Shown here: positions 1 through 64,000 of the stretch, piece by piece
Numbering within the stretch: the stretch's first letter is position 1
Layout of the letters: every line of letters starts with the position of its first letter
Assembly: GCA_900315705.1 (NCBI GenBank)
Contig: ONAB01000002.1
Location: 60,399 to 124,398, forward strand
Direction of reading: 5' to 3'
DNA: 64,000 bases
Origin: an uncultured Bacteroidales bacterium
GTDB lineage: Bacteria; Bacteroidota; Bacteroidia; Bacteroidales; WCHB1-69
Program-made: the position numbers and the translations under genes
Notes under the pieces: generated by a model
Databases searched by the model: none
Told to the model about the DNA's origin: nothing
What the model saw: the letters and a program-made list of their open reading frames with translations, nothing else

Positions 1-3000
1 GGAACGGGAATACTCCTATGACATATCCCTGAGATACCAGAAGGCAGCCTTTCTCTACCTTCATCACCAGACGCATCCGGAGTTCTATACGCCTTGCCGG
101 CAAATCTTGGAGGAATTGTCCGCCCTGCCCAATGACAAGACGCGGATCCCGCAGAACGCCCGTTGCCTTTTGGACAAGCTCACCGAGCCCCGTGTGCAAT
201 TGGTTGCGCAAAACACCAACCGGTTCCCGCGCCGCAAAATCGACATTCCCATCCGATACAAGAACATTGACACGCTCTATCTATCTGTATATAAGACCGA
301 CAACATCATCACCTCCTATCGGAATGAGCAGAAGACGGTGTCACCCTTCTCCTCCTGTTTCCGGGAGCATTTCCGCGAGTGCGTGCAAAAACAGCAGTAC
401 AGGTTGAACCCGGTTCACGGCGAGGTTGCCTCCACTGACCTCTGGATCGACTCTTTGCCGTACGGAAAATACACGGTGGTGCTGCACAACGGGGCAGTGC
501 CCGACTCCAACAACTGTCTCTGCGTCTTCCCGATGATCGTCTCGTCAGTGCAATGGACACAAATCGAGCGGCCCGACGGGATAACTCTTTTCGCATCCGA
601 TGCACAAACTGGCAAGCCGATAACCCATCGGAAGGCCTCCCTGAGCACAGACTTTTTTGTCAGCAGCGCAGTAAAAAGGTCGGTCACCATCAAACGCCGG
701 ACCGACAAGGACGGGAAGCTTTTTATTCCGAGAGCCCGTATGATGGACTTTCTCCGCGAATATCAAGACGACTTCCTTGCAGACATAGGTATCTCTCTTC
801 CAGATCATAACGACTGTTACCGCGCGGAGATAGATATTCCAGGAGGTCGCTGGCATCCATACGGATACGGATACAAATACAAATACCGTTATAGGCGCGC
901 TAGACTATTCGATGATGACACCCGACATACAGTCCAAATCATCACCGACCGTTCGCTGTACCGTCCCGGACAGACCGTTTATTTCAAAGCCATTCTTCAG
1001 AAAAACGGCAAACCGCTCAAGCAAGGCAGAGTGGAGGTGAGCCTGGAAAGAATCGGCAAAGAACAGCTTGAGACCCTTCACCTGCCCTTGTCGAAGTTCG
1101 GCAGCGTTTCGGGAAAATTCGTTTTGCCCAATCAGCCTGGCTCCTATACTATACGATGCTCCAAGGAAAACAATTGGCGATGGTATGAGGCAGAAATTGT
1201 CACGGCGGAGGAATACAAATTGCCCTCGTATTATGTTAAACTTATGGATATGCCAGAAAACGAGTGGCATCACGACTCCATTTTCGTCAAAGGCAGCGCA
1301 GTTTCGTATGCCGGTTTCCCGCTCATCGGGGCCGATGTGACACTGCGCCTGCGCACCCAGACTTACGGCAGAAATGCAAATGTTCATTTTTACGAAGAGA
1401 CCCTGAATACGGATGCTTCGGGCTGTTTTTCGTTTGTTTTCCCGAAGTTGGATTACAATGGGGCGGCGAGCACAGAGGTGGAAGCTGTGGTTACTGATGT
1501 CAACGGCGAGACCCATACGGCCAAGAAGAGCATTTATATCCAGTGGAAACCGTTCCAATTTGAAATCCAAATGCCGAAAACGGTCAACCAGCGGCTTGAA
1601 GACACGCTTTCCGCGGTGGTTATTCCCCGCGACATCTTAAAGAAAAGGGTGAGCGTGCCCGTGAAAGTCACAGCCTTGCGGCTTCGAATGCCCGAGAGAA
1701 CCGGTGTTTATCACCCCCTCCCCCAAGAGCCGCTCTACACGGAGGCCCAGTACCGGCAATATTTTCCCGAATACTTCTATGACCGACGTGACGGGGACAA
1801 TCCTACCTATTGGGACGTGATGGACACCGTATGGCAAACCACGCGATCCTTCTATCCGGACAGTCTGTTGATGGTTGACATATCGAAATGGATGCCAGGA
1901 TATTACAGATTTGAATACCAACTGGAGGATTCACTTTACACCGCAAAAGAGACTCGGGTTTTCCGTGTCATCCATACTGGCAAGCAGGCCATACCTTCCC
2001 AAAATCCTTTGCATATTGAGATATTACAAAGCGAAGCGAAGATTCCAGACAGGAATACACGGACAAGTGTTTCAGATTATGCAGAAGCAGGGAGCAAAAG
2101 CCTCTTTCGAAAAAACAAGATTCCTGTGATAATCGGCTCCACATTGGAAAACTCTTACGTAACGCTTTGCTATCAGACAAGCCATAATCTGCAAAAGATC
2201 AAGAAATTCCATCTAAACAACAATCTGGACACGTTCACTTTGCGGCTCCGGAACACCGGTTATCTTAAAATAAGGGCATTCTGCTATAAAAACAGCCAAT
2301 TATTCAATGATAGCCACAATTATTCTATAGGGAAAAAATTGACCAAAAGTCAAGAGCGCTTTATATCAAACCTTTTCAACAATCTGAATGTCAACATCAT
2401 TCATTGGAACAGCCGGATCCAGCCAGGACAAGAGGGCAAGTGGGAGGTGGAAATTTCCGATGCCTGTAACCGCCACCCGAACACAGAAGTGGTGGCCTGG
2501 ATGCTGGACAAAAGCCTGTACGGTTTGGATATGCCCCCGTTGGAAATCAAGCAACGACGTAACCAGTTTGATGAGCTGACCTGGGGGCAGCAGCAATGGT
2601 TGAAACTATATAACCGCACAAGATACCACGGAATCTATTATTACAGTTTAGATTTGAAAAACATTTCAGTAACGACCCAAGCGACACTGAAACCTATAAT
2701 CCATTGCAGCATAGAGGAAGGGCCGGCCGTGAGAATGCGGTCGGTGTGGCCCAGATTCACACCGGATGCCACCAGTTCCAGAGGGCGTGTCCGTGGGGAA
2801 GATATCCGCACAACACCTGGAAGGTCTGTAACTTCCGCCTTGAGCAATCTGGAGGGGGTATCGTCCTTGAATGAAACCACCACTGTGCGAGGAAACCGTT
2901 CAGATGGCACCAAGACCGTCGTGGACGGCGTAAGGGTGCGGGATAACGAAGAATCTGCCGGGGCCGAGGAACTTTCAAACGACACCGAACATATCGTGCC

Positions 3001-5341
3001 CCCAACGCGCACCTATATCCGTAAGAATTTCACGGAGACAGCCTTCTTCGAGCCTGCTCTGCGCACCGACAAGGAGGGGCGCGTGCGGATGGTCTTCACC
3101 GTACCTGACCAGTTCACCGAATGGCAGATGAACCTGTATGGCCACACGCGCAAGGGATTAACGGTTTTTAACTCCCTGTCAGCCACCTCCTGCCAGTCGC
3201 TGATGATCCAGAGCAACGCGCCGCGCTTCTTCCGCGAGGGCGACACGATGATGTTCCAGGCCAAAATCACCAACATAACGGACACCCTCTTGCGCGGAAC
3301 CACCCGCATCGAGTTCTTCAACCCCGAGACCAACAACCCGATTCCCGCGCTATTGGGCGACGCGCCCGAAAAGGAGTTCCTTTGCGGTGCAGACAAGTCC
3401 ACCAACGTAAGCTGGCGTGTGGCGGTGCCACGTAACCTCTCCGTCATCGCATACCGAATCACCGCACAGTCGGGCCGCTACACCGACGGAATGGAGGCCG
3501 TGCTACCCGTGCTGAGCAGCCGCACCGCCGTGACCGAGTCAATGCACTTCGTGGTTCCTGCCGGCGAAGACACCATTCTGATATTCAAAAAATTGAAAGA
3601 TAATCAAAGCACCACCTTGCACTCCAACAACTATACGGTGGAGATTACCGCCAACCCGTCGTGGACAGCCATCCAGTCGCTGGAGTATTTGATGACCTAC
3701 CGCTACGAGTGCAACGAGCAGCTCTTCTCCAAACTATACGCCAACGCGCTTGCCCGGCACATTGTGACCCAATTCCCGCAAATCGAGAAGGTGTATGCCC
3801 AATGGGCTAACGATACGACAATGCAGGGTATTGAATCCCAACTATTTAAGAACGAACAACTCAAGAGCATCCTGTTGTCGGAAAGTCCGTGGGTGATGGA
3901 TGCACAACGGGAAAATGCCCGTATGCAACAGATGGCGAAGCTGTTCCAAACCAGCCGACTGGACAAGGAGATGGAGGCCATTGCCCGAAAACTGAAAAAC
4001 AACCAGATGGATGACGGCGGTTTCGCTTGGTTCGGGAAGAGTTTCTTCTCGCCCTACATCACAAGCCATCTGGTGTCAGGCTATGCCAAGCTGCAGTCAC
4101 TGGGTGTGGAGATTCCCGATATGGAAAAGGTTATGCGCAAGGCCATCCAGTGCCTGGACACTTTTCAAAAGCTCAAATTCACTGAATATCAAAAAGACCT
4201 ATACCCTCACAAGTATTTCCACTTCACGGAAGAGGACATCCAATATCTTTATGCGAGAACCTGGTTCGGAGCCGACTCGAACTGGCTGTCGCAAGCTTAC
4301 GTGCAAAACCTGCTCTCCTTGTTGACCGCCGATGTGCGGGACAAGCCGCTGATGCAGCAAGCCCAAACCGGACTGGTATTGCACCGTTTAGGGCGCACAA
4401 ACGAAGCGCAACGCATTATGGAGCGCATTCGGCAGCAGGCGATGACAAGCAGTGAGCAGGGAATGTTCTGGGGAAAGGAATACAACGGACGATACTACCG
4501 ATGGTATCAGGCGCCCATCGAGCGGCAGGCCGTCCTGATTGAAGCTTTTAACATTATTTCACCCAACAAACAGGAATTGGACCAGATGAAGCAGTGGCTG
4601 TTGATGCAAAAACATCAGCAGGGATGGTCAAACACGAAAGCCACTGCGGAGGCCATCTTCGCGCTGATGATGGGCGATGCCACTGTGCTCAACACGGAGA
4701 GCAACACCACACTGCGTGTCGGCGATGCGCAGTTCGTGCCTGCGCGGGAAACCACTTCGGTTCCCGGCACCGGCTATTTCACGAAATCGTGGACAGAGGG
4801 CGACATCACACCAAAATTGGCGGAGATTACCGTTGCCGCCGACACGTCCCATTTCGTCTTCGGGGCCTGCTACTGGCAGTACGTGGAGGATATCGACAAA
4901 GTATCCGAATCCGCCACGGGGCTACGCATCCAGCGGGTGTTGTACCACGAGGTACGCGGTCCAGAAGGCTTACAGTTGGTACCCGTAACCGAAGACAATC
5001 CCGCGCGCTTGGGCGAAAAGCTGACCGTACGGCTCACCATTACCTCCGACCGCGATTTGGAGTATGTGCATCTGAAAGACAGTCGCGCCGCCGCTTTCGA
5101 GCCCGTCAGCAGCCACACGCAACACTTTTACCGGCACCCGCTCTCTTACACGATGGTCCCGCACGACGCCGCCACCGATTTCTTCTTTGACCGTATGCCA
5201 GCGGGGACACACATCATTGACTATCCGCTCTTGGCCACCCAGCTCGGCACTTTCCTGAACGGCCTGGCCACAGTGGAGTGTATGTATGCGCCCGAGTTCC
5301 GCGGGCACAGCGCCCCACTGACCGTGACCGTTGTGCGATAG
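1..5341 (+). CDS. alpha-2-macroglobulin family protein (5' end probably outside the window)
   Basis: The frame is open from window position 2, with no stop upstream of the TTG at 107, so the gene is probably cut by the window edge. It encodes more than 1740 aa. A CxEQ thioester-type motif sits in YRYECNEQLFS (3710-3721). Size and sequence character fit bacterial alpha-2-macroglobulins as I recall them. Confidence 0.8.
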   Translation, partial: EREYSYDISLRYQKAAFLYLHHQTHPEFYTPCRQILEELSALPNDKTRIPQNARCLLDKLTEPRVQLVAQNTNRFPRRKIDIPIRYKNIDTLYLSVYKTDNIITSYRNEQKTVSPFSSCFREHFRECVQKQQYRLNPVHGEVASTDLWIDSLPYGKYTVVLHNGAVPDSNNCLCVFPMIVSSVQWTQIERPDGITLFASDAQTGKPITHRKASLSTDFFVSSAVKRSVTIKRRTDKDGKLFIPRARMMDFLREYQDDFLADIGISLPDHNDCYRAEIDIPGGRWHPYGYGYKYKYRYRRARLFDDDTRHTVQIITDRSLYRPGQTVYFKAILQKNGKPLKQGRVEVSLERIGKEQLETLHLPLSKFGSVSGKFVLPNQPGSYTIRCSKENNWRWYEAEIVTAEEYKLPSYYVKLMDMPENEWHHDSIFVKGSAVSYAGFPLIGADVTLRLRTQTYGRNANVHFYEETLNTDASGCFSFVFPKLDYNGAASTEVEAVVTDVNGETHTAKKSIYIQWKPFQFEIQMPKTVNQRLEDTLSAVVIPRDILKKRVSVPVKVTALRLRMPERTGVYHPLPQEPLYTEAQYRQYFPEYFYDRRDGDNPTYWDVMDTVWQTTRSFYPDSLLMVDISKWMPGYYRFEYQLEDSLYTAKETRVFRVIHTGKQAIPSQNPLHIEILQSEAKIPDRNTRTSVSDYAEAGSKSLFRKNKIPVIIGSTLENSYVTLCYQTSHNLQKIKKFHLNNNLDTFTLRLRNTGYLKIRAFCYKNSQLFNDSHNYSIGKKLTKSQERFISNLFNNLNVNIIHWNSRIQPGQEGKWEVEISDACNRHPNTEVVAWMLDKSLYGLDMPPLEIKQRRNQFDELTWGQQQWLKLYNRTRYHGIYYYSLDLKNISVTTQATLKPIIHCSIEEGPAVRMRSVWPRFTPDATSSRGRVRGEDIRTTPGRSVTSALSNLEGVSSLNETTTVRGNRSDGTKTVVDGVRVRDNEESAGAEELSNDTEHIVPPTRTYIRKNFTETAFFEPALRTDKEGRVRMVFTVPDQFTEWQMNLYGHTRKGLTVFNSLSATSCQSLMIQSNAPRFFREGDTMMFQAKITNITDTLLRGTTRIEFFNPETNNPIPALLGDAPEKEFLCGADKSTNVSWRVAVPRNLSVIAYRITAQSGRYTDGMEAVLPVLSSRTAVTESMHFVVPAGEDTILIFKKLKDNQSTTLHSNNYTVEITANPSWTAIQSLEYLMTYRYECNEQLFSKLYANALARHIVTQFPQIEKVYAQWANDTTMQGIESQLFKNEQLKSILLSESPWVMDAQRENARMQQMAKLFQTSRLDKEMEAIARKLKNNQMDDGGFAWFGKSFFSPYITSHLVSGYAKLQSLGVEIPDMEKVMRKAIQCLDTFQKLKFTEYQKDLYPHKYFHFTEEDIQYLYARTWFGADSNWLSQAYVQNLLSLLTADVRDKPLMQQAQTGLVLHRLGRTNEAQRIMERIRQQAMTSSEQGMFWGKEYNGRYYRWYQAPIERQAVLIEAFNIISPNKQELDQMKQWLLMQKHQQGWSNTKATAEAIFALMMGDATVLNTESNTTLRVGDAQFVPARETTSVPGTGYFTKSWTEGDITPKLAEITVAADTSHFVFGACYWQYVEDIDKVSESATGLRIQRVLYHEVRGPEGLQLVPVTEDNPARLGEKLTVRLTITSDRDLEYVHLKDSRAAAFEPVSSHTQHFYRHPLSYTMVPHDAATDFFFDRMPAGTHIIDYPLLATQLGTFLNGLATVECMYAPEFRGHSAPLTVTVVR

Positions 5342-5476
5342 CCAATTGTATTCATTAAAATTATTATGAAATTAAAAATACAGATTTAACAAATTATTGC
5401 AAACATAATTTCATAACCATTTGGTTTCCAATGCAAAAATATTTTTATAATATTTTTACAGAGTTTATTTTTTTCA

Positions 5477-5484
5477 TAAATTTG
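5477..5484 (+). promoter_or_regulatory. candidate Bacteroidota -7 box (TAAATTTG)
   Basis: Exact TAnnTTTG match 27 nt upstream of the ATG at 5511. No clear -33 TTTG was seen. Confidence 0.35.
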
Positions 5485-5510
5485 CGGCACGTAAAATATT
5501 ATGAAAAAAA

Positions 5511-6428
5511 ATGGAAGCAGATAATTTTATCAAAGAGAGCAATAGCGCACCGTTTACAGAAGTACCATCGGAAGATTTCATTGACATCCTTTTGCAAGGA
5601 GGCGGGCTTGCAGACGAGGCCGCGTATTATTTACTGCATCACCGGTTCGGTCATCGGTTGAAGATGCGGTTTGAAGTTTACCACAACCGGCTGATGGACA
5701 ACTACGAGGACGTGGTAGAGGATTTTTTCTTCTATCTGCGAGAGGGAAAGGAGTGCGAGAACCAATCACCCTACCAGTCGTTGCGGCGCATCCGAAAGAA
5801 GGGTGCATTCGAGGGATGGCTGCTCAACACATTCCGCAACTACCTCACCTCGCGTGCCGCAGCAGAGGAGAAATACGTTTCCCCGGGACTTTTGGCCGAC
5901 TGTGTTACCAGCACGGATGCCCCCGACAATCTCCTGACGGACGAGAGGGCGCTCTCCGCCGCCGCCCACTTGATCGCCTACGCGCACCAGACTCTCAACC
6001 CGCACTATCGTTTTGTTCTCTTCCGCGCCCTGCTGACGATGCTTGACCCGCAGCAGTCGTTGCCGAACAAAGCGGTGGCCCAGGTGCTTGGGATGACCGG
6101 TCTCTCGTATCGTGTCACCGTCCACCGCGCCAAATGCAGTCTTGCGAAACTCCGCGACCGTCTGCTCGGTGGCGAGGAACTCCCTCTCGACGATGCGCAC
6201 CGGCTGATGGCGCGGCGCATCAACGACGACTTCACCCATCTCTACCCCACCCTGCTGGACTTCTACGAGCAGAGCATCGACACGCTGCAGAGTGCCGAGG
6301 CCATCCAGGCGCTTCGCCAGCAATACCGCGAGAGCACCGGCTACACATTCCACGAACCGGATGTCGCCTACACCGCCCGACTCAGCGCCACGGGCTTCTG
6401 GAACAAGCTGAACCGATGGATGATTTGA
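5511..6428 (+). CDS. sigma-70 family (ECF-like) protein with C-terminal extension
   Basis: Region-2-like block EDVVEDFFFYLRE...FEGWLLNTFRNYLTSR. Region-4 HTH-like block NKAVAQVLGMTGLSYRVTVHRAKCSLAKLRDRL. About 90 extra C-terminal residues. Confidence 0.55.
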   Translation: MEADNFIKESNSAPFTEVPSEDFIDILLQGGGLADEAAYYLLHHRFGHRLKMRFEVYHNRLMDNYEDVVEDFFFYLREGKECENQSPYQSLRRIRKKGAFEGWLLNTFRNYLTSRAAAEEKYVSPGLLADCVTSTDAPDNLLTDERALSAAAHLIAYAHQTLNPHYRFVLFRALLTMLDPQQSLPNKAVAQVLGMTGLSYRVTVHRAKCSLAKLRDRLLGGEELPLDDAHRLMARRINDDFTHLYPTLLDFYEQSIDTLQSAEAIQALRQQYRESTGYTFHEPDVAYTARLSATGFWNKLNRWMI

Positions 6429-6521
6429 AACGGTCCATTGTCTTCTTCCTTGTGCCCCAGCCATCACTCAAAGGCACTCGCTTGGTAAAGGCAGACTTCC
6501 TTACGGGATGCGTGCTGGAAC

Positions 6522-7571
6522 TCAACTGTGCCTCGTACCAAGGGCACTTGCTTGGTTAAGGCAGACTTTCTTCACAAGAGCCGCGCACTGTTTGTTGAAC
6601 TCCTTGTTCAGCGATTTCTGCTCGGATTTTTCCAGCGCCACATAGGCGCCTCCGTGTTCTTTGAGAAAATCCGCGAGGGCATCTTTCGAGAGCATCCCAA
6701 TCAGCTTGCCGATATCCTTGGGGTAAGAGACATCCCCGATATGGCTCACCACGTTGGCCAGCCTGTTTTCCGTGACGTATGCCTCCACTTCCGTCACGAG
6801 GGATTTCAAGGCTTCGCTAAACGGTACCGTTCCCGTTGACGATTTGCTCTTTTTTTTCACACTCTTTTTCTCCGCGAACCTTTCGTTCTTGCTTTTGATG
6901 AGCACGCGGGAGCCATTTCTCAGATACTTGGTCTCCACCGGACGGATGACCACCCCCTCGCAGATGTTGTCCTCAATAGCCGGAAGTCCCAGCCACCCGG
7001 CAATCTTGCTCGGAAAGGCATTCGGGTGTTTCAAGCATTCGGCCAAAGTGCCCCGGAAAAGGGTCTTCGCATAGAAAATTTCCACGGACTCGAACAGTTC
7101 GTTTATTTCATCCACCGGCAGGAATCTGCTTTTCCCTCTTTCAAATAAATAGATATCGAACCCGTAGAATTCGTGTCCGGGAGCGTAAAAGACCCCCTTT
7201 TGTATCAGCGGCAGGTCCGGCTGGGCTTTCACGTCATCGTGCGGGTACCGTCCCCCGAACATCTCCCCGAAAACCTGTACCTGAGCGACACCGGGACAGC
7301 GCCTCTTCACCCTCTCAAAGAGTTTGACAACCCTGTCTCGATAGGCAGCCAACAGCTTGGGGTAGGCATAGAACCGGTCTGTTTCCGTGAGGATGGAGTT
7401 CCTTTTGGCAAACTGGACATCCGTCCCTTCACAAAGGAAACTGGTGTTAGAGCCGTGCACCTTTTCCTGCACCACATATTCCAAATCGGCCGGCATTTCC
7501 GCCGCCACACACTCCATAAAAGCCTGATTAAAGGAGTTCTCTATAGAACTATACTTCTTAAATTCCAACAT
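6522..7571 (-). CDS. Rnl2-family ATP-dependent RNA ligase
   Basis: Collinear with phage T4 Rnl2 as I recall it: FKKYSSIENSFN, adenylylation motif EKVHGSN (KxHG), QVFGEMFGG, EGVVIRP, LRNGSRVLIKSKNERFAEKK. Length is 349 aa versus about 334 aa for T4 Rnl2. Confidence 0.85.
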   Translation of the reverse strand: MLEFKKYSSIENSFNQAFMECVAAEMPADLEYVVQEKVHGSNTSFLCEGTDVQFAKRNSILTETDRFYAYPKLLAAYRDRVVKLFERVKRRCPGVAQVQVFGEMFGGRYPHDDVKAQPDLPLIQKGVFYAPGHEFYGFDIYLFERGKSRFLPVDEINELFESVEIFYAKTLFRGTLAECLKHPNAFPSKIAGWLGLPAIEDNICEGVVIRPVETKYLRNGSRVLIKSKNERFAEKKSVKKKSKSSTGTVPFSEALKSLVTEVEAYVTENRLANVVSHIGDVSYPKDIGKLIGMLSKDALADFLKEHGGAYVALEKSEQKSLNKEFNKQCAALVKKVCLNQASALGTRHS

Positions 7572-7938
7572 ATCTTTATATTTTCAGATGCGTCTCATCG
7601 CACGGTAAAACTTTTTCTTTTCTATTCTCAAGTATGAAAAACAAAGGATTGTTACACCCCTGATTTTTTTTCTCGGATGTAACAACCCCGTATTTCCCAT
7701 ACTATATGGACAGAAGCAACTAAAAAAAACAGATATGGAATCAACAGAAAAAATCACAAACAGATCAAGGAGAAAAGGTGCCAGCCCACGAGTGGCTTAC
7801 GCCGGCCATTTTCTCTCCCGATCCAGCAGATTCTGCAGAAGATTATCGATAGAAAAGCATCGTGTAGCGGACAATTCACCCGCTGCATCTCTCTTCAACA
7901 ACGCTTTTCGGACAAGTCTTCACTTGTCTTCACGGCAT

Positions 7939-8886
7939 TCACATTTCATATTTCTTGCCAGGGAAGAAACGCGGGACGCTCTGGCAATATTTCTCATATT
8001 CAGGATATTTTCCGCCGCTGATCTCTTCCGCCAGCGACGAACTTCCCTGGAACAGGACCAGCAGCAACAGTGCACCGATCACGCTCCAGTTGAGGATGCC
8101 GATTCTGGCGGCGATGGAAAAGAGGTAGAAGCACACCCAGATGGACTGTTCGGCGAAATAGTTGGGATGGCGGCTCCGTCCCCAAAGGCCCGTGGTGTTG
8201 AATCCTTTGTTGTATGGAGCGGGTAATTCCTCCAACTTTTTCCCCTCCTTGATCATCGCCCACTTGCGGGTCTGGAATTTCCATTGTTGCTCATCAGCAA
8301 CGGTCTCCCAGATGATGAACCCTAACATCAGCACTGTGGCGACGGCATCCAGCCAACCGAAAGGTTTGTCGGAATTCATAGCCACCAATGCCGGGAAGGT
8401 GGTCATCAGCACCAGCACGTTTTGGTATATGGAGATGAAGAAGAGGTCAAACAACGCCCAAACCCAGCGTTTTTGGAAAGGCGGACCGGAGCGAAGGATG
8501 GCCCAGCGGTAGTCCTCTTCTCCTTCCCAGAACTTGAGTTTGTATGCCCCTTTGCGGGCGAAATTCATCGTGAGACGGAGGCCCCAAAGCGTGGCCAGGA
8601 CAGCCATCACCACCAAGCGGGCACTCATACCGCCTTTGACGGCAATCACCCACGTGTAAACGATGGGGAGCAGACTCCAGAGCTTGTCCATTTGGCTGTT
8701 GTTTCCGGTGAGCTCGCCCACGACAAAACAGAACGCAGCGCTGCAGGACACGATGATGCCCAGAATCTTAAGCACTTCCAACTGCGCCTCATCCAATGTC
8801 GGGCCCACAGTGAAATAGAGGATCGGGCAAACTACGATGGACAGTATCAACAGGGTGCCCATCAAAGGAATATTCATTTTCTTCAT
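7939..8886 (-). CDS. DUF1295 / steroid-reductase-ICMT-fold membrane protein
   Basis: Multi-pass membrane protein with a C-terminal RSRHPNYFAEQSIW...GKYPEYEKYCQSVPRFFP signature. I moved the start to ATG 8886 (MKKMNIPL) because a -7 box lies at 8908-8915, inside the longer track ORF. Confidence 0.7.
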   Translation of the reverse strand: MKKMNIPLMGTLLILSIVVCPILYFTVGPTLDEAQLEVLKILGIIVSCSAAFCFVVGELTGNNSQMDKLWSLLPIVYTWVIAVKGGMSARLVVMAVLATLWGLRLTMNFARKGAYKLKFWEGEEDYRWAILRSGPPFQKRWVWALFDLFFISIYQNVLVLMTTFPALVAMNSDKPFGWLDAVATVLMLGFIIWETVADEQQWKFQTRKWAMIKEGKKLEELPAPYNKGFNTTGLWGRSRHPNYFAEQSIWVCFYLFSIAARIGILNWSVIGALLLLVLFQGSSSLAEEISGGKYPEYEKYCQSVPRFFPGKKYEM

Positions 8887-8907
8887 AAGAACATTATTTT
8901 GAGGCGG

Positions 8908-8915
8908 CAAAAATA
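8908..8915 (-). promoter_or_regulatory. candidate -7 box (reverse complement TATTTTTG)
   Basis: TAnnTTTG on the minus strand, 22 nt upstream of ATG 8886. Confidence 0.5.
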
Positions 8916-8955
8916 TAAAAACTCCTTAAATGACAATCATGTTTCATTTACTTTT

Positions 8956-9360
8956 CTATTTTTGGTTTTTAAACATATACAATGCCGCCACGACCTCCAC
9001 CAGTCCGAGCACGAAATAGATGTTGCTCATAGCGTTGAAGCCCCACGCCCACCATTCGAGAACGATCCAGAGCATCAGGATGATGCCACAGGCGAGGACG
9101 GCCCACTGGGCGAGCGGGTGCTTCTTGAAGAGCAGGTATGCCGCCGCAAATTGGGTGAGGCCGTTCAGGGCCAGTAGTACGAAGCCCGACGGGATGAAGT
9201 TGCGGAAGAAGACGTCCGGCCAGGGCATCTTCGCCCTCAGCATCTCTAACAGTGGCTCGCCGCCCCACATTACGCCCGTGGGGTCGATCCACATCATCAC
9301 GGCGCCGCCAATTGCGCCGATGCCGATGAAAAGGGTCAGGATTTTTTCGAATTTGAGCAT
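8956..9360 (-). CDS. small multi-pass membrane protein, family not recognised
   Basis: 134-aa ORF with about four hydrophobic segments. Same orientation as its neighbours and typical coding composition. Confidence 0.55.
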   Translation of the reverse strand: MLKFEKILTLFIGIGAIGGAVMMWIDPTGVMWGGEPLLEMLRAKMPWPDVFFRNFIPSGFVLLALNGLTQFAAAYLLFKKHPLAQWAVLACGIILMLWIVLEWWAWGFNAMSNIYFVLGLVEVVAALYMFKNQK

Positions 9361-9395
9361 AATTTTATCATTTATCTATCGAAATCTTCTTTTAT

Positions 9396-10601
9396 CTACA
9401 GCCCTTCTGTCAGAAAACTTCTTAGTCCGAGGTGCGTGATGCCGTCCGAGTCCTGACGGCTGACTAACGGGGTCATTGAGATGACATATTTCGGGTAGTT
9501 GTCTTTGATAGCCCGCAGATTGCCAAACTCACGTTCACGAGTGACCTCATCGGCAATAATATACGATGCCTGCACATATACGCGCTGACCTTCAGACTTG
9601 GTGCAGACAAAGTCAATTTCTCCAGCTTGCAGCTGACCCACTGTCACTTCATAACCGAGACGTTTCAGATGGCTATATACGATATTCTCTACCACCTTCT
9701 CTATGTCACCCTCGCGTGTGCCGCCTGCAAGGGCATTACGGATTCCGTTGTCTTCAAAGTAGAACTTGTCGTTGCTCTCGAACAGCTTCTTCCCGTGTAT
9801 GTCGTAACGATGCACACGATGTATCATATAAGCATCGCACAGATATTTGGTGTAGTTAATGATGGCAGTTGAAGTGACGTTGTCGCCCTGAGACTTCATA
9901 TACTTGGCGATGCTGTTGGCCGAGATAATCTTCCCCGTATTGTCAGACAGAAACCGAACAAGATTTTCAAGGAAAGGAACGTTACGGATTTGATATCTCA
10001 TTATCACATCTTTCAGCAAAACAGTGTGATTCACATCCATCTGGTACTCACGCGCATCCTGTTCGTCAAGACCCATCTTCAGCAAGCCCGGCAGACCGCC
10101 AAACTGGATATATTTTATGAGCGTGTCGTCGGAGTCAGGTAGCTGATGAAACAACATAAACTCCTCATAACTCAATGCTTGGATGTAAATTTCCTTGTAA
10201 CGGCCGCCGATAAGGGTGCTCAAGTCACTACTGAGCATCTTCGAATTAGAGCCGGTAACGACAATCTCTATATCAGCCTCCTCATAGTAGCTGCGCACGC
10301 TCTTCTCGAATCCTTCAATGTCCTGAATCTCGTCAACAAGGATGAAATTCGTTTTGGCTTTGTTACGCCTTGCATCAATATAGGTGTTCAAGTCCTGGTA
10401 GGTCCTGATGTCGTCAAACTCGTGTTTCTCCTTGTCAATGAAGATAACATTGGCCTGTCTGTCCTTTTTCATCTTGTCTCTGAACAGACGAAGGATGTAG
10501 CTTTTGCCAATTCTTCGCTGTCCCGTCAGAATGATGATGGTATCTTTGCCGAGATAATGCTCGATCTTTTCTAAATAGCTCTGTCTTAATATCGCACTCA
10601 T
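9396..10601 (-). CDS. AAA ATPase with DUF4143-type C-terminal nuclease-like domain
   Basis: Walker A GQRRIGKSY, Walker B FILVDEIQ, C-terminal GEIDFVCT...YVQASY block. Same architecture as 50045-51340. Confidence 0.8.
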   Translation of the reverse strand: MSAILRQSYLEKIEHYLGKDTIIILTGQRRIGKSYILRLFRDKMKKDRQANVIFIDKEKHEFDDIRTYQDLNTYIDARRNKAKTNFILVDEIQDIEGFEKSVRSYYEEADIEIVVTGSNSKMLSSDLSTLIGGRYKEIYIQALSYEEFMLFHQLPDSDDTLIKYIQFGGLPGLLKMGLDEQDAREYQMDVNHTVLLKDVIMRYQIRNVPFLENLVRFLSDNTGKIISANSIAKYMKSQGDNVTSTAIINYTKYLCDAYMIHRVHRYDIHGKKLFESNDKFYFEDNGIRNALAGGTREGDIEKVVENIVYSHLKRLGYEVTVGQLQAGEIDFVCTKSEGQRVYVQASYIIADEVTREREFGNLRAIKDNYPKYVISMTPLVSRQDSDGITHLGLRSFLTEGL

Positions 10602-10635
10602 TTTATGTTTTATCTTTTATAAAAGAAATTCGCTG

Positions 10636-10643
10636 CAAAAATA
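10636..10643 (-). promoter_or_regulatory. candidate -7 box (reverse complement TATTTTTG)
   Basis: 35 nt upstream of ATG 10601. Confidence 0.45.
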
Positions 10644-10695
10644 ACATTTTATCTTTTACAGAAGATAGAAATCATCGTGCAAGAATAAAAATTTT

Positions 10696-10755
10696 CCCGC
10701 AGACTGCGCAGAATAACGCAGACCTTTTTCTGCGCAAATCAGCGGGTTCTGCGGG
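10696..10755. repeat. REP-like 60-bp three-tier palindromic element, copy 1
   Basis: cccgcagactgcgcagaataacgcaga-loop-tctgcgcaaatcagcgggttctgcggg, lying between two minus-strand genes. Confidence 0.85.
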
Positions 10756-10766
10756 AGAATAATCCA

Positions 10767-11264
10767 TTAACAAAACAACCACGCATACACCCCCGCCCCA
10801 ATCAAACACGGAACCAATCCGATGAGCATTCCCCACAGCGACTGCACGAAGTGGTACTTTTTCTGATGGTAGGCCGCGTCCATGTGTTCGGTGCCGGGGA
10901 GGCGCACGGACTTCATATTGGCGAAGAGCACCCAGTCGAGGAAAAAGCAGTCGTACCAATCGATGACGAGCCAGATGCCGTAACTCAGTGCGAATGCCGA
11001 CCAGAAGTTGTAGGCACCGGCCAGCTTCATCAGCCCGAGCATCACGGCTAGGGTGACGAGCAGCGCAAAGCCCTTCTTGAGCAACACGGTCTTGGAGAAG
11101 AACTTCGACGGCACGCGCTCGTGTGTCTTGAAGTACTCCTCCTGGATGTCCTCCGGGTAGTCGTGGATCCACCACACGGGGTTCTTCACAAGTGGAATCA
11201 GGATCAAAGCCGTGAACGCGGCGGTCATGACGAGGGTTTCGATGATGATGACGGTCCAGTTCAT
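10767..11264 (-). CDS. membrane protein, family not recognised
   Basis: 165-aa ORF with several hydrophobic helices. The overlapping ORF 10672-11175 is Arg/Gly/His-rich out-of-frame noise. Confidence 0.55.
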   Translation of the reverse strand: MNWTVIIIETLVMTAAFTALILIPLVKNPVWWIHDYPEDIQEEYFKTHERVPSKFFSKTVLLKKGFALLVTLAVMLGLMKLAGAYNFWSAFALSYGIWLVIDWYDCFFLDWVLFANMKSVRLPGTEHMDAAYHQKKYHFVQSLWGMLIGLVPCLIGAGVYAWLFC

Positions 11265-11316
11265 ATTTTAAGTGAATGTTGGTGAGCTTCGCTGTTGGTT
11301 AGCCTTCGGCTGTTTA

Positions 11317-12534
11317 TTACTTCGTGTTGGTCAGCTTCGCTGTTGGTGGTTGTTGGTTAAGATTACGGTTCCGTTGTTTGGAGAACGGTGATTGGGTGTT
11401 CGTTTTGACTTTTTTCTTCTCCCCCAGCACGCACCACCGCACAAACGGAATCCGACGGACGGTTTCGTAAATTAGTGGCGACAGGGTGAAAACCGCTATA
11501 ATAAGAATAAGGTACAGTGCCACTGGCGGTAGCTGAGTATAGACTTTCATCATATAGCCAAGGCTGACAATCACCAGATAATGAACGATGTAGATGCCAA
11601 AACTGGAGCGGGTCATATATCCGGCAAAGGCGTTTGTCTTGTCGAATTTGGCAATGAACCAGCCCATCATGGCAAGGCACATAAACCCGCCATAGATGCA
11701 GTTGAAGGGGTCGGCAAGATACCGCGGTGTGGTGTTGTTCTCGCCGTATGTGTCAAATAAAAGATAAACGCAAGCCACAATGGCGCAAGCCATATCTATC
11801 CACCAACCATCAGACAGGTATTTTTGTATCTTCTTTGACGAGAAGCAATAATAGCCCAGCAGGAAGAAAATAAGGTAGAACAGCGGCTTGTAGAGGTTGT
11901 AGAGTCCGTCTGCGGATTCGGGGCGCGGGTTGAAAATAAGCGTTTGCCCGCCGAGCCAATACAGCACACAAATACCAAAGAGCATAATCTTCGGAAGATA
12001 CCAATATTCGTAGTCGTGAAAGTGTTTTTTAACCTTCTTATTCTTTATTTTGAAATGCCAGTCCCTCGTTATCCGCCGTATCAGCAGCAGAATCAGCGAG
12101 AACAGCCACAGATCCTGGATAAACCACAGCGGTCCCGTTCCGCTGACCGCCCAAACGCAAAACTTGAGAGGCTGTGGCACCGAAGCCAGCACATCCGTCC
12201 CGCCCACGTGCGTGTTGAAGTAGCCCTCCATCCAATGGAACACGAACAGTCCGATGGTGGATGGGACCAGCAGCTTTAGGGTTCGGGACTTAAACCACTC
12301 CTTGCCGGAATGTCTGTCTAACGCGTACTTTGCGCTGATGCCCGCCAGAATGAACAGCAGCGGCATGAACCAAGGATAGAGGATGTACATCAGCACATCC
12401 TGGTACTGCGGACCGTCGCCGAAACCGCCCACACCGCCGAAAACGCCCTTGTTGTTGTAAAAGTAGATGACGTGATACAACAACACCAACATCACGGTGA
12501 CCCAACGCAGATTGTCAACCCAGTATTTTCTCAT
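11317..12534 (-). CDS. acyltransferase family 3 membrane protein
   Basis: N-terminal WVDNLRWVTVMLVLLYHVIYF motif and about 10 hydrophobic segments. Start set at ATG 12534 (MRKYW), 21 nt downstream of a -7 box. Confidence 0.7.
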   Translation of the reverse strand: MRKYWVDNLRWVTVMLVLLYHVIYFYNNKGVFGGVGGFGDGPQYQDVLMYILYPWFMPLLFILAGISAKYALDRHSGKEWFKSRTLKLLVPSTIGLFVFHWMEGYFNTHVGGTDVLASVPQPLKFCVWAVSGTGPLWFIQDLWLFSLILLLIRRITRDWHFKIKNKKVKKHFHDYEYWYLPKIMLFGICVLYWLGGQTLIFNPRPESADGLYNLYKPLFYLIFFLLGYYCFSSKKIQKYLSDGWWIDMACAIVACVYLLFDTYGENNTTPRYLADPFNCIYGGFMCLAMMGWFIAKFDKTNAFAGYMTRSSFGIYIVHYLVIVSLGYMMKVYTQLPPVALYLILIIAVFTLSPLIYETVRRIPFVRWCVLGEKKKVKTNTQSPFSKQRNRNLNQQPPTAKLTNTK

Positions 12535-12554
12535 AAAGCACTTTTTTCCGGCGG

Positions 12555-12562
12555 CAAAAATA
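12555..12562 (-). promoter_or_regulatory. candidate -7 box (reverse complement TATTTTTG)
   Basis: 21 nt upstream of ATG 12534. Confidence 0.5.
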
Positions 12563-12608
12563 CGCAAAATGCGGGGATGTGTTTTCATTTGGCTGAAAAA
12601 TATTATCT

Positions 12609-12668
12609 CCCGCAGAACTCGCAGATTTACGCAGAAAAAAGTCTGCGTTAGTCTGCGAAATCTGCGGG
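12609..12668. repeat. REP-like 60-bp palindromic element, copy 2
   Basis: cccgcagaactcgcagatttacgcagaaaaaagtctgcgttagtctgcgaaatctgcggg. It is directly followed by two TATTTTTG boxes. Confidence 0.85.
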
Positions 12669-12679
12669 AAATATTTTTG

Positions 12680-12687
12680 TATTTTTG
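12680..12687 (+). promoter_or_regulatory. candidate -7 box (TATTTTTG)
   Basis: 25 nt upstream of ATG 12712. A second identical box lies at 12672-12679, abutting REP copy 2. Confidence 0.5.
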
Positions 12688-12711
12688 CTGCTGAATTTAA
12701 TACCCGAAGCA

Positions 12712-13986
12712 ATGAAAAAAACGACTCTGTTAGTATTGGCGTTTATATTGACGGCGATGATTCCTGAAACGCCGCTGCACGCGCAGGATCTGGCGCACTA
12801 CAAACGGATTGTCAAGGAGCTGAACTCCGCGAAATACCAAGGGCGCGGCTATGCCTACGGCGGCGCCAACAAGGCGGGGAAGTACCTGTTGAAAGAGTAC
12901 AAGAAAGCGGGCGTGGACGAAGTGAGGTGCCAGCCGTTCACTATCGACATCAACACCTTCCCCGGCAAGATGGAAATGTCCGTTGACGGCAGGAAGTTGA
13001 CCCCGGGCGTCGATTTCTCGATGCGCGAGTACTCGCCCGGCGTGCGCGGCACCTACAGACTCTACTATGTCGATACGAACAACTACGATGCCGAGAAGAT
13101 GTTTGCGGACTTGGCGAAACCCGAGTTCAAGGACTGCTTCGTGGTCTGCGACTTCTGGTTCTCTTATCGTCATTACGGCGACTTCCAGAAAATCTGGGGC
13201 GGCACCGAGTGCGCCAACGCGGGGATGATCCAGACGTGGCCTCCCTTGCTGAAATTCTACAAGGCATACGGCGAGAAGGTGATGGGCAAGCCCGTCATCT
13301 GGGCCACCTCCGACTTCCCGAAAGATGCCAAGACCATCACCGTCAACATCGAGAACGAGTTTCTGAAGGACTACGAACTCTTCAACGTCATCGCCAAGGT
13401 GGAGGGCCGGCGGCACGACAGCTGCTACGTCTTCACGGCGCACTACGACCATCTCGGCAACCTCGGCAAGAAGGTGTTCTATGAGGGGGCCAACGACAAC
13501 GCCTCCGGCAGCGCCGCCATCGTCACGCTCGCGGCCTACTACGCCAAAAGCCGTCCCGAGTACGATATGTACTTCATTGCTTTCTCCGGCGAGGACGCCA
13601 ACCTGCGTGGCTCGGAATATTACGTGGAGCACAACCCTGTCGTGCCGCTCTCACAGATCAAGTACCTGTTCAACATCGATATGATCGGCGACAACAACCC
13701 GGTGCAGTACTGCGAGGTCAGCGACGAGGGATTGCGTGGTTACGCTTTGATGGAACGAATCAACGATGAGAAGCACCATTTCAAGGGACTGAACCGTGCC
13801 GAGTTGGAGGGCAACAGCGACCACTACCCGTTCGCCCTGCGCCACGTGCCGTGCATCCTCTTCGAGAACGAGAGCGGCGACGCGTTCCAGTACTACCACA
13901 CCGTCAACGACGACTGGGAGCACGCCGTATTCAACACGTATGAGCCGCTGTTCCGTTTGGTGCGGGATTTTATCGAAAGATATTGA
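12712..13986 (+). CDS. M28 family metallopeptidase (secreted)
   Basis: Signal peptide MKKTTLLVLAFILTAMIPETPLHA. Zinc-ligand context HYDHLG, NDNASGSAAIV, FSGED, DMIGD, SDHYPF. Confidence 0.85.
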   Translation: MKKTTLLVLAFILTAMIPETPLHAQDLAHYKRIVKELNSAKYQGRGYAYGGANKAGKYLLKEYKKAGVDEVRCQPFTIDINTFPGKMEMSVDGRKLTPGVDFSMREYSPGVRGTYRLYYVDTNNYDAEKMFADLAKPEFKDCFVVCDFWFSYRHYGDFQKIWGGTECANAGMIQTWPPLLKFYKAYGEKVMGKPVIWATSDFPKDAKTITVNIENEFLKDYELFNVIAKVEGRRHDSCYVFTAHYDHLGNLGKKVFYEGANDNASGSAAIVTLAAYYAKSRPEYDMYFIAFSGEDANLRGSEYYVEHNPVVPLSQIKYLFNIDMIGDNNPVQYCEVSDEGLRGYALMERINDEKHHFKGLNRAELEGNSDHYPFALRHVPCILFENESGDAFQYYHTVNDDWEHAVFNTYEPLFRLVRDFIERY

Positions 13987-13996
13987 TGTTTTGTTT

Positions 13997-14091
13997 CCCG
14001 CAGAACTCGCAGATTATCGCAGACTTTTTTTCTGCACATATCTACGAATTCTGCAGGAAAATTTTCTGCGCATATCTGCGAAATCTGCGGG
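13997..14091. repeat. REP-like element, copy 3 (right arm duplicated)
   Basis: One full unit ending ctgcagg at 14057, plus an extra right arm ttctgcgcatatctgcgaaatctgcgggg. Confidence 0.8.
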
Positions 14092-14095
14092 GAAA

Positions 14096-14473
14096 TTATA
14101 AACCATTCACCTTCCGATAAATACTACTTCCGATGTCATCGCTGTTGAAGTTCACTAAAATCCCCAATTTTTTCCCTGTGATTTTCAGATAAGTGAGCAG
14201 TTGTTTATGGTGAACATTCATTAAAGCTTCTACCGATTTTAATTCCACGATGACTTTGTCTTCAACCAACAAGTCCAACCGATAATCAACAGGAAGAATA
14301 ACTCCATCATAAACCACCTTAACTGGTATCTGTTTCCAGACACTCAATCCATCTTTGGTTAATTGATAGCACAGTGCAGCCTCGTAGATAGACTCCAGTA
14401 ATCCGGGACCGAGTTCTTTGTACACCTTGAAAATGGCACCTCTGATTTTGTAGGAAATTTCGTTTTCTGTCAT
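14096..14473 (-). CDS. GxxExxY family protein (PD-(D/E)XK-like)
   Basis: N-terminus ISYKIRGAIFKVYKELGPGLLESIYEAAL contains the family-defining GxxExxY motif (GLLESIY). The gene is AT-rich relative to its flanks. Confidence 0.85.
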   Translation of the reverse strand: MTENEISYKIRGAIFKVYKELGPGLLESIYEAALCYQLTKDGLSVWKQIPVKVVYDGVILPVDYRLDLLVEDKVIVELKSVEALMNVHHKQLLTYLKITGKKLGILVNFNSDDIGSSIYRKVNGL

Positions 14474-14510
14474 ACTGTAATTTTATAATTTGTTATTTTG
14501 TTTTTGGCTG

Positions 14511-14518
14511 CAAAGATA
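14511..14518 (-). promoter_or_regulatory. candidate -7 box (reverse complement TATCTTTG)
   Basis: 38 nt upstream of ATG 14473. Confidence 0.45.
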
Positions 14519-14593
14519 CTATTTTTTATTTATTTTAACAATATATTGCATAATTTTTTGTATTAAATCTCAAATCCAACAGGAATTAATTTT

Positions 14594-14653
14594 CCCGCAA
14601 ATCTCGCAGACTACCGCAGACTTTTTTCTGCGCAAATCAGCGAGTTCTGCGGG
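14594..14653. repeat. REP-like 60-bp palindromic element, copy 4
   Basis: cccgcaaatctcgcagactaccgcaga-loop-tctgcgcaaatcagcgagttctgcggg. Confidence 0.85.
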
Positions 14654-14695
14654 AGAATATTTTTCCTATTTTCGCGCTCAAAAAGACATCACCTT

Positions 14696-15514
14696 ATGAA
14701 GAAGTACCGAACCCCCATCCTCCTCTTCGCCATTTTCGAGATCATTGCCGTATCGCTTTGGCTCTCAACAGGAAATCTCTTCTTTCTGCTGAACTTTTCC
14801 TACATCGGCATCTGCCTCGGTGTCGGGGGAATATTGATGGCGGCGGGGTGGAAACACGCCCGCGAGTTCGTGCAGTTCACCGTGGGCAGCTACATTCTGG
14901 TGTTCCTCGGCCTTATCTGTCGCGAGAATATGCAGATGGAGGGATTCTGGTACTACCTGCTCTCCGGGGTTGTCGGGGCGGGGGTGCTGCACTACCTCAT
15001 CGCCAAGATCTTCGGACCATTGCTGTTCGGGCGCGGCTGGTGCGGGTTTGCCTGCTGGACCGCGATGATCCTCGACCTGCTACCCTACAAACAGCCCGCA
15101 AAACCACGGAAATCCTTCGGATGGGTGCGCTATGTGATGTTCGCGCTGTCGCTCGCCATCGTCATCCTGCTGATGTGCCTCGGCAAAGCCGACAAAACCA
15201 CGATGTTCTACCTTTTCGTGGCCGGGAATGTGCTCTACTACGCCGTCGGAATCGTCCTGGCTGTCGTGTTGAAGGACAACCGCGCCTTCTGCAAGTACAT
15301 CTGCCCCATCACGGTGTTCCTCAAACCGATGAGCTACTTCTCGTTACTACGTATCAAGTGCGATGAGGAGAAGTGCATCCATTGCGACAAGTGTCTGAAA
15401 GTCTGTCCGATGGAGGTGGAGGTCAACAACAACTCGCGCAAGCGGAAGAACGCCACCGAGTGCATTCTCTGCCAGCAGTGCAAGAAGGCGTGTCCGGTGG
15501 GGGCGCTGAAATAG
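14696..15514 (+). CDS. membrane-bound 4Fe-4S ferredoxin-domain protein
   Basis: Hydrophobic N-terminal two thirds, then two CxxCxxCxxxCP motifs (CIHCDKCLKVCP, CILCQQCKKACP). Confidence 0.75.
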   Translation: MKKYRTPILLFAIFEIIAVSLWLSTGNLFFLLNFSYIGICLGVGGILMAAGWKHAREFVQFTVGSYILVFLGLICRENMQMEGFWYYLLSGVVGAGVLHYLIAKIFGPLLFGRGWCGFACWTAMILDLLPYKQPAKPRKSFGWVRYVMFALSLAIVILLMCLGKADKTTMFYLFVAGNVLYYAVGIVLAVVLKDNRAFCKYICPITVFLKPMSYFSLLRIKCDEEKCIHCDKCLKVCPMEVEVNNNSRKRKNATECILCQQCKKACPVGALK

Positions 15515-15519
15515 TTTCT

Positions 15520-15580
15520 CCCGCAAATCTCGCAGATTAACGCAGAAAAAAAGGTACGCGTCAATCTACAGGTTCTGCGT
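15520..15580. repeat. REP-like element, copy 5 (right arm decayed)
   Basis: The left arm cccgcaaatctcgcagattaacgcaga is intact. The right arm is degenerate (ggttctgcgt). Confidence 0.6.
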
Positions 15581-15894
15581 AAATGTGGAAGTCCTTAACT
15601 GTGTTTATTCGGTAATACTTCTTAACAAGGTCATCCATTTGTCCATCCATCCCGCCAATGGGGCGGGGCTGCTAAGCATTCCGCCGTTGTACTGGAGGTT
15701 GAGCATTGAGAAACGCATTCGATACCGAGGACTATATTTTTTCGTATAAACAGCGAGGCCTCCTCTTTCTATTTTCATAAAACACATTGGAAAGTTCGAT
15801 TTTATGTATCATTTTTACACTTTTCCTAACTTTCGGCTGCAAATACAAAAAAAATTCATTCACCTTTTCTATTATTTTTTAGAAAAAAAATTCC

Positions 15895-16017
15895 CTGCGG
15901 ACCGTAAAAAACACAGAACTTCTCTTATATGATGCAAATTAGTCATGTTCTGCGGACACTCAATACTTTACAGAACATCGCATACTTTTTTCAGCGCAAA
16001 TCTGCGAGTTCTGCGGG
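15895..16017. repeat. REP-like element fragments, copy 6
   Basis: Fragments ccctgcggacc and gttctgcggacac, plus a good right arm cagcgcaaatctgcgagttctgcggg. Followed by a TATTTTTG box. Confidence 0.6.
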
Positions 16018-16028
16018 AGAATATTTTG

Positions 16029-16036
16029 TATTTTTG
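16029..16036 (+). promoter_or_regulatory. candidate -7 box (TATTTTTG)
   Basis: 23 nt upstream of ATG 16059 and 12 nt after the end of REP copy 6. Confidence 0.5.
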
Positions 16037-16058
16037 CCCTCGAAAATAACGAACCACT

Positions 16059-17249
16059 ATGTCAAAGAGAATCATTAGCATCCTGTTGGTGGCATTGTCG
16101 GCAGCGCTCTTCTTAATCGCCTGCAAGGTCGGCGGGAAGACGACGTCGGTGACGATGGAGGAACTCCGGAACACCGACCTTTCGCGGATGATTATACCGG
16201 ACTCCATCCTGACAAACCCCGACTACTGTTCCCAAAAGGATGAGTTTATGTTCATCGAAAAAACTTCCGAGTTCGAGCCCATCGGGTATCGAGGCCGTGA
16301 CTTCCAACGGTTCTACATCCATTACGACAGCGTCCGTTTTATGGGCAACGGAGTCTATAAGGTGGAGGGACGCACCCGCTACCGCGACACTATCCGGCTT
16401 TTCTCCGGGACCATCACGCTGGACTCTATGCGCCTGAACAAAGGGAAGCACTTACCGTCAACGGGTAAATTCGGGAAACTGTGCGGGCATTACCAGTTTG
16501 ACGAAGACGAATTTTCCGGTGGCGGTGTTCTGACAGGCAAAATGACGATCGACTTCGTGAAAGTTAACGGACGGTTCTACTACGATGCTTTTATGTTAGG
16601 TGTGGCCGACGGCTACGACAACCGCCAGTACGAGGGCGTGTGGACTTCGAAAGACCTCACCCGTATGGAGAAGTGCAATTGGGGCGATTTCCGGATACCC
16701 GACTCACATGGATTGGACATTGGCGCTGGCGAGTTCAGTCCCGTAGATGAGCACTCGGATCACGGTTGGCAAGTTTATACTTACGGTTGGGCTGAAAATG
16801 ATTCTTTACAATCTATATATCAGGCGGATATGCAATGGTACACCCACGAGAAGGACTATATCATCCCCTATTCCGGACGGCTGCAGCGGTATCTGAAAGA
16901 GTACGGCCACAAAGATTGCCACCCTACCGCTAAAGTTGTCTTGGGCGCCATTCCATCAACGGAAGAAGAATTGTGGATGTGGTATAGCATTGACTCACCT
17001 GCTGAGTCTCAACTGAACTATCTTTGGCCACGGATGAGCGACTATGCGCACGCCGACAGCGCGGGTATTATGTTTGCTTATATGCGAATGGGTGAATTCT
17101 CCGACGGAGAAATATCGGAGGGACTTTTTGACGATTACATCGAACTACAAAAGGAACACCCCGCCCTTTTCGATAAATACCGCAAACAATTGTCGAAAGA
17201 ATGGAATCAGGCTTTTGATTGGTGGAAGAAAGAGATGTACGGGGAGTAG
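16059..17249 (+). CDS. lipoprotein of unknown function (paralog of 34195-35532)
   Basis: Lipobox LFLIAC. Shares FQRFYIHYDSV, YYDAFMLGVADGYDNRQYEG and CNWGDFRIPDS blocks with the 34195-35532 product. Confidence 0.7.
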   Translation: MSKRIISILLVALSAALFLIACKVGGKTTSVTMEELRNTDLSRMIIPDSILTNPDYCSQKDEFMFIEKTSEFEPIGYRGRDFQRFYIHYDSVRFMGNGVYKVEGRTRYRDTIRLFSGTITLDSMRLNKGKHLPSTGKFGKLCGHYQFDEDEFSGGGVLTGKMTIDFVKVNGRFYYDAFMLGVADGYDNRQYEGVWTSKDLTRMEKCNWGDFRIPDSHGLDIGAGEFSPVDEHSDHGWQVYTYGWAENDSLQSIYQADMQWYTHEKDYIIPYSGRLQRYLKEYGHKDCHPTAKVVLGAIPSTEEELWMWYSIDSPAESQLNYLWPRMSDYAHADSAGIMFAYMRMGEFSDGEISEGLFDDYIELQKEHPALFDKYRKQLSKEWNQAFDWWKKEMYGE

Positions 17250-17250
17250 A

Positions 17251-17304
17251 GATGCAATGCGTCACGTCTTCATATTTTCTGCGTAAATCAGCGGGTTCTG
17301 CGGG
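17251..17304. repeat. REP-like element, copy 7 (half element)
   Basis: The right arm ttctgcgtaaatcagcgggttctgcggg is intact. The left arm is decayed. Confidence 0.6.
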
Positions 17305-17311
17305 CATCCCA

Positions 17312-17983
17312 CTACCACACAAACGGAATCACTTTGTACCGAACTTTCTGTTTGTACTCCGTGTATCCCTCAAGTCCCTGCTCCAAGACGGCCTCCTCGT
17401 TGCGGATGCGCTTGGCGATGATGGGGATGTAGAACAGCATGATCAGAAACGACCACGGGGTAGCCAACACCATGGGCATAGCGAGGAAAAGTACCAATGT
17501 GGCGGCGTACATCGGATGCCGGACAATGCCGTACAGTCCCGTGTCCACCACCTTCTGATGCTCCTGCACCTCGATGGTGCGCGACAGCCAGACGTTCTCG
17601 CGGAGCACCTCGGCGTAGAGTGCGTAGCCGATCAGGAATACCACGGAGGCCGCATATACCGCCCAATCCGGCAGCAGGCACCATTGGAAACGATAGTTGA
17701 GTCCGGCCACCACGAACATCGCGAGGAACATCAGGCCGCTTAACGCGACCACCCTCTTCTGTTCCCCTTGTTTCTCTTTGGCATCCAACCGCTTGCGCAA
17801 CAGTTCGGGCTGGCGGAGCAACAGCACCACACCCGCAATGAACATTGGCCCGAACAGCAGGGCGATGAAAAGCCAACCCTGCCAGTAGGCGAAGGTGCCC
17901 GCCGGCACAAACAGCAACGCCCCCACCAGCACTAATCCGGCGAGGAACTTTGTCAGGGCTTGGAAAAAGAGTTTTGAAGTCAT
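17312..17983 (-). CDS. isoprenylcysteine carboxyl methyltransferase (ICMT)-family membrane protein
   Basis: GLYGIVRHPMYAATLVLFLAMP...EEAVLEQGLEGYTEYKQKV signature. Start set at ATG 17983 (MTSKLFF). Confidence 0.75.
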   Translation of the reverse strand: MTSKLFFQALTKFLAGLVLVGALLFVPAGTFAYWQGWLFIALLFGPMFIAGVVLLLRQPELLRKRLDAKEKQGEQKRVVALSGLMFLAMFVVAGLNYRFQWCLLPDWAVYAASVVFLIGYALYAEVLRENVWLSRTIEVQEHQKVVDTGLYGIVRHPMYAATLVLFLAMPMVLATPWSFLIMLFYIPIIAKRIRNEEAVLEQGLEGYTEYKQKVRYKVIPFVW

Positions 17984-18056
17984 ATCCTTTATGTTTTGTT
18001 TTTTCTCATAGATTTTGCGGATTCCCACATCTTATAATTTCAAATTGAAGTAATCC

Positions 18057-18284
18057 TCATAGAAACATAGCCATATATAGCGGCAGGTAGCGAATGCCAT
18101 TATCCAGCACCACATTGGAGTTACAAAGCACTATGGCCTCGAATATTATAGAATGTGAATGCGCCAAAGCGTAATCCAGGGATGCGTGACGACGGAAATT
18201 GCTCCCGGATTTCACCTCCACGATCTGAATGCCCTCCTCAGCGGGCAAAACAAAATCAAGTTCGTGTTTGCTTTTTTGTCGCAA
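18057..18284 (-). pseudogene. C-terminal remnant of a DUF4143-type ATPase gene
   Basis: ELDFVLPAEEGIQIVEVKSGSNF aligns with the EIDFV...VEVK C-terminal blocks of the two intact copies. No ATPase-encoding part lies upstream. Confidence 0.55.
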
Positions 18285-18407
18285 AATATTTTATCAATTT
18301 TTCTACGCAGCATAATGCAACTTTTTTCCGACGGGGCGGTTTTTCTCTGGGAAACCATGTATCAAATCTTGTATGAATCCTATAGGTTGCAGTTTGTCGT
18401 ATTTTCT

Positions 18408-18467
18408 CCCGCAGACTGCGCAGACTGACGCAGACTTTTTTCAGCGTAAATCGGCGAGTTCTGCGGG
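18408..18467. repeat. REP-like 60-bp palindromic element, copy 8
   Basis: cccgcagactgcgcagactgacgcaga-loop-cagcgtaaatcggcgagttctgcggg. Confidence 0.85.
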
Positions 18468-18475
18468 AAAACAAA

Positions 18476-19318
18476 CTACCGTATCACCTTCGTGAACACC
18501 GGCGCTTTGTCTTTCTCCACCGTCACATAAACCTGGATCTCGTCGGTGGACATATTCGGCTTGTCCTCGCGGGGAAGGTTGACGGCGGTAAAGAGGTATT
18601 CGGTGCCGTCGGGAAGGTCGCGGGAGGCCACCGTCTTGGCCTTGGCGTGGATCATCGGGTAGCCATCGACAGCCGCGTCGAAGATGGCGGCCTCGTCAGC
18701 ACTTGCCTCGTGCTGCACGGGAAAGTCCGCCAGTTGGACATATTCACCCTCAAGGAATCCGTTGGCTTTCAGGAAATTGTCCACCTCCTTGGGCATCGCC
18801 TCCAGACGGGCGGCGCGGACTCCGTAGCCAGGCAGTATCTCCGCGTCGGGCTCAGCCGCCGCCAAGTCCTTCACGCTGGATTCCAGTCCGCCGCTGCCGA
18901 AGGTGCAGAACGGCACGATCTTCTTGCCGCTGAAGTCGGCTGCGTTGAGGAAGGTGGTCACGGGCGGCGCGTACGTCCCGAACCACACGGGGAAGCCGAA
19001 GAAGATGACGTCATAGTTGGCGATGTCCGCTTTGACGGGTTGAATCTCGGGAAGGATGCCCTGCTCTTGATCTTTCTTGCAACGGTCGATGGTCGCCTGG
19101 AAATCAGGATCGTAGGGGTCCACCATCGTGATTTCCTCAATGTCGGCACCGAGCTTGTTGGCGATTTCCTCCGCCACGGCCTTGGTATTGCCGGTCTGGG
19201 AGTAGTAGAGGACGAGCATCTTGGGGGCTTCCTCTTTCGGGGTTTCTTTCTTGGAACCGCAGGAGACGGCGGTCAGCGTCACAACTGCGAGGAACAGTAT
19301 CAGTTTGGGACTTTTCAT
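18476..19318 (-). CDS. flavodoxin-like lipoprotein
   Basis: Lipobox LTAVSC and flavodoxin motif LVLYYSQTGNTKAVAEEIA. Start set at ATG 19318, because the longer track ORF reads through REP copy 9. Confidence 0.75.
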   Translation of the reverse strand: MKSPKLILFLAVVTLTAVSCGSKKETPKEEAPKMLVLYYSQTGNTKAVAEEIANKLGADIEEITMVDPYDPDFQATIDRCKKDQEQGILPEIQPVKADIANYDVIFFGFPVWFGTYAPPVTTFLNAADFSGKKIVPFCTFGSGGLESSVKDLAAAEPDAEILPGYGVRAARLEAMPKEVDNFLKANGFLEGEYVQLADFPVQHEASADEAAIFDAAVDGYPMIHAKAKTVASRDLPDGTEYLFTAVNLPREDKPNMSTDEIQVYVTVEKDKAPVFTKVIR

Positions 19319-19344
19319 ACGATTGTTCTTTGAAATTTGAGATG

Positions 19345-19352
19345 CAAAAGTA
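19345..19352 (-). promoter_or_regulatory. candidate -7 box (reverse complement TACTTTTG)
   Basis: 27 nt upstream of ATG 19318 and about 20 nt outside the left end of REP copy 9. Confidence 0.5.
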
Positions 19353-19372
19353 ATATTTTTTCTGATAAATTT

Positions 19373-19433
19373 CCCGCAGACTGCGCAGATTGACGCAGAA
19401 ATAATGTCTGCGTTAATCAGCGGTTTCAGCGGG
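19373..19433. repeat. REP-like palindromic element, copy 9
   Basis: cccgcagactgcgcagattgacgcaga-loop-tctgcgttaatcagcggtttcagcggg, immediately after the stop of the EamA gene. Confidence 0.8.
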
Positions 19434-19436
19434 AGG

Positions 19437-20417
19437 CTAAACGAAGAACAAGCACACCCCCACCACGCTGATGACGGCGCCAATGACCTCGCGTACCGTC
19501 ACTTTCTGGTGGAACAGGATGGCCGCCGGGGCGATGATGAGGATGGGCGTGAGGGCGAAGATGGTCTGCGCGATGCCCGCGGAGGTGTACATCGTGGCCA
19601 ACAGCGACGCGCTCACCCCGATGAACGGTCCGAAGATGGTGGAGGCGAACACGCACCACATCGCCTTGCGGTCGCGGATGGCGCTACGCAACTTCGCCAA
19701 GCCGTCCTTGCTGAACAGCATCAACGACAGAAAGAAGCCCGCCAGTCCGATGTAGGCGCGGATGGTGGTGGCGGCGAAGGGCACGCAGATGCTGACCGGC
19801 AACGGCAGCAACGCCCCCTCAAAGACCGCGTCTTGGGAAATGTTGAGTGTCGAGAGTGCCGCATCGTAGTGCTGGAGTCCCATCTTGCTGATTACCAGTC
19901 CTAAACCTTGGCATATACCGGCCATCGCCGCGTAGAAGATGCCCTTGGCGGGCAACTTGAAACGCAATCCGTGATGTTCCGAATCATCGTTTTTTGAGAG
20001 AATCGACAGGGCGATGCCGCTTAGGGTGACCACCATTCCAAGGATGGCAATCGGGCGCATCTGCTCGCCAAGAAGTATTCGTCCCGTGAGGGCCGCTGTA
20101 GGAGCCGAAAGGGTCATAAAGAGTTGTCCGAACCGCGACCCGATATGGATGTAGCCCTGCATCAGGCAGTAGTCGCCGATGACGTAGCCGACCACGCCCG
20201 AGAGCAGCAGCCAGCCCCACGTGCCGCCGTCGGCATAACGCGGATACGGCACGCCCATCACCAACCAAAGGGTAAGGACGAGGAAACACAGCGACATCGT
20301 CATCCGTATTGTGTTGAACGGCAGCGACCCTATGCGTTTCGAGCCCACTTCGGCGAAGAGTGCCGTGGCGGTCCACGAAAGGGCAACGAACAAGGATATC
20401 AGTTCTCCGAGGAACAT
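19437..20417 (-). CDS. EamA/DMT family transporter
   Basis: 326 aa, about ten hydrophobic helices in two similar halves. Typical drug/metabolite transporter look. Confidence 0.75.
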   Translation of the reverse strand: MFLGELISLFVALSWTATALFAEVGSKRIGSLPFNTIRMTMSLCFLVLTLWLVMGVPYPRYADGGTWGWLLLSGVVGYVIGDYCLMQGYIHIGSRFGQLFMTLSAPTAALTGRILLGEQMRPIAILGMVVTLSGIALSILSKNDDSEHHGLRFKLPAKGIFYAAMAGICQGLGLVISKMGLQHYDAALSTLNISQDAVFEGALLPLPVSICVPFAATTIRAYIGLAGFFLSLMLFSKDGLAKLRSAIRDRKAMWCVFASTIFGPFIGVSASLLATMYTSAGIAQTIFALTPILIIAPAAILFHQKVTVREVIGAVISVVGVCLFFV

Positions 20418-20451
20418 AGGAACAGGTTATAATCATTGTTTTTTGAATTCG

Positions 20452-20459
20452 CAAAAATA
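20452..20459 (-). promoter_or_regulatory. candidate -7 box (reverse complement TATTTTTG)
   Basis: 35 nt upstream of ATG 20417. Confidence 0.45.
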
Positions 20460-20475
20460 CGCAATATTTCGATTT

Positions 20476-21267
20476 TCACATCTCCATCCACATCCTCCGC
20501 TCCTCGTCATCCATCTTTTCGATGGCGTAGCGAAGGGCAGTGCGGGGCATTTCGTGTGCGTGCAGCCGGAGGAACTCTCGCAACAAATCCATATCGATAC
20601 GCTTCCCCATCTCGCGGAGCATCCAGCCGACCGCCTTCTGCATCAGGTCGTGCGGGTGGTGCAGGTGTATTTCGGCATAGCGCAAACACCACCACGAGTC
20701 GCCCTGTTGCAGGGTTTTCCACGTGCAGACCATGCTCATCCGCTGCTTCCAGAGGCAAGGACTGGCAGCTAATTCGTCCATCACTTGCACCTTATAGTCT
20801 TCGTGCATATCCAGTTCGTTACCGCCAAGGAATGTTGGAAGTAACAGCCAGTTGCCCAATATCTTGTGGGTGGATAAATCCACTAGATCCCAGTTGTTGG
20901 CCCGTTCGGCATATTGCAGATACAGGGTGAGGATTTCGTCTCGCCAACGTGCCGCTTCCGCATTGTTAGCCAAGCGTTTCGTGGCTAATTTCTCAAATTT
21001 CGCAACAAGAATCAGCAGACCGCAGAGCCGCACCTCGTGCCACTTCGACATCAGTAGCTCGGGCACCTCGTTAAGCGGGAAATCCTTTGCAACGGCCTTC
21101 ACCACCTCGCGGGTCTGCGGCACCTTCAGCCCGAGGAACTCGTCGCCCTCGCCATATTGTCCCGGCCCCGTCTTGAAAAACCGCATCAGCACCGCCCGCT
21201 GCTTCTCGTTGCGGAGGGATTCGAGGTAGGCGATGGTGTCGGGGACGGGAAGATTAGTGTGAATCAT
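20476..21267 (-). CDS. DNA alkylation repair protein (AlkD-like HEAT-repeat family)
   Basis: N-terminal LMRFFKTGPGQYGEGDEFLGLKVPQTREV and an all-helical repeat character match this family as I recall it. Confidence 0.7.
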   Translation of the reverse strand: MIHTNLPVPDTIAYLESLRNEKQRAVLMRFFKTGPGQYGEGDEFLGLKVPQTREVVKAVAKDFPLNEVPELLMSKWHEVRLCGLLILVAKFEKLATKRLANNAEAARWRDEILTLYLQYAERANNWDLVDLSTHKILGNWLLLPTFLGGNELDMHEDYKVQVMDELAASPCLWKQRMSMVCTWKTLQQGDSWWCLRYAEIHLHHPHDLMQKAVGWMLREMGKRIDMDLLREFLRLHAHEMPRTALRYAIEKMDDEERRMWMEM

Positions 21268-21332
21268 ATATTGTTATTTATTAGGTCAATCGGGTTGCAG
21301 AGGGCGTTTGGACACAAGCATCATCTTTCCAA

Positions 21333-24300
21333 TCAATAATTTCTTTTCAATGTTATGAAATCAGATATCAATGAAATATACCCTTCTTTAATCTGATCCT
21401 CTGTCACATTATCATTGATATTGTCTCTTTTGACAACATGAATCATATATGGAGTGATGTATTCTCCTAACTTACTTCTTATATAATTACGAATCTCATC
21501 ATCTTTCATATTTATTGTTGAATTAAGCAAATCGTCCACCTGCCCTTTTTTTGAGAAAGGAGAATAGATGTAACAATTGCTGTAATTAGGAAAATGTTCA
21601 AAACCTGAAATATAATTTCGTTTAACCACAATTGTCGAGTATTGTTTTAAACCAAATATTGCACTACGTGAACCATGATAATAATCCAATTGCTCTAACT
21701 TAAGCAAATATTCTGTCTCCTTACCACATGTGACAAGATTAGGCCTATAAGATTTGGAATCATCACTATCAAGTTTGTATATTGAACAACGATTGTTATA
21801 TTCTATGATTTCAGTGCACATAAAATTAAACATCAAAGCAACGCCCAAAAAATCGTCTCCCCAAAGGGCCACTTTGTTTTTTAACAAACTCCCGAATTCC
21901 TCTTCGATCCTTTGTTGTTCCTCTGGGATTATCGTATTATAACCATTCGTTTTAAAACCCCCGACCAAATATAACGAAGAACTCTCAAAAAATTTTTTTG
22001 CATTTATCTCTTTATTATTGTAAGAAATTATATTACTTGGAAGCTTTATTTTTTCTAGAACAGATGATTCACAGGAATCAATACGGCAAGCCATTGCTGT
22101 TAAACAATAGTTTAAATATTGAGCATCCAAATCGTGCTTTTTGTTTCCCCTTTTTTTATACATTTCTTTAAATATATTCCCGATAATTCTAATAAAATCT
22201 GGGAAAAGTATGTTTAACAGAGTGTCAGAAATCCATCGTCTTCCATTATAGGTGAGATTATCACGTGATAAGTCCACTATCTTGTCAGTTGTCTGATTGT
22301 GCAAATTCCACTCAAATCCCGAATGTGCTGTTAGAAAGTAATTAAATTTTGCATTAGAAACTAGAACATCTCGAAGGAAAAGTCTTTGCGGAAGATGGTA
22401 GTTACTTAGTTCTTTATCAAACCAGATTGTAAAAGCAGACCCGTACTTCTTTTCAGAAATCTTGAATAATAGATAATCATCTTGGAATCCACATGCAACT
22501 TTATAATCTCCAGACAGATATGCGGTAGCACAATCATTTGTTTTGTTTATTAGAGAGAATTTTCTTTCAGGATTCTCTGGTTCGTACTGAAAAACGTAAT
22601 ACTCTATTCCTCTGAATGTGTTTAATACAAACTCGTCGATTTTTGCTAAGTACACATCATCTCCTTCACCCTTAAAGACATCCACTTTCCCTAAGACATC
22701 CCAGCTAAAAGTAGTCCCAAACAATTCGCTGAATCGTTCCTTGGGAACTTCAACTTTTACGGTTGTCCCTCTTTTTCGCTCAATATTTTCTTCAACGATG
22801 GAACTATATTGATTCTCTGCGGCGGATCTGAAAATGATCCGTTTACTTTTTTCCCCAGGGTAAGAAGTTTCAACCTCAAAAGTAGGTGCAACAAAAAAAA
22901 CAGATTGTAAACCAATTCCAAATGCTGCTGTAGGTTTCAGCCAATATGGCATTGATTGATATACACTATTATAATCGGGGTCTTTCGAATGACTTTCTCC
23001 AACATGTTGGGTCATTCTTAATAAAGTTGCTTCTGAGATGCCTGTTCCACGATCCTCACATTCAAAACATAAGACGTTTTTTTCCTTATCTTTCCACTTT
23101 ATCGAAAGTTTTACTGGATATTGGTTATAAATCATTGGCATAATATCGTCCGGAAAGATAACATCTTCAATTCGTTTGCTTTGCTCAACAAAATATGAAT
23201 CATAAAAACCGGAACAAATATCCGTCCACATCTGTAGCTTACTCGCATCAAAAGCATTTTGAACAATTTCTCTAATAAATGCAAATCCAGGTTCTTTATA
23301 TATTCCTCCACCTTGTATGATTTCGAACATCTTTTTTTGAGACATTGTGAATCTCAAATTAAGAAGCTCTGGTTTCGCCTGTATTCCATTATAAAGAATC
23401 TTAATGCTATCCTTACTGATCACTGGTGGCAACCCTCCTATTTCTTCTGGGACAATATTGGTCCATTCACGACTTTGATTGTTGACCTCTTTTTCTAACC
23501 AATCAAACCAACTTCTCGAGACTCGATACACTTTCTCATCAGGACAATCTAATTCAGCCTCAATTGCTGTTGGAGAAACTAGTTTGTGTTTCACAGAAGC
23601 ATGTTTCAATTGGTGAACTTTTGATATTTCTGGCATTTCCTTCAAAGAAGCGTTGGCATATAAATTAAATCGATTGCTATCAAAATCTAGCAAATCACCT
23701 AATCTCACCATACATGCAATAAAACGAGGATGAATATAGTCCCTCTTAAAACCGTCTGCTTTAAAATATAATTGAGACATTACTTCATCAAAACTTTGTC
23801 CATGCAAATATGCTACATTTGCCAACAAATCAACAAATCTATTAGGTAACTGATCCGCATGATAGTTTTCAGCAAGTTTTTTAAAATCAGTATCTGTCTT
23901 CAGATATTCTGCACTCAATTTCGCATGTTTATTTCTAAACAACTCTGCAGTTATGATAACAACAGCATTTTTAATCTCCAAAGCCCATTTAAATCCATCA
24001 TAGTCATTACACTTATCCGGTTTTTCTTTATAAAAACGCATAATCAACTTTGCAGCATCTGACACTACTATATCGTCACTATTGGAAATATTCTCCAACA
24101 TTTTCTCGAAATCAGATTTGGCCCATTCTTTTTCTATCATTTTATATGTCAATATCATGCCTATGTCATGTGTAAGACTTGCCATCAACAACAAAAATGT
24201 ATCAGTAGCACCTAAACACTTTATACGTTCTGTGCCTAAAAAACTCTGAATATTGTCAATGATAGAATATGAGTGACTTGCATCATGTAAACTAAAATTG

Positions 24301-24452
24301 GGATAGTTTATAGAAACGACATTTAATCCTTGAGTCAAGTTTTTCTTATTAAGATCCCAGATTGAATACAACAATTCGTATTCTTTGTCTTTATCAGATA
24401 AACATTTTAAATGCTTCTCTAAAGTATAATTATTGTCAGTAATATCTCCCAT
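21333..24452 (-). CDS. large HD-domain + GHKL (Hsp90/MORC-type) ATPase fusion protein
   Basis: HD motifs SLHDASHS, LTHDIGM, RLGDLLDFD in the N-terminal ~300 aa. GHKL motifs IREIVQNAFDA (N box), EDRGTGIS (G1), AFGIGLQSVF (G2) from about residue 390. AT-rich; lies 45 nt downstream of the type IIG gene. Confidence 0.7.
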   Translation of the reverse strand: MGDITDNNYTLEKHLKCLSDKDKEYELLYSIWDLNKKNLTQGLNVVSINYPNFSLHDASHSYSIIDNIQSFLGTERIKCLGATDTFLLLMASLTHDIGMILTYKMIEKEWAKSDFEKMLENISNSDDIVVSDAAKLIMRFYKEKPDKCNDYDGFKWALEIKNAVVIITAELFRNKHAKLSAEYLKTDTDFKKLAENYHADQLPNRFVDLLANVAYLHGQSFDEVMSQLYFKADGFKRDYIHPRFIACMVRLGDLLDFDSNRFNLYANASLKEMPEISKVHQLKHASVKHKLVSPTAIEAELDCPDEKVYRVSRSWFDWLEKEVNNQSREWTNIVPEEIGGLPPVISKDSIKILYNGIQAKPELLNLRFTMSQKKMFEIIQGGGIYKEPGFAFIREIVQNAFDASKLQMWTDICSGFYDSYFVEQSKRIEDVIFPDDIMPMIYNQYPVKLSIKWKDKEKNVLCFECEDRGTGISEATLLRMTQHVGESHSKDPDYNSVYQSMPYWLKPTAAFGIGLQSVFFVAPTFEVETSYPGEKSKRIIFRSAAENQYSSIVEENIERKRGTTVKVEVPKERFSELFGTTFSWDVLGKVDVFKGEGDDVYLAKIDEFVLNTFRGIEYYVFQYEPENPERKFSLINKTNDCATAYLSGDYKVACGFQDDYLLFKISEKKYGSAFTIWFDKELSNYHLPQRLFLRDVLVSNAKFNYFLTAHSGFEWNLHNQTTDKIVDLSRDNLTYNGRRWISDTLLNILFPDFIRIIGNIFKEMYKKRGNKKHDLDAQYLNYCLTAMACRIDSCESSVLEKIKLPSNIISYNNKEINAKKFFESSSLYLVGGFKTNGYNTIIPEEQQRIEEEFGSLLKNKVALWGDDFLGVALMFNFMCTEIIEYNNRCSIYKLDSDDSKSYRPNLVTCGKETEYLLKLEQLDYYHGSRSAIFGLKQYSTIVVKRNYISGFEHFPNYSNCYIYSPFSKKGQVDDLLNSTINMKDDEIRNYIRSKLGEYITPYMIHVVKRDNINDNVTEDQIKEGYISLISDFITLKRNY

Positions 24453-24497
24453 AATATGTATATGTTTTTTTTATAATGTTCGTAATTATAAGCTTTT

Positions 24498-27479
24498 TTA
24501 CTTCCCTTCCACCACCTCAATCTCCTCTTCCGTCAACCCATACAACTCATACACCTTTTTATCAATTTCCTTGTCGGTAGTTTCAATTTGGGTTTTGAGG
24601 GACTGACATTCGGTTTTGTATTGGTTGAAATATTCTTCCCATTCGTCTTGTTGAACGAGGGTGAGTTTGATTTTCTGTTTCTTGAGTTCTGCCACAAAGC
24701 CTGCAAAATCAAGATTATCGAAAGTTTCTAATGCTCCGTTGATTTTGATTTCCGACATATTATCCTGCAAACGACGCAAGAACCGCGCACGCTTCTCCTG
24801 TAAATCTTTATTCAGCGCAAGCATGGTGTCAGCAAGCTCAATAAACGGCTGTTGGTTGGCACATTCCGGAATGGGAATATTCTCTAATTGATTTGTCTTA
24901 ATATGCAAACCTGCAGGGTATATTTTCTTAAACCACGTATTTATCAGTTTAGAATTGAGTAGCACCAAAATATACTCAAAAGAATATCGATCATCAAGAT
25001 TGAAGATAATATTCAATGTATCATTACACAAATATTTGTTTGTGTCAAGAGTTGCCGTAATTTCAGTAGCAATGTCTTGGATAACAATCTTTTTATCAAC
25101 AACAAAGTTTTCAAAAATACGTGGTCTTCCTCCAGGCTTTTCACAAATCAATTCTGGTTTATACCAAAGCCACTCATCATTTTGAGGTGTATTCCAACGT
25201 TTAACATTTCTTCCTCGAATGAACAAATGGCAATCATCATCTTTCTTTTCTTCAAAAACAAATCGAGCATCATCACTTGTTTTTATACCGAGAGAAAAAG
25301 AAGCAATCTCTTTAAGAATAGTTGTTGGTATATTGTCTAATTTTAAGGCTCTTTCAAATGAAAATGATGCATTTGGGCTATCCAAAATTTGCTGATAAGG
25401 AAGTACAAAATCTTTTGGTATAAAATCATTGTTGGTAAATTCCTCTAGTTTGATAATGTCTGTTGAAAAGGGCTTTTTGTTTGTATAGAAGCACAACATG
25501 GTTGTAACTGTTGCATCTGTAAATACATCTGCGGGCAGTTTAACCAACTTAGTAACTTTAACTTCTGTAGATAGGAATTGCCTAAAAGAAGAAAAACTAT
25601 CTGTGCCAAGCCAACTATTCGGGAATATAAATCCAAATAAACCATCTTCTTTTAACAATATAGAAGCTTTTTCTGTAAAGATAGAATATAAATCGGACTT
25701 GTTCTTTACCGTTTTATAGTTTTTTTGAAAATACTTGCGTTGGTTCTCATCAAGAATGTTGACCATATTCACATACGGCGGATTACCGATAACTACATCA
25801 AAACCGCCTTTCTCGAACACTTGCGGAAATTCTTTTTTCCAATCAAACGCCTTTTCGCCGGCAATGGAAGGATCGGAAATCAACGAGTTGCCGCATTTAA
25901 TGTTATTATTCAGCGAGTTTAGTTTGCGATGCGGTTTGGCGGTACGAAGCCATAGTGCTAATTTGGCTATCTCTACACTCTCTTCGTTAATATCCACGCC
26001 ATAGAGGTTATTTTCCAAAATGCTGTTTTCCACATTCTGGAACACAATCGATCCCCCTGTAACTTTGGTTTCCATCTCGTCAATGAGTTTGTGTTCATTA
26101 ATAAGGAAAGCCAATGCAGCATTGAGGAACGCTCCACTTCCGCAGGCAGGGTCGCAGATGGTGATTTGCAGCAACCATTCACGATATTGGTTCAGCTGGT
26201 TGACAAGTTTTATCTTGGTCTGTTTTTGGCGTTTTTGGTCGGAAAAATAATCCTCTTCCACCATACCCAATTCCGCTTTCTTCTCGGAACAGAGTTTTCC
26301 CACCGTGTTTTCAACTATGTATTTTGTGATATACTGCGGTGTATAGAAAACTCCGTCACGCTTGCGTTTAGAAACCGCAGGAACCTTTTCGCCACTATTG
26401 ATCTGCGCCGTTACCTCTTCTATCTCATTGAGCGAGTTTTCAAAAATATGTCCGAGAATATTCACATCCACCTCGCTAGCGTAGTCGTATTCCGACAACC
26501 GACGCGTGAAGCGGGCCAACAATTCATCGCTGATTTTCAACCCGTCTAATATCTCGTCGGGTTTAAATAAACCGCCGTTATAGGCAAAGATCTCGTATTT
26601 TTTGCCCTTGAACCCCGTGTCGAGATATCCGAAATACTTTTTGATGCGTGCATAAAGCGGCACATACTCGTCCATCTCTTTCAATTGTTCCCATTGTTCA
26701 AGAATCATTACCATAGAGTTCGGCGGCAACAGTCCGCAGTCCTCGGCAAAGAAGATGAACAGAAGCCGGTCAAGCAGTTTTTGGGTCTTCCTGAAAAGCA
26801 AAAGAATATGCTCTTTGGGCGTGTTCTCGTCCGTGTTATGGGCTACGATATCCGCAAAAATTTCGCGCTTAAATGCCGAATAGTCTTTGTATAGTTGCTG
26901 TGTAATCTGGTCTTCCGAAGAAACCGACTCGCTTTTCACCTTCAACGCGACACCATTCTTCACCTGTGTCCAAGCTATGCAAAGATACAACTCGTTGAAC
27001 TCGTCTTCGGTCATGGCGAAGAGATTCCACTCACGAAAATCAACGGCATTATCTATATAAAGACGCAATTTTTCAAAATTTGAAATAATTACATATCTGG
27101 CATCGCGGTGTTTGCTCTTGTAACCGAACGCTTGTTGCTCAATCTTGCTTAAATCGGTGGTTTTGTGGTCTTTCAACTCAACAACACCAATCACTTTGTC
27201 ATCAAGCAGAATGGCTCCGTCGGCTTTCTTTGAGTTGGTCTCATTCTTTTGTTCGGTAATCAGATTGTAGTCGGGCGAAGGATTCAGCGTATACCCCAAA
27301 ACCTTTACAAACAATTCCCGAAGAAAACCTTCTTGAAACTGTTCCTCTTTGCTTTGCTGTATGTTTGACTGGATATCGGGGTTGAGAAAGTAACTTTTGT
27401 ACTGGTTCCACGCCAGACCAGTTACCTCCAGCGGCAAAGTGGCAAGATATTTTTTGACAATATTCTTTTGAAATAACAT
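24498..27479 (-). CDS. type IIG restriction-modification enzyme (MmeI-like nuclease/N6-adenine methyltransferase/TRD fusion)
   Basis: N-terminal D...ExK nuclease motif (ADGAILLDDKVIGVVELKD). FYTPQYI, AdoMet motif ICDPACGSGAFL, catalytic VIGNPPYV. About 350-aa C-terminal specificity region. Confidence 0.8.
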   Translation of the reverse strand: MLFQKNIVKKYLATLPLEVTGLAWNQYKSYFLNPDIQSNIQQSKEEQFQEGFLRELFVKVLGYTLNPSPDYNLITEQKNETNSKKADGAILLDDKVIGVVELKDHKTTDLSKIEQQAFGYKSKHRDARYVIISNFEKLRLYIDNAVDFREWNLFAMTEDEFNELYLCIAWTQVKNGVALKVKSESVSSEDQITQQLYKDYSAFKREIFADIVAHNTDENTPKEHILLLFRKTQKLLDRLLFIFFAEDCGLLPPNSMVMILEQWEQLKEMDEYVPLYARIKKYFGYLDTGFKGKKYEIFAYNGGLFKPDEILDGLKISDELLARFTRRLSEYDYASEVDVNILGHIFENSLNEIEEVTAQINSGEKVPAVSKRKRDGVFYTPQYITKYIVENTVGKLCSEKKAELGMVEEDYFSDQKRQKQTKIKLVNQLNQYREWLLQITICDPACGSGAFLNAALAFLINEHKLIDEMETKVTGGSIVFQNVENSILENNLYGVDINEESVEIAKLALWLRTAKPHRKLNSLNNNIKCGNSLISDPSIAGEKAFDWKKEFPQVFEKGGFDVVIGNPPYVNMVNILDENQRKYFQKNYKTVKNKSDLYSIFTEKASILLKEDGLFGFIFPNSWLGTDSFSSFRQFLSTEVKVTKLVKLPADVFTDATVTTMLCFYTNKKPFSTDIIKLEEFTNNDFIPKDFVLPYQQILDSPNASFSFERALKLDNIPTTILKEIASFSLGIKTSDDARFVFEEKKDDDCHLFIRGRNVKRWNTPQNDEWLWYKPELICEKPGGRPRIFENFVVDKKIVIQDIATEITATLDTNKYLCNDTLNIIFNLDDRYSFEYILVLLNSKLINTWFKKIYPAGLHIKTNQLENIPIPECANQQPFIELADTMLALNKDLQEKRARFLRRLQDNMSEIKINGALETFDNLDFAGFVAELKKQKIKLTLVQQDEWEEYFNQYKTECQSLKTQIETTDKEIDKKVYELYGLTEEEIEVVEGK

Positions 27480-27521
27480 AATTCAAATTTTTCTATCTAA
27501 TATTCATTCCAGTTCCTTCGG

Positions 27522-27529
27522 CAAAACTA
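27522..27529 (-). promoter_or_regulatory. candidate -7 box (reverse complement TAGTTTTG)
   Basis: 43 nt upstream of ATG 27479. Confidence 0.4.
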
Positions 27530-27645
27530 TTTTTTCACCCCTTCAAACACCCCTCTGGTGCCACATAAATGCCATTTTGGGCTGTCAGGAGCATCATTTT
27601 GCTTTATTCAAATCTGTTTTAATTCTGATTGGTTCATATTGCAAC

Positions 27646-29673
27646 TTATTGTTTTTTCTTTGTGGTGTATTTTTGGTTAGGATGGTTTATCATTTCTGGG
27701 ATGGTATAGAAAAGTTTACCTTGTGCCATAAGCGGGTTTATATAATGATTGCGTAAGAAAACCATATTTCTATGTAACAGGATTGAAATTTCATATATAC
27801 TAAACGGATGTAAATCACACAATTCAATTAGCAATTTTTTCATCTCTTCTTCAGGCGCTCTTTTCCCAATTTTAAAAATTTTCTCTTTCAATGCTTCCGG
27901 CAATTCATCAGCTCCATACATTTCTCCATCTGCTCCATACATTTCTCCGTTAGCTCCATACATTTCTCCGTTAGCTCCATACATTTCTCCGTTAGCTCCA
28001 TACATTTCTCCGTTAGCTCTACTTATTGTTCCGTCAAGCTTACCATTTTTTCCGTTAGGTTTTCTATTTTCTCCCGTAGGTATACCATTTTCTCCATCAA
28101 GTTTACCATTTTCTCTGTCAGGTTTACCATTTTCTCTGTCAGGTTTTCCGTTTTCCCCCACAGGTTTACTATTGAGCTTTATGAATTCCGGCCCAGCAAT
28201 ATAGTAGGCGTTTCGTTTCTGTCCTTTCAGTTCAAACAAGCCTGCTTTACACATGCGATGCAGGTCAAAAGTGGCTTTTCTGGACGTGATATCACTGTTT
28301 AACTGACGATAAGTAATGTTGTCAATCGCGCCCAATTCACGGATAAAAATCAACGATAACTTTTGTTCGTTATTCAATTCATATTTGGCAAATAGCGAAA
28401 GCCATTCGATATCGTCTCTCCCCAGTAAATGATGAAATAGCAAACGGGTTGTAAACTTGTTGGTTTCTCTATTCGATTCAAAAGTTGGAGGCATCAGCTT
28501 CGCCTTTTTCATCTGTTCACGCATTGTATTGATACCAGACCCCTTTGTCTCAGCCAAATTGGTTTCATGGAAAATCGAACTTATATACTGGTTTCTCAAT
28601 TCTGAACCTGGCTCACCAAGGTGTTCGGGCGATTTCAAGGAATAACCTGGATTTGTAATTTCCAAACGATTAGAATATCTAATAATTTGAATGGGTTGGT
28701 TCACTCGAAACGAACGGTGAATGAATGCGTTAACAATAGCCTCACGCAATGTGTCGTTTGGAATGTCAATAGGTGTTGAGGCTTGCAGGTTGCCGTCTTT
28801 AAGTTCAAAGCCTTTGGGCAAATCATCTGTAATGGCACTCAACGCACGATTGACCAAAAGAATAAAAGCACCGCGCATGTCAATCGTCGATTCAAAACGC
28901 CTGTCAGGATTCTCCACCCATCTGTTACCGGAAACTCGAATATAATCAACTCTTAACGCAGGCATCAATCGCCTCAAAGCCATTGTTCTTCCGAAAACAA
29001 TCAATCCAGTATAGGTAAGGACATACTCTTCTGATTTATCTTTCTCACAAGCTCTCAAGGCCAACAATAGGTTGGTGTCGTCGTAAGTTAATTCTTCGGC
29101 ATTTGGATTAACCTTTTCTCTCAATCTCCTATAATATGACAATGCATTTTCATCAATGTCGTCCAGACTTGAGCCTTTAACGATAGAGCAATCGAAACTC
29201 TCTGCTGAGGAATAGAAAACAGGCATGTCGTCCTCAGTACATTTTTGATCCGACGGGCCTATTCTACGATACGCACCTTGTGGTAGACCTCTCTTTTCAA
29301 AATAAACAGGCTTTTGCGACAATGGCGCTTCATCTACTTTCACAACGATAACTGTTTTGCCGTCAACCACCTCTGTTTCAATCTGTGGACGAATGCGTAT
29401 GTTAAAAACCGAGGCACATTGGTTGGCAATATCTGTTTGGATTTTATCAGGATTCTCAATGTTTTCCGGCTCATAAACGGGAAAACCGTTCTCATCAAAC
29501 CCTTTCCTCACGGCTCCCAAAAGAATATAGCCGCCATCCAAATCGGGTTCGTTGGCAAAAGCACAGATGGTTTCCAGAATGCTCTTTCCTACTTCCGAAG
29601 CTCTTTTTGCCTCAATTCTGACACCTTCATCGCCAGCATTCAATTCATTGAATAGTTCTCGTGCCATTCTCAT
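27646..29673 (-). CDS. AlbA_2 (Schlafen-type) + HATPase_c_4-like putative DNA-binding regulator with tandem-repeat linker
   Basis: N-terminal ICAFANEPDLDGGYILLGAV block. Central EAIVNAFIHRSF...ITNPG...LRNQYIS...ETKGSGINTM block. Heptad repeats ENGKPDR and ANGEMYG. The track start (29682) is TTG; ATGs at 29673 and 29667 are more likely. Confidence 0.7.
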   Translation of the reverse strand: MRMARELFNELNAGDEGVRIEAKRASEVGKSILETICAFANEPDLDGGYILLGAVRKGFDENGFPVYEPENIENPDKIQTDIANQCASVFNIRIRPQIETEVVDGKTVIVVKVDEAPLSQKPVYFEKRGLPQGAYRRIGPSDQKCTEDDMPVFYSSAESFDCSIVKGSSLDDIDENALSYYRRLREKVNPNAEELTYDDTNLLLALRACEKDKSEEYVLTYTGLIVFGRTMALRRLMPALRVDYIRVSGNRWVENPDRRFESTIDMRGAFILLVNRALSAITDDLPKGFELKDGNLQASTPIDIPNDTLREAIVNAFIHRSFRVNQPIQIIRYSNRLEITNPGYSLKSPEHLGEPGSELRNQYISSIFHETNLAETKGSGINTMREQMKKAKLMPPTFESNRETNKFTTRLLFHHLLGRDDIEWLSLFAKYELNNEQKLSLIFIRELGAIDNITYRQLNSDITSRKATFDLHRMCKAGLFELKGQKRNAYYIAGPEFIKLNSKPVGENGKPDRENGKPDRENGKLDGENGIPTGENRKPNGKNGKLDGTISRANGEMYGANGEMYGANGEMYGANGEMYGADGEMYGADELPEALKEKIFKIGKRAPEEEMKKLLIELCDLHPFSIYEISILLHRNMVFLRNHYINPLMAQGKLFYTIPEMINHPNQKYTTKKKQ
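27911..28015. repeat. perfect 21-bp tandem repeat x5 (coding, in frame)
   Basis: Unit gctccatacatttctccgtta repeated five times head-to-tail (the first unit differs at 3 nt). Encodes ANGEMYG x5 on the minus strand. Confidence 0.95.
28030..28172. repeat. degenerate 21-bp tandem repeat (about 6-7 units, coding)
   Basis: Units related to aggtttaccattttctctgtc, two of them identical. Encodes ENGKPDR/ENGKLDG-type heptads. Confidence 0.85.
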
Positions 29674-29734
29674 AATCTGCAAATTTATGAATTAAAACTT
29701 TCCGAGATGATGATCTCAGGATAAATTCAAAACG

Positions 29735-29742
29735 CAAATATA
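29735..29742 (-). promoter_or_regulatory. candidate -7 box (reverse complement TATATTTG)
   Basis: 62 nt upstream of ATG 29673. Confidence 0.35.
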
Positions 29743-29907
29743 CAATTTTCTTCGCAGTTTTAATTGGGTTGTGGCTCCTTATTTCAACAAAATATTATCA
29801 AAACTCAGCACTCTTATACAGAAAATTTGCAAACCGTTGAAATACAATAAAATAGATTTCCGTTCGGCGAAATGGCGAAATTTTATTCGGCGACTTTGCG
29901 GAAAACA

Positions 29908-30405
29908 TCATTTCAACCTAAACGGCAAAAACCTCCCCACCCTCTTGCAATACTCTTCGTACTCCTCGCCGAAGTCGTGGCGGAGACGTTCTTCTTCGGT
30001 ACGCACTTGCACGAGCATGATGGCGACAAAAACCACGAAGACGACCACCGATTGCCAGGTCCAGAGCCAGAGGCAACAGCCTATCAGATAGACGAATATG
30101 CCAGTGAGCATCGGGTTGCGGCTGAGACGGTAGGGACCGCCGGTCATCAGATGCTTGGTGCGTGAGGCGACCTCGTGACCGAAGGCGTCCATCGGGTTGC
30201 CGTCGCCCACGCGGCGCATATAGACGATGGCCCAGATGCTCAAGAACAGACCGTCGATGACACAGAAAATGGAGATGCCTGCCAAAAACGGGTGTGGCCA
30301 GCTGAAAGACGGCATCTTGGAGCAGAGCCACATAATCACGGGGATCAGCACCACAAACAGCAGGAAACCGAGTGCATAACCGAATGTTTCTTTCAATTTG
30401 TCCAT
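29908..30405 (-). CDS. ICMT/phospholipid-methyltransferase-family membrane protein
   Basis: GGPYRLSRNPMLTGIFVYLIG...EERLRHDFGEEYEEYCKRVGRF signature. Confidence 0.7.
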   Translation of the reverse strand: MDKLKETFGYALGFLLFVVLIPVIMWLCSKMPSFSWPHPFLAGISIFCVIDGLFLSIWAIVYMRRVGDGNPMDAFGHEVASRTKHLMTGGPYRLSRNPMLTGIFVYLIGCCLWLWTWQSVVVFVVFVAIMLVQVRTEEERLRHDFGEEYEEYCKRVGRFLPFRLK

Positions 30406-30431
30406 TACACCATTATTACTTATAGTTTAGT

Positions 30432-31169
30432 TTACAGAATCATCGCCCGAATCCTCCACGCCACCTCCTCCGGATGATCCACCAATAGCTGGCCGTGGTT
30501 CATCTTCGGGAAGACCTCCACGTGCGCTTCCGGACAGAGCGTGAGCAGATGCTTGGCCTGCGGCTTGGCAACAAAGGCCTCCTTAGTGCCGTGCCAGTAG
30601 TGTATGTCGGCTCCGTGAATGGATTCCAACTTGTTGGTATAGACGGATTTGTATCCTTCTAACACAGCGCGTGTTTTGTCCGAAGGGAACACTTTCTTAA
30701 CTTCGTCCAAAAGCACGTCGAAGTAGTGCGAGTGGAACAGCCACCGCCAGAATCCGGTCCAATGGTAGCAGGTCCAGACATTGAAGGCCTGGTAGTAGCG
30801 AAGCGGTCCCACGCTCCATTTCGGCAGCGGCAGCAGCGGCGCGGCATCCATAATAGCGTGGTCGATGACAATTTCGTCGCGCTCCAGCATCCGCGAGAGG
30901 ATTTTGCCGCCCAACGACAGTCCGTAGGCGACATCCAGCCGCCCGTCGAGGTTCTCCTGCACGTAGCGGATGGCCTGCGCAGACTGGTCATCAACAGAGG
31001 TGAAACGGGAGGGTTTGCCGAGCAGGAAACCGTCAACATCTACCGTGATGATGTGAAAATCCTCCTTCAACCATTCTATTAACGGAAGGAAAATCTCGTG
31101 CGACACGCCCAAACCGGGAAGCAGCAGGAGTTTAGGTTTACTACGTTCGCCGTAAATATGGAAATCCAT
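30432..31169 (-). CDS. alpha/beta hydrolase
   Basis: LLLLPGLGVSHEIF oxyanion region and GLSLGG nucleophile elbow. C-terminal HG. Confidence 0.7.
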   Translation of the reverse strand: MDFHIYGERSKPKLLLLPGLGVSHEIFLPLIEWLKEDFHIITVDVDGFLLGKPSRFTSVDDQSAQAIRYVQENLDGRLDVAYGLSLGGKILSRMLERDEIVIDHAIMDAAPLLPLPKWSVGPLRYYQAFNVWTCYHWTGFWRWLFHSHYFDVLLDEVKKVFPSDKTRAVLEGYKSVYTNKLESIHGADIHYWHGTKEAFVAKPQAKHLLTLCPEAHVEVFPKMNHGQLLVDHPEEVAWRIRAMIL

Positions 31170-31199
31170 AGATCAATCAACAATAGGGCAGCACTGTTA

Positions 31200-31910
31200 T
31201 TAGCGCGGTTTGACAACCGAGCCACCAGATGCAGGGCAGTTGACATTGGGATGACACTCTTCAGAGAAGGTCCCGTATGTGAGCGTGCTGGCTCCGCTGA
31301 GTTCCACATTCAGAGCAGAGCAGACCGTGACATCGGCATCGCTGGCGCCACTCATCTCCCCAGACACCGACATTGCGGAAAGGTCAGCCGCTTTCAAAGT
31401 GCTGGCCCCGCTCAAGTCAATATCCATCTTGGTCTGACAAACTCCGTGTATAATGGCATCCGAAGCGCCCGACAGGTCTATATCCAGTTCTGTGGCCTCA
31501 ACAGTGCCCCGATAGGTTGAAGCGCCGGAGAGTTCAATGTCCACATCGGCACCTCTAAGGTCGCCCGTGAACGAAGAAGCCCCGCTGAGTTCAAGGTCGC
31601 TCAGATTGGCATTGGCAGGGATGACAGCTACGGCTTTAGCGTTTGGTTGGAATCCGAATGTGTTCGGTTTGAATCCGATTTGCAATTCACCGTCAACGAC
31701 TCTCACCACGACCCGTTCTAGAGCCAGTTCGCCCACCGTGACAACCACATCGGTCACTTGGTCGCTGACCGTCACCTCGAAAGCATTGCTCACGTCAAGT
31801 TTTGTGTATGGGGCGTTGACGGGATAATTTCTGGTGGCAGGATTACCCCAATCTTTTGTGCATCCGAAGAATAAAATGCTTATAGACAGCATAATGAAAA
31901 TGTTTTTCAT
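31200..31910 (-). CDS. beta-helix repeat lipoprotein (DUF2807 / head-GIN-like)
   Basis: N-terminal signal with FFGC lipobox. Six roughly 22-aa repeats, each containing LSGAS(D/T/S). Confidence 0.6.
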   Translation of the reverse strand: MKNIFIMLSISILFFGCTKDWGNPATRNYPVNAPYTKLDVSNAFEVTVSDQVTDVVVTVGELALERVVVRVVDGELQIGFKPNTFGFQPNAKAVAVIPANANLSDLELSGASSFTGDLRGADVDIELSGASTYRGTVEATELDIDLSGASDAIIHGVCQTKMDIDLSGASTLKAADLSAMSVSGEMSGASDADVTVCSALNVELSGASTLTYGTFSEECHPNVNCPASGGSVVKPR

Positions 31911-31939
31911 AATCAGATATTTTAATCGGTTAGTTTTGG

Positions 31940-31947
31940 CAAAGATA
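31940..31947 (-). promoter_or_regulatory. candidate -7 box (reverse complement TATCTTTG)
   Basis: 30 nt upstream of ATG 31910. Confidence 0.45.
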
Positions 31948-31981
31948 CGATTTTTGTTTCATCACAATGACCAACGCAGCG

Positions 31982-34103
<2,122 letters not shown>

Positions 34104-34128
34104 TGTAAGGCAATTTAATTTGAGGGTG

Positions 34129-34136
34129 CAAAGATA
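34129..34136 (-). promoter_or_regulatory. candidate -7 box (reverse complement TATCTTTG)
   Basis: 26 nt upstream of ATG 34103. Confidence 0.45.
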
Positions 34137-34194
34137 GTTATTTATGTTTCACTTATATCTTGACATTTTTCCATATTGTAAGATGTTTAGTGTT

Positions 34195-35532
34195 TTAATC
34201 ACGTGAAAATGCGCGGAAGAACTCCCACGTGTCGCGGTGGCCGTCGCGGTAGGTGAAGCTCCACTGCAGTTTCTTCTCCGTCAGCGTGTCGAGGTGGAAC
34301 TTATACTCGTAGTCGATGCTGCCGCCTATGACTTTGATGATCTCCTGCGTCAGTTCGTCCTCTTTCTCTTTGTCGGCCTCTACTAACTCCATCCGGAAGC
34401 TCTCCTTGATGCCGGCGAAGTAGAAATCCTCCCCTTCCAAACGCCACTTGCTGGGGCTGATGTAGTTGAACACATACGTCACTTTCTTGCCATTCTGAAG
34501 GGTGGCGATATAGACTTGCCGGGCGGAGTCGAGGGCGGTGCCGTCGGGGTGGAAGTCCATCGTGCCGGTCTCGTACACGTCGAGGTGGGCGCCTTTGAGG
34601 TCATAGTTGAAGGCGTGTGCATAGTCGTAGTGCCCTTCAACCTTCGGCGCTTTGCCATTCGGTTCCGCTTCATATTTCCACCAATCCTCATCAATGGAGT
34701 ACAAGAAGTCGTAATACATACACAGCGGATCACCTACCCAAGCGTGGTTATCCCAATCAAGGTAGGGTTTCCAGCCGAGATCATAATATTCCTCGCCCGG
34801 GATAAACAACCCGCACCCGCCATCCAGCCTTTTGGATTCGGGAATCCGAAAGTCGCCCCAGTTGCAGGTGAGCGTGTCGTTTGTGACAAGATCAACCCAT
34901 TTGCCGGCATATTGGTTATTGCTATATCCGTCTGCAACAATCATCATAGCATCGTAATAAACACTGTCATTATGCACCAGATAGTCGTAAGTGGAGTGAC
35001 CGAAGAGCCGGGCAACAGGTAATGGCCCTATGGCGGCTTCCATCTCATAATGGGCATAGACCGCTCCGCATTCCGATATGTTTTTAATAAGATCGTCAAC
35101 AGTACGACATTCGTCAAAAGTCACCACCGAATCGATAAGGATGCGGCCGTGGATATGGCAGATTTCATCCTTGCAGCGAGAGCGCGCTTTCATCTGATAG
35201 ACCGTTGGCGAGACTTTATACACCGTGTCGAAATGGATATAGAAACGCTGGAAGTTGTCGCCCCTGAAACCTAACGGCTCCGGACGATGCAACCAACGGT
35301 CATCCATAGGTTCATTGCCGTAATCAATCCATTCTTTTTTCGCAGTTTCAGTCCACCAGGAATAGATTTCATCGGTAGGTGCCGTGTCAGGGTTGATGAC
35401 CGTGGTGGAGAGATCATAACGTTTCAGGAATGATTTCTCGTGGCTTTGTGCATAGCCGGTCATCCGTCCCAGCAGCAGTATTGAAATGGCCACCGTTATT
35501 ATCCGTAACCCTTTGAAGAATATTGTTTTCAT
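34195..35532 (-). CDS. secreted protein of unknown function (paralog of 16059-17249)
   Basis: Start set at ATG 35532 (MKTIFFKGLRIITVAISILLLG signal peptide). Shares FQRFYIHFDTV, YYDAMMIVADGYSNNQYAG and CNWGDFRIPES with the other copy. Confidence 0.7.
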   Translation of the reverse strand: MKTIFFKGLRIITVAISILLLGRMTGYAQSHEKSFLKRYDLSTTVINPDTAPTDEIYSWWTETAKKEWIDYGNEPMDDRWLHRPEPLGFRGDNFQRFYIHFDTVYKVSPTVYQMKARSRCKDEICHIHGRILIDSVVTFDECRTVDDLIKNISECGAVYAHYEMEAAIGPLPVARLFGHSTYDYLVHNDSVYYDAMMIVADGYSNNQYAGKWVDLVTNDTLTCNWGDFRIPESKRLDGGCGLFIPGEEYYDLGWKPYLDWDNHAWVGDPLCMYYDFLYSIDEDWWKYEAEPNGKAPKVEGHYDYAHAFNYDLKGAHLDVYETGTMDFHPDGTALDSARQVYIATLQNGKKVTYVFNYISPSKWRLEGEDFYFAGIKESFRMELVEADKEKEDELTQEIIKVIGGSIDYEYKFHLDTLTEKKLQWSFTYRDGHRDTWEFFRAFSRD

Positions 35533-35546
35533 ACTGACCATTCGTA

Positions 35547-35936
35547 TTAAGACTGCAGCTTCGCCATAAACTTCGCGCTCTCCACCACAAACCGTTCGTG
35601 GATGCCTTCGCCGACGAGTGTTTCTCCTTCGAAGCATTTCACAGAGAAGACCAGACGGCGGCGATCGACTTCGGTGAGTTCGGCCTCGCAGCGGATGGTC
35701 GCGCCCACAGGACTGGCTTTCAAGTGCTTGATATTGACGGCGATGCCTACGGTAGTGTTGCCGTCACCGATTTTGTCGCACACGGCCATCAGGCAGGTTT
35801 TCTCCATCAGGGCGATCATCGCGGGGGTGGCGAACACCTCCAATGCGCCGGAGCCATAGACCGCGGCGGTGTCTTTGTGCTCCACCACAAGTTGCTCGCT
35901 GTGGCGGAGACCGGTAAGGTTGTTAAATTCGGTCAT
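35547..35936 (-). CDS. hotdog-fold thioesterase family protein
   Basis: Start set at ATG 35936 (MTEFNNLTGLRHSEQLVVEHKDTAAVYGSGALEVFATPAMIALME...). Resembles FlK-like small thioesterases as I recall them. Confidence 0.7.
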   Translation of the reverse strand: MTEFNNLTGLRHSEQLVVEHKDTAAVYGSGALEVFATPAMIALMEKTCLMAVCDKIGDGNTTVGIAVNIKHLKASPVGATIRCEAELTEVDRRRLVFSVKCFEGETLVGEGIHERFVVESAKFMAKLQS

Positions 35937-35955
35937 AACAAGGTATTTTGGGATG

Positions 35956-35963
35956 CAAAAATA
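35956..35963 (-). promoter_or_regulatory. candidate -7 box (reverse complement TATTTTTG)
   Basis: 20 nt upstream of ATG 35936. Confidence 0.5.
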
Positions 35964-36080
35964 CAACTTTAAATTATACAAAGTTCACCACCGCAAACAC
36001 CTACGGCACACGGAAAACACCGTGGCAAACAAAATCGCCGGCAAGTTCATCCGATCAATGGCAAAGGAGGGCTGCTTAAT

Positions 36081-36944
36081 TTACCGCGTAATTTGATCTG
36101 AAGTTTTCTTCAACCTAGGACAATCATTCAAATTCTTTTTGAAATTCCTTTGCGGAAAACCTCGCATAGAATACCATCCTTCAGTCGTTTTATATGCGAC
36201 ATTCACACTTGCTGAATGCGACAACATTCGAATCAGATACTTGTAAGGCATAAGCAAAGTCTTAACGCCTCCTGCCGCACTTGAAGAATCGACAAACACC
36301 TCATCTTCATATAAAACATCCACCACAGTGTATGTACTGTCATAGAAAGCGATTTGAACACTGTCCATTTTGTAATCTTGGAAGTTGGTGATTACGAAAC
36401 TGGCAAGAGGATCTTCACCATCCTTATCTATGGTAAGAATCATATTGGCAAAGTGCCACGGGGTTTGCCAGGGGTCTGGGGTAATCGTGTAGCACATAAG
36501 TTCCACATCTGTCGAGTACACGGTTTGCCAATCCATTAGGCGACTGATCGACTCGCTTGAACAATCGCATTGTAGAATCCGTTCATCCCTTGGCGCTTGT
36601 GCCCAAAAGTTATCCGCCGTGGCCCGCATCATCAGGGTAAACTCAAACGCAGAGTCATTGGCAATGACCTCAGCCATTCGGTCTATCATTCGGCACACCT
36701 GATCCGCATGGGCTTCGACAGCTTGGGTGCTATCTTCCAGAAAATAATAGACGGAATCTATCAAATTGATAAGCGAGAGCCGTTGGCTGTCGTTGATTTC
36801 ATAATCCGCTGCCCAACTCCGCAGGAAATCCGGCCAGCGAACCGCCTCGGTTTCTTCAGTTGCTTTTTTTGCGGTGCTGCAAGAGGAGAGCGCGAAGAGG
36901 CAGAGGGCGAGAATTGCGAATTGTATGTACTTCAGGTGTTTCAT
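36081..36944 (-). CDS. lipoprotein of unknown function
   Basis: Start set at ATG 36944 (MKHLKYIQFAILALCLFALSSC lipobox). No family recognised. Confidence 0.55.
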   Translation of the reverse strand: MKHLKYIQFAILALCLFALSSCSTAKKATEETEAVRWPDFLRSWAADYEINDSQRLSLINLIDSVYYFLEDSTQAVEAHADQVCRMIDRMAEVIANDSAFEFTLMMRATADNFWAQAPRDERILQCDCSSESISRLMDWQTVYSTDVELMCYTITPDPWQTPWHFANMILTIDKDGEDPLASFVITNFQDYKMDSVQIAFYDSTYTVVDVLYEDEVFVDSSSAAGGVKTLLMPYKYLIRMLSHSASVNVAYKTTEGWYSMRGFPQRNFKKNLNDCPRLKKTSDQITR

Positions 36945-37232
36945 TGTTATTATTTGTTTTATTTTTCTGAATATATCGGCATCTTTTCCTGGTGTTTTGA
37001 AAAAATCGGCGATGCTTATTTTGGAATTTCGGGTGCGAAACATGAATGAATGATGGTCATTATCAAGAAAACGACTTTGTTTGTTTTACTTGGCGTGTCC
37101 TGATTGTTCGTTTCTTTATAGTTGTTCATACTGCTTTGAGATAGGCGTTAAAATAATTTGTTATCTCTCCCAGTAAGTCATCGGTTTGTCCTTGACATCT
37201 CCTTTTTCATTTTTCGACGGGGAAGTAGATTC

Positions 37233-37433
37233 CTATGCCTTTGATGGGTGATGATCGATTTTTTCATTTTCCCCCGCCGGTTCATGTTTTTTTTCCTTTT
37301 TCTTCCCAAAATAAATTAGAACAATGCCTAACGCCAGCCAAAACAAAGGGCCAAAAACACTGTGTCCGGCGGCAAGACCACCGATAAAAGCGAGACCGCC
37401 TATTGCCGTAAAAATATAGCCTGCAATTTTCAT
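37233..37433 (-). CDS. small membrane protein (66 aa)
   Basis: Two hydrophobic helices and a Lys/Glu-rich tail. Lies 3 nt after the stop of the upstream small ORF. Confidence 0.4.
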   Translation of the reverse strand: MKIAGYIFTAIGGLAFIGGLAAGHSVFGPLFWLALGIVLIYFGKKKEKKHEPAGENEKIDHHPSKA

Positions 37434-37436
37434 AAT

Positions 37437-37625
37437 CTATTCCTCCATTTTTTCAGGTTCAACATTATCAATTTTCTTTGAACAAAGCACTGCGATCAAA
37501 CCGATGACGACATTGAGTAGCGAGATGGCGAATGCCAGTCCAAAACCTATTTTCCGAGTGCGACCCAAACAGCCGATGCCATATGCGAGACTTACCGCGA
37601 TTACTAATAAAATGATCTTTTCCAT
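37437..37625 (-). CDS. small membrane protein (62 aa)
   Basis: Two hydrophobic helices. Directly preceded by conserved cassette A. Confidence 0.4.
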   Translation of the reverse strand: MEKIILLVIAVSLAYGIGCLGRTRKIGFGLAFAISLLNVVIGLIAVLCSKKIDNVEPEKMEE

Positions 37626-37636
37626 TATTTGTTTAT

Positions 37637-37704
37637 TTTATTTGTTACATCTCTTTATGACAAATTACCGCCAAAGGTTAACAAGCCAACAGATTTATTT
37701 TTCG
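37637..37704. repeat. 68-bp leader/promoter-like cassette, copy A
   Basis: About 90% identical to 38251-38318. Its minus strand still reads ...RKINLLAC-stop, a relic of the helicase gene 3' end. Confidence 0.8.
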
Positions 37705-37792
37705 GTGTCCATTGCTTGAAAATTTGATTATCATTGCCTAGTCTATATTACAGTTTTCAGCTTCCCTGCGTAAAAAAGCGTGATGTTGTTTC

Positions 37793-38077
37793 CTATTTTA
37801 GGTAATTGCAAGCCAACACAATAGATGAAACAACCCACAAGAATGTAAACAGTAAGCAAATTATTCTCGTTCTTTTCCTTATTCTGCTCATCTTTTCACT
37901 TTCTTCGGTCAACTGTTTGTTTTCTTCCTCTAATAAATTGATTTTTTCTTTAAGTCTCATTTCAACATCATCTTTTCTAAGTATGATATTGACGAGTTCT
38001 GTTTTTGTCTTGTCTAAAAGCGCCATATCTTGTTCGTTTTTATTGTGTGATTCTTGTTTCATTATTGCCAACCTCAA
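37793..38077 (-). CDS. coiled-coil protein with C-terminal TM anchor (94 aa)
   Basis: Lys/Glu-rich heptad-like region (LKEKINLLEEENKQLTEESEKM) followed by IICLLFTFLWVVSSIVLAC. Confidence 0.4.
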   Translation of the reverse strand: MRLAIMKQESHNKNEQDMALLDKTKTELVNIILRKDDVEMRLKEKINLLEEENKQLTEESEKMSRIRKRTRIICLLFTFLWVVSSIVLACNYLK

Positions 38078-38240
38078 TTCTCTCTTTGTATTTCATTCTT
38101 CGCCGGATAGCCAGTATGATCATTGGCCATGCGATGATAGTACACAGGATGTCCATCACCCAACTGGCGACACTTTCATTGAATTCTACATTGGAGTTGA
38201 ATTCGGCAATTTCTTCAGGGGTCATTTTTTCTTTTTTCAT
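38040..38240 (-). CDS. small membrane protein (66 aa)
   Basis: One clear TM helix (VMDILCTIIAWPMIILAI). Preceded by cassette B and overlaps the next ORF by 38 nt. Confidence 0.4.
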   Translation of the reverse strand: MKKEKMTPEEIAEFNSNVEFNESVASWVMDILCTIIAWPMIILAIRRRMKYKERIEVGNNETRITQ

Positions 38241-38250
38241 TTTATTCTTT

Positions 38251-38318
38251 TTTATTTGTTATACCTCTTTATGACAAATCACCTCCAAAGGTTAACAAGC
38301 CGACAAATTTATTTTTCG
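38251..38318. repeat. 68-bp leader/promoter-like cassette, copy B
   Basis: tttatttgttatacctctttatgacaaatcacctccaaaggttaacaagccgacaaatttatttttcg. Includes the last 8 codons and the stop of the helicase gene. Confidence 0.8.
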
Positions 38319-40358
38319 AATTTTTGAAGAAAACGATTTGAACACAGAATCCTCTTTGACAGAGTCTTTTAATATTGTCATGAAATCAGCTTCAGACACG
38401 GCCATATCATTAAATGCAACAACCAGTTTGTTCTCTTCCTCATCTTCTTTCACCTCAATGGTTACATTGTTGGCCATGGCTACTTTGCGGATTATCCGAT
38501 ATGCCGGGAGATACTTGGGCACCATTTTGATCAGGTGCAAACACGTATCAACATTCGGATTGCCAAGTTGCTCATTGAGTTCTGCTTCGAACAAGTATTG
38601 TTTCTTATCAACAACTATTCTGTCATCCGATTTTTCACCGGCAGAACGAATCAATTTGGCTATTTCCATAGCCTCTTCAAAGCGGTTCAGTCCCTGCAGG
38701 GCTTTCCCTTTGATGAACATGGCTTCGAGACAGGCGCGGCGGTCAAGCACCATGTCTGCATAGCCGATGGCCTCCTCCAGACGATCGCCATACAAACAAA
38801 CAACTGCATTGAGAAAATTACACGTCATGCTGCAATCCTTCAGCAAGGCAACATCTTTTGTTAAATCTTTCAGGCATTTGTCGTCGAGCATTATGTCAAA
38901 CATCTTTTTCGCCAGCAATGCCGCATTGCGGTAATCTCCTGCTTTCATTTTCTCCAACGACCATTGCAAGCATTCCTTGGCGGCACTGTCATAATCCTTG
39001 TCTTGGATATGTTTGTAAAGTAAACGGCCATGGTTTAGTTCATCATCAATCAAAAGAATGTCGTTGAACGAATTGGCAAAAGCTTTGATCTCTGTGTTTT
39101 GCAAAATATGATTGTGACGAATCTTGTTGCTGAGGGTTAGACCGTCAAGGCTCCGCATACGGCTTATCGCCACGTAAGCCTGACCGGGCGCAAAGGTCCC
39201 ACGAGTAAGGTCGAAGTGCATGCGATCAAAGGTCATGCCTTGCGACTTGTGGATGGTGATGGCCCAAGCAAGCTTCAACGGATATTGGGTAAACGACCCT
39301 GTAATTTCTGTTTCCACTTGCTTGGTCTCTTTGTTATACTCGCTTTCGCGTTTTTCCCACCTCATCTTTTCAACATTGATCTCATTGCCGTTTTCCAACG
39401 CCACCTTGATGTTATCATCGCTTAATTCAACAACCTTGGCTATGGTTCCATTTACTAAACCTTGGCCAAAGTCGTTGCGGCAGAATATCACCTGTGCTCC
39501 GACTTTCAGCCGCAACTCCATCGGAACGGGCGTGTCCTGAATGCGAAAATTACCATCAATATCTCCTTTATAGCAGAACTCTTCCGAATCAATATCGTCC
39601 AACTTCTTTTCGTTGATGCCATCGGCCAATTTAACACGAGCGGTTAAAATGACTGCAAAATCTCCAACCGTATCGTTCGTGCTCACTTGCTGATTCAGTA
39701 TGTCCAAATCCTCATTCGTGTTTTCGCCCAAACGCATCCTGTCAAGTATGTCCAAAAATCGCAAATCCTTTTGTCGATACACCTTTTGGAACTCAATCTT
39801 GGGCAGATTCATCCGCTTTATCACATTGGACTTATAGAAGTACGGGGTGCCACTCCCGTACATATCGCACAACATTTCATAATCAGCCGAACCGTACTTC
39901 ACCACGGGCGGCAACTGAAACAGGTCGCCAACGAAAACCACCTGTTTTCCGCCAAATGGCGAATGCGTTTCCTCTAGCGAGCGCAGGAAGCGGTCGATAC
40001 TGTCCACCCAATCGCAACGCACCATTGAGGCCTCATCGATAATAATTGTGTCTGTGTATTTTAGCACATCTCTTTTTTCTCTTGAGACTTCTAATTTCGT
40101 GCCAGACCCAATGGCTTCAAACGGCAAACCAAAGAAAGAGTGAATCGTTTGTCCTCCCACATTCATTGCGGCGATGCCAGTAGGAGCCAGCACCAAGAAG
40201 TTCTTCTTGATGAGCTTCTGAATACCTTTAATAAATGTGGTCTTACCGGTACCAGCCTTACCTGTTACAAAGAGACTGGTATTGATGTTTGCTACAAGGT
40301 CGAAAGCCTTCTGCTGCTCGACATTTTCTGGATCAATCTTGAATTCTACTTTCTCCAT
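38292..40358 (-). CDS. Pif1/RecD-like SF1 helicase with C-terminal TPR-like extension
   Basis: Walker A VTGKAGTGKTT, IIIDEASMV, VFVGDLFQLPPV, ITIHKSQGMTFD, YVAISRMRS. About 230 extra C-terminal helical residues. Confidence 0.85.
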   Translation of the reverse strand: MEKVEFKIDPENVEQQKAFDLVANINTSLFVTGKAGTGKTTFIKGIQKLIKKNFLVLAPTGIAAMNVGGQTIHSFFGLPFEAIGSGTKLEVSREKRDVLKYTDTIIIDEASMVRCDWVDSIDRFLRSLEETHSPFGGKQVVFVGDLFQLPPVVKYGSADYEMLCDMYGSGTPYFYKSNVIKRMNLPKIEFQKVYRQKDLRFLDILDRMRLGENTNEDLDILNQQVSTNDTVGDFAVILTARVKLADGINEKKLDDIDSEEFCYKGDIDGNFRIQDTPVPMELRLKVGAQVIFCRNDFGQGLVNGTIAKVVELSDDNIKVALENGNEINVEKMRWEKRESEYNKETKQVETEITGSFTQYPLKLAWAITIHKSQGMTFDRMHFDLTRGTFAPGQAYVAISRMRSLDGLTLSNKIRHNHILQNTEIKAFANSFNDILLIDDELNHGRLLYKHIQDKDYDSAAKECLQWSLEKMKAGDYRNAALLAKKMFDIMLDDKCLKDLTKDVALLKDCSMTCNFLNAVVCLYGDRLEEAIGYADMVLDRRACLEAMFIKGKALQGLNRFEEAMEIAKLIRSAGEKSDDRIVVDKKQYLFEAELNEQLGNPNVDTCLHLIKMVPKYLPAYRIIRKVAMANNVTIEVKEDEEENKLVVAFNDMAVSEADFMTILKDSVKEDSVFKSFSSKIRKINLSAC

Positions 40359-40387
40359 AAAGCTAACCTATTTGCTTGTTTCTGTTG

Positions 40388-40420
40388 CTTTATGACAGAA
40401 ACAAGCAAAAGGTTAACAAG
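40388..40420. repeat. short copy C of the cassette core
   Basis: ctttatgaca-N10-aaaggttaacaag is shared with copies A and B. It lies 30 nt upstream of the helicase ATG. Confidence 0.6.
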
Positions 40421-40440
40421 AAGATGGAATAAAAATGAGT

Positions 40441-40761
40441 CTAAATCATAAAACTGTATGTTGCTTTGGACACCAATCTTTCATTGATTGACTCTTTAGA
40501 ATAAACATAATGCCTTTTTATGCTCCCAAAAGACACAGGAACATGTCCATCCCAAGTGATCCTATTACATAGTTCAAAAATAATTTGATCCATGTCGCTT
40601 TGGGACATCAGATGTTTTAATATAACATCACATGAAACATCTTTTCCTCTATCAATGTTGTCATGCACTATTTCTTCATAATTATTCAAGGTCAGATTTT
40701 TTGAATTCTCTACAGCTTGAGGATCAACAACAAAATTCACTTCTACAAAAACATTTTTCAT
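40441..40761 (-). CDS. hypothetical protein (106 aa)
   Basis: AT-rich ORF, no family recognised. A candidate -7 box lies at 40888-40895. Confidence 0.4.
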   Translation of the reverse strand: MKNVFVEVNFVVDPQAVENSKNLTLNNYEEIVHDNIDRGKDVSCDVILKHLMSQSDMDQIIFELCNRITWDGHVPVSFGSIKRHYVYSKESINERLVSKATYSFMI

Positions 40762-40887
40762 AATACAAAGATTTAAAAATTAAACAAAATCACCATTGTT
40801 AAAAAGACAAACGTTATTCTTAGTTCGAGCATTCTCAACAACCCGGACAATAGCACAACGCCCTGTAAAACAATGGCTTTAGGTGAG

Positions 40888-40895
40888 CAAAGATA
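40888..40895 (-). promoter_or_regulatory. candidate -7 box (reverse complement TATCTTTG)
   Basis: Downstream of the CHAT stop and 127 nt upstream of ATG 40761. Confidence 0.3.
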
Positions 40896-40940
40896 ATGTT
40901 TTGATTTAATTCCGCAAGCGTTTTAGAAAAAAAATATAAC

Positions 40941-43900
40941 CTAATCCAGCAAAACAAATGAAGCCCAATAAGTTGCGTCAGGATATCTCTCTTTCATAGT
41001 GAGAACAGTGCTGACGTAGGCATCATGTTTTGAATATCCTTCAACCAGTTTTTCATAGAACAAACTCATATACTCCGATGTTGCTTTATCGTCTATCTGC
41101 CAAAGACTCATTAAGATAGAGGAAACGCCAGCCTTTTTGAAAGCGCGTTGTAAGCCGAAAATTCCATCAAAAAGGTCATCTCCAACTCCAGTCTCACAAG
41201 CAGAAAGAACAACAAGATTTACATTGTGTAAGTCAAGTTTAGAGATTTCGTATGCCGTAAGTATGTCATCATTATTATCTGGCTTAAAAGTAGAATCATT
41301 CCAGGCCTTTTGACCTCCTGAAAGAATTAAGCCAGAATAGAAAAGTTCATCTTGAATGTTTTCTGTATTTTCACTTTTAGCGAAGTAGGGAATGGCACTC
41401 CTCCGCGATTGAGGAATATAATAACCATGGGTAGCAACGTGAATAATGTTGGCTTGTGTTCCGTCAAGCTGCTTGAAGGCACTTTCGGTGGCATGTGGTC
41501 CAGTATATGTAACAATATCTACCCCACTGCCTTTCAACAACTTTTCAATTCGGTTCACTTCCAACAATGTGTTCTGTAAGTACGCCCAATTGCCTCTTGT
41601 GCTTATGCTACGCATCATATCAGCATATTCTTGAGTGTTTTCAAAATCAACACCGCCAAATGATGCTACAATATGGATGTCTCTATTTTCATACTTTTTT
41701 ATAATATTTCTTGTAGAGGAGACTCTGTACAAGTTGAAACGTTCAGCCGCAGTTTTACCAGTGCTGTCTGCCAAAAGTTCGATGTTGATAAGATTAAGTA
41801 ATCCCATAGGAGAGAAAAACACTCTGTCTTTCCCTTCAATATACCGCTGCACTTTACCCCATATTTTGGAGTATAATATTTGGCCTATTTCTGTATCATA
41901 CGATTTGGGTTGTAATTCATACATTCCCGAAAGATCATCTTCGTCAAATAAATCCACAAAAACGGGGGCTTTGCCATTAGGTAGAAGAACCATAGCGGAG
42001 TAATGCGGTTTAGGCACACTATCGCACCACGAATATGAATTGGCGGTGTACTTCACGAATTCAACACATGCTTCATCTTTATTCAGTTTATTCGCTACAT
42101 CCTTCCAATGAACATTGGTGAATTCTTCATTTACTTCTTTCAAAATCTCACGTTCTTTTAATTCGTATCGATACAAAGCCAATACTCTGGCATTGTCATC
42201 AGAAATAGCATAGATGCTATCGCGCATCTTGTCCAATTCGAGTTTAGCACTCACCATTTCAGGATGATTATCAAAATACGGAGAAAGAACATTGTAACGC
42301 AACGTCAGACCTTTCATAAGCAAGGCCGCATCGTATGCGATGCTAACACTAACACTATCTGTCGGATTCCATGATGCCCATTCTGGAATATGGTACAAGT
42401 TAAATTCCCCATTTCCCAAATATGTATCAGATTCCACAGAGCCTAAAACAGGTAACATACGATTTAATTCTACCTCCATGCCATAATAATAGCAAGGTAA
42501 ATATGCATGAATTGCAGTTGTATCATGTAATAGCGAAGACTTTAAGGCAACATTGAAATAACGATAGTAAGTATCTGGAAAATATTTCAACGCTTTAATC
42601 GAATACTCATAAGATTTTTCTCGCTGACCTAATCTAGAATAATGCTTTGCCCAATTTTCATTCAAATTGCCAAGGGTGATATTCTTTAGATTGTATTTTT
42701 CATAGTATTCTTTATTGGCAATCAAAATGCTGTCAATTTTATTAAAATACATTTCAGCTGTATCACGATAGTTGTTAACAGTGTCCATTAGCATTGAGTA
42801 TGCCTTGCCGACAATTAAATAGTAATTTGCATTTCCTCCTTCTGACTTTCTAATTCTATCCAAATTCCTGTTCTGAACAATCACTTCATTTGGGTTTGAA
42901 TCAGCAATGTAACCAAAATACATAGTCCAATCAGTCAACGAGACACTCCCTTCTATTTCTTCTCTAATCTTTATTTCTTCAAGCTTAAGTTTTGCAGCCA
43001 TTTCTGCTTGATTTGTGTTATAGTACACATTTGCTAATGCGTTCAGAATATCACAAGATTCCATATTGTTTGCAAGATTAAAGACGTAAGGATATGCCTT
43101 GTCGCAGTATTGTTTGCACAAGGGCATATTTCCCAATTGGTAGTAATTATCAGCAATTCTTGCATAACAAGAGGCAATCTTTCCAATTATCATGTCGTCA
43201 TCAATTCCAACAGAAGACAACGCTGCTATTTCTTTATTATACAGTTCGATCGCTCCCAATAAATCATGTTTCTGGGCACTGACCGCACCTGCAAATAAAT
43301 ATAATAAATCTGCATACCCCAAATCATATTCAAGTATTTCTATTTTGTGTAAACTAGTATCCAAGTTATGGATATACGAATGGTTCTTCCTGTACCAGCT
43401 CTCAATTTCGTCAATCCTATTGTGTACAAAAGCATGATTGTCAAAGCTGTTGTACATTCTATTCGTGTTGAAGCATTGGTTGAACCACAAATATTGTTTA
43501 AGATTGGCCGAAGTAACTTCTTGCTGTTTTATCACATCCATCGCGTCTTGGAGACAATAGACCGAATCTGCCCACGGCATAATGGTACATCCTCCCAATG
43601 TGCTTGCAATTAGATTAGTATAGAAAGGAAGCTCTTCGGGGTTATATAGTTTTATTACTTTTGAAAGTTCAATATATGTACCAATGGCATCGGTTGTAAG
43701 ATTTAAATCTCTTTGCAACACGAATACCATTCCGTAGTTGTTGTACATGTCTTTAAGAGTAATCCCATAGCTAACAAAAGCATCTATGTGTTGCTCAATC
43801 AATTCACAATTCTTAATTTGACATTCAAGTGCGCTTTCAAGATTACCTTTAGCGTGCTCTTGGTTTGCAAAAGTAACTAGCAGCCATGATGCAGAATCAT

Positions 43901-44018
43901 ACTTTGTTTGTTCTGCATACATGTTCACAAGTCTATCAACATCTACCTTTTTTAGATCCTGTGCTGACACTGACAGACAGAATCCTGCAAATATGAATAT
44001 AAAAAATGTTTTTCTCAT
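40941..44018 (-). CDS. exported TPR-repeat CHAT-domain protease
   Basis: Signal peptide MRKTFFIFIFAGFCLSVSAQ. About 700 aa of TPR-like helical repeats. C-terminal CHAT dyad context IIHVATHGYY (His) and LVVLSACETGVGD (Cys). Confidence 0.85.
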   Translation of the reverse strand: MRKTFFIFIFAGFCLSVSAQDLKKVDVDRLVNMYAEQTKYDSASWLLVTFANQEHAKGNLESALECQIKNCELIEQHIDAFVSYGITLKDMYNNYGMVFVLQRDLNLTTDAIGTYIELSKVIKLYNPEELPFYTNLIASTLGGCTIMPWADSVYCLQDAMDVIKQQEVTSANLKQYLWFNQCFNTNRMYNSFDNHAFVHNRIDEIESWYRKNHSYIHNLDTSLHKIEILEYDLGYADLLYLFAGAVSAQKHDLLGAIELYNKEIAALSSVGIDDDMIIGKIASCYARIADNYYQLGNMPLCKQYCDKAYPYVFNLANNMESCDILNALANVYYNTNQAEMAAKLKLEEIKIREEIEGSVSLTDWTMYFGYIADSNPNEVIVQNRNLDRIRKSEGGNANYYLIVGKAYSMLMDTVNNYRDTAEMYFNKIDSILIANKEYYEKYNLKNITLGNLNENWAKHYSRLGQREKSYEYSIKALKYFPDTYYRYFNVALKSSLLHDTTAIHAYLPCYYYGMEVELNRMLPVLGSVESDTYLGNGEFNLYHIPEWASWNPTDSVSVSIAYDAALLMKGLTLRYNVLSPYFDNHPEMVSAKLELDKMRDSIYAISDDNARVLALYRYELKEREILKEVNEEFTNVHWKDVANKLNKDEACVEFVKYTANSYSWCDSVPKPHYSAMVLLPNGKAPVFVDLFDEDDLSGMYELQPKSYDTEIGQILYSKIWGKVQRYIEGKDRVFFSPMGLLNLINIELLADSTGKTAAERFNLYRVSSTRNIIKKYENRDIHIVASFGGVDFENTQEYADMMRSISTRGNWAYLQNTLLEVNRIEKLLKGSGVDIVTYTGPHATESAFKQLDGTQANIIHVATHGYYIPQSRRSAIPYFAKSENTENIQDELFYSGLILSGGQKAWNDSTFKPDNNDDILTAYEISKLDLHNVNLVVLSACETGVGDDLFDGIFGLQRAFKKAGVSSILMSLWQIDDKATSEYMSLFYEKLVEGYSKHDAYVSTVLTMKERYPDATYWASFVLLD

Positions 44019-44019
44019 G

Positions 44020-44679
44020 CTATAGCTTTTTCAACAAAGTTGAAACTTCATCACCTATCGCCGTTCCTTCCGGATACATTGTTTGCAACTGCTCCAAAAC
44101 AACCTTTGCTTCTTTCTTGTCATAGTTCCGCAAATGTGCAATAGCAAGATTCCATCCTATGTAAGGTTCATACGTTGTATAGCCATTATATTTATCACTT
44201 TGTGCCAACGCCCATAATTCTTCAAGTTGTTTAATCGTATTATCCAAATCTTTTCCGTTGGCAACATTGTCGAACAATAAAGTTAGAGTGTTTACCACCT
44301 CCTCTTCTTCTTCCCCTCGAATAACTTCAGAAACGGGGAAGGCATACGCATATTCTTTCCCAAGTCTGGTTGTGGCAGAGTAATCATAAACAAAGTAACT
44401 GACAGTGAAAACAAGTGCGATACTGGCCGCAATAGATATCCATCGCAACGAAGAGGTCTTTTTTCCAGACGAGGCCTTCATCTTTTCCAACAGTTGTTTG
44501 TCATGCTCTTTGCCAACAACCTCCATCCCTTTAACGATTCTTGCCATTGATTCAGCTTGTTGTTTTAGGGTGTTATCTTTTGGGAGGTCAGCTTCAAATA
44601 CAGATTCCTCCCCAGGGGACATTTCTCCATGAAGATATCGGTTTATTCTTTCCTCATTATTATATAGTTGGTCGTCCAT
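44020..44679 (-). CDS. single-pass anti-sigma-like protein with C-terminal TPR-like domain
   Basis: N-terminal INRYLHGEMSPGEESVFEADL segment, TM helix WISIAASIALVFTVSYFVY, about 110-aa C-terminal helical domain. Lies 16 nt after the sigma gene and 1 nt before the CHAT gene. Confidence 0.55.
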   Translation of the reverse strand: MDDQLYNNEERINRYLHGEMSPGEESVFEADLPKDNTLKQQAESMARIVKGMEVVGKEHDKQLLEKMKASSGKKTSSLRWISIAASIALVFTVSYFVYDYSATTRLGKEYAYAFPVSEVIRGEEEEEVVNTLTLLFDNVANGKDLDNTIKQLEELWALAQSDKYNGYTTYEPYIGWNLAIAHLRNYDKKEAKVVLEQLQTMYPEGTAIGDEVSTLLKKL

Positions 44680-44695
44680 AATCTTGTGGTTGTTT

Positions 44696-45286
44696 TTACA
44701 TTTTAGCTAATATATTCTCATAACTCTTGCGGAATTTCTCCTGGCAGCGGTGTTTGGTCACTTTGGCAACGCTATCGCTGGCATAGCCGAACATCTGTGC
44801 TATCGCTTTCATTGATAGAACATCACGGAAGAAGGACCATAGCAGTTCATTGCACGGGGATGGCAAACTTTTGACCAGCTCCTGAACAATACTGTTTCGC
44901 TCGGCATCCGCTTTCTCATTGGATTCGATCATGTTTAGGATCTTGTCTGCCTTATTCAAGATAATGTTGTATCGTTCTTCGCCATCTTCGCTGGAGAAAG
45001 CATCTATTGACGACAATTGCATCTTGTCATTTTTCCGTAATTGCTCGTGAGCCTTGTTGTTGCAGATTCCAATGAAATAGGTGTACAACGAAGAGGAAAG
45101 GTTGTCCAATTTTCCGTCAACAGCAGCATGATATAGTATAATAGAAGCGTCCTGAAATACATCTTCACAATCCTCTCTGCTTAACGAGAAAGTATTGCGA
45201 AGATAGGAGAGCGTACGTTCTCGGTACTCTCTCGCAAAGTCGTTTAAGACTTTATCACGTTTCTTGTTTAATGATATGATTGGCAT
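44696..45286 (-). CDS. ECF-type sigma-70 family RNA polymerase sigma factor
   Basis: Region 2 EDVFQDASIILYHAAV...LYTYFIGICNNKAHEQLRK. Region 4 VLSMKAIAQMFGYASDSVAKVTKHRCQEKFRKS. Confidence 0.8.
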   Translation of the reverse strand: MPIISLNKKRDKVLNDFAREYRERTLSYLRNTFSLSREDCEDVFQDASIILYHAAVDGKLDNLSSSLYTYFIGICNNKAHEQLRKNDKMQLSSIDAFSSEDGEERYNIILNKADKILNMIESNEKADAERNSIVQELVKSLPSPCNELLWSFFRDVLSMKAIAQMFGYASDSVAKVTKHRCQEKFRKSYENILAKM

Positions 45287-45288
45287 GA

Positions 45289-46173
45289 TTATTGTGAACT
45301 TTCAGTTACCATGTGTTGTCTTACTAATCGGTTGTCCTTGTCCATATTTTTCCTCACATTTTCTATCCATTTAGTGTCGAATGATAGGGGTGAGGTTAAC
45401 AACTGCTGGCTGATATAATAAGACATAGGACCGTAATACTTACCATTTTGTTTGATTTCGGTATTCACCTCGTATGCTCTACAAGCCTCCAGCACATACA
45501 TAGGTGACATGCCCTTTTCAGATGCAATCTGAATATTCCCGCGTTTATCTATTGGTGGAGCATACGTTTTACCATTCTTGCTGAATCCAATATCTGTACC
45601 ACGAACATAGACACTGTCATCTTCCTCTTCGCCACGATATGAAGAACCTGCATGACAAGCATCCATCACCACATAAAGAATACCTTTCTCGCCGACCTTC
45701 TTTCTAATAGAATTCAAGTGACTGTTCAACTCGTCATCCAGCAAATGGTTCTCTCCTTGATACACACCCTTCTTGTAGCGATGTTGAGCGTCGTATGGAA
45801 TAAACGCCTCGTCCCAACCATCCGCTTCATCACCATTCTCATCCTCAACAGCTTGGCCGTGACCAGACAAGTGGATGTAAACGATATCTCCAGGACGCAC
45901 ACTGTTTTCCAGCTTTTTAAAGCCGTTTTCTATACCCTTATGAGTGGCCAAATTGTCTGTCAATGTTATAATTTTGAACCCCTGTTTTGCCAACAATGGA
46001 GAGATCAACTGCACATCATTGGTGCCATGTATTTTAGTCCACGAATCATCCGCATCTTTGTATTGGGGATAGTTGGATATTCCAATCAGCAAAGCATGCT
46101 TTTGCTGTGCAAAGAGAGGTGTTTGCAAAATCAAAATTGCCAAAAGGGTTATAATAAATTTTGTATTACGCAT
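45289..46173 (-). CDS. exported caspase-family (peptidase C14) protein
   Basis: Signal peptide MRNTKFIITLLAILILQTPLFAQ. HALLIGISNYP, His context YIHLSGHGQ, Cys context VVMDACHAGS. ATG 46173 is preferred over the TTG at 46179. Confidence 0.85.
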   Translation of the reverse strand: MRNTKFIITLLAILILQTPLFAQQKHALLIGISNYPQYKDADDSWTKIHGTNDVQLISPLLAKQGFKIITLTDNLATHKGIENGFKKLENSVRPGDIVYIHLSGHGQAVEDENGDEADGWDEAFIPYDAQHRYKKGVYQGENHLLDDELNSHLNSIRKKVGEKGILYVVMDACHAGSSYRGEEEDDSVYVRGTDIGFSKNGKTYAPPIDKRGNIQIASEKGMSPMYVLEACRAYEVNTEIKQNGKYYGPMSYYISQQLLTSPLSFDTKWIENVRKNMDKDNRLVRQHMVTESSQ

Positions 46174-46180
46174 AAGCAAT

Positions 46181-46285
46181 CTATTTTCGTTCTTTATCTT
46201 TCCTCTGTTCCAACTCTCTCACCCTACGCTCCACCATCAGCTGCTCGCTGTGGCGGAGACCATTCAAGTTATCGAATTCATTCAT
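46181..46285 (-). pseudogene. diverged 5' fragment of a thioesterase gene (34-codon ORF)
   Basis: MNEFDNLNGLRHSEQLMVE matches MTEFNNLTGLRHSEQLVVE of 35547-35936 and then diverges into RRVRELEQRKDKERK-stop. It ends 8 nt before the caspase ATG. Confidence 0.6.
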
Positions 46286-46354
46286 ACTATATTATTTTGA
46301 CTATTGACTATGTTTATTGCCTGTTGCCTATTGGCAGAAGTAATTGCTTAACCA

Positions 46355-46708
46355 TCAATCAAAAAACGTCCAGAAGTAAAACCAAATAATAATAAATACC
46401 AAAGCAAGGAGAATGTAGCATGCCGATATTAAAAGAGTGCTGATTTTCTTGAACTTAAACTCATGGATCATATTCCAAAGATTCAAAGGAAATCCCAAGA
46501 ATATCATCACCAGAAAATTGAAAAATCCAAACACAAAACAAAAATCGAACATGGGCAGAGAAAAGTATGGAACTTCTCCAATGAGCATATTCCCGTACAT
46601 GCGATATGCCCGCACGAGGGTGAGGAGAAAGGATATATACCACACCATCATCAAAACCCAGGTGATGACCATCAGGACTTTCAGAATAACGCGTAAAGTG
46701 TTGTTCAT
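46355..46708 (-). CDS. small multi-pass membrane protein
   Basis: 117-aa AT-rich ORF with four hydrophobic segments. Confidence 0.45.
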   Translation of the reverse strand: MNNTLRVILKVLMVITWVLMMVWYISFLLTLVRAYRMYGNMLIGEVPYFSLPMFDFCFVFGFFNFLVMIFLGFPLNLWNMIHEFKFKKISTLLISACYILLALVFIIIWFYFWTFFD

Positions 46709-46750
46709 CGAAAAAAATTCAGACGAAATGTAAACGAGATGAGTTGAGAA

Positions 46751-47290
46751 TTATTGTGCTATCGCCCTTCCCAGCGCCTCCGCTTCCTTCATCGCTTTCG
46801 TGCCCCGAACGCCACCCTTCTCTTTCGCGCCGCGCACGAGTACGTGGCCCGCGTCTTCAATGTGGAAGAAGTTGAGACAAAGTTGGTATTGGGTGAGGAT
46901 GCTGTCGAAGAGCTCGGGCAGGGAGGCGGCGCCGACCAAAAGGAGGGCGGCCTTCCGGATGTGGAAGGTGTCGCGGATGGGGTTGTGACAGCGGTCGACG
47001 AGCGCCTTCAGCTGCGCACTCAAACCGTAGAAATAGACTGGCGAGGCAATGACGAGCATATCGGCATTTGCCAACTTGCTGTATATAACAGGCATATCGT
47101 CCTTTTGTACGCAAGCGTTACCCACGCTCGAGAAGCACGCGTTGCACCCCGTACAAGGATGCACCGTGTAATCGTGTACCGAAACAATTTCTATGTGGTG
47201 CTTTTCTGAAGCCCCTTTGGCGAAAGCTTCCACAAGCAGGTCGGTGTTGCCGTTTTTGCGCGGACTGCCGGAAAGGATTAAGATATTCAT
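46751..47290 (-). CDS. flavodoxin-fold NAD(P)H-dependent FMN reductase / iron-sulfur flavoprotein-like
   Basis: MNILILSGSPRKNGNTDLLVEAF, Cys cluster CTGCNAC, LVIASPVYFYGLSAQLKALVDR. Confidence 0.8.
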   Translation of the reverse strand: MNILILSGSPRKNGNTDLLVEAFAKGASEKHHIEIVSVHDYTVHPCTGCNACFSSVGNACVQKDDMPVIYSKLANADMLVIASPVYFYGLSAQLKALVDRCHNPIRDTFHIRKAALLLVGAASLPELFDSILTQYQLCLNFFHIEDAGHVLVRGAKEKGGVRGTKAMKEAEALGRAIAQ

Positions 47291-47371
47291 ATCAAAGATG
47301 TTTTATTTAATGTCGTAAGTTTGTTAAATGTCCACCATTTCAATTCCAACAAGAAAGTAATCATATCGTTT

Positions 47372-47875
47372 TCAAAACTCTTTTTGACCAGTCCTTATGA
47401 AATATTCCTCCTGAATGGCAGCAAAGGTCGCGACAACGGCTATGATGACCATTGGCACGACAGATTCCAGAAACAGGGTCAATGGAACTCCGATGAAAAG
47501 CAGAAGACCAGCCGCTTTGTTGGCGATGGTGTGCGGAAAACGACATTTCTTGTACATCACTATGGCGGAAATCTGATTGATGACTTTGATGACGATGATT
47601 GCCGCGCCCCAGAACCAAAGCCAATGGGGAAGTGCTAAAATAGGGATCAACTTTATGCAGCAGCCGACCACAAACGCCAAATCTGCAAGACTATCTAACA
47701 GCGCTCCTGTTTTGCTTTCGCAGTGGAGTTTCCTTGCCAAGAAACCATCTGCCATATCGCTCAGTCCACAGGCGAAATATATTACCCAAAAAGCGACACT
47801 TCTCACATCGAAGAAGAGGAGACCGAAAGCGCCAAGGAACCGGAAGGCTGTTATGAAGTTTGGGAGGTGCTTCAT
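47372..47875 (-). CDS. CDP-alcohol phosphatidyltransferase family protein
   Basis: Exact D-G-x2-A-R-x8-G-x3-D-x3-D motif in DMADGFLARKLHCESKTGALLDSLADL. Start set at ATG 47875 (MKHLPNFIT). Confidence 0.8.
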   Translation of the reverse strand: MKHLPNFITAFRFLGAFGLLFFDVRSVAFWVIYFACGLSDMADGFLARKLHCESKTGALLDSLADLAFVVGCCIKLIPILALPHWLWFWGAAIIVIKVINQISAIVMYKKCRFPHTIANKAAGLLLFIGVPLTLFLESVVPMVIIAVVATFAAIQEEYFIRTGQKEF

Positions 47876-48003
47876 TTGACTATAAAATTCGCGACCGCAA
47901 ACACCAGATGGCATATGGCAAAGCCGGCGGCTGCCACCACGGCCGGAGCCAGATTCGGGAGGTTTGCATTGTCATTTCATCTCAGTGAACATCTTTGAAA
48001 ATC

Positions 48004-49128
48004 TTATGCCTCTTTGACTTCGCACAGAAGCAGGTCGCTGCAGTTCGACCGAACCTCTTCGAAAATCTCCCGGCATCGTTGCGCGCTCATTCTGTTTTTT
48101 GTTCCCACTTCCACCATGTCGTTCAAGGTAGGATGGCCTGTGCCGTTGACGGAAGTGGCGTGTTCGCCGTTATAACCCTCCGTGCAGAGCGTCAAGTCGT
48201 ATGCGGGAGCAAGATGCCAAGTATATTGTCCTTTTCTGACTTCCGAAACCATGAAACTGAAATTCTTGCAGTGGTCGTCCTTGTTGTCAGTCAGATAGTT
48301 AAAAACCATTCGACGGAACATCTCTTCCACCTCTTTGGCATTTTGGGTGAGGAAGCCTGTCAGCGCAAGAAGGTTGGTGTAGTCGAGAAACGGTGTGTTC
48401 AACGATAGGCACAGCAATCCGCCTGCCGTGACGGTATGGATGCGCTTGCCGTTGGGCGCAATGTCGAAGCGACGTGTTGTAAAATAGCGACCGTTGGTTA
48501 GCTTGCAATCGGGAACATCAATGCCGCATTGTTTGGCCACCTCGTTATAGTGGAACTCCTGCCGCCCGACATCGACAGGGTCGTAATAGTGACGGAACTT
48601 TATAAGCCAATGTCCCTCACTATCGCTGAAAACGGCCTTGGGACGTGCCCCTCCGCTATTTCCACTTTTGTAAAGAAGCAATCCGGCATCGGTGTCTTGT
48701 TGTTCTTTCAACACCTCCAATGCTTTCTGTTGAAGCAAGTCAAAATCAGTTATGTTGTTTTCTTTAACAACCACTGTTTCAGGATGGTAGGTTAAAGCAC
48801 CCATGCCACTGTTGCCCACGATGCTCAATCGGTCAAGGGCGGAAAGGTCGGTGTCGTTGATGCCTTCACGCAGCAAGGCCTTGTGAAGCAGGTAGCGGCC
48901 GTAGCCATCGGGAAGACTGTCTTCGAAGATGCCAAAATTACCATGAAAAGGCTGGGGGTTGGCAATAAATAAGCCCTTTTTTAACGGGAGTTCGAGGGGC
49001 GAAATGCTGAACCCGTCAGCCAGCCATGTTCGGTCATACTCAAAGGCACAGAGACGGTCGTCGGGGGTGAGGGAAAGCGTCCCGACGATATTATCGTGAT
49101 AATTGATGGTTAATTTGTCGATTTTCAT
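48004..49128 (-). CDS. hipA: HipA-family serine/threonine kinase toxin
   Basis: N-terminal coupling-domain-like MKIDKLTINYHDNIVGTLS. Kinase core with SGNSGGARPKAV and catalytic-loop NKDDHCKNFSF. Confidence 0.8.
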   Translation of the reverse strand: MKIDKLTINYHDNIVGTLSLTPDDRLCAFEYDRTWLADGFSISPLELPLKKGLFIANPQPFHGNFGIFEDSLPDGYGRYLLHKALLREGINDTDLSALDRLSIVGNSGMGALTYHPETVVVKENNITDFDLLQQKALEVLKEQQDTDAGLLLYKSGNSGGARPKAVFSDSEGHWLIKFRHYYDPVDVGRQEFHYNEVAKQCGIDVPDCKLTNGRYFTTRRFDIAPNGKRIHTVTAGGLLCLSLNTPFLDYTNLLALTGFLTQNAKEVEEMFRRMVFNYLTDNKDDHCKNFSFMVSEVRKGQYTWHLAPAYDLTLCTEGYNGEHATSVNGTGHPTLNDMVEVGTKNRMSAQRCREIFEEVRSNCSDLLLCEVKEA

Positions 49129-49469
49129 TTCCTATACGCTTTTGTCTTGCCGGAATTATGTCGTATTTGCGTCAGTTCTTCCATAGTTGAGTATTTTGGG
49201 GTGGCGAAAACGCTTTTGATTTCAGCGGCGTAGCCCAATGCCATTGCCAGCATGATCAGGTTTTTCAGTGAGATGAGACCTTTTTGTTCGAACCGTGCCA
49301 CGTTGCTCACAGCGACACTGGCTTGCTCGGCCACTTGCTCGCGTGTCAAACCCTTCTCCACCCTGCGGTGGCGGAAATCAGCCGCTATCTGCATGCTGAT
49401 GGCGTCGGCATTATCGTGCAAATAGCCCTCAAGAACTGACAATATATTGTCTGTATTGTTTGTATTCAT
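49125..49469 (-). CDS. hipB: XRE-family HTH antitoxin (HipB-like)
   Basis: HTH LTREQVAEQASVAVSNVARFEQKG. Its stop overlaps the hipA start by 4 nt. Confidence 0.7.
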   Translation of the reverse strand: MNTNNTDNILSVLEGYLHDNADAISMQIAADFRHRRVEKGLTREQVAEQASVAVSNVARFEQKGLISLKNLIMLAMALGYAAEIKSVFATPKYSTMEELTQIRHNSGKTKAYRK

Positions 49470-49498
49470 ATAGAAACAACTAAAATATTAGCAGTTGC

Positions 49499-49506
49499 AA
49501 AAATAC
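49499..49506 (-). promoter_or_regulatory. candidate -7 box (reverse complement TATTTTTG)
   Basis: 30 nt upstream of ATG 49469. Confidence 0.5.
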
Positions 49507-49564
49507 ATTTTTTTGGGATAATATCAATATGAAAAGAGAAAAAATGTTTTCCGGCAGTTGTTTT

Positions 49565-50017
49565 CTATAGATAATTCACCACCCCGAAAATCAGGTGGCA
49601 CACCGTAAAGCCGGCGGCTAATACCACGGCCGGAAGATTCTTGCGGTCGGCGGCAAAGAGGATGAACGCCAAGCAGGGCGGGACAGTCAGCAGAAGGATG
49701 ACGGTGGGGCTCACATTGGCTGTGTAATAGAGCGCCCAGCCGATGTAATATATTGCGACGCAAACAATTGCAGTGATAATAAGGGGCGAAAAACGAAGTT
49801 TGCTTCTGTCATTATGAATAACGAAGCAGAGGCACGCGACGGTCAGCACTTGGAACACGGAGCCGATGGCGTCCACCACCGGCGTGACCGAATCCGTGCG
49901 CAGGATGTCGTTCGGTGCGGGAACGGCGAACCAGATGAAATTGGGGAGCATCACCAGCAGGAAGAGAAGCAAGCCCCACGGGTCGAAGCCGAAACGGTAT
50001 TGTTTTAGCGGTTTCAT
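49565..50017 (-). CDS. membrane protein, family not recognised
   Basis: 150-aa ORF with four or five hydrophobic helices and GC-rich coding composition. Confidence 0.5.
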   Translation of the reverse strand: MKPLKQYRFGFDPWGLLLFLLVMLPNFIWFAVPAPNDILRTDSVTPVVDAIGSVFQVLTVACLCFVIHNDRSKLRFSPLIITAIVCVAIYYIGWALYYTANVSPTVILLLTVPPCLAFILFAADRKNLPAVVLAAGFTVCHLIFGVVNYL

Positions 50018-50044
50018 AGTGCTTGATAATCATAAAGTTGTGAT

Positions 50045-51340
50045 TCAATCGGTGAAGCAGACGCTTGCACCATATAGCGGCATATTGGTCATCCGTTCCT
50101 GTTCGCGGTAAGGACTCATCGAAAAACGGATGGCTGTTAAATCTTTATGTTTTTGCAAAATGGTCTTCAAGGATTTCGATTGAAGATTTTCCTCAGCCTT
50201 CACTTCAACAGGCACAATCTGCGTGCCGTATTGAACAACGAAATCAATCTCGAGACGACTATTTTCGCGACTGTAGTAGAAAGGCAACCTTCCTGTTCCC
50301 GCCACTAATTGAGTACATACATAGTTTTCCGTAAACATACCTTTCCCTTCCCCCATATTGTTGGGCATCAGAAGCAGTTCGGCAGGAGTGCCGGCCAAGG
50401 CGCCTAACAGTCCAACATCCAAAAGGTACAATTTGAATGTGGAAATATCCTCGTACAGGTTCAAGGGCATCGCAGGGGTGGACACACGTGGTACACGGAG
50501 GACTAACCCAGCATCAACAAGCCATTGTATGGCAAGCTCGAAATCCTTGGCGCGCCCTCCTTCACGCACGACACCATAGATGAATTTTTTGTTTTCCTTG
50601 GAAAGTTGTGATGGCATGGATCGCCAAACCTGCGAAATCCTCTTTATTTCAGTGGGAGTGGTGTGTTTTGCCATATCGCTGGCGTATGCGGATAGTATTT
50701 CGTCCTGTGCCTTTCTAACGATATTGGCATCGTTTGTTTCTCTGAAAAGGGAAACCACACCAGGCATTCCCCCAACAAAATAATATTCGCGCAAAAGTTG
50801 AATCAATACAGTATGTATTCCTCGGAGAGTGTCCCAATCCCTTTTTCGCAAGAGATCAACTAAAAGATCTTTTCCTTTGGCTCTCAAAAACTCATCAAAA
50901 GTCATCGGATACATTTTAATGATGTTCACTTTGCCGACGGGAAATGACTCCCCGTGTCGCATCGTGACCCCTAACAAGGAACCTGCAACGCATACATGCT
51001 GTTCTGGTGCATTTTCGCAGAAATACTTGAGAGAAGAGAGACCTCGCTGCAGTTCCTGCACTTCATCGAGGATAATCAACGTTTCTCCAGGTATGATGGT
51101 CTCTCCCGTTATTGCGCTGATACTGAGCAAAATTCGATCTATGGCATAATCCTCTGTGAACAAATCCTTTACACGCTCGTTATGGTCGCAGTTGATATAT
51201 GCTACATTTTTATAGAAAGATTGTCCAAAGTACTTTAATATATACGTTTTGCCTACCTGTCGTGCACCCAACAGAAGCAAGGGCTTCCTATATGGTGACA
51301 TTTTCCAATTGATCAGCTCATTAATAACATTTCTATACAT
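50045..51340 (-). CDS. AAA ATPase with DUF4143-type C-terminal domain
   Basis: Walker A GARQVGKTY, Walker B LIILDEVQ, C-terminal LEIDFVVQYGTQIVPVEVK. Start set at ATG 51340 (MYRNVINEL), 22 nt after a -7 box. Confidence 0.8.
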   Translation of the reverse strand: MYRNVINELINWKMSPYRKPLLLLGARQVGKTYILKYFGQSFYKNVAYINCDHNERVKDLFTEDYAIDRILLSISAITGETIIPGETLIILDEVQELQRGLSSLKYFCENAPEQHVCVAGSLLGVTMRHGESFPVGKVNIIKMYPMTFDEFLRAKGKDLLVDLLRKRDWDTLRGIHTVLIQLLREYYFVGGMPGVVSLFRETNDANIVRKAQDEILSAYASDMAKHTTPTEIKRISQVWRSMPSQLSKENKKFIYGVVREGGRAKDFELAIQWLVDAGLVLRVPRVSTPAMPLNLYEDISTFKLYLLDVGLLGALAGTPAELLLMPNNMGEGKGMFTENYVCTQLVAGTGRLPFYYSRENSRLEIDFVVQYGTQIVPVEVKAEENLQSKSLKTILQKHKDLTAIRFSMSPYREQERMTNMPLYGASVCFTD

Positions 51341-51361
51341 ACTGATGATTTTATCCAGCTG

Positions 51362-51369
51362 CAAAAATA
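51362..51369 (-). promoter_or_regulatory. candidate -7 box (reverse complement TATTTTTG)
   Basis: 22 nt upstream of ATG 51340. Confidence 0.5.
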
Positions 51370-51478
51370 CAAAAAAATGAGCGACTATCTTAAAATATAA
51401 CACATTTTTATGAGTGACTTTCTTGTTAAAAACACAATTTTATGTAATATGCTGAATAGTAATTAAATACAACATAAT

Positions 51479-52732
51479 CTACATCTTTATATACTTTGGG
51501 AATGCCTCGTTACGCATAATCCCCCACATCTTGTCGATATAGGAGAGGGTATAGAACTGCTCGTAGTAATGGTAGTAAAACGCCCCTTTCGTTGTCATTG
51601 AATAGATGTTGTTTTCTTTTGTAAGGAAGCCCAATTTCTGCGCCAACCAAAATTCAAAGCCATACATTTTTTTCAGCGGCACACCGAAAAACTGTTCAAA
51701 CGTTCTCTCATCCAATTGCATACTGTACAGCGTCCAAAAGAGGTAATACACCATTCGTTGTCTCAGAGAGAACCTGATGGTCAATGAGATGGGCAACTCG
51801 CCGCCGTTTATCCTTTTGCAATATTCATCAACAGAAAAGGTGTTTATTTTGAATTGATTTTTTAACAGGGTGGTGGCGGAACAGCCAAAGCCAAGGAAGT
51901 TGTCCCGTGTCATAGAAGAATATTTGGCTTCTTTCTTGTTTGAGAACGTCCAAATGGAGTCACGATAATATCCTTGTTGCTTGAAATAGGCCGTTATTTG
52001 ATCCAAAAGTTGCTTTTTTTGTTTCTTCGGCATTGATTTCACTTCACTTTTGGTGAACGAGAAATCAATAAACGGATAAATAGCGACGTGGTTGGCTCCG
52101 TTTCTGAAAGCGATATCCACATCCGATTTGATATCTTCGCATGTTTGGTTGGGCAATGCAAATATAAAATCCATCGAAACAGTCTCAAACGCAACCTTGT
52201 CCAAGGCTTCTTTCAATTTGGCAGGATCCACCTGCTTTCGTCCTAAGACAGTTTGGAATTTTTCTGAAAAAGCCTGGATTCCGACACTGATTTTCGTAAC
52301 GCCCGCTGCCTTAAGTTTCCATAGTGTCTCAACCGTCACGTTATCGGGATGCAGTTCCACGCCAACACCTTCTGTAACAATGAAATATTCGTTAATTACC
52401 TCTATGATTTCGCCGATTCTGTCCGCCACCAAAGCCGGTGTCCCGCCCCCGAAATACAAACTGGTCGTCTCTTTCTTGCAGTCATATTGACTGCCGACCA
52501 TACGTATTTCCTGTATCAGCGCATCGATGTATTTATCACATAACTCCTTGTTGTATATTGTTTTGCAATATGGGCAAAACGTGCAAATGCTTTTGCAAAA
52601 GGGAATATGGACATAAAGTCCGAGTTTGTCACAATCCTCAAAAGGAAGATGACGGTCATACTCATTTTCAAACAGAAACGGTTTGAAAGATCGGGTGAGG
52701 CAAGTTCTGGTGAAGGTCGTAATCAAACTCAT
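51479..52732 (-). CDS. HemN/HemW-like (class C type) radical SAM protein
   Basis: YVHIPFCKSICTFCPY (CxxxCxxC) and YFGGGTPAL. Start set at ATG 52732 (MSLITTF), 26 nt after the upstream stop. Confidence 0.75.
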   Translation of the reverse strand: MSLITTFTRTCLTRSFKPFLFENEYDRHLPFEDCDKLGLYVHIPFCKSICTFCPYCKTIYNKELCDKYIDALIQEIRMVGSQYDCKKETTSLYFGGGTPALVADRIGEIIEVINEYFIVTEGVGVELHPDNVTVETLWKLKAAGVTKISVGIQAFSEKFQTVLGRKQVDPAKLKEALDKVAFETVSMDFIFALPNQTCEDIKSDVDIAFRNGANHVAIYPFIDFSFTKSEVKSMPKKQKKQLLDQITAYFKQQGYYRDSIWTFSNKKEAKYSSMTRDNFLGFGCSATTLLKNQFKINTFSVDEYCKRINGGELPISLTIRFSLRQRMVYYLFWTLYSMQLDERTFEQFFGVPLKKMYGFEFWLAQKLGFLTKENNIYSMTTKGAFYYHYYEQFYTLSYIDKMWGIMRNEAFPKYIKM

Positions 52733-52758
52733 AGGCAAAAACAATCTCGTTCGCTGTT

Positions 52759-53664
52759 TTATATGTACTTTGAGTAAGTTTTCAGCGCTTCCAGAGTGAT
52801 TTTCAAGTTCCCTTTGAAGAGAAGTGTATATTCTGCCACGAAAAAATAGCCACACTCCTCACATAAGCCGGGTACGTCAATGCAGCGTCCGCATACCGAG
52901 ATCTTGCCGTTTTCGATAATCAGACTTTGATGACAAGGGGTCGGGAAAGAGTTGTTTATCAAATAGGGAAATGCGCTTTTAAGGTTGAAAATGGGGAATC
53001 CTTCGTCCTTCATCTGCGAAATCTGATCACAAACAGCCCTTTTTTCTTCAACAGACAAAAGGAGCTCTTTCGTGTCAGGGTAAGGCGTGTGAAAATTAAA
53101 CGACACCGATTTGACATTCTCCGTCTCATTTGTAATCCGGCACACCTCCCTCACTGCGTCTTTGTTGATTTTGTTGATGGCCATATAAAGACAAATGTTC
53201 TTCGCATTGGCATTTTTGACATTCGCCATAATGGTGTCGTATGTGTTGCCTCTTATGGCGTTGTGCCGCTCTTTGTCTCCATCAAGGCTGACCAAGATCA
53301 AATCCGCTTCAGGCAAAATGATCGGAAAAGTTCCGTTCGTGACCACATTTACAATCATAAAACCCATTTTCTTGGCCTCCACCACCAAATCCCGGACTGT
53401 TAAATCGCCGTCATTCCACAGGAACGGTTCTCCACCATAGAGAAACAGGATTCTCACACCCAGATCATACAATGTTTGCATATCTTTTTTAATTTGGGTG
53501 TATGGGTTCACGATTTCCGTGATATTGTTCACCGAACAATGCTTGCACCTCAAATTGCACCTGTCGGTTATGATTATTGACCCGACGATGGGGCCTTTTT
53601 TCTTGAACAGGGCAGTTTTAATCCAGAAATTGGCAAGATACCAATAGGAAGAAGCTTTCATCAC
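52759..53664 (-). CDS. radical SAM protein with C-terminal Cys cluster
   Basis: ITDRCNLRCKHCS (CxxxCxxC), LYGGEPFL, C-terminal CHQS...CGRCIDVPGLCEECG. Its start overlaps the upstream stop by 4 nt. Confidence 0.75.
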   Translation of the reverse strand: MMKASSYWYLANFWIKTALFKKKGPIVGSIIITDRCNLRCKHCSVNNITEIVNPYTQIKKDMQTLYDLGVRILFLYGGEPFLWNDGDLTVRDLVVEAKKMGFMIVNVVTNGTFPIILPEADLILVSLDGDKERHNAIRGNTYDTIMANVKNANAKNICLYMAINKINKDAVREVCRITNETENVKSVSFNFHTPYPDTKELLLSVEEKRAVCDQISQMKDEGFPIFNLKSAFPYLINNSFPTPCHQSLIIENGKISVCGRCIDVPGLCEECGYFFVAEYTLLFKGNLKITLEALKTYSKYI

Positions 53665-54278
53665 AGTGTTTCGATGGTTTTCTGCAATGCCTCGAGAAAC
53701 CGTGCCGCATCACCGCCGTCCATCTGCACGTGGTGGAACTGGAACGAGACCGGCAGTTTGGTCTTGAACCACTCTTTGCGGTACTTGCCCCACATCACCA
53801 TCGGGTTAAGGAACTTGTCGGTGTATTGGTTGACGATGCAGTCGAGCTCGGTCTGGATCATCGCAGAGGTGCCGACGATCATATAGCCGTCAAGGAAGCT
53901 GCTCTCGCACGTCTCCGCGACCTTGGTGGTCAGCGCGACGTAGTCGCGGTTGAACTGCTTCAGGTCGTCAGAGAATGGGATGTCGCAGGAGTTGATGCCG
54001 CCTTTGCGGTTGCGCACCACCACGTTGATGGCGATCTGGTCGTAGCGGAAGAGTTTGCCGTCCTCGGGCAGCAGATGCAGTTCCTCAGTCAGGCTGGCGG
54101 TCTTCCCGATGCACCAGCACATCAGCGTGTTGAACTTGATGCCGCTCTTCTTGCTGGCTCTCAGCAGTTTGCTCACGTTCATCGTCTTCACCAGCGTCAC
54201 CATCGGCATCGGCGCGGTCATCCACATTTCGAAGGCGAAGGCGCGCGGGGTCTCTTTGGGGCTTATTTCTTGTTTCAT
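53661..54278 (-). CDS. chloramphenicol-acetyltransferase-fold (CAT-like) acyltransferase
   Basis: 205 aa with the catalytic-His context QFHHVQMDGGDAARF, comparable to HHAVCDG of type A CATs. Confidence 0.7.
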   Translation of the reverse strand: MKQEISPKETPRAFAFEMWMTAPMPMVTLVKTMNVSKLLRASKKSGIKFNTLMCWCIGKTASLTEELHLLPEDGKLFRYDQIAINVVVRNRKGGINSCDIPFSDDLKQFNRDYVALTTKVAETCESSFLDGYMIVGTSAMIQTELDCIVNQYTDKFLNPMVMWGKYRKEWFKTKLPVSFQFHHVQMDGGDAARFLEALQKTIETL

Positions 54279-54296
54279 TGCAATTTCAACTGTTCT

Positions 54297-54878
54297 TTAC
54301 CGTCTTTTTAGTATTACGATTTCGGCATCCGCACCATCCTTCCCGTACTCGCTCACGAGGATGTAGTGTTCGTCGCAGGCAATCCCGAAACAACGGCCGT
54401 CGCCTTTTTCCACTTGGTTGCCCCAATAGGTGGCATTGTCATCAAGGAGTTTCACCTTGTTGCCGTTGATGGTGTACTCCATATTGACAAACGAGCCCTG
54501 CAGCACGAAGAGGTTGTCGATTTTGGGCAAACCGTTGATGCCGAGCGCGTTCACCTCTTCAATCAGTTGTTGCTTGATGAGTGAGGTGGCGTGCGGCAGC
54601 TGGTCAGCGGGCAGTCGCCAGCGTTTGAGGGTGGGATAGAACTGGCGCAGCATCGACTTCAACTCCTCTTGGGTGAGGTTTTGGCCGGTGTTCTTGTTGT
54701 ACTCATCCACGAACTTGGCGCAGGACTCCACCATTTCTTCCATTGTCAAGTCGTCGGTGAAAACGCCGTCTTTGTAGCAGTAGATGCAGTATTCTTCGTT
54801 TTTGCTTCCGTCGGAGTTAGTGCCGAGGATTTCATTGGTGAGCGGCATTCCGCAACTCTGGCAAATTTTCTGTTCCAT
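54297..54878 (-). CDS. zinc-ribbon domain protein
   Basis: N-terminal CQSCGMPL...EYCIYCYKDG four-Cys ribbon. The C-terminal ~110 aa are unassigned. Confidence 0.55.
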   Translation of the reverse strand: MEQKICQSCGMPLTNEILGTNSDGSKNEEYCIYCYKDGVFTDDLTMEEMVESCAKFVDEYNKNTGQNLTQEELKSMLRQFYPTLKRWRLPADQLPHATSLIKQQLIEEVNALGINGLPKIDNLFVLQGSFVNMEYTINGNKVKLLDDNATYWGNQVEKGDGRCFGIACDEHYILVSEYGKDGADAEIVILKRR

Positions 54879-54913
54879 TATTTTTGTGTATGATATTTAG
54901 TTGTAATGATTTG

Positions 54914-54921
54914 CAAAATTA
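54914..54921 (-). promoter_or_regulatory. candidate -7 box (reverse complement TAATTTTG)
   Basis: 36 nt upstream of ATG 54878. It would serve the four-gene operon 54878-51479. Confidence 0.45.
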
Positions 54922-55012
54922 CACTTTTTCCCAAACCACCGAATTACCAAGGCCAACAATATGAGGTAGCCAAAGAGGATGAGCAGGCAAAGGTACACAA
55001 AACAGTCGTTGG

Positions 55013-55819
55013 TCAATAGTGCCGCAATTCTTCTGGGGCGAAGCTGAATACGGAGATGTGGAGGGTTTCACCGTCATCATTCAGGATGAACCAAGGATTA
55101 CGGCGAGGGTGTGCCACGTTTCGCAGGAGGTGCATTTCGCGAGCGGGAGTGTTCCCTTCCACGCATAGGACGGCCACCTTGCCAGACCTGTTTCGGGCCA
55201 CGTCCACCACCTGCACGGCGTGGCCGTATTGATGGCCATCGCGGGCCGGATAGACCAACACATCGCCCGGCTGAACATCCCGAACGGGGCGAGGCGTCGT
55301 TTCCCGGTACAGAGACGCCGTATTGCACATCCCATAGACTCCTTTCAGATAACTCTCAAAGGCATTTCTATTCTTACCTCCCTGATACTGCATCTTTTGC
55401 CCGTTGACATCCGTAAAGCAAATATCCTTAAAGCGGCCCATCTTGTACAAATACTCGGCGCGGATTCTCATCGTCACATCGGCGCATTGCTCAAAGTTGG
55501 AAAGCAGTTTCATATCCACCACCGCGGCCGAGAGCCACTGGTAATTGGCGTCCCCGCCCGTATAGAGCTGAACCTTATTCCCTTGGGGTTTCAAGGGTAA
55601 TGAGCGAAGATAAGCGGTGTAGCTTTTATCCTGTGGTTCAATTCTTTGGTAACCGAAAGGCACCGGTATTTCTCCGATATACCGAGCGTTTCCATTGTTG
55701 CTGGTTTTTGACGAACAAGCCCACCACGCCCAGATGCCACCGAAAGCCAACAGGAGAGCGACTGCCATCAAGACAGCGAGTTTCCTGCGTTTTTTAATGT
55801 TCGGGGATTTTTCTTTCAT
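55013..55819 (-). CDS. N-terminally anchored protein of unknown function
   Basis: Start set at ATG 55819 (MKEKSPNIKKRRKLAVLMAVALLLAFGGIWAWW). GC-rich coding composition. I am not sure of the family. Confidence 0.5.
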   Translation of the reverse strand: MKEKSPNIKKRRKLAVLMAVALLLAFGGIWAWWACSSKTSNNGNARYIGEIPVPFGYQRIEPQDKSYTAYLRSLPLKPQGNKVQLYTGGDANYQWLSAAVVDMKLLSNFEQCADVTMRIRAEYLYKMGRFKDICFTDVNGQKMQYQGGKNRNAFESYLKGVYGMCNTASLYRETTPRPVRDVQPGDVLVYPARDGHQYGHAVQVVDVARNRSGKVAVLCVEGNTPAREMHLLRNVAHPRRNPWFILNDDGETLHISVFSFAPEELRHY

Positions 55820-56003
55820 AAGGTGAAAATAAAGGTTTATCGGCGAAAAATGTTTTTCTGCAATGAATATGGTGGAGGAACGTTGGAACGGCTGGGTGAC
55901 CGAGGTGGAAGGGACCATACGCGACATCAAAGACCATCCTGACAATTACGAAGGCAGCACCGTGCCCATCAAATGTATCCGTTCTGAGAAAATCCGGCAC
56001 ACG

Positions 56004-56714
56004 CTAAAAGGCATTCACTATTGGAGGGCTTGGCTCTCCTATTTGGCGGCCACAATGCGCCAGCACCACCACAAACTCCCCTTTCACCTCGCCCTGGCCG
56101 AAGTGGGCCAAGGCCTCCGCCAGCGTGCCGCGGAAGGTGAACGCGTGAATCTTGGATATCTCCTTGGAAATGGCAACCATCCGGTCGGGGCCGATAATCT
56201 CCACCATCTTTTCCAACGACTTCACCAGGCGATGGGGTGACTCATAGAAAGCCACGGTCTCCTCCATCTCTGCAAACCGTTTGAGCAGCGTCTCTTTCCC
56301 TTTCTTATGGGGAAGGAAACCGTAGAAGTAGAAGCGGTCGCAGGGGATGCCCGACTGCACGAGGGCGGGCACGAGGGCCGTGGGGCCGGGCAGGCACTCC
56401 ACCTCAACGCCTTCCGCCACACAGGCGCGCACCAACAGGAAGCCGGGGTCGGAAATGCCCGGGGTGCCGGCATCGCTCACCAGCGCCACACTTTCAGAAG
56501 CCTTGATTTGGGAAATAATCGCGTCGAGCCGTTCGTGTTCGTTAAAGATGTGATAGGCCACGCATCGTTTATCTATCTCAAAGTGTTTCAACAAGTTTCT
56601 GGTAGTACGGGTATCCTCGCATAGGATAAAGTCCACGGACTGCAGCACCTTGAGGGCGCGCAGGGTGATGTCTTCGAGATTGCCGATGGGGGTCGGAACG
56701 ATATAGAGTTTCAT
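56004..56714 (-). CDS. rsmI: 16S rRNA (cytidine1402-2'-O)-methyltransferase
   Basis: MKLYIVPTPIGNLEDITLRALKVLQSVDFILCEDTRTT... is the typical RsmI N-terminus. Start set at ATG 56714, 20 nt after a -7 box. Confidence 0.85.
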   Translation of the reverse strand: MKLYIVPTPIGNLEDITLRALKVLQSVDFILCEDTRTTRNLLKHFEIDKRCVAYHIFNEHERLDAIISQIKASESVALVSDAGTPGISDPGFLLVRACVAEGVEVECLPGPTALVPALVQSGIPCDRFYFYGFLPHKKGKETLLKRFAEMEETVAFYESPHRLVKSLEKMVEIIGPDRMVAISKEISKIHAFTFRGTLAEALAHFGQGEVKGEFVVVLAHCGRQIGEPSPPIVNAF

Positions 56715-56733
56715 TGTGGTCGCATTTGGAGTG

Positions 56734-56741
56734 CAAAAATA
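56734..56741 (-). promoter_or_regulatory. candidate -7 box (reverse complement TATTTTTG)
   Basis: 20 nt upstream of ATG 56714. Confidence 0.5.
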
Positions 56742-56956
56742 CACAAAAAAATGTAAAAGGTGGCACCCTGCAATGGCATTACTATCCCGGAAGCGAACCT
56801 ATCGGACGTATCCACATTTTTGTTATCATGCACTCCTCAGTCCAAATTTGCAAAGCCGTCTCAGAATCTCCTTGCCCTAATACGACAACGTCTTGATTTA
56901 TGTTACCAAATTCTTCTCGAACTTCGTTTCCTCCAAGCCCGTTAGTGCTTCCATAT

Positions 56957-57517
56957 CTATAAAAGGCATATATAACCAACAACGCAAATGATACACCAAA
57001 TAATACTCCAGTTCTTTCTAAAATTCCACATATTAATTCCTAACAACTCTGTACCGTAACGTAGTGCCGCACATGTCAGTATCACAAGTAGCCAATACAG
57101 AAATTCTCTGGCAGAGTAATCTATGAACCACGACCAAAACATCATCACTGGACAGAGGCGTGCTAAAAGAAGACTAAACTTCATTAAATTCGCGATTGCT
57201 GTTTTTTTTGACGTTTCTGCACCTTGATCGAGTTCTTCATCTCCTGCTACTTCAAACTCTCCGATCATCTCATAAAAATCATATTCAGGAACATTTAACT
57301 TAAAAATAAGTCTCAGCACGCATGTTATTATCATAACGATCCCAGACAACATAAACAATAAACTCGTATCGCTTCTGTCGAATTCAATAAAAAGGAATTT
57401 ACCAACTGCATCGTGGAGGTAAGTTTCTGTATCGCTATTGACACCACACGACACAGTCAAAACCGCGCAAGCGGCAATTAGCACAAATAATAAAAGATTT
57501 AAATGTTTCTGTTTCAT
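56957..57517 (-). CDS. multi-pass membrane protein, family not recognised
   Basis: 186-aa AT-rich ORF with a signal-like N-terminus and four hydrophobic segments. Lies 10 nt after the Cys-rich ORF. Confidence 0.5.
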   Translation of the reverse strand: MKQKHLNLLLFVLIAACAVLTVSCGVNSDTETYLHDAVGKFLFIEFDRSDTSLLFMLSGIVMIITCVLRLIFKLNVPEYDFYEMIGEFEVAGDEELDQGAETSKKTAIANLMKFSLLLARLCPVMMFWSWFIDYSAREFLYWLLVILTCAALRYGTELLGINMWNFRKNWSIIWCIICVVGYICLL

Positions 57518-57527
57518 ATTAATTAAT

Positions 57528-57716
57528 TTAAAGGTTTTTTCGTTCTTTCATATATCCGAATGCGCATTGGCTGCATTTGAAACCACCAGTGCTGTATCTG
57601 CCTTTATGATAAGGCAGGCAAAACGGGCAAATACGATAACCGCATTTGTCGCAGACATACCATCTGTTTGTTTGGGGATACTCTTTCCCACAACATTGAC
57701 AAGGAATCCATGCCAT
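57528..57716 (-). CDS. Cys-rich double zinc-ribbon-like small protein (62 aa)
   Basis: Ten Cys arranged CxCC, CxxC, CxxC, CxxC (CQCCG...CDKCGYRICPFC...CSQC). Confidence 0.5.
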   Translation of the reverse strand: MAWIPCQCCGKEYPQTNRWYVCDKCGYRICPFCLPYHKGRYSTGGFKCSQCAFGYMKERKNL

Positions 57717-57735
57717 AATATTGAATTTTAATTAG

Positions 57736-58614
57736 TTATAGTTTATATTTGCTTATATCGAAATCATACTTGAGAAAAAGGGAATCAAGTTGTTTGAAAT
57801 CAATCGATTCTTTGAGACATCCTGCTATATAGTTGATGATAACGTAGGTTTGAATCACTTCACGATCGTACAAAACGCAAACATGACGCTCGTAATCGGC
57901 TTTGGTGTAGGGGTGTTGCGGGGTGCGGCAAAGCTCGAAGTCGAGCAACTCCAACGCCCAGGTGTAGTTCTGCTCGTGGATGGCGTTGTGCAGCACCTCG
58001 TGGTCGTGCATGATACGAAGATTGCGGATGAGCACTTCCGCAGCAATAAGATGGTTCTGCTGCCACCCCGACTCGTTGTACTGCTGCCATTTGGCCACTT
58101 CCGCTTCAATCTGCTCACGTTCCATAAAGACGGCATCGCAGATACGGTAAGGACATTCCACGCTGTATTGCAACAGATACGGTTTCAGGTCTGCGCCGGT
58201 TTTCTCAATATGGATGGGGTAGTCTAATTCCAGCACACACTCCATCCTGTTGGTTTTAATGCCTAACGCCCGCACATCCTGACAGCAGTAGAAATCGCGC
58301 AAAGCATCTTCCTTAAGCAACAGGCCCCAAACATCTGTAGGCATTTCGGGCGTGTAAAGGAAAGGGTACTGCGAATAGCACAACCCGTTCCCTTTGCTCA
58401 CAATATACCGACCATCCTCGTGTCGACCCACAACAAAGCTGCGGCCGTGGAGAGGACTGACTTGCCACATCGTTTTATTTCCGTTTTCGGAACGAAGATA
58501 AGGGAAAAACACGTTTCTTTTACCACTATTTTCCAATACAAGGCATTTCAGATTAAAAGCGTAAAATGAAATCATTCTATTAATATTCGTATTCAACTGG
58601 TCCAGATTCATCAT
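57736..58614 (-). CDS. hypothetical protein with a weak kinase-fold-like signature
   Basis: LHNAIHEQNYTWALELLDFE resembles the HxDxHxxN...DFx catalytic segment of small-molecule kinases, but with Ala in place of Asp. The alternative ATG 58575 would remove the overlap with the upstream small ORF. Confidence 0.5.
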   Translation of the reverse strand: MMNLDQLNTNINRMISFYAFNLKCLVLENSGKRNVFFPYLRSENGNKTMWQVSPLHGRSFVVGRHEDGRYIVSKGNGLCYSQYPFLYTPEMPTDVWGLLLKEDALRDFYCCQDVRALGIKTNRMECVLELDYPIHIEKTGADLKPYLLQYSVECPYRICDAVFMEREQIEAEVAKWQQYNESGWQQNHLIAAEVLIRNLRIMHDHEVLHNAIHEQNYTWALELLDFELCRTPQHPYTKADYERHVCVLYDREVIQTYVIINYIAGCLKESIDFKQLDSLFLKYDFDISKYKL

Positions 58615-58768
58615 TCATGTTTTTGACTTCTTCTTCACAATCTTCTTTTGTAGAATAAACGCCCTCCAGTATCTCAAAAACATTATTTACCACATTCAAT
58701 CTTATTATTTTATAGATTGAATCTGTGATTTGGAGCGAATGGCAAGGGAACATTTTTATTTTTTCCAT
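58580..58768 (-). CDS. possible 62-aa acidic small protein
   Basis: MEKIKMFPCHSLQ...EDCEEEVKNMNDESGPVEYEY. This is the only part of track ORF 58580-58906 lying downstream of the hairpin. Weak support. Confidence 0.25.
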   Translation of the reverse strand: MEKIKMFPCHSLQITDSIYKIIRLNVVNNVFEILEGVYSTKEDCEEEVKNMNDESGPVEYEY

Positions 58769-58799
58769 TTTTGACAATAATATTAAAACAGTTTTTTCT

Positions 58800-58834
58800 A
58801 AACAAGTAGGGTAGACATGCCACCCTACTTGTTT
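58800..58834 (-). terminator. 13-bp perfect hairpin (putative terminator or processing site)
   Basis: aaacaagtagggt / accctacttgttt arms with a 9-nt loop. On the minus strand it sits 8 nt after the 34-aa ORF stop. Only a short U stretch follows. Confidence 0.5.
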
Positions 58835-58842
58835 GATTGAGA

Positions 58843-58947
58843 TTAGATTTGACGCCACATAACTCCGCAAACTCCTTCTGAAATTTGTGAGCAGTGTCCC
58901 ATGCAAATCACTTGGGAAGTTTTGCTAATTGACAATTCTACTTTCAT
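58843..58947 (-). CDS. unannotated 34-aa ORF, candidate RiPP precursor peptide
   Basis: Hand translation gives MKVELSISKTSQVICMGHCSQISEGVCGVMWRQI. The ATG is 46 nt after the radical SAM/SPASM stop and the stop is 8 nt before the hairpin. It is too short for the ORF track. Confidence 0.35.
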   Translation of the reverse strand: MKVELSISKTSQVICMGHCSQISEGVCGVMWRQI

Positions 58948-58993
58948 TTCGGTAAAATTCAAGCGGTTACAGGTGTACTGCGGGAGACACCAT

Positions 58994-60529
58994 TTATCCC
59001 TTTGTATCATACTGGCGTTGGAGCATCACCTTGGCCTTCGGCAACGCTTGCAATGCCTTTACAAATTCTTGTCCGTGAAGCGGGTCATACCCATCCATCA
59101 TCATACGCGCCAAATTGAAGCGTATTTTAGCCATATAGCAGCAATTCTCGGCAGGTTTTCGCCAGTCACCATGCTCCATCTGTCCGTGGCCGGCGCAAAG
59201 ATTGCAGTAATCGCAATAATTGTGACGCCCGCATTCTGTGAATTGCTGCAAAGTGTGGTGCTGCCACTGTTGCAACGGCTCATTATCGGCAAACACATCC
59301 GACAAGGTTTTTTCTTTCAGGTTCCCAAAAGATAACGGAAAAGCACAACAAGGCTGTAAATATCCCTCTGGTGTAATGCAAAAGATGGTTTTACCTGCCC
59401 CGCAGGCGATATTATACAGATCGCGGGGGTAGCCGCCGAAGTTAGGAGCCTCGGGGCCAACATAAAGCGGCACATTATCGTCGCGCAATACCACTTGCAA
59501 CTGTTCTTCGGTGAGGCGCAACTGGCGGGCGCAGGTGTCTCTCTCGTTAGAGTCAGAAATGTTGATTTCAAACTGCGGCTGCGCACCCAATTTGAACGCC
59601 AAATCGGCAACTGTATAATAACTGTGCAGGTTGAGTTGCATCACACAACATTTAATGTTCATCGGCACTGCCAATTCGGAAAGCCGGCGCACAACCTTCA
59701 TAGAACGTTCCCACGAGCCCGGCACCCGCGTGATGGCATCGTGGTCTTCGGAAACGCCGCTGTATATGCTCACACCTACTATCCGCGGATAATAATCCGC
59801 CAACCTTTCCACCTCATTCACAATGCGTTGTCCGTTGGTAAACACATCAAACGCAAATTCCTTCTGGTACAGATAGTCAATGATGTCCCACGCGATGGGC
59901 TTCGAAAAGGGATCTCCACCAGAGAGGCACACCTTCACCAAACCAGCTTCATCAAGCTCGTCAATAATGCGTTTGTAGTCCTCCCATTGCAGCTCCTCAC
60001 GGTCTCCGCGATGTGAGATTTCGCTGTCGTTGCGCGTAGCGCCGGGATTGTAACAATGGATGCACTTCTCGCTACAGTTGTAGGTCAACTCGAACATCAC
60101 GGAGGTCACTATGCCTTGTGCCTCCACCGCATCGTAATATGCCTGTTCGGCATTGGAGGTCTCCATTGGCAGTTTCTCAAGGGTGGTTTTCTCCACCCGC
60201 TGCTCGCGACACTTCACTTCCGCCAATTGATGCCGGTAGCGAAGAATGTCCTCTTTGGTCGGCACGACAGGGACAAGAAGTCCCAGTTCCACAAACTGCT
60301 GGAAAAATGGTTCGATACTTTCCTCGGCAATGCCTGTATTCTGTGCTACTTCAGTGATTGAGACTTCTTCATTCCTTTTCACGTTGAGAATCTGCCCCAC
60401 TACATCTGCGGAGTAACTTTCAAAAAAGTAGCTGTAGCCGGCGATGAGGTTGTACATCAGCGCCACTTGTTTTTCGGCGTTATATCTGCCACAGGTCCAT
60501 TCGGGACGGAAATAGCTATTCTTTGCCAT
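58994..60529 (-). CDS. radical SAM/SPASM peptide-maturase-like enzyme with N-terminal RRE (PqqD-like) domain
   Basis: About 100-aa N-terminal wHTH-like segment (VSITEVAQNTGIAEESIEPFFQQFVELGLLV). LTYNCSEKCIHCYN (CxxxCxxC). C-terminal CGAGKTIFCITPEGYLQPCC and CGRHNYCDYCNLCAG clusters. Start set at ATG 60529 (MAKNSYF). Confidence 0.8.
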   Translation of the reverse strand: MAKNSYFRPEWTCGRYNAEKQVALMYNLIAGYSYFFESYSADVVGQILNVKRNEEVSITEVAQNTGIAEESIEPFFQQFVELGLLVPVVPTKEDILRYRHQLAEVKCREQRVEKTTLEKLPMETSNAEQAYYDAVEAQGIVTSVMFELTYNCSEKCIHCYNPGATRNDSEISHRGDREELQWEDYKRIIDELDEAGLVKVCLSGGDPFSKPIAWDIIDYLYQKEFAFDVFTNGQRIVNEVERLADYYPRIVGVSIYSGVSEDHDAITRVPGSWERSMKVVRRLSELAVPMNIKCCVMQLNLHSYYTVADLAFKLGAQPQFEINISDSNERDTCARQLRLTEEQLQVVLRDDNVPLYVGPEAPNFGGYPRDLYNIACGAGKTIFCITPEGYLQPCCAFPLSFGNLKEKTLSDVFADNEPLQQWQHHTLQQFTECGRHNYCDYCNLCAGHGQMEHGDWRKPAENCCYMAKIRFNLARMMMDGYDPLHGQEFVKALQALPKAKVMLQRQYDTKG

Positions 60530-60607
60530 CGTTCCTTTTTTTCCGCACCTCAGGCCCGCAAGGCGCACCACGATATAACAAGAAAGTGGAGCCATTCCAT
60601 TCCCGAC

Positions 60608-60712
60608 TCATCCTAACGTGAGGGCTCGACTCCCTGTCAAATGGATGAGAAGAGCGAACAACCCCACGTTAAGTATATCGTATGAAACGAATACCGAACA
60701 AGGAGCGCTCAT
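60608..60712 (-). CDS. possible 34-aa leader ORF
   Basis: MSAPCSVFVSYDILNVGLFALLIHLTGSRALTLG lies inside the ~290-nt leader. It overlaps a nested hairpin, so it may be non-coding. Confidence 0.15.
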   Translation of the reverse strand: MSAPCSVFVSYDILNVGLFALLIHLTGSRALTLG

Positions 60713-60820
60713 CTTCCCAGTATTCCGATTTGACTTTTGTGAAGTGTCGAGTTTCACGTTACGGAACAAAGCGAAAACGCGCTTTCTGAATGCTGCGGAT
60801 TTTTCCCCGCAACACCGCTG

Positions 60821-60828
60821 CAAAGATA
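60821..60828 (-). promoter_or_regulatory. candidate -7 box (reverse complement TATCTTTG)
   Basis: This is the only TAnnTTTG I found upstream of the radical SAM gene. It implies a leader of about 290 nt. Confidence 0.45.
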
Positions 60829-60892
60829 TAAAAAATAAAAACAGTAAAGACTATTATTCTTGATGAGGACTACAACCTATTTCCGTCCCTCT

Positions 60893-61005
60893 CCTTTTCT
60901 CTGTTCCAATTCTCTCACCGTGCGAGCTACAACCTACTCAAGCTGATAAGTGGATACGCCAAGCGGCTTGTTGAACTAATTCGTCAATGACCCGTTGACT
61001 GTTTA
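60893..61005. repeat. third, degenerate copy of the thioesterase-5'-end/junction sequence
   Basis: ctctgttccaattctctcacc and its flanks are about 80% identical to 46196-46232. The adjoining stretch weakly aligns with the thioesterase 5' coding region but contains stops. Confidence 0.45.
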
Positions 61006-61052
61006 TAATTCTTTCATTATAAAATGCGTACTAACACTTTATGTATTCAATC

Positions 61053-62711
61053 CTATTTGTCAAGTTTTGGATTGGTCATGTATGTTTGACCAGGGGTGTG
61101 GCTCGGTTTAGTGCGTAAGAGTATTCCGTCGGCGACCAAGTCAGGGATTATGAAATTTTGCAGATAGTCCGGACTTCTTTTCAAAAGCGTTGCTAATTCT
61201 TCAATTGAATGATCTACAATACATACTTCAACAATGCACTCCCGCAACTCTTCTTTTGTCATTCTTGGCTTGATTTTCTTTTTTACTGTTCTATCTACGA
61301 TTCGCTTGTTCTCCGCCAAAAGGTCAGTTGCAACATTGTTGCCGGAAGTTCCAATATTAGTTCCAATATTAGTTGTCCTATTAGAACTGTTTATCAAATC
61401 GTTAGCGTCATTAATAGTTGCATCATTAGTTCCAATATTAGTTGCAACATTAGTTCCAATATTTGTTGCAACATTAGTTCCAATATTTGTTACCTCATTA
61501 TCACGCCAGATTGTGGTAATAAACTCGGCACTCAAGTCTATCTCCGGAGCAAGGAGACGAGCCTCTTGCATCCTTCGGATATTTTCTGTAATGCCAGTAC
61601 CGTATTTCTCGATAAAGCCCATCTGGTACATGGCCTCCGCCAAATACGGGTTATGTGGATAGGAGCCGTGTTCTTTCATTAGGTCGGCCTTGGTGAGTTC
61701 TACAGGCAACGTCCCCGGATTGCGTACCACAATACGATTTCGGAACACAGAAACCTGCACACTCCCCGTACTGTTGTAGTCGCGATGAGCCACAGCATTC
61801 ACAATGGTCTCGAAGATGACGGATCGCGGTATCTCAAATTCAACCTCGTTTTGTGCCTCCACGTTTCGCTGGCCATAACGTACCGACAGTTTCGACATCA
61901 CCCAACTGGTGGCTTGGCTGATTTGATCAGCCACACCGCCCTCAAAGATTTTATAGTCCTCAATAGGCTTTACTTTCTCTGTGCCGAGAAACCACGCACA
62001 TTTGATCACCGCCGAGGGGAAAAAGTATTGCGGATCGTTGGCGAACATAAGCAACGCTCCATTGCTGGGCTTGTCCTGCCGCAACAACCTCAGATGCCTA
62101 AGCACCGTCACTGGGTCGGAGTCTTCGGCCAAAGGGAACCCTCGTTTTTGACGGGCATGATGCAAAAAGTCTTTGATTTTCGTTGTATCGATATCGGCCA
62201 TAGAGACATCGTCGCGGGTTTGCTCGTCGAAACTTAATGTTTGGATAATGCCTTTGTATTTAAGATATGCATACAGGGATTGTTTGACCAGTGAAACCAG
62301 AACGGACGGATTAGAAAAAACACGATATGAAAGCTCGTTCTGCACTTTTCGAAAGAAGCGTTCTTCCGCTTCCTCACGTTGTTGTCCGTCCAAATCGCTG
62401 ATGAATGCAACTCTCCAAGCATTTCCCTCTCCTGCCGCTTGATATTCTTTCTCGGTTGGAGAAATGCCGTCCGACAAAATATTGCCATACCTCTTTCCCA
62501 TCAACAGGAGATAAACCTGGCTCGAGGAAGCCTCATCCAAATATAATTGGCGAGGATTCGCATCTTGCGCGGCAATCTGCTCAAAAATGAACGGCTCAAA
62601 GTATTGCCCCATCAACTCATCGTTACGGATGAAGTCAAAAACAAGCTGTCGTTCTTCTGAGAACTCTGATTGCACGCTGCTTATAAATACTTTATATTTG
62701 GGCATGTTCAT
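61053..62711 (-). CDS. DUF4062-like + HATPase_c_4-like putative DNA-binding regulator with tandem-repeat linker
   Basis: Start set at ATG 62711 (MNMPKYKVFISSVQSEFSEERQ). ETIVNAVAHRDY...VRNPG...PHNPYLA...EKYGTGITEN block. TNIGTNVA repeats. The track ORF extension to 62897 reads through the tRNA gene. Confidence 0.7.
   Translation of the reverse strand: MNMPKYKVFISSVQSEFSEERQLVFDFIRNDELMGQYFEPFIFEQIAAQDANPRQLYLDEASSSQVYLLLMGKRYGNILSDGISPTEKEYQAAGEGNAWRVAFISDLDGQQREEAEERFFRKVQNELSYRVFSNPSVLVSLVKQSLYAYLKYKGIIQTLSFDEQTRDDVSMADIDTTKIKDFLHHARQKRGFPLAEDSDPVTVLRHLRLLRQDKPSNGALLMFANDPQYFFPSAVIKCAWFLGTEKVKPIEDYKIFEGGVADQISQATSWVMSKLSVRYGQRNVEAQNEVEFEIPRSVIFETIVNAVAHRDYNSTGSVQVSVFRNRIVVRNPGTLPVELTKADLMKEHGSYPHNPYLAEAMYQMGFIEKYGTGITENIRRMQEARLLAPEIDLSAEFITTIWRDNEVTNIGTNVATNIGTNVATNIGTNDATINDANDLINSSNRTTNIGTNIGTSGNNVATDLLAENKRIVDRTVKKKIKPRMTKEELRECIVEVCIVDHSIEELATLLKRSPDYLQNFIIPDLVADGILLRTKPSHTPGQTYMTNPKLDK
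61326..61499. repeat. 12/24-bp tandem repeats (coding, in frame)
   Basis: agttccaatatt x2 at 61347-61370, and three 24-bp units agttccaatatt+(a/t)gttgcaacatt at 61428-61499. Confidence 0.9.
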
Positions 62712-62750
62712 CTTGTTATTTTGTCGATTTGAAACGTATATATTAGGCGG

Positions 62751-62758
62751 CAAAAATA
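62751..62758 (-). promoter_or_regulatory. candidate -7 box (reverse complement TATTTTTG)
   Basis: 40 nt upstream of ATG 62711. Confidence 0.45.
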
Positions 62759-62781
62759 CGAAAAAAGCGGCGGTAAAGGAC

Positions 62782-62818
62782 AAAAAAAAAAGAGTCCCAA
62801 CGATTGTTGAGACTCTTT
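62782..62818 (-). terminator. intrinsic terminator downstream of tRNA-Leu
   Basis: The minus strand reads AAAAGAGUC-14 nt loop-GACUCUUUU followed by a U run, starting right after the tRNA CCA end. Confidence 0.75.
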
Positions 62819-62903
62819 TGGTGCCCGGAACAGGACTTGAACCTGCACGCCTTGCGGCACACGCACCTGAAACGTGCGCGTCTACCAATTCCGCCATCCG
62901 GGC
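62819..62903 (-). tRNA. tRNA-Leu (anticodon CAG), type II with long variable arm, CCA encoded
   Basis: Hand-folded: acceptor GCCCGGA/TCCGGGC, anticodon stem CACGT/GCGTG with loop TTCAGGT (CAG), variable arm TGCCGCAAGGCGTGC, T arm AGGTTCAAGTCCT, 3' ACCA. Confidence 0.9.
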
Positions 62904-62904
62904 A

Positions 62905-63885
62905 TTAGTAGATACCCTCTTTTATGATGTCATGAATATGAATCACACCAAGATACTTGTCGTTGTCGTCAACCACAAAGAGGTTGGTGATATTCTTCGA
63001 CTTCATCAGCTCCAGTGCATTGACGGCGAGGGTAGAATATAGGACCGTCTTGGGCTGTTTTGTCATCACATCCTGAGCTGTCAAGTGGGCGTAGTCGGGA
63101 TTCCGTTCGAGCATCCGGCGGAGGTCGCCGTCTGTAATGGCACCGATCACTCTGTCATCATCCACCACGGCAGTGACGCCGAGGCATTTTCCGGAGATTT
63201 CCAAGATAACCTGTTGCATCGGGGCGTTCGGGGAGACCATCGGGACATCATTGAACTTGAAGAGGTCGCTGACCTTGAGGGTCAGGCGTTTACCAAGAAT
63301 GCCTCCGGGATGGAGCTTCGCGAAATCCTCCGGGGTGAAGCCTCTCAGCTTGATAAGTGTAGAAGCGAGGGCGTCGCCGAGGGCCAGCTGAGCCGTGGAG
63401 CTGCAGGTGGGTGCCAGGTTGTTGGGGCTTGCCTCCCGGGCCACGGTGCAGTTCAGAACGAACTTGGCCTCGTGGGCAAGGAAGGACTCCGTGTTTCCGA
63501 CCATTGCAATCAGCACATTGCCGTTCTTCTTGAGGAAGGGGGTGAGCTGAGCAATCTCAGGAGTATTTCCACTTTTCGATATGCAAAGAACAACGTCGTC
63601 GGGCTGAATGATGCCCAAGTCCCCGTGAATGGCGTCCGCCGCGTGCATAAAGACCGCAGGCGTTCCCGTGGAGTTCAGCGTGGCGACTATCTTCTGTCCG
63701 ATGATGGCGCTCTTGCCGATTCCCGTGACTATCAACCTGCCTTTGGAATGGAGAATGGTCTCGACACTCTCGACAAAATCCTCATCCAAATACTGTCTGA
63801 CACCTCTTACGGCATCCGACTCCTCTTGCAGCACTTCACTGGCATAATCCAGAATCTCTTTCTTCACGTCCACGTTGATGGTCAT
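62905..63885 (-). CDS. kdsD: KpsF/GutQ-family arabinose-5-phosphate isomerase
   Basis: SIS domain GRLIVTGIGKSAIIGQKIVATLNSTGTPAVFMHA plus tandem CBS domains. The stop codon ends 1 nt from the tRNA 5' end. Confidence 0.85.
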   Translation of the reverse strand: MTINVDVKKEILDYASEVLQEESDAVRGVRQYLDEDFVESVETILHSKGRLIVTGIGKSAIIGQKIVATLNSTGTPAVFMHAADAIHGDLGIIQPDDVVLCISKSGNTPEIAQLTPFLKKNGNVLIAMVGNTESFLAHEAKFVLNCTVAREASPNNLAPTCSSTAQLALGDALASTLIKLRGFTPEDFAKLHPGGILGKRLTLKVSDLFKFNDVPMVSPNAPMQQVILEISGKCLGVTAVVDDDRVIGAITDGDLRRMLERNPDYAHLTAQDVMTKQPKTVLYSTLAVNALELMKSKNITNLFVVDDNDKYLGVIHIHDIIKEGIY

Positions 63886-64000
63886 TCTTGAGGGACAGTC
63901 TTTTTATTTCTATAGCGCGGTACAATCGCTCGTACTTTCTGCGCGCTATCGCAGTGTTTCCAAAACAGGTTTTGAATTCCTCCTTGGAGAGGTTTTCGAA

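What the first reader, a model, noticed from the sequence alone, without database searches (positions are those of the whole stretch)
21333..27479. 1039-aa HD + GHKL-ATPase fusion protein coupled to an MmeI-like type IIG restriction-modification enzyme
Seen in the sequence: the gene 45 nt downstream of the type IIG R-M gene (same strand, same AT-rich composition) fuses an HD phosphohydrolase/nuclease-type domain (LHDASHS, THDIGM, GDLLDFD) to a GHKL ATPase (EIVQNAFDA, DRGTGIS, FGIGLQS) and to about 500 further residues I cannot assign. Established knowledge: GHKL ATPases of the MORC/paraMORC type have been described by comparative genomics as partners of restriction-modification genes, and HD domains are recurrent effector nucleases in defence systems. 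Inference: I do not recognise this HD-GHKL single-polypeptide architecture as a component of any named defence system. It may be an ATP-driven accessory or effector module of the R-M enzyme, or an independent one-gene defence system riding in the same islet.
Basis: partly seen in the sequence, partly recalled or inferred. Interest (0 to 1): 0.65.

Follow-up and report, generated by a model that had tools for sequence, protein, structure and literature searches.

The report
HD phosphohydrolase fused to HSP90-like ATPase
The gene encodes a metal-dependent HD phosphohydrolase fused to a complete but very divergent HSP90-type ATPase, a widespread and already catalogued but untested candidate anti-phage protein that here sits behind a restriction-modification gene in a small defence islet of a rumen Bacteroidales bacterium.

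Summary
In detail: two same-strand ORFs of 993 aa and 1039 aa, 45 nt apart, in an AT-rich islet, with every quoted motif present. The interpretation needs correcting.

- **Fold.** The GHKL part is HSP90-type, not MORC. The roughly 500 unassigned residues are largely accounted for by an HSP90 middle domain, which carries the catalytic-loop arginine, and probably a C-terminal domain.
- **Known family.** The N-terminal domain is Pfam PF24391, "HD-CE" (conflict effector). The fusion is a large family: 801 clusters at E<=1e-30 across at least four phyla. All HD and ATPase catalytic residues are invariant.
- **Autonomy.** The gene behaves as an autonomous cassette. A 95%-identical copy lies behind an unrelated methyltransferase gene, with DNA homology ending at the gene borders.
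- **Neighbours.** In about 12 of 21 Bacteroidota contexts with at least 40% identity to the window protein, it lies next to restriction-modification genes of several types, and often next to a Schlafen-GHKL gene. Distant members stand alone.

Best reading: a single-protein defence module in which the HSP90-like ATPase gates a nucleotide-directed HD effector. Here it is probably co-transcribed with the type IIG enzyme. It is a new member of a computationally predicted, experimentally untested kind.

The parts
21333..24452 (-). Gene for the 1039-aa HD-CE + HSP90-like fusion protein
   Evidence: ORF and translation. 540 full-length homologues of about 1030-1060 aa. AF2 model with pLDDT 80.
23481..24302 (-). 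HD-CE phosphohydrolase domain (aa 51-324). Conserved residues: H56, H60, H95-D96, R173, H176, R205, H217, R250, D253, D256, D258, R261
   Evidence: Pfam PF24391 at E=5.1e-42. Residues are invariant in 27 Bacteroidota sequences (whose numbering is -1) and in 13 sequences from four phyla.
22728..23300 (-). HSP90-type Bergerat ATPase domain (aa ~385-575): N-box E395/N399/D402, DxGxG D467/G469/G471, G2 box G512/G514
   Evidence: Profile alignment to HtpG: FiREivqNalDAs aligns with FLRELISNASDAA, DkGtGi with DNGVGM, FGiGlqS with FGVGFYS. Weak NCBIfam HSP90/HtpG hits. Residue invariance.
21336..22727 (-). HSP90-like middle and C-terminal region (aa 576-1039). The catalytic-loop motif VDLSRDNL (aa 726-733, nt 22254-22277) carries R730
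   Evidence: The HtpG middle domain aligns up to profile position 761, with the family 'dlsRdnl' on HtpG 'NVSREIL'. Foldseek alignments of 735-780 columns to full-length Hsp90, TRAP1 and GRP94. R730 is invariant in four phyla.
24453..24497 (-). 45-nt AT-rich spacer between the R-M gene and the HD-HSP90 gene, with no terminator-like hairpin and no Bacteroidetes -7 motif
21316..24554 (-). Extent of the 94.6%-identical DNA shared with locus L001: the HD-HSP90 cassette, its spacer and the last ~57 nt of the upstream gene
   Evidence: blastn gives window 24554-21316 = L001 9899-13149. Homology ends at both gene borders.
24498..27479 (-). MmeI-like type IIG restriction-modification enzyme (993 aa)
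   Evidence: Pfam Eco57I, MmeI_Mtase, MmeI_hel, MmeI_N (weak) and TaqI_C. PADLOC REase_MTase_IIG at 2e-253. Orthologues lie upstream of HD-HSP90 in L020 and L022.
27522..27529 (-). TAnnTTTG (Bacteroidetes -7-like) motif 50 nt upstream of the type IIG start. Candidate promoter of a bicistronic IIG/HD-HSP90 transcript
   Evidence: The pattern is short, so this is suggestive only.
27646..29682 (-). Schlafen (AlbA_2) + GHKL (PF13749) 'Schlatpase' protein with internal heptad repeats and a C-terminal Fic-like_C/HTH-like tail. Third gene of the islet
   Evidence: Pfam. PADLOC pAgo N-terminal region at 1.9e-15. Homologues recur next to HD-HSP90 genes. The supradomain is described in bioRxiv 10.64898/2026.05.29.728809.

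Best explanation
The 1039-aa protein is a self-contained conflict (anti-phage or anti-mobile-element) module of the HD-CE/HSP90 family. It has two parts.

- An N-terminal HD metal-dependent phosphohydrolase, the effector. It most likely hydrolyses free nucleotides or another small phosphoester substrate.
- A complete, highly divergent HSP90-like ATPase: Bergerat N-domain, middle domain with the catalytic arginine, and probably a C-terminal dimerisation domain.

Proposed mechanism:
- The protein is a C-terminally held dimer.
- An infection cue is sensed by the HSP90-like client-binding surface.
- The cue drives the ATP-dependent N-terminal closure typical of HSP90.
- Closure switches on, or brings together, the HD domains.
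- Their activity collapses a nucleotide pool and arrests phage replication, possibly at the cost of the cell.

In this window the gene has no promoter motif or terminator of its own. It is probably expressed as the second cistron behind an MmeI-like type IIG R-M enzyme. Together with an upstream Schlafen-GHKL gene this makes a three-gene, horizontally acquired defence islet between housekeeping genes.

Shown here: domain identities, intact catalytic residues of both enzymes, family size and spread, cassette-like mobility, and defence and R-M neighbourhoods. Inferred: defence function, substrate, trigger, dimerisation and gating.
For: Domains:
- HD-CE at E=5e-42.
- The family profile hits HtpG at 2e-8, with the N-box, G1 box, G2 box and middle-domain SR motif aligned.
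- The AF2 model (pLDDT 80) has full-length HSP90s as its top 50 PDB matches, probability 1.00, 550-780 aligned columns.

Activity: every HD metal/catalytic residue and E395, N399, D467, G469, G471, G512, G514 and R730 are invariant from Bacteroidota to Bacillota, Alpha- and Gammaproteobacteria.

Family: 3972 representatives at E<=1e-3 and 801 at E<=1e-30. Nearly all of the top 150 are 950-1100 aa with the HD domain at the N-terminus. Distant members keep HD-CE + GHKL.

Autonomy:
- Most of the 30 species-level loci have large gaps or opposite-strand neighbours.
- A 94.6%-identical 3.25-kb cassette sits behind a non-orthologous methyltransferase gene (25-30% aa identity).
- Stand-alone loci mostly carry a TAnnTTTG motif upstream. 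Copies tight behind an R-M gene do not.

Defence context:
- Neighbours include SIR2, AbiJ, KAP NTPase, Fic, AAA_15/21, MNT-HEPN, type IIG, type IIS and other R-M genes, resolvases and VapE.
- The window islet has low GC and lies between DNA-alkylation-repair/EamA and PEMT/hydrolase genes.
- Copies occur on plasmids, near Abi or AAA+UvrD genes.

Expression: metatranscriptome contigs cover the gene and run about 230 nt into the upstream gene.

Literature: 'CE' means conflict effector. The sister family Calcineurin-CE was predicted to target nucleotide pools and was then shown to deplete dNTPs in defence (PMC12871103).
Against: - No experiment on any family member was found.
- PADLOC-DB v2 has no model that hits the protein.
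- The substrate is unknown. The only sequence similarity of the HD domain to a solved structure is a non-significant match to cyclic-nucleotide phosphodiesterase PDE8A (E=0.14). The HD-only structure model was too poor to search with.
- The HSP90 C-terminal domain assignment rests on Foldseek alignment lengths only.
- Some loci are flanked by housekeeping genes on one or both sides.
- The key paper defining HD-CE could not be read, so its content is quoted from memory.
- Metatranscriptome contigs may include DNA carry-over.
Confidence: 0.6

Rival explanations
1. The HD-HSP90 protein is a dedicated accessory or second-line effector of m6A restriction-modification systems. It could be an ATP-driven partner of the type IIG enzyme, or a backup that fires when restriction fails or when methylated DNA breakdown products appear.
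For: - In about 12 of 21 Bacteroidota contexts with at least 40% identity to the window protein, an R-M methyltransferase gene lies within three genes upstream. Nine are on the same strand with 3-95 nt gaps.
- The R-M types differ: MmeI-like IIG, Eco57I/TaqI_C with a PLD-SNF2 helicase, HsdR_N-N6_Mtase + S subunit, EcoRI_methylase + GmrSD-HNH, and Dam-like methyltransferases + RE_AlwI.
- Eco57I is the commonest Pfam family among 108 neighbours.
- The IIG/HD-HSP90 pair co-diverges in the window, L020 and L022.
- No own promoter motif or terminator is seen here.
- In a Calcineurin-CE system, m6-dAMP from degraded methylated DNA is the trigger.
Against: - The partner R-M type is not conserved and is exchanged around a 95%-identical cassette.
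- The MmeI-like enzyme is a complete single-chain R-M enzyme.
- Many Bacteroidales copies and all 17 distant loci lack an adjacent Eco57I-type gene.
- R-M genes are the commonest defence-island residents, so adjacency can reflect island structure. Recombination at the conserved IIG 3' end is another route.
Confidence: 0.15
2. It is the same architecture, but the HD domain is a nuclease acting on DNA or RNA, like the Cas3 or Cas10 HD domains, rather than a nucleotide-pool enzyme.
For: The H...HD...H...H...D pattern with several conserved arginines also fits two-metal HD nucleases, from general knowledge of the HD superfamily.
Against: The Pfam family is named as a 'conflict effector' in a study of nucleotide-targeting effectors. 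The only, non-significant, similarity to a solved structure is to a cyclic-nucleotide phosphodiesterase. No DNA- or RNA-binding domain was detected.
Confidence: 0.15
3. The HD domain degrades a signalling nucleotide (cyclic mono-, di- or oligonucleotide). The protein would then regulate or terminate another system's signal, or act as an anti-defence or immune-evasion factor of a mobile element.
For: A weak PDE8A-like 'H-D/N-x-x-H-S ... HD' signature. Lactamase_B/anti-Pycsar-like genes lie within a few kb in several loci. One hit in a fragmentary, unannotated 'Bacteriophage sp.' record.
Against: No cyclase or CD-NTase gene is consistently nearby. The PDE8A match is not significant. The Lactamase_B genes are not adjacent and sit among housekeeping genes.
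Confidence: 0.07
4. It is a housekeeping or stress chaperone paralogue with an attached nucleotide-metabolism domain, unrelated to conflict.
For: Fold and motif similarity to HSP90. Some loci are flanked by metabolic genes.
Against: No conserved synteny. Patchy distribution across phyla. Low-GC islet. Cassette transfer at 95% identity. Plasmid copies. Frequent defence neighbours. HtpG/HSP90 equivalog models score far below threshold, 31.8 against 455 bits.
Confidence: 0.03

Closest known systems
HD-CE (Pfam PF24391) effector coupled to HSP90-related modules, as predicted by Nicastro, Burroughs, Iyer and Aravind, NAR 2023;51:11479
   Same: The N-terminal domain matches PF24391 over its whole length. 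It is fused to an HSP90-like ATPase. It occurs in defence and mobile contexts. 'CE' means conflict effector, predicted to act on nucleotides.
   Different: Nothing was found that separates the window protein from this family. What is added here: the HSP90-specific catalytic-loop arginine, cassette-level mobility, the recurrent placement behind R-M genes and beside Schlafen-GHKL genes in Bacteroidales, and transcription evidence. The paper could not be read here, so overlap with its content is judged from memory.
HSP90 family chaperones (HtpG, Hsp82, TRAP1, GRP94)
   Same: Bergerat ATPase motifs, the middle-domain 'SRE/D-x-L' catalytic loop, and overall three-domain fold similarity.
   Different: About 11-15% identity. 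Equivalog models are far below cutoff. It has an extra 380-aa N-terminal HD enzyme. It is not a conserved housekeeping gene but a mobile, patchily distributed one.
MORC/paraMORC GHKL ATPases of R-M neighbourhoods (Iyer, Abhiman and Aravind 2008), including paraMORC-Ymh(HEPN) fusions (PMC3710099)
   Same: A GHKL ATPase joined to an enzymatic effector and found beside R-M genes. A true HATPase_c_3 + Ymh protein next to a DNA methylase even occurs 8 kb from the HD-HSP90 gene in L013.
   Different: Different GHKL clade: HSP90-type middle domain with an arginine, not a MutL/MORC S5-fold transducer. HATPase_c_3 scores below cutoff. No MORC or MutL appears among the top structural matches.
Sacsin (HSP90-like repeat regions + HEPN)
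   Same: An HSP90-like ATPase module in one polypeptide with a nuclease-type effector domain (PMC3710099). Weak hits to sacsin models.
   Different: Sacsin is eukaryotic and giant, has a HEPN rather than an HD domain, and is not a defence-island protein.
PUA-Calcineurin-CE-HAD defence system (bioRxiv 2026, PMC12871103)
   Same: A 'conflict effector' phosphoesterase gated by a sensor module. It has a demonstrated dNTP-depleting abortive-infection mechanism and a link to the host m6A methylome.
   Different: Unrelated effector fold (calcineurin-like rather than HD). Unrelated sensor (PUA rather than HSP90-like). Two genes rather than one.
STAND/NLR-like and other ATP-switch defence proteins such as Avs and bNACHT
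   Same: Single large polypeptides that combine an NTP-driven oligomerisation switch with an N-terminal effector enzyme. This is a functional analogy.
   Different: The switch here is a GHKL/HSP90 fold, not a P-loop STAND NTPase. No repeat-type sensor domain was detected.

Membership tests
HD-CE (Pfam PF24391) | Match to the family profile above the curated cutoff over its full length | tested here: met
   E=5.1e-42, 144.8 bits against cutoff 27, profile 2-262 of 263. The same holds in distant members.
HD superfamily phosphohydrolase | Conserved H...HD...D metal-binding residues | tested here: met
   H56, H60, H95-D96, H176, H217 and D253 are invariant. The generic PF01966 model matches only weakly, at E=0.084.
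HSP90 family | Bergerat ATPase motifs: N-box E/N, DxGxG, and a GxxGxG-like G2 box | tested here: met
   The motifs align with HtpG's and are invariant.
HSP90 family | Middle domain with a catalytic-loop arginine (HtpG LNVSREILQ) | tested here: met
   The family motif vDlSRdnLt aligns to HtpG NVSREIL. R730 is invariant in four phyla.
HSP90 family | C-terminal dimerisation domain and a dimeric state | tested here: inconclusive
   Foldseek alignments of 735-780 columns to full-length HSP90s suggest coverage of the C-terminal domain. No residue-level mapping was done and no oligomer was modelled.
HSP90 family | Orthology to HtpG/HSP90 (curated equivalog score) | tested here: not met
   NF010683 scores 31.8 bits against cutoff 455. 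NF003555 scores 29.6 against 371. It is a divergent HSP90-like paralogue, not a chaperone orthologue.
MORC/paraMORC GHKL | HATPase_c_3-type GHKL followed by an S5-fold (MutL-like) transducer | tested here: not met
   HATPase_c_3 scores 18.8 bits, below cutoff 25. The top 50 structural matches are all HSP90s. The transducer motif is HSP90-type.
Type IIG (MmeI-like) R-M enzyme (the upstream gene) | Single chain with an N-terminal PD-ExK nuclease, helical spacer, gamma-class N6A methyltransferase and a TaqI_C-type target-recognition domain | tested here: met
   MmeI_N (weak, 23.5 bits), MmeI_hel, MmeI_Mtase, Eco57I and TaqI_C. PADLOC at 2e-253. The D...ExK motif is visible.
Named anti-phage systems in PADLOC-DB v2.0.0 | Match of the HD-HSP90 protein to any model | tested here: not met
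   0 families at E<=0.1.
Anti-phage defence system (functional class) | Protection against phage or plasmid in vivo | not testable with these tools
   Only context evidence is available.

The most novel reading that the evidence does not exclude
The HD-HSP90 protein is functionally wired to m6A restriction-modification. This would be more than island co-residence. In Bacteroidales it would act as a second layer. It would sense failure or inhibition of the adjacent R-M enzyme, or methylated-nucleotide breakdown products. It would then shut down nucleotide supply, with the Schlafen-GHKL neighbour as a third cooperating layer. The reading is suggested by its repeated placement as the last cistron behind at least five different kinds of N6-adenine R-M systems, even when the R-M gene is swapped.
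Probability: 0.15. Interest if true: 0.7.

Novelty: new member of a known kind. Interest (0 to 1): 0.4.

Why it matters
If the prediction holds, an HSP90-fold ATPase would serve as the sensor and switch of an innate immune effector in bacteria. That role is so far assigned mainly to STAND/NLR NTPases and other nucleotide-dependent switches. It would also add an HD-fold enzyme to the nucleotide-depleting effectors.

The family is large (about 800 clusters at 50% identity) and abundant in gut and rumen Bacteroidales. No experimental study was found, and PADLOC-DB v2.0.0 has no model that matches it, so tools built on that release would not flag this gene in such islets.

The work also points to tractable homologues in cultured strains: Lachnospira eligens ATCC 27750 (WP_012740570.1) and Pantoea agglomerans plasmid pPA-MXU-125 (WP_324700951.1). 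It defines the point mutants needed.

Tried and rejected
- **MORC/paraMORC assignment:** rejected, because the fold, profile and catalytic loop are HSP90-type.
- **E. coli genomes:** no DNA match. The organism is a rumen Bacteroidales.
- **First genome scan with the single protein:** found nothing. It worked with alignment A1.
- **Search with the HD domain alone in the word-indexed database:** returned only fragments of the same family, so no alternative architectures were seen.
- **HD-domain-only AlphaFold model:** poor (pLDDT 55), and its Foldseek hits were meaningless.
- **Sequence profile of the HD domain against PDB:** only a non-significant PDE8A hit.
- **Literature searches:** HD-CE, GHKL + HD + anti-phage, Hsp90-like defence, and HSP90 + antiphage found no study of this family. 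The defining NAR 2023 paper is not held.
- **Sigma-70 promoter scan:** not above shuffles (35 against 27.3 +/- 4.8) and not appropriate for Bacteroidetes.
- **Co-transcription from metatranscriptomes:** could not be settled. The runs seem to carry the cassette in another context.
Full report
**Observation**

The minus strand carries three consecutive ORFs:
- 27646..29682 (678 aa)
- 24498..27479 (993 aa)
- 21333..24452 (1039 aa)

The last two are separated by 45 nt. GC falls to 0.35-0.41 across 22-30 kb against about 0.52 on both sides. The flanking genes are ordinary: DNA-alkylation repair and EamA on one side, PEMT-like methyltransferase, hydrolase and prolyl oligopeptidase on the other.

**What the three genes are**

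- The 993-aa protein is an MmeI-like type IIG R-M enzyme. It hits Eco57I at 3e-47, plus MmeI_Mtase, MmeI_hel, TaqI_C and a weak MmeI_N, and PADLOC REase_MTase_IIG at 2e-253.
- The 678-aa protein is a Schlafen (AlbA_2) + PF13749 GHKL protein. A 2026 preprint names this supradomain 'Schlatpase', finds it in defence islands, and shows that in SLFN-pAgo it forms an ATP-dependent tRNA nuclease.
- The 1039-aa protein has an N-terminal HD domain that matches Pfam PF24391 'HD-CE' at 5e-42 over the whole profile. It gives only sub-threshold hits to generic GHKL models and to HtpG/HSP90 equivalogs. It has no PADLOC hit.

**The C-terminal two thirds are an HSP90**

I aligned 27 full-length homologues (alignment A1).
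- The profile finds E. coli HtpG in PDB at E=2e-8. The alignment runs from the ATPase domain into the middle domain.
- The family motif 'FiREivqNalDAs' lies on HtpG 'FLRELISNASDAA'.
- 'DkGtGi' lies on 'DNGVGM', and 'FGiGlqS' on 'FGVGFYS'.
- 'vDlSRdnLt' lies on 'LNVSREILQ', the HSP90 catalytic loop that supplies the arginine to the ATP gamma-phosphate.
- An AlphaFold2 model (mean pLDDT 80) has only HSP90-family structures among its 50 best PDB matches: TRAP1, Hsp90, Hsc82 and GRP94. Probability is 1.00, with 550-780 aligned columns against targets of 450-650 residues.

The MORC/paraMORC attribution is not supported. The C-terminal domain assignment rests on alignment length only.

**Both enzymes look active everywhere**

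These residues are identical in 13 proteins from Bacteroidota, Bacillota, Alpha- and Gammaproteobacteria and in the 27-sequence alignment:
- HD domain: H56, H60, H95, D96, R173, H176, R205, H217, R250, D253, D256, D258, R261.
- HSP90-like part: E395, N399, D402, D467, G469, G471, G512, G514, R730.

**Family size and spread**

- The full protein has 540 homologues at 90% clustering, nearly all 1030-1060 aa, mainly from Bacteroidales metagenome assemblies. They are named only 'ATP-binding protein' or 'HD superfamily phosphodiesterase'.
- A profile of the HD domain alone finds 3972 representatives at E<=1e-3 and 801 at E<=1e-30 among 1.84 billion. Nearly all of the best 150 are 950-1100 aa with the HD domain at residues ~2-345.
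- The fusion is therefore the dominant architecture of this branch.
- Species-level genomes with the gene include Bacteroidales, Chitinophagaceae, Spirosoma, Hyphomicrobiales, Clostridium and Lachnospiraceae.
- Distant members keep HD-CE + GHKL.
- Copies also lie on plasmids of Lachnospira eligens ATCC 27750, Hymenobacter and Pantoea agglomerans, near an Abi gene or an AAA-ATPase/UvrD pair and an integrase.

**Is it a partner of the R-M enzyme?**

Contexts with precomputed Pfam labels show the gene directly behind, and on the same strand as, five different arrangements:
- an MmeI-like or Eco57I-type enzyme (window, P0001)
- a PLD-SNF2 helicase + Eco57I/TaqI_C methyltransferase + unknown gene (P0060)
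- EcoRI_methylase + GmrSD-HNH (P0071)
- HsdR_N-N6_Mtase + S subunit (P0013)
- two Dam-like methyltransferases + RE_AlwI (P0046)

It is divergent from a split Eco57I operon in P0115. It has no R-M neighbour in a SIR2/AbiJ/KAP island (P0017), behind Nqr genes (P0091), near MNT-HEPN pairs (P0057), or behind an AAA-ATPase_like/PDDEXK_9 gene (P0098).

In the 30 species-level loci, an iterated search finds an Eco57I-type gene next to the HD-HSP90 gene in six, all Bacteroidales (L019-L022, L030, L031), and nowhere else in the flanks. Eco57I is the most frequent Pfam family among 108 neighbours, with 6 hits. Next come AAA_14, Fic, VapE and resolvase, and the PADLOC candidates PDC-S01 and PDC-S04. Most other loci show large gaps or opposite-strand neighbours.

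Overall, about 12 of 21 Bacteroidota contexts with at least 40% identity to the window protein have an R-M gene just upstream. None of the 17 distant ones has an Eco57I-type gene adjacent.

**Cassette behaviour**

- The window and locus L001 share 94.6% DNA identity over exactly window 24554-21316: the gene, the spacer and the last ~57 nt of the upstream gene. They share nothing beyond that.
- The upstream methyltransferase genes are only 25-30% identical at the protein level.
- L001 also has, just after the HD-HSP90 gene, a 44-nt remnant of a IIG 3' end encoding '...ILYGLTKEEIKVVEGKE'. This remnant is closer to the window's IIG end than to L001's own. That hints at cassette shuffling by recombination at this conserved 3' end.
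- Conversely, in the window, L020 and L022, orthologous IIG genes and HD-HSP90 genes diverge in step: IIG 55-70% identity, HD-HSP90 56-65%. In that sublineage the pair travels together.

**Expression**

- There is no terminator-like hairpin between the two genes.
- The Bacteroidetes -7 motif TAnnTTTG occurs 60 nt upstream of the Schlafen-GHKL gene and 50 nt upstream of the IIG gene. It does not occur within 348 nt upstream of the HD-HSP90 gene.
- Stand-alone or divergent loci mostly have the motif 25-225 nt upstream. Copies tight behind an R-M gene do not.
- Rumen metatranscriptome contigs from two runs cover nearly the whole gene and continue about 230 nt into the upstream gene. They do not cover the rest of the IIG gene, and they carry several mismatches near the junction. 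Those samples probably hold the cassette in another context, and DNA carry-over cannot be excluded.
- I infer a bicistronic IIG/HD-HSP90 transcript here. This is not proven.

**A second recurrent neighbour**

Homologues of the Schlafen-GHKL gene lie within two genes of the HD-HSP90 gene in the window, L001, L010, L020, L022, L048 and L052. In five of these they are immediately downstream, with gaps of 5-240 nt. They lie within 7 kb in L025 and L034. This family is very abundant, so chance co-residence in islands is possible. The tight spacing deserves a test.

**What is known**

- 'CE' stands for 'conflict effector'. A 2026 preprint on PUA-Calcineurin-CE-HAD cites Nicastro, Burroughs, Iyer and Aravind (NAR 2023;51:11479) as the source of the -CE families.
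- That preprint states that these effectors were predicted to act on nucleotide pools. It then shows dNTP depletion triggered by m6-dAMP.
- The 2023 paper is not in the library.
- From my own memory of its abstract, it names Calcineurin-CE, HD-CE and PRTase-CE. It also reports systems that use HSP90- and HSP70-related modules as analogues of STAND and GTPase switches coupled to such effectors.
- The architecture is therefore already catalogued by comparative genomics.
- I found no experimental work on it.

**Mechanism proposed**

- Shown: the domain identities, the intact active sites, and the mobile, defence-associated contexts.
- Inferred: a C-terminally dimerised HSP90-like scaffold senses an infection cue and undergoes ATP-driven N-terminal closure. 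This activates the HD domains, which hydrolyse nucleotides, or less likely nucleic acids or a signalling nucleotide, and stop phage replication.
- The only hint about substrate class is a non-significant PDE8A-like signature.

**Verdict**

The finding is real and correctly located. Its domain reading is right at superfamily level but wrong in clade. Its claim of an unrecognised architecture does not hold. It is a new member of a predicted, untested kind. The recurrent R-M and Schlafen-GHKL adjacency and the clean cassette boundaries are the parts worth following up.

Noticed in passing
L001:13247-13369 (remnant at 13319-13362); window 24502-24545: Just downstream of the HD-HSP90 gene in L001 there is a 44-nt remnant of a type IIG gene 3' end ('...ILYGLTKEEIKVVEGKE*'). 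It is 93% identical to the 3' end of the window's IIG gene. This suggests cassette shuffling by recombination at this conserved C-terminal coding motif.
   Followed up: partly
window 27646-29682; also L001:5337-6722, L010:13127-14569, L020:10769-11986, L022:13120-14697, L048:11306-12769, L052:11299-12486: Schlafen(AlbA_2)+GHKL(PF13749) 'Schlatpase' genes recur within two genes of HD-HSP90 genes. They are often immediately downstream, with gaps of 5-240 nt. They could be a cooperating partner, or only a frequent island co-resident.
   Followed up: partly
window 27910-28173: Two adjacent arrays of 21-nt tandem repeats lie inside the Schlafen-GHKL gene. They encode heptad peptide repeats (GEMYGAN about 5 times, GKPDREN-like about 7 times) between the GHKL domain and the C-terminal tail. 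This could be a variable linker.
   Followed up: partly
window 36000-46200: A second low-GC stretch (0.36-0.44) lies here. It has a PIF1-like helicase (38292-40358), a 1025-aa TPR + CHAT protease-like protein (40941-44018) and three small same-strand genes without Pfam hits or not examined (44020-46179). It is probably another conflict island.
   Followed up: partly
window 61053-62903: A second Schlafen-GHKL paralogue (61053-62897) abuts a tRNA-Leu(CAG) gene (62819-62903) on the same strand. The ORF's annotated start overlaps the tRNA, so the true start is probably further in. tRNA genes are common integration sites.
   Followed up: no
window 24498-27479 compared with L020:4328-7573 and L022:6881-9967: The window's IIG enzyme is 64% identical to the L020 orthologue over aa 1-667 and again near the C-terminus. 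The stretch at about aa 670-790, the target-recognition region, does not align. The orthologues probably recognise different sequences.
   Followed up: partly
L013:20315-23038: A DNA_methylase gene followed by a HATPase_c_3 + Hypoth_Ymh (paraMORC-HEPN) gene lies about 8 kb downstream of an HD-HSP90 gene.
   Followed up: no
window 21381-24686 (runs X25, X26): Rumen metatranscriptome contigs cover the HD-HSP90 cassette and about 230 nt upstream, but none of the remaining IIG gene. They show clustered mismatches at 24501-24624. The transcribed copies in those samples probably sit behind a different upstream gene.
   Followed up: partly
L029:9938-13214 and L027:9980-13168: In a Chitinophagaceae locus (L029) and an uncultured Bacteroidetes locus (L027), the HD-HSP90 reading frame is split into two ORFs (702+393 aa and 108+934 aa). 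These are possible frameshifts, pseudogenes or assembly errors.
   Followed up: no

What the first reader, a model, noticed from the sequence alone, without database searches (positions are those of the whole stretch)
40941..46285. Exported caspase + ECF sigma + anti-sigma + exported TPR-CHAT in one tight operon: candidate extracytoplasmic protease cascade gating a sigma factor
Seen in the sequence: four co-directional minus-strand genes have intergenic gaps of only 2, 16 and 1 nt (45289/45286, 44696/44679, 44020/44018). (a) A C14 caspase carries His (YIHLSGHG) and Cys (VMDACHAGS) dyad contexts and a cleavable-looking signal peptide. (b) An ECF sigma factor follows. (c) Next is a single-pass protein with a short cytoplasmic anti-sigma-like N-terminus, one TM helix and an outward-facing TPR-like domain of about 110 aa. 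(d) Last is a 1025-aa protein with a signal peptide, about 700 aa of TPR-like repeats and a C-terminal CHAT domain (HVATHGYY, VLSACETG). Established knowledge, as I recall the literature: CHAT and caspase proteases act in series in the type III CRISPR-associated SAVED-CHAT to PCaspase cascade. Protease-triggered destruction of an anti-sigma to free an ECF sigma is the output of the CalpL-CalpT-CalpS system. Inference: the same parts list occurs here with no CRISPR or cyclic-oligonucleotide sensor. A TPR array is the likely sensor, and both proteases are predicted to sit outside the cytoplasm, where they would meet the anti-sigma's external domain. That suggests a periplasmic CHAT/caspase cascade performing site-1 cleavage of the anti-sigma. 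The operon sits in an AT-rich accessory block next to a Pif1-like helicase, which fits either a conflict/defence role or an envelope-surveillance role.
Basis: partly seen in the sequence, partly recalled or inferred. Interest (0 to 1): 0.8.

Follow-up and report, generated by a model that had tools for sequence, protein, structure and literature searches.

The report
Exported caspase/CHAT-gated sigma factor island
A conserved gene island in gut and rumen Bacteroidales joins two exported caspase-type proteases to a sigma/anti-sigma switch, which appears to turn on a neighbouring Pif1-like helicase and small envelope proteins; it looks like a split, two-protease relative of the Myxococcus DdvA-DdvS phage-defence regulator.

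Summary
Four tightly packed minus-strand genes encode an exported C14 caspase, an ECF sigma factor, a single-pass anti-sigma-like protein and an exported TPR-CHAT protease.

The catalytic His/Cys pairs are invariant in homologues. The four genes co-occur in about 80 loci from two deeply diverged Bacteroidales subfamilies, even where gene order is rearranged. Signal peptides are conserved on both proteases.

DdvA is among the top structural matches of the CHAT protein here. In this locus the CHAT is a separate, frequently swapped gene, and a caspase is added.

I also found the likely output. An ECF-type promoter motif (GTTAACC-N14-GTCATA) occurs three times in the window (0.07 expected), only inside this island. 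It lies upstream of the Pif1-like helicase and small membrane-protein genes, and it travels with the module across genomes. The second subfamily has its own variant motif.

Cleavage of the anti-sigma is still an inference. A near-invariant Arg-Gly just outside the membrane is a candidate site. I rate this a new variant of a known kind; interest about 0.7.

The parts
45289..46179 (-). Exported C14 caspase/metacaspase-like protease. Signal peptide ends ...PLFA|QQ; catalytic residues are H107 and C175, with D173 two residues before the Cys.
   Evidence: Peptidase_C14 hit at 2e-15. The dyad aligns with yeast metacaspase. H107, C175 and D173 are invariant in 24 homologues. The signal peptide is conserved.
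44696..45286 (-). ECF-type sigma factor, 196 aa.
   Evidence: TIGR02937 scores 53.1 bits over residues 14-187, against a cut-off of 42.9. Pfam Sigma70_r2 scores 21.9 bits, just below its cut-off. The protein co-evolves with the N-terminus of the anti-sigma-like protein (r=0.89).
44020..44679 (-). Single-pass anti-sigma-like protein, 219 aa. It has a cytoplasmic helical N-domain (about residues 1-75), a TM helix (about 80-100), a juxtamembrane linker and a small TPR-like outer domain (126-219).
   Evidence: Topology; AF2 model. TPR/Fis1-type Pfam hits occur in family members. The family has 490 clusters at 50% identity, and the 150 listed are 70-428 aa. No curated anti-sigma model is passed.
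44314..44319 (-). Codons for Arg121-Gly122 in the linker about 20 residues outside the membrane. Candidate protease cleavage site (inference).
   Evidence: R121 and G122 are conserved in at least 90% of 58 family representatives that are 25-61% identical to the window protein. The distant subfamily keeps R/K-G. In the model the residues lie in coil between the TM helix and the first helix of the outer domain.
40941..44018 (-). Exported TPR-CHAT protease, 1025 aa. Signal peptide ends ...SVSA|QD. A helical solenoid of about 620 aa is followed by the CHAT domain (residues 710-1023, nt 40950-41891; H864/C941).
   Evidence: CHAT hit at 7.9e-42. AF2 model has pLDDT 87. Top Foldseek PDB matches are Csx29, DdvA and separase. 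The N-terminal 540 aa are only 31-42% identical in some islands whose other genes are 61-88% identical. The CHAT gene is evolutionarily decoupled from the other three genes.
40441..40761 (-). Small ORF (106 aa) of unknown function between the CHAT and Pif1 genes, present in part of the clade.
   Evidence: No family match.
40391..40417 (-). ECF-type promoter motif copy 1 (GTTAACC-N14-GTCATA), about 30 nt upstream of the Pif1 start codon.
   Evidence: three copies in the window against 0.07 expected. The motif is present upstream of Pif1 in all 22 loci compared.
40362..40417 (-). Long palindrome/hairpin whose 5' arm is promoter copy 1.
   Evidence: RNA fold gives -34.1 kcal/mol, z=-7. The 3' arm is conserved only in the close clade. 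Its role is unexplained.
38292..40358 (-). Pif1-like SF1B helicase (688 aa) with a helical C-terminal extension of about 250 aa. Candidate sigma-dependent output.
   Evidence: PIF1 hit at 8.3e-35. The gene is linked to the module in most subfamily-1 loci, including divergent placement upstream in L043 and L046. It is always preceded by the motif.
38270..38296 (-). ECF-type promoter motif copy 2, upstream of a 66-aa membrane-protein gene (38040-38240).
   Evidence: (repeat families D1 and D3).
37656..37682 (-). ECF-type promoter motif copy 3, upstream of small two-TM protein genes (37437-37625 and 37233-37433) and possibly the lipoprotein gene 36081-37043.
   Evidence: The same small protein family is motif-driven in L002, L003, L056 and L080.
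36081..38240 (-). Candidate output genes of unknown function: ORF66 (38040-38240), ORF94 (37793-38077), ORF62 (37437-37625), ORF66b (37233-37433), and a predicted lipoprotein (36081-37043).
   Evidence: No family matches.
35879..35950 (.). Right-hand copy of a 72-nt imperfect direct repeat that bounds the 10.35-kb island. It lies at the 5' end of the FlK-type thioesterase gene.
   Evidence: repeat family D2, 76% identity.
46228..46299 (.). Left-hand copy of the 72-nt direct repeat. It is a remnant thioesterase 5' end, which accounts for the 34-codon ORF up to 46285.

Best explanation
The locus is a self-contained envelope-to-gene signalling island, 10.35 kb between the bounding repeats.

Sensor and transducer. 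Four genes are co-transcribed, in most genomes from a housekeeping-type Bacteroidetes promoter: an ECF sigma factor, a membrane-spanning anti-sigma that holds it inactive, and two exported cysteine proteases. The TPR-CHAT protease carries a large, rapidly exchanged helical domain and is the likely receptor for an extracytoplasmic cue, probably a protein.

Proposed relay. The C14 caspase co-evolves with the sigma/anti-sigma pair and is the likely conserved relay. One or both proteases cut the outer part of the anti-sigma. The candidate site is the near-invariant Arg-Gly about 20 residues beyond the membrane. The remainder would then be removed by the cell's intramembrane and cytoplasmic proteases, as in classical regulated intramembrane proteolysis.

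Output. The freed sigma transcribes island-local genes from a conserved GTTAACC-N14-GTCATA promoter. In this window these are a Pif1-like helicase and several small membrane proteins. In other genomes the motif also precedes RecD-like helicases, an ExoVII-like protein, phosphatase- or PRTase-like proteins and secreted repeat proteins.

Likely role. The most likely biological role is a response to an external threat such as phage or another invader, by analogy with DdvA-DdvS.

Shown: the gene content, the catalytic residues, the predicted export signals, the conservation, the co-evolution pattern, and the promoter motif with its co-occurrence with the module. Inferred: sigma binding, proteolysis, the order of the cascade, the cleavage site, the assignment of the motif to this sigma, and the trigger.
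For: Conservation of the module:
- All four genes are present in 33 species-level genomes of Prevotellaceae, Bacteroidaceae, Muribaculaceae and other Bacteroidales.
- They are also present in 45 of 51 long loci of a subfamily whose anti-sigma is only about 30% identical. There the CHAT genes lie on the opposite strand, and the six exceptions are cut by contig ends.

Export and catalysis:
- Signal peptides are found on all subfamily-1 proteases inspected, and on 53 of 57 caspases and 50 of 63 CHAT proteins in subfamily 2.
- The catalytic dyads are invariant.

Structural relatives:
- The CHAT model (pLDDT 87) best matches Csx29 (4e-11), DdvA (about 1e-10) and separase.

Co-evolution:
- Pairwise-identity matrices of caspase, sigma and both halves of the anti-sigma correlate at r=0.77-0.89. 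The CHAT domain correlates at only 0.45-0.52 and is the least conserved part.
- In some islands the CHAT N-terminal region is 31-42% identical where the CHAT domain itself is 62-88% identical.

Candidate cleavage site:
- R121-G122 is near-invariant across the family.
- The caspase has the Asp two residues before the catalytic Cys, as in Arg/Lys-specific metacaspases (specificity is from general knowledge of family C14B).

Promoter motif:
- Three copies occur in the window against 0.07 expected. All lie in the island, on the gene strand, and their GTCATA ends about 30 nt upstream of a start codon.
- The motif precedes Pif1 in all 22 loci compared.
- A strict 18-base version has 62 hits among 185,579 species genomes. 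At least 31 of them lie within 8 kb of module genes, and about 15 are evident chance hits in unrelated taxa.
- Subfamily 2 has its own variant, GTTACC-N15-GTATAAA. It was found in 50 loci, always pointing outward from the module.
- The protease/sigma operons themselves carry TAnnTTTG housekeeping-type boxes instead.

Hints of a defence role:
- An AbiH gene is nested in the operon in Prevotella sp. MA2016, and a DUF2971 gene in P. lacticifex.
- Motif-driven genes elsewhere include helicases, an ExoVII-like protein and a PRTase-like protein.

Precedents in the literature:
- DdvA-DdvS (PMC11506125, PMC6061681).
- Csx29 cleaving the sigma inhibitor Csx30 (PMC10028731).
- SAVED-CHAT activating PCaspase (bioRxiv 10.1101/2023.06.23.546230).
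Against: - There is no experimental or structural evidence here for sigma binding or for any cleavage.
- The N-terminal domain of the anti-sigma-like protein passes no curated anti-sigma model. Its best hits are 17 bits to LIMLP_03685 anti-sigma and to DUF3379.
- Even for DdvA, the site-1 role of the CHAT domain is only a published hypothesis; the authors say it cannot be validated until the inducing signal is found (PMC11506125).
- Because the CHAT gene is freely exchanged between islands, it may not need a specific contact with the anti-sigma. It could have another substrate.
- The promoter assignment rests on sequence form and co-occurrence only. There are no transcription start data.
- This window's own operon lacks the TAnnTTTG box seen in other loci.
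- Most output proteins have no recognisable function, and in subfamily 2 they are envelope proteins rather than DNA enzymes. The defence reading is therefore circumstantial.
- No homologue was found in the phage or plasmid collections.
Confidence: 0.55

Rival explanations
1. The sigma/anti-sigma pair senses something by itself, for example envelope stress through its small TPR-like outer domain. In this reading the two exported proteases are co-expressed effectors that act on other substrates, such as invader proteins, self envelope proteins or pro-proteins, and are not upstream of the sigma.
For: - The CHAT gene is evolutionarily decoupled from the sigma/anti-sigma pair. It can sit on the opposite strand with its own housekeeping-type promoter.
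- The outer domain of the anti-sigma-like protein is a conserved fold in its own right.
- No cleavage has been shown.
Against: - The caspase is always the first gene of the sigma operon and co-evolves with the outer domain of the anti-sigma (r=0.81).
- The proteases are not preceded by the ECF-type motif, so they are not sigma outputs.
- Strict four-way co-occurrence through rearrangements is most simply explained by a single pathway.
- In the known relatives (DdvA, Csx29, PCaspase) the proteases sit on the input side of a sigma factor.
Confidence: 0.2
2. The module is a housekeeping or physiological regulator rather than a conflict system. It might handle envelope remodelling, surface-coat production or DNA maintenance in response to a nutritional or host cue.
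For: - The outputs in subfamily 2 are membrane-anchored and secreted repeat proteins.
- The island is fixed in every contig that carries the identical flanking thioesterase.
- PADLOC finds no system-level match.
- No phage or plasmid copies were found.
Against: - The island has low G+C, is bounded by repeats and sits in different genomic contexts in different genomes.
- The sensor domain is hypervariable and swapped between islands, with up to three tandem CHAT paralogues.
- AbiH and DUF2971 genes are nested inside the operon in some lineages.
- Helicase, nuclease-like and PRTase-like genes are among the motif-driven genes.
- The nearest characterised relative controls phage defence (PMC11506125).
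Confidence: 0.2
3. The clustering is fortuitous: four unrelated genes lie side by side in an accessory region.
For: None beyond the lack of experiments.
Against: The four genes co-occur in about 80 loci from two subfamilies, in three different gene arrangements. They have 1-16 nt gaps and correlated evolution.
Confidence: 0.02

Closest known systems
DdvA-DdvS of Myxococcus xanthus: an ECF sigma with a transmembrane anti-sigma that carries a periplasmic TPR-CHAT domain (PMC11506125, PMC6061681)
   Same: - An ECF sigma and a single-pass anti-sigma are encoded side by side.
[quoted passage not shown] DdvA is the 2nd and 3rd best structural match of the CHAT protein here.
- Several copies of a sigma-dependent promoter drive adjacent genes.
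- The published hypothesis is that the CHAT domain cuts the juxtamembrane linker as a site-1 step before RseP acts.
   Different: - Here the TPR-CHAT is a separate secreted protein. All 150 listed representatives of this anti-sigma family are 428 aa or shorter, and the family has its own small TPR-like outer domain.
- A second exported protease, a C14 caspase, is an obligatory and co-evolving member.
- The N-domain of the anti-sigma-like protein lacks the CHCC zinc motif, and no zf-HC2 model matches it.
- The operon does not appear to be autoregulated.
- The outputs are a Pif1-like helicase and small envelope proteins, not CBASS or CRISPR-Cas.
- The host is Bacteroidales.
- No sequence-level similarity to any solved structure, DdvA included, was detectable.
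Type III-E Craspase: Cas7-11, Csx29 (TPR-CHAT), Csx30 and CASP-sigma (PMC10028731)
   Same: - A TPR-CHAT protease (the best structural match, 8eey_B) cleaves an inhibitor of an ECF-like sigma and so relieves inhibition.
- Sigma-binding motifs lie within the locus.
   Different: - That system is cytoplasmic and RNA-guided. There are no cas genes here.
- The sigma here scores only 29 bits against the CAS_III-E_sigma model, whose cut-off is 100.
- The inhibitor here is a membrane protein unrelated to Csx30.
SAVED-CHAT to PCaspase cascade of a type III-B/CBASS hybrid (bioRxiv 10.1101/2023.06.23.546230)
   Same: A CHAT protease and a caspase-like protease are encoded together. [quoted passage not shown]
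   Different: - That system is cytoplasmic and is triggered by cyclic oligoadenylate through a SAVED domain.
- No SAVED domain was detected here, and the island has no cas or CD-NTase genes.
- Here both proteases carry signal peptides.
Classical regulated intramembrane proteolysis of anti-sigmas (RseA/DegS/RseP; RsiW/PrsW), and ECF54 with CHAT genes in its neighbourhood (PMC8999054)
   Same: - The logic is the same: a single-pass anti-sigma, an extracytoplasmic site-1 cut, then release of the sigma.
- Genomic association of an ECF sigma with CHAT-domain genes has been noted before, for group ECF54.
   Different: - The site-1 candidates here are caspase-fold cysteine proteases, not serine or metalloproteases.
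- ECF54 is described as lacking an anti-sigma.

Membership tests
Peptidase C14 (caspase/metacaspase) | Profile match above the curated cut-off | tested here: met
   PF00656 scores 57.5 bits against a cut-off of 21.4.
Peptidase C14 (caspase/metacaspase) | Catalytic His-Cys dyad in register with characterised members | tested here: met
   SGHG and DACHAG align with yeast metacaspase HYSGHG and DSCHSG. H107 and C175 are invariant in 24 homologues.
CHAT / separase-type TPR-CHAT proteases | CHAT profile match, His-Cys dyad, and a helical-repeat N-terminal region packed against a caspase-fold domain | tested here: met
   PF12770 scores 144 bits against a cut-off of 24. H864 and C941 are invariant in 42 sequences. 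The AF2 model best matches Csx29, DdvA and separase.
ECF (group 4) sigma-70 factors | Sigma-2 and sigma-4 regions only; profile match above cut-off | tested here: met
   TIGR02937 scores 53.1 bits against a cut-off of 42.9, covering residues 14-187. Pfam Sigma70_r2 alone, at 21.9 bits, is below its cut-off of 24.
ECF (group 4) sigma-70 factors | Membership of a named subgroup (Bacteroides Sig70_bacteroi1, or type III-E CASP-sigma) | tested here: not met
   TIGR02985 scores 32 bits against a cut-off of 126. NF041236 scores 29 bits against a cut-off of 100.
Class I anti-sigma factors (ASD / zf-HC2 / RskA) | N-terminal anti-sigma domain recognised by a curated model | tested here: not met
   No zf-HC2 or RskA hit in the window protein or in 58 family members. 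There are only 17-bit hits to LIMLP_03685 anti-sigma and DUF3379. A profile search of the PDB finds no anti-sigma structure.
Class I anti-sigma factors (ASD / zf-HC2 / RskA) | Gene immediately downstream of an ECF sigma; N-in single-pass topology with a short helical cytoplasmic domain | tested here: met
   The gap to the sigma gene is 16 nt. There is one TM helix, with 75-80 residues inside and about 120 outside. The N-domain co-evolves with the sigma (r=0.89).
Class I anti-sigma factors (ASD / zf-HC2 / RskA) | Binds and inhibits its cognate sigma | not testable with these tools
   No multimer prediction or experiment was available.
DdvA-DdvS-type system | The periplasmic TPR-CHAT is part of the anti-sigma polypeptide | tested here: not met
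   The genes are separate and the CHAT protein has its own signal peptide. Of the 150 listed representatives of the 490 clusters in this anti-sigma family, none exceeds 428 aa.
DdvA-DdvS-type system | Extracytoplasmic TPR-CHAT with an intact dyad, encoded with an ECF sigma/anti-sigma pair | tested here: met
DdvA-DdvS-type system | Sigma-dependent promoters drive adjacent defence genes | tested here: inconclusive
   A conserved ECF-form motif precedes adjacent genes and travels with the module. There are no expression data, and the outputs are not known defence systems.
Type III-E Craspase or type III-B SAVED-CHAT/PCaspase | Association with Cas7-11/Cmr effectors, or a SAVED sensor domain | tested here: not met
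   Family scans of the island's proteins and of other large ORFs in the window found no cas, CD-NTase or SAVED genes.
Known anti-phage systems in PADLOC | Match of the component set to a defined system | tested here: not met
   Only a generic 'caspase' model (39.5 bits) and RecD-like helicase models for Pif1 matched. There were no hits for the sigma, the anti-sigma or the CHAT protein.

The most novel reading that the evidence does not exclude
This would be the first extracytoplasmic caspase cascade in bacteria, carried on a horizontally transferred immune island. In this reading a hypervariable periplasmic TPR-CHAT receptor recognises an invader-derived protein before DNA entry. It activates a conserved exported caspase, which cuts the anti-sigma after a conserved Arg. 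That releases an ECF sigma, which switches on a Pif1-like helicase and membrane effectors from a dedicated promoter.
Probability: 0.25. Interest if true: 0.85.

Novelty: new variant of a known kind. Interest (0 to 1): 0.7.

Why it matters
How bacteria detect threats outside the cytoplasm is largely unknown. For DdvA, the one characterised anti-sigma with a periplasmic TPR-CHAT, both the signal and the proposed self-cleavage remain untested.

This family offers a natural dissection of that design. The receptor/protease, a second caspase-type protease, and the anti-sigma substrate are separate proteins, so each step can be tested in trans.

It also provides several handles for experiments:
- A conserved candidate cleavage site (Arg-Gly).
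- A defined promoter motif that can serve as a reporter.
- Two cultured carriers, Prevotella sp. MA2016 and P. lacticifex.

The family is common in rumen and gut Bacteroidales, with hundreds of sequence clusters. It would extend caspase-type proteolytic signalling, so far cytoplasmic in bacteria, to the periplasm. It would also link that signalling to a Pif1-like helicase whose role would then need explaining.

Tried and rejected
- Sequence searches of the PDB with the CHAT protein. The single-sequence search found nothing. The profile search was swamped by generic TPR proteins. The link to DdvA and Csx29 came only from the fold search.
- Fold and profile searches for the anti-sigma-like protein gave only weak TPR-like matches (Fis1, YbgF). 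They could neither prove nor disprove an anti-sigma domain.
- An E. coli-type promoter/terminator scan was uninformative: 29 sites against 28 expected.
- Rfam found only sub-threshold microRNA-like hits on the palindrome.
- The ECF reclassification paper held no text on CHAT or caspase, and no supplements were held for it. A P. vulgatus TnSeq paper matched 'CHAT' only through author names.
- An alignment of 58 diverse anti-sigma representatives was too divergent to seed a genome scan. Narrower subsets worked.
- A search for an empty insertion site through the flanking thioesterase found only island-bearing contigs.
- No copies were found in the plasmid or phage collections.
- I considered that the Pif1-upstream palindrome might be the conserved element. 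I rejected this because only its 5' arm and the GTCATAAA box are conserved in distant loci.
- I considered autoregulation of the sigma operon and found no motif copy upstream of it.

Full report
OBSERVATION

- caspase, 45289-46179
- sigma, 44696-45286
- anti-sigma-like, 44020-44679
- CHAT, 40941-44018

The gaps between them are 2, 16 and 1 nt.

Profile searches confirm three of the four assignments:
- Peptidase_C14, 57.5 bits (cut-off 21.4) and CHAT, 144 bits (cut-off 24).
- sigma70-ECF (TIGR02937), 53.1 bits (cut-off 42.9).

The third protein passes no curated anti-sigma model. It is called an anti-sigma from four observations. It lies 16 nt downstream of the sigma gene. It has a single-pass topology with 121-128 residues outside. 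Its N-terminal domain is helical. That N-terminus co-evolves tightly with the sigma (r=0.89).

The catalytic residues are in register with characterised enzymes and do not vary. Caspase H107/C175 align with the yeast metacaspase dyad and are invariant in 24 homologues. CHAT H864/C941 are invariant in 42 homologues.

Both proteases begin with a basic n-region, a hydrophobic core and an A-Q junction. From my own knowledge, this is the usual signal peptidase I context in Bacteroidetes, where the mature N-terminal Gln is cyclised. I had no SignalP. The argument rests on this pattern being conserved in every subfamily-1 homologue inspected, and in 53 of 57 caspases and 50 of 63 CHAT proteins of a distant subfamily; contig ends may account for some of the CHAT misses.

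That ORF is a remnant of a thioesterase 5' end, not caspase sequence.

CONSERVATION

Close and intermediate relatives of the anti-sigma-like protein were found in species-representative genomes; 33 of these loci carry all four genes. They belong to Prevotellaceae, Bacteroidaceae, Muribaculaceae and other Bacteroidales, mostly from rumen and gut. Two are cultured strains: Prevotella sp. MA2016 and P. lacticifex JCM 34664.

Wherever the contig allowed, all four genes were present. The gene order is usually caspase, sigma, anti-sigma, CHAT. In Prevotella sp. MA2016 it is sigma, anti-sigma, an inserted gene, CHAT, caspase.

A second subfamily has an anti-sigma only about 30% identical to the window's. 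I recovered it from rumen metagenomes. In 45 of 51 loci of at least 6 kb it again has caspase, sigma and anti-sigma in that order. It also has one to three CHAT genes on the opposite strand. The six exceptions are cut by contig ends.

Co-occurrence through three different arrangements is strong evidence of a shared function. The anti-sigma family as a whole has 490 clusters at 50% identity. The 150 best are listed and range from 70 to 428 residues, so none of them is fused to a TPR-CHAT.

WHAT THE CHAT PROTEIN IS

An AlphaFold model (pLDDT 87, pTM 0.83) shows an all-helical solenoid of about 620 residues followed by a caspase-fold domain. Its best matches among solved structures are:
- Csx29, the TPR-CHAT of type III-E Craspase (4e-11).
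- DdvA, the Myxococcus transmembrane anti-sigma (about 1e-10).
- Separase.

It is an anti-sigma whose periplasmic part is a TPR-CHAT. It is paired with the ECF sigma DdvS, which drives a CBASS/CRISPR-Cas defence island from four promoters. Its authors propose that a signal makes the CHAT cut the juxtamembrane linker in trans, as a site-1 step before RseP acts. They state that this awaits discovery of the signal (PMC11506125; PMC6061681).

The present locus is best described as a split version of that design with an extra protease.

EVOLUTIONARY PATTERN

Compared with the window, the first 540 residues of the mature CHAT protein are only 31-42% identical in some islands. In those same islands the caspase, sigma, anti-sigma and CHAT domain are 61-88% identical. 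In other islands the whole CHAT gene is of a different type.

Across 33 loci, the pairwise-identity matrices of caspase, sigma, anti-sigma N-domain and anti-sigma outer domain correlate at r=0.77-0.89. The CHAT domain correlates with them at only 0.45-0.52 and has the lowest mean identity, 0.36.

So caspase, sigma and anti-sigma form a co-evolving core, and the TPR-CHAT is an exchangeable cassette. This is what one expects of a variable receptor feeding a conserved relay, and it resembles the diversification of immune sensors. It also suggests that the conserved partner of the anti-sigma's outer domain is the caspase rather than the CHAT protein.

CANDIDATE CLEAVAGE SITE

The outer part of the anti-sigma is a small TPR-like helical bundle. 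It is joined to the membrane by a linker of about 25 residues.

In that linker, R121-G122 is conserved in at least 90% of 58 family representatives that are 25-61% identical to the window protein. It is R/K-G in the distant subfamily.

The caspase keeps an Asp two residues before the catalytic Cys. From general knowledge of family C14B, metacaspases with this feature cut after Arg or Lys; separase also cuts after Arg (PMC11506125). Cleavage at this site is my inference, not a result.

THE OUTPUT

This is the main addition to the finding. Comparing the DNA upstream of the Pif1-like helicase gene in 22 loci revealed an invariant bipartite element, TGTTAACCTT-N12-GTCATAAA. It has the form of an ECF promoter: an AAC-containing -35 element, a GTC-containing -10 element and a spacer within the 14-17 bp range quoted in PMC6061681.

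In the window, GTTAACC-N14-GTCATA occurs three times, against 0.07 expected by chance. All three copies are on the minus strand inside the island, at 40391-40417, 38270-38296 and 37656-37682. In the window's three copies the extended GTCATAAA box ends 29-32 nt upstream of an ATG. The genes they precede are the Pif1-like helicase, a 66-aa membrane protein, and a pair of small two-TM proteins.

In other islands the same element precedes other genes:
- Pif1-like helicases.
- A RecD-like helicase.
- A membrane-anchored protein with an ExoVII large-subunit domain.
- A HAD/NIF-type phosphatase.
- A PRTase-like protein.
- Several families of small membrane or secreted proteins.

A scan of one genome per species (185,579 genomes) for the strict 18-base version gave 62 hits. 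About 15 are evident chance matches in unrelated taxa. At least 31 lie within 8 kb of caspase, sigma, anti-sigma, CHAT or Pif1 genes.

The distant subfamily has its own variant, GTTACC-N15-GTATAAA, with the spacer fixed at 15 in 57 of 66 sites. One copy lies beside the caspase operon and points away from it. Another lies beyond the CHAT gene and points outward. They drive membrane-anchored proteins and secreted Tyr/Gly-repeat proteins.

By contrast, the protease/sigma operon and the separate CHAT genes are preceded by the TAnnTTTG box. From my own knowledge, this box is typical of Bacteroidetes housekeeping promoters.

The picture is a constitutively made sensor module and an inducible, island-local regulon. 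Assigning the motif to this sigma is an inference from its form and its co-occurrence with the module. There are no transcription data.

THE ISLAND AND ITS SETTING

The low-G+C block is bounded by 72-nt imperfect direct repeats at 35879-35950 and 46228-46299. These are two versions of the 5' end of a FlK-type thioesterase gene, 10,349 bp apart.

In other genomes the module sits in unrelated contexts. I found no integrase, no empty site, and no copies in the plasmid or phage collections.

Several observations hint at a conflict role:
- An AbiH abortive-infection gene is nested between the anti-sigma and CHAT genes in Prevotella sp. MA2016.
- A DUF2971 gene occupies the same place in P. lacticifex.
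- The motif-driven genes include nucleic-acid enzymes.
- The sensor cassettes are variable.
- The nearest characterised relative controls phage defence.

Against this, PADLOC recognises no system here. The subfamily-2 outputs also look like envelope proteins. The biological role is therefore probable rather than shown.

MECHANISM AND CONFIDENCE

I consider it most likely (0.55) that the exported TPR-CHAT and caspase act on the input side of the sigma/anti-sigma switch, and that the sigma's targets are the motif-preceded genes, including Pif1.

The specific order is less certain, about 0.3. The order I propose is that the TPR-CHAT senses the cue, then activates the caspase, which then cuts the anti-sigma at Arg-Gly. 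It is modelled on the SAVED-CHAT to PCaspase cascade (bioRxiv 10.1101/2023.06.23.546230) and on the co-evolution pattern.

The rival readings are:
- The proteases are parallel effectors (0.2).
- The module has a non-defence physiological role (0.2). This concerns the role rather than the mechanism, so it overlaps the other readings.
- The clustering is due to chance (0.02).

NOVELTY

Full-text searches for combinations of ECF, anti-sigma, CHAT, caspase, periplasm and phage defence returned DdvA-DdvS as the only system of this kind. The other relevant hits were the CRISPR-linked cytoplasmic systems and a remark that ECF54 genes have CHAT neighbours. None describes this Bacteroidales module.

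It fails the defining feature of the DdvA architecture, which is fusion of the TPR-CHAT to the anti-sigma. It has no CRISPR or SAVED parts. I therefore rate it a new variant of a known kind, not a member of those systems and not categorically new.

Noticed in passing
window 40362-40417 (minus strand): A near-perfect hairpin with a stem of about 23 bp (-34 kcal/mol, z=-7) lies immediately before the Pif1 start codon. Its 5' arm is the ECF-type promoter itself. The 3' arm is conserved only in the close clade, and an inner stem seems to be retained with changed sequence in distant loci. It could block read-through or translation of transcripts coming from upstream, so that Pif1 depends on the sigma. 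That is speculation.
   Followed up: partly
window 35879-35950 and 46228-46299: 72-nt direct repeats (76% identical) lie 10,349 bp apart and bracket the whole island. Both are 5' ends of a FlK-type thioesterase gene; the upstream copy is a 34-codon remnant. No integrase is present, and no empty site was found among contigs with the identical thioesterase.
   Followed up: partly
window 21333-29682 (minus strand): A second low-G+C block looks like a defence island. It holds an HD-CE domain protein (1039 aa), an MmeI/Eco57I-type restriction-modification enzyme (993 aa) and a Schlafen AlbA_2 + HATPase_c_4 protein (678 aa).
   Followed up: no
window 48004-49469 (minus strand): A HipA-like kinase gene with an upstream HTH (HipB-like) gene, forming a toxin-antitoxin pair. 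Next to it is an AAA_14/DUF4143 ATPase gene (50045-51403).
   Followed up: no
L019:10696-11658 (Prevotella sp. MA2016); L029:10677-11459 (P. lacticifex): An AbiH abortive-infection gene (171 bits) is inserted between the anti-sigma and CHAT genes of the module. A DUF2971 gene occupies the same position in P. lacticifex, followed by a gene with a weak peptidoglycan-binding-domain match (21.9 bits, just under the cut-off of 23).
   Followed up: partly
L134, L135, L180, L182, L197, L198 (rumen metagenome loci): In the distant subfamily, two or three CHAT genes sit in tandem opposite the caspase-sigma-anti-sigma operon. They look like an array of alternative sensors.
   Followed up: no
L125:9618, L166:12963, L176:6223 (also L054 and L103 in subfamily 1): Secreted Tyr/Gly/Ser-rich repeat proteins (repeat unit ...TTNYYNQYGGSTGS..TTRSNYGGG) are preceded by the sigma-type motif in both subfamilies. 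They match no known family.
   Followed up: no
window 46180-46354: The DNA upstream of this window's caspase gene lacks the TAnnTTTG box found upstream of the operon in most other loci. The operon may be read through from the small membrane-protein gene at 46355-46708.
   Followed up: no
L001, L027, L100, L109: Module-bearing contigs sit in genome bins labelled Lachnospiraceae, Bacillota, Bacillales and Akkermansia. Given their content, they are probably mis-binned Bacteroidales contigs.
   Followed up: no
L017:10653-12062: In one Bacteroidaceae genome, a separate exported TPR protein of 469 aa lies between the anti-sigma gene and a shorter CHAT gene (860 aa). This may be a further split of the sensor.
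   Followed up: no
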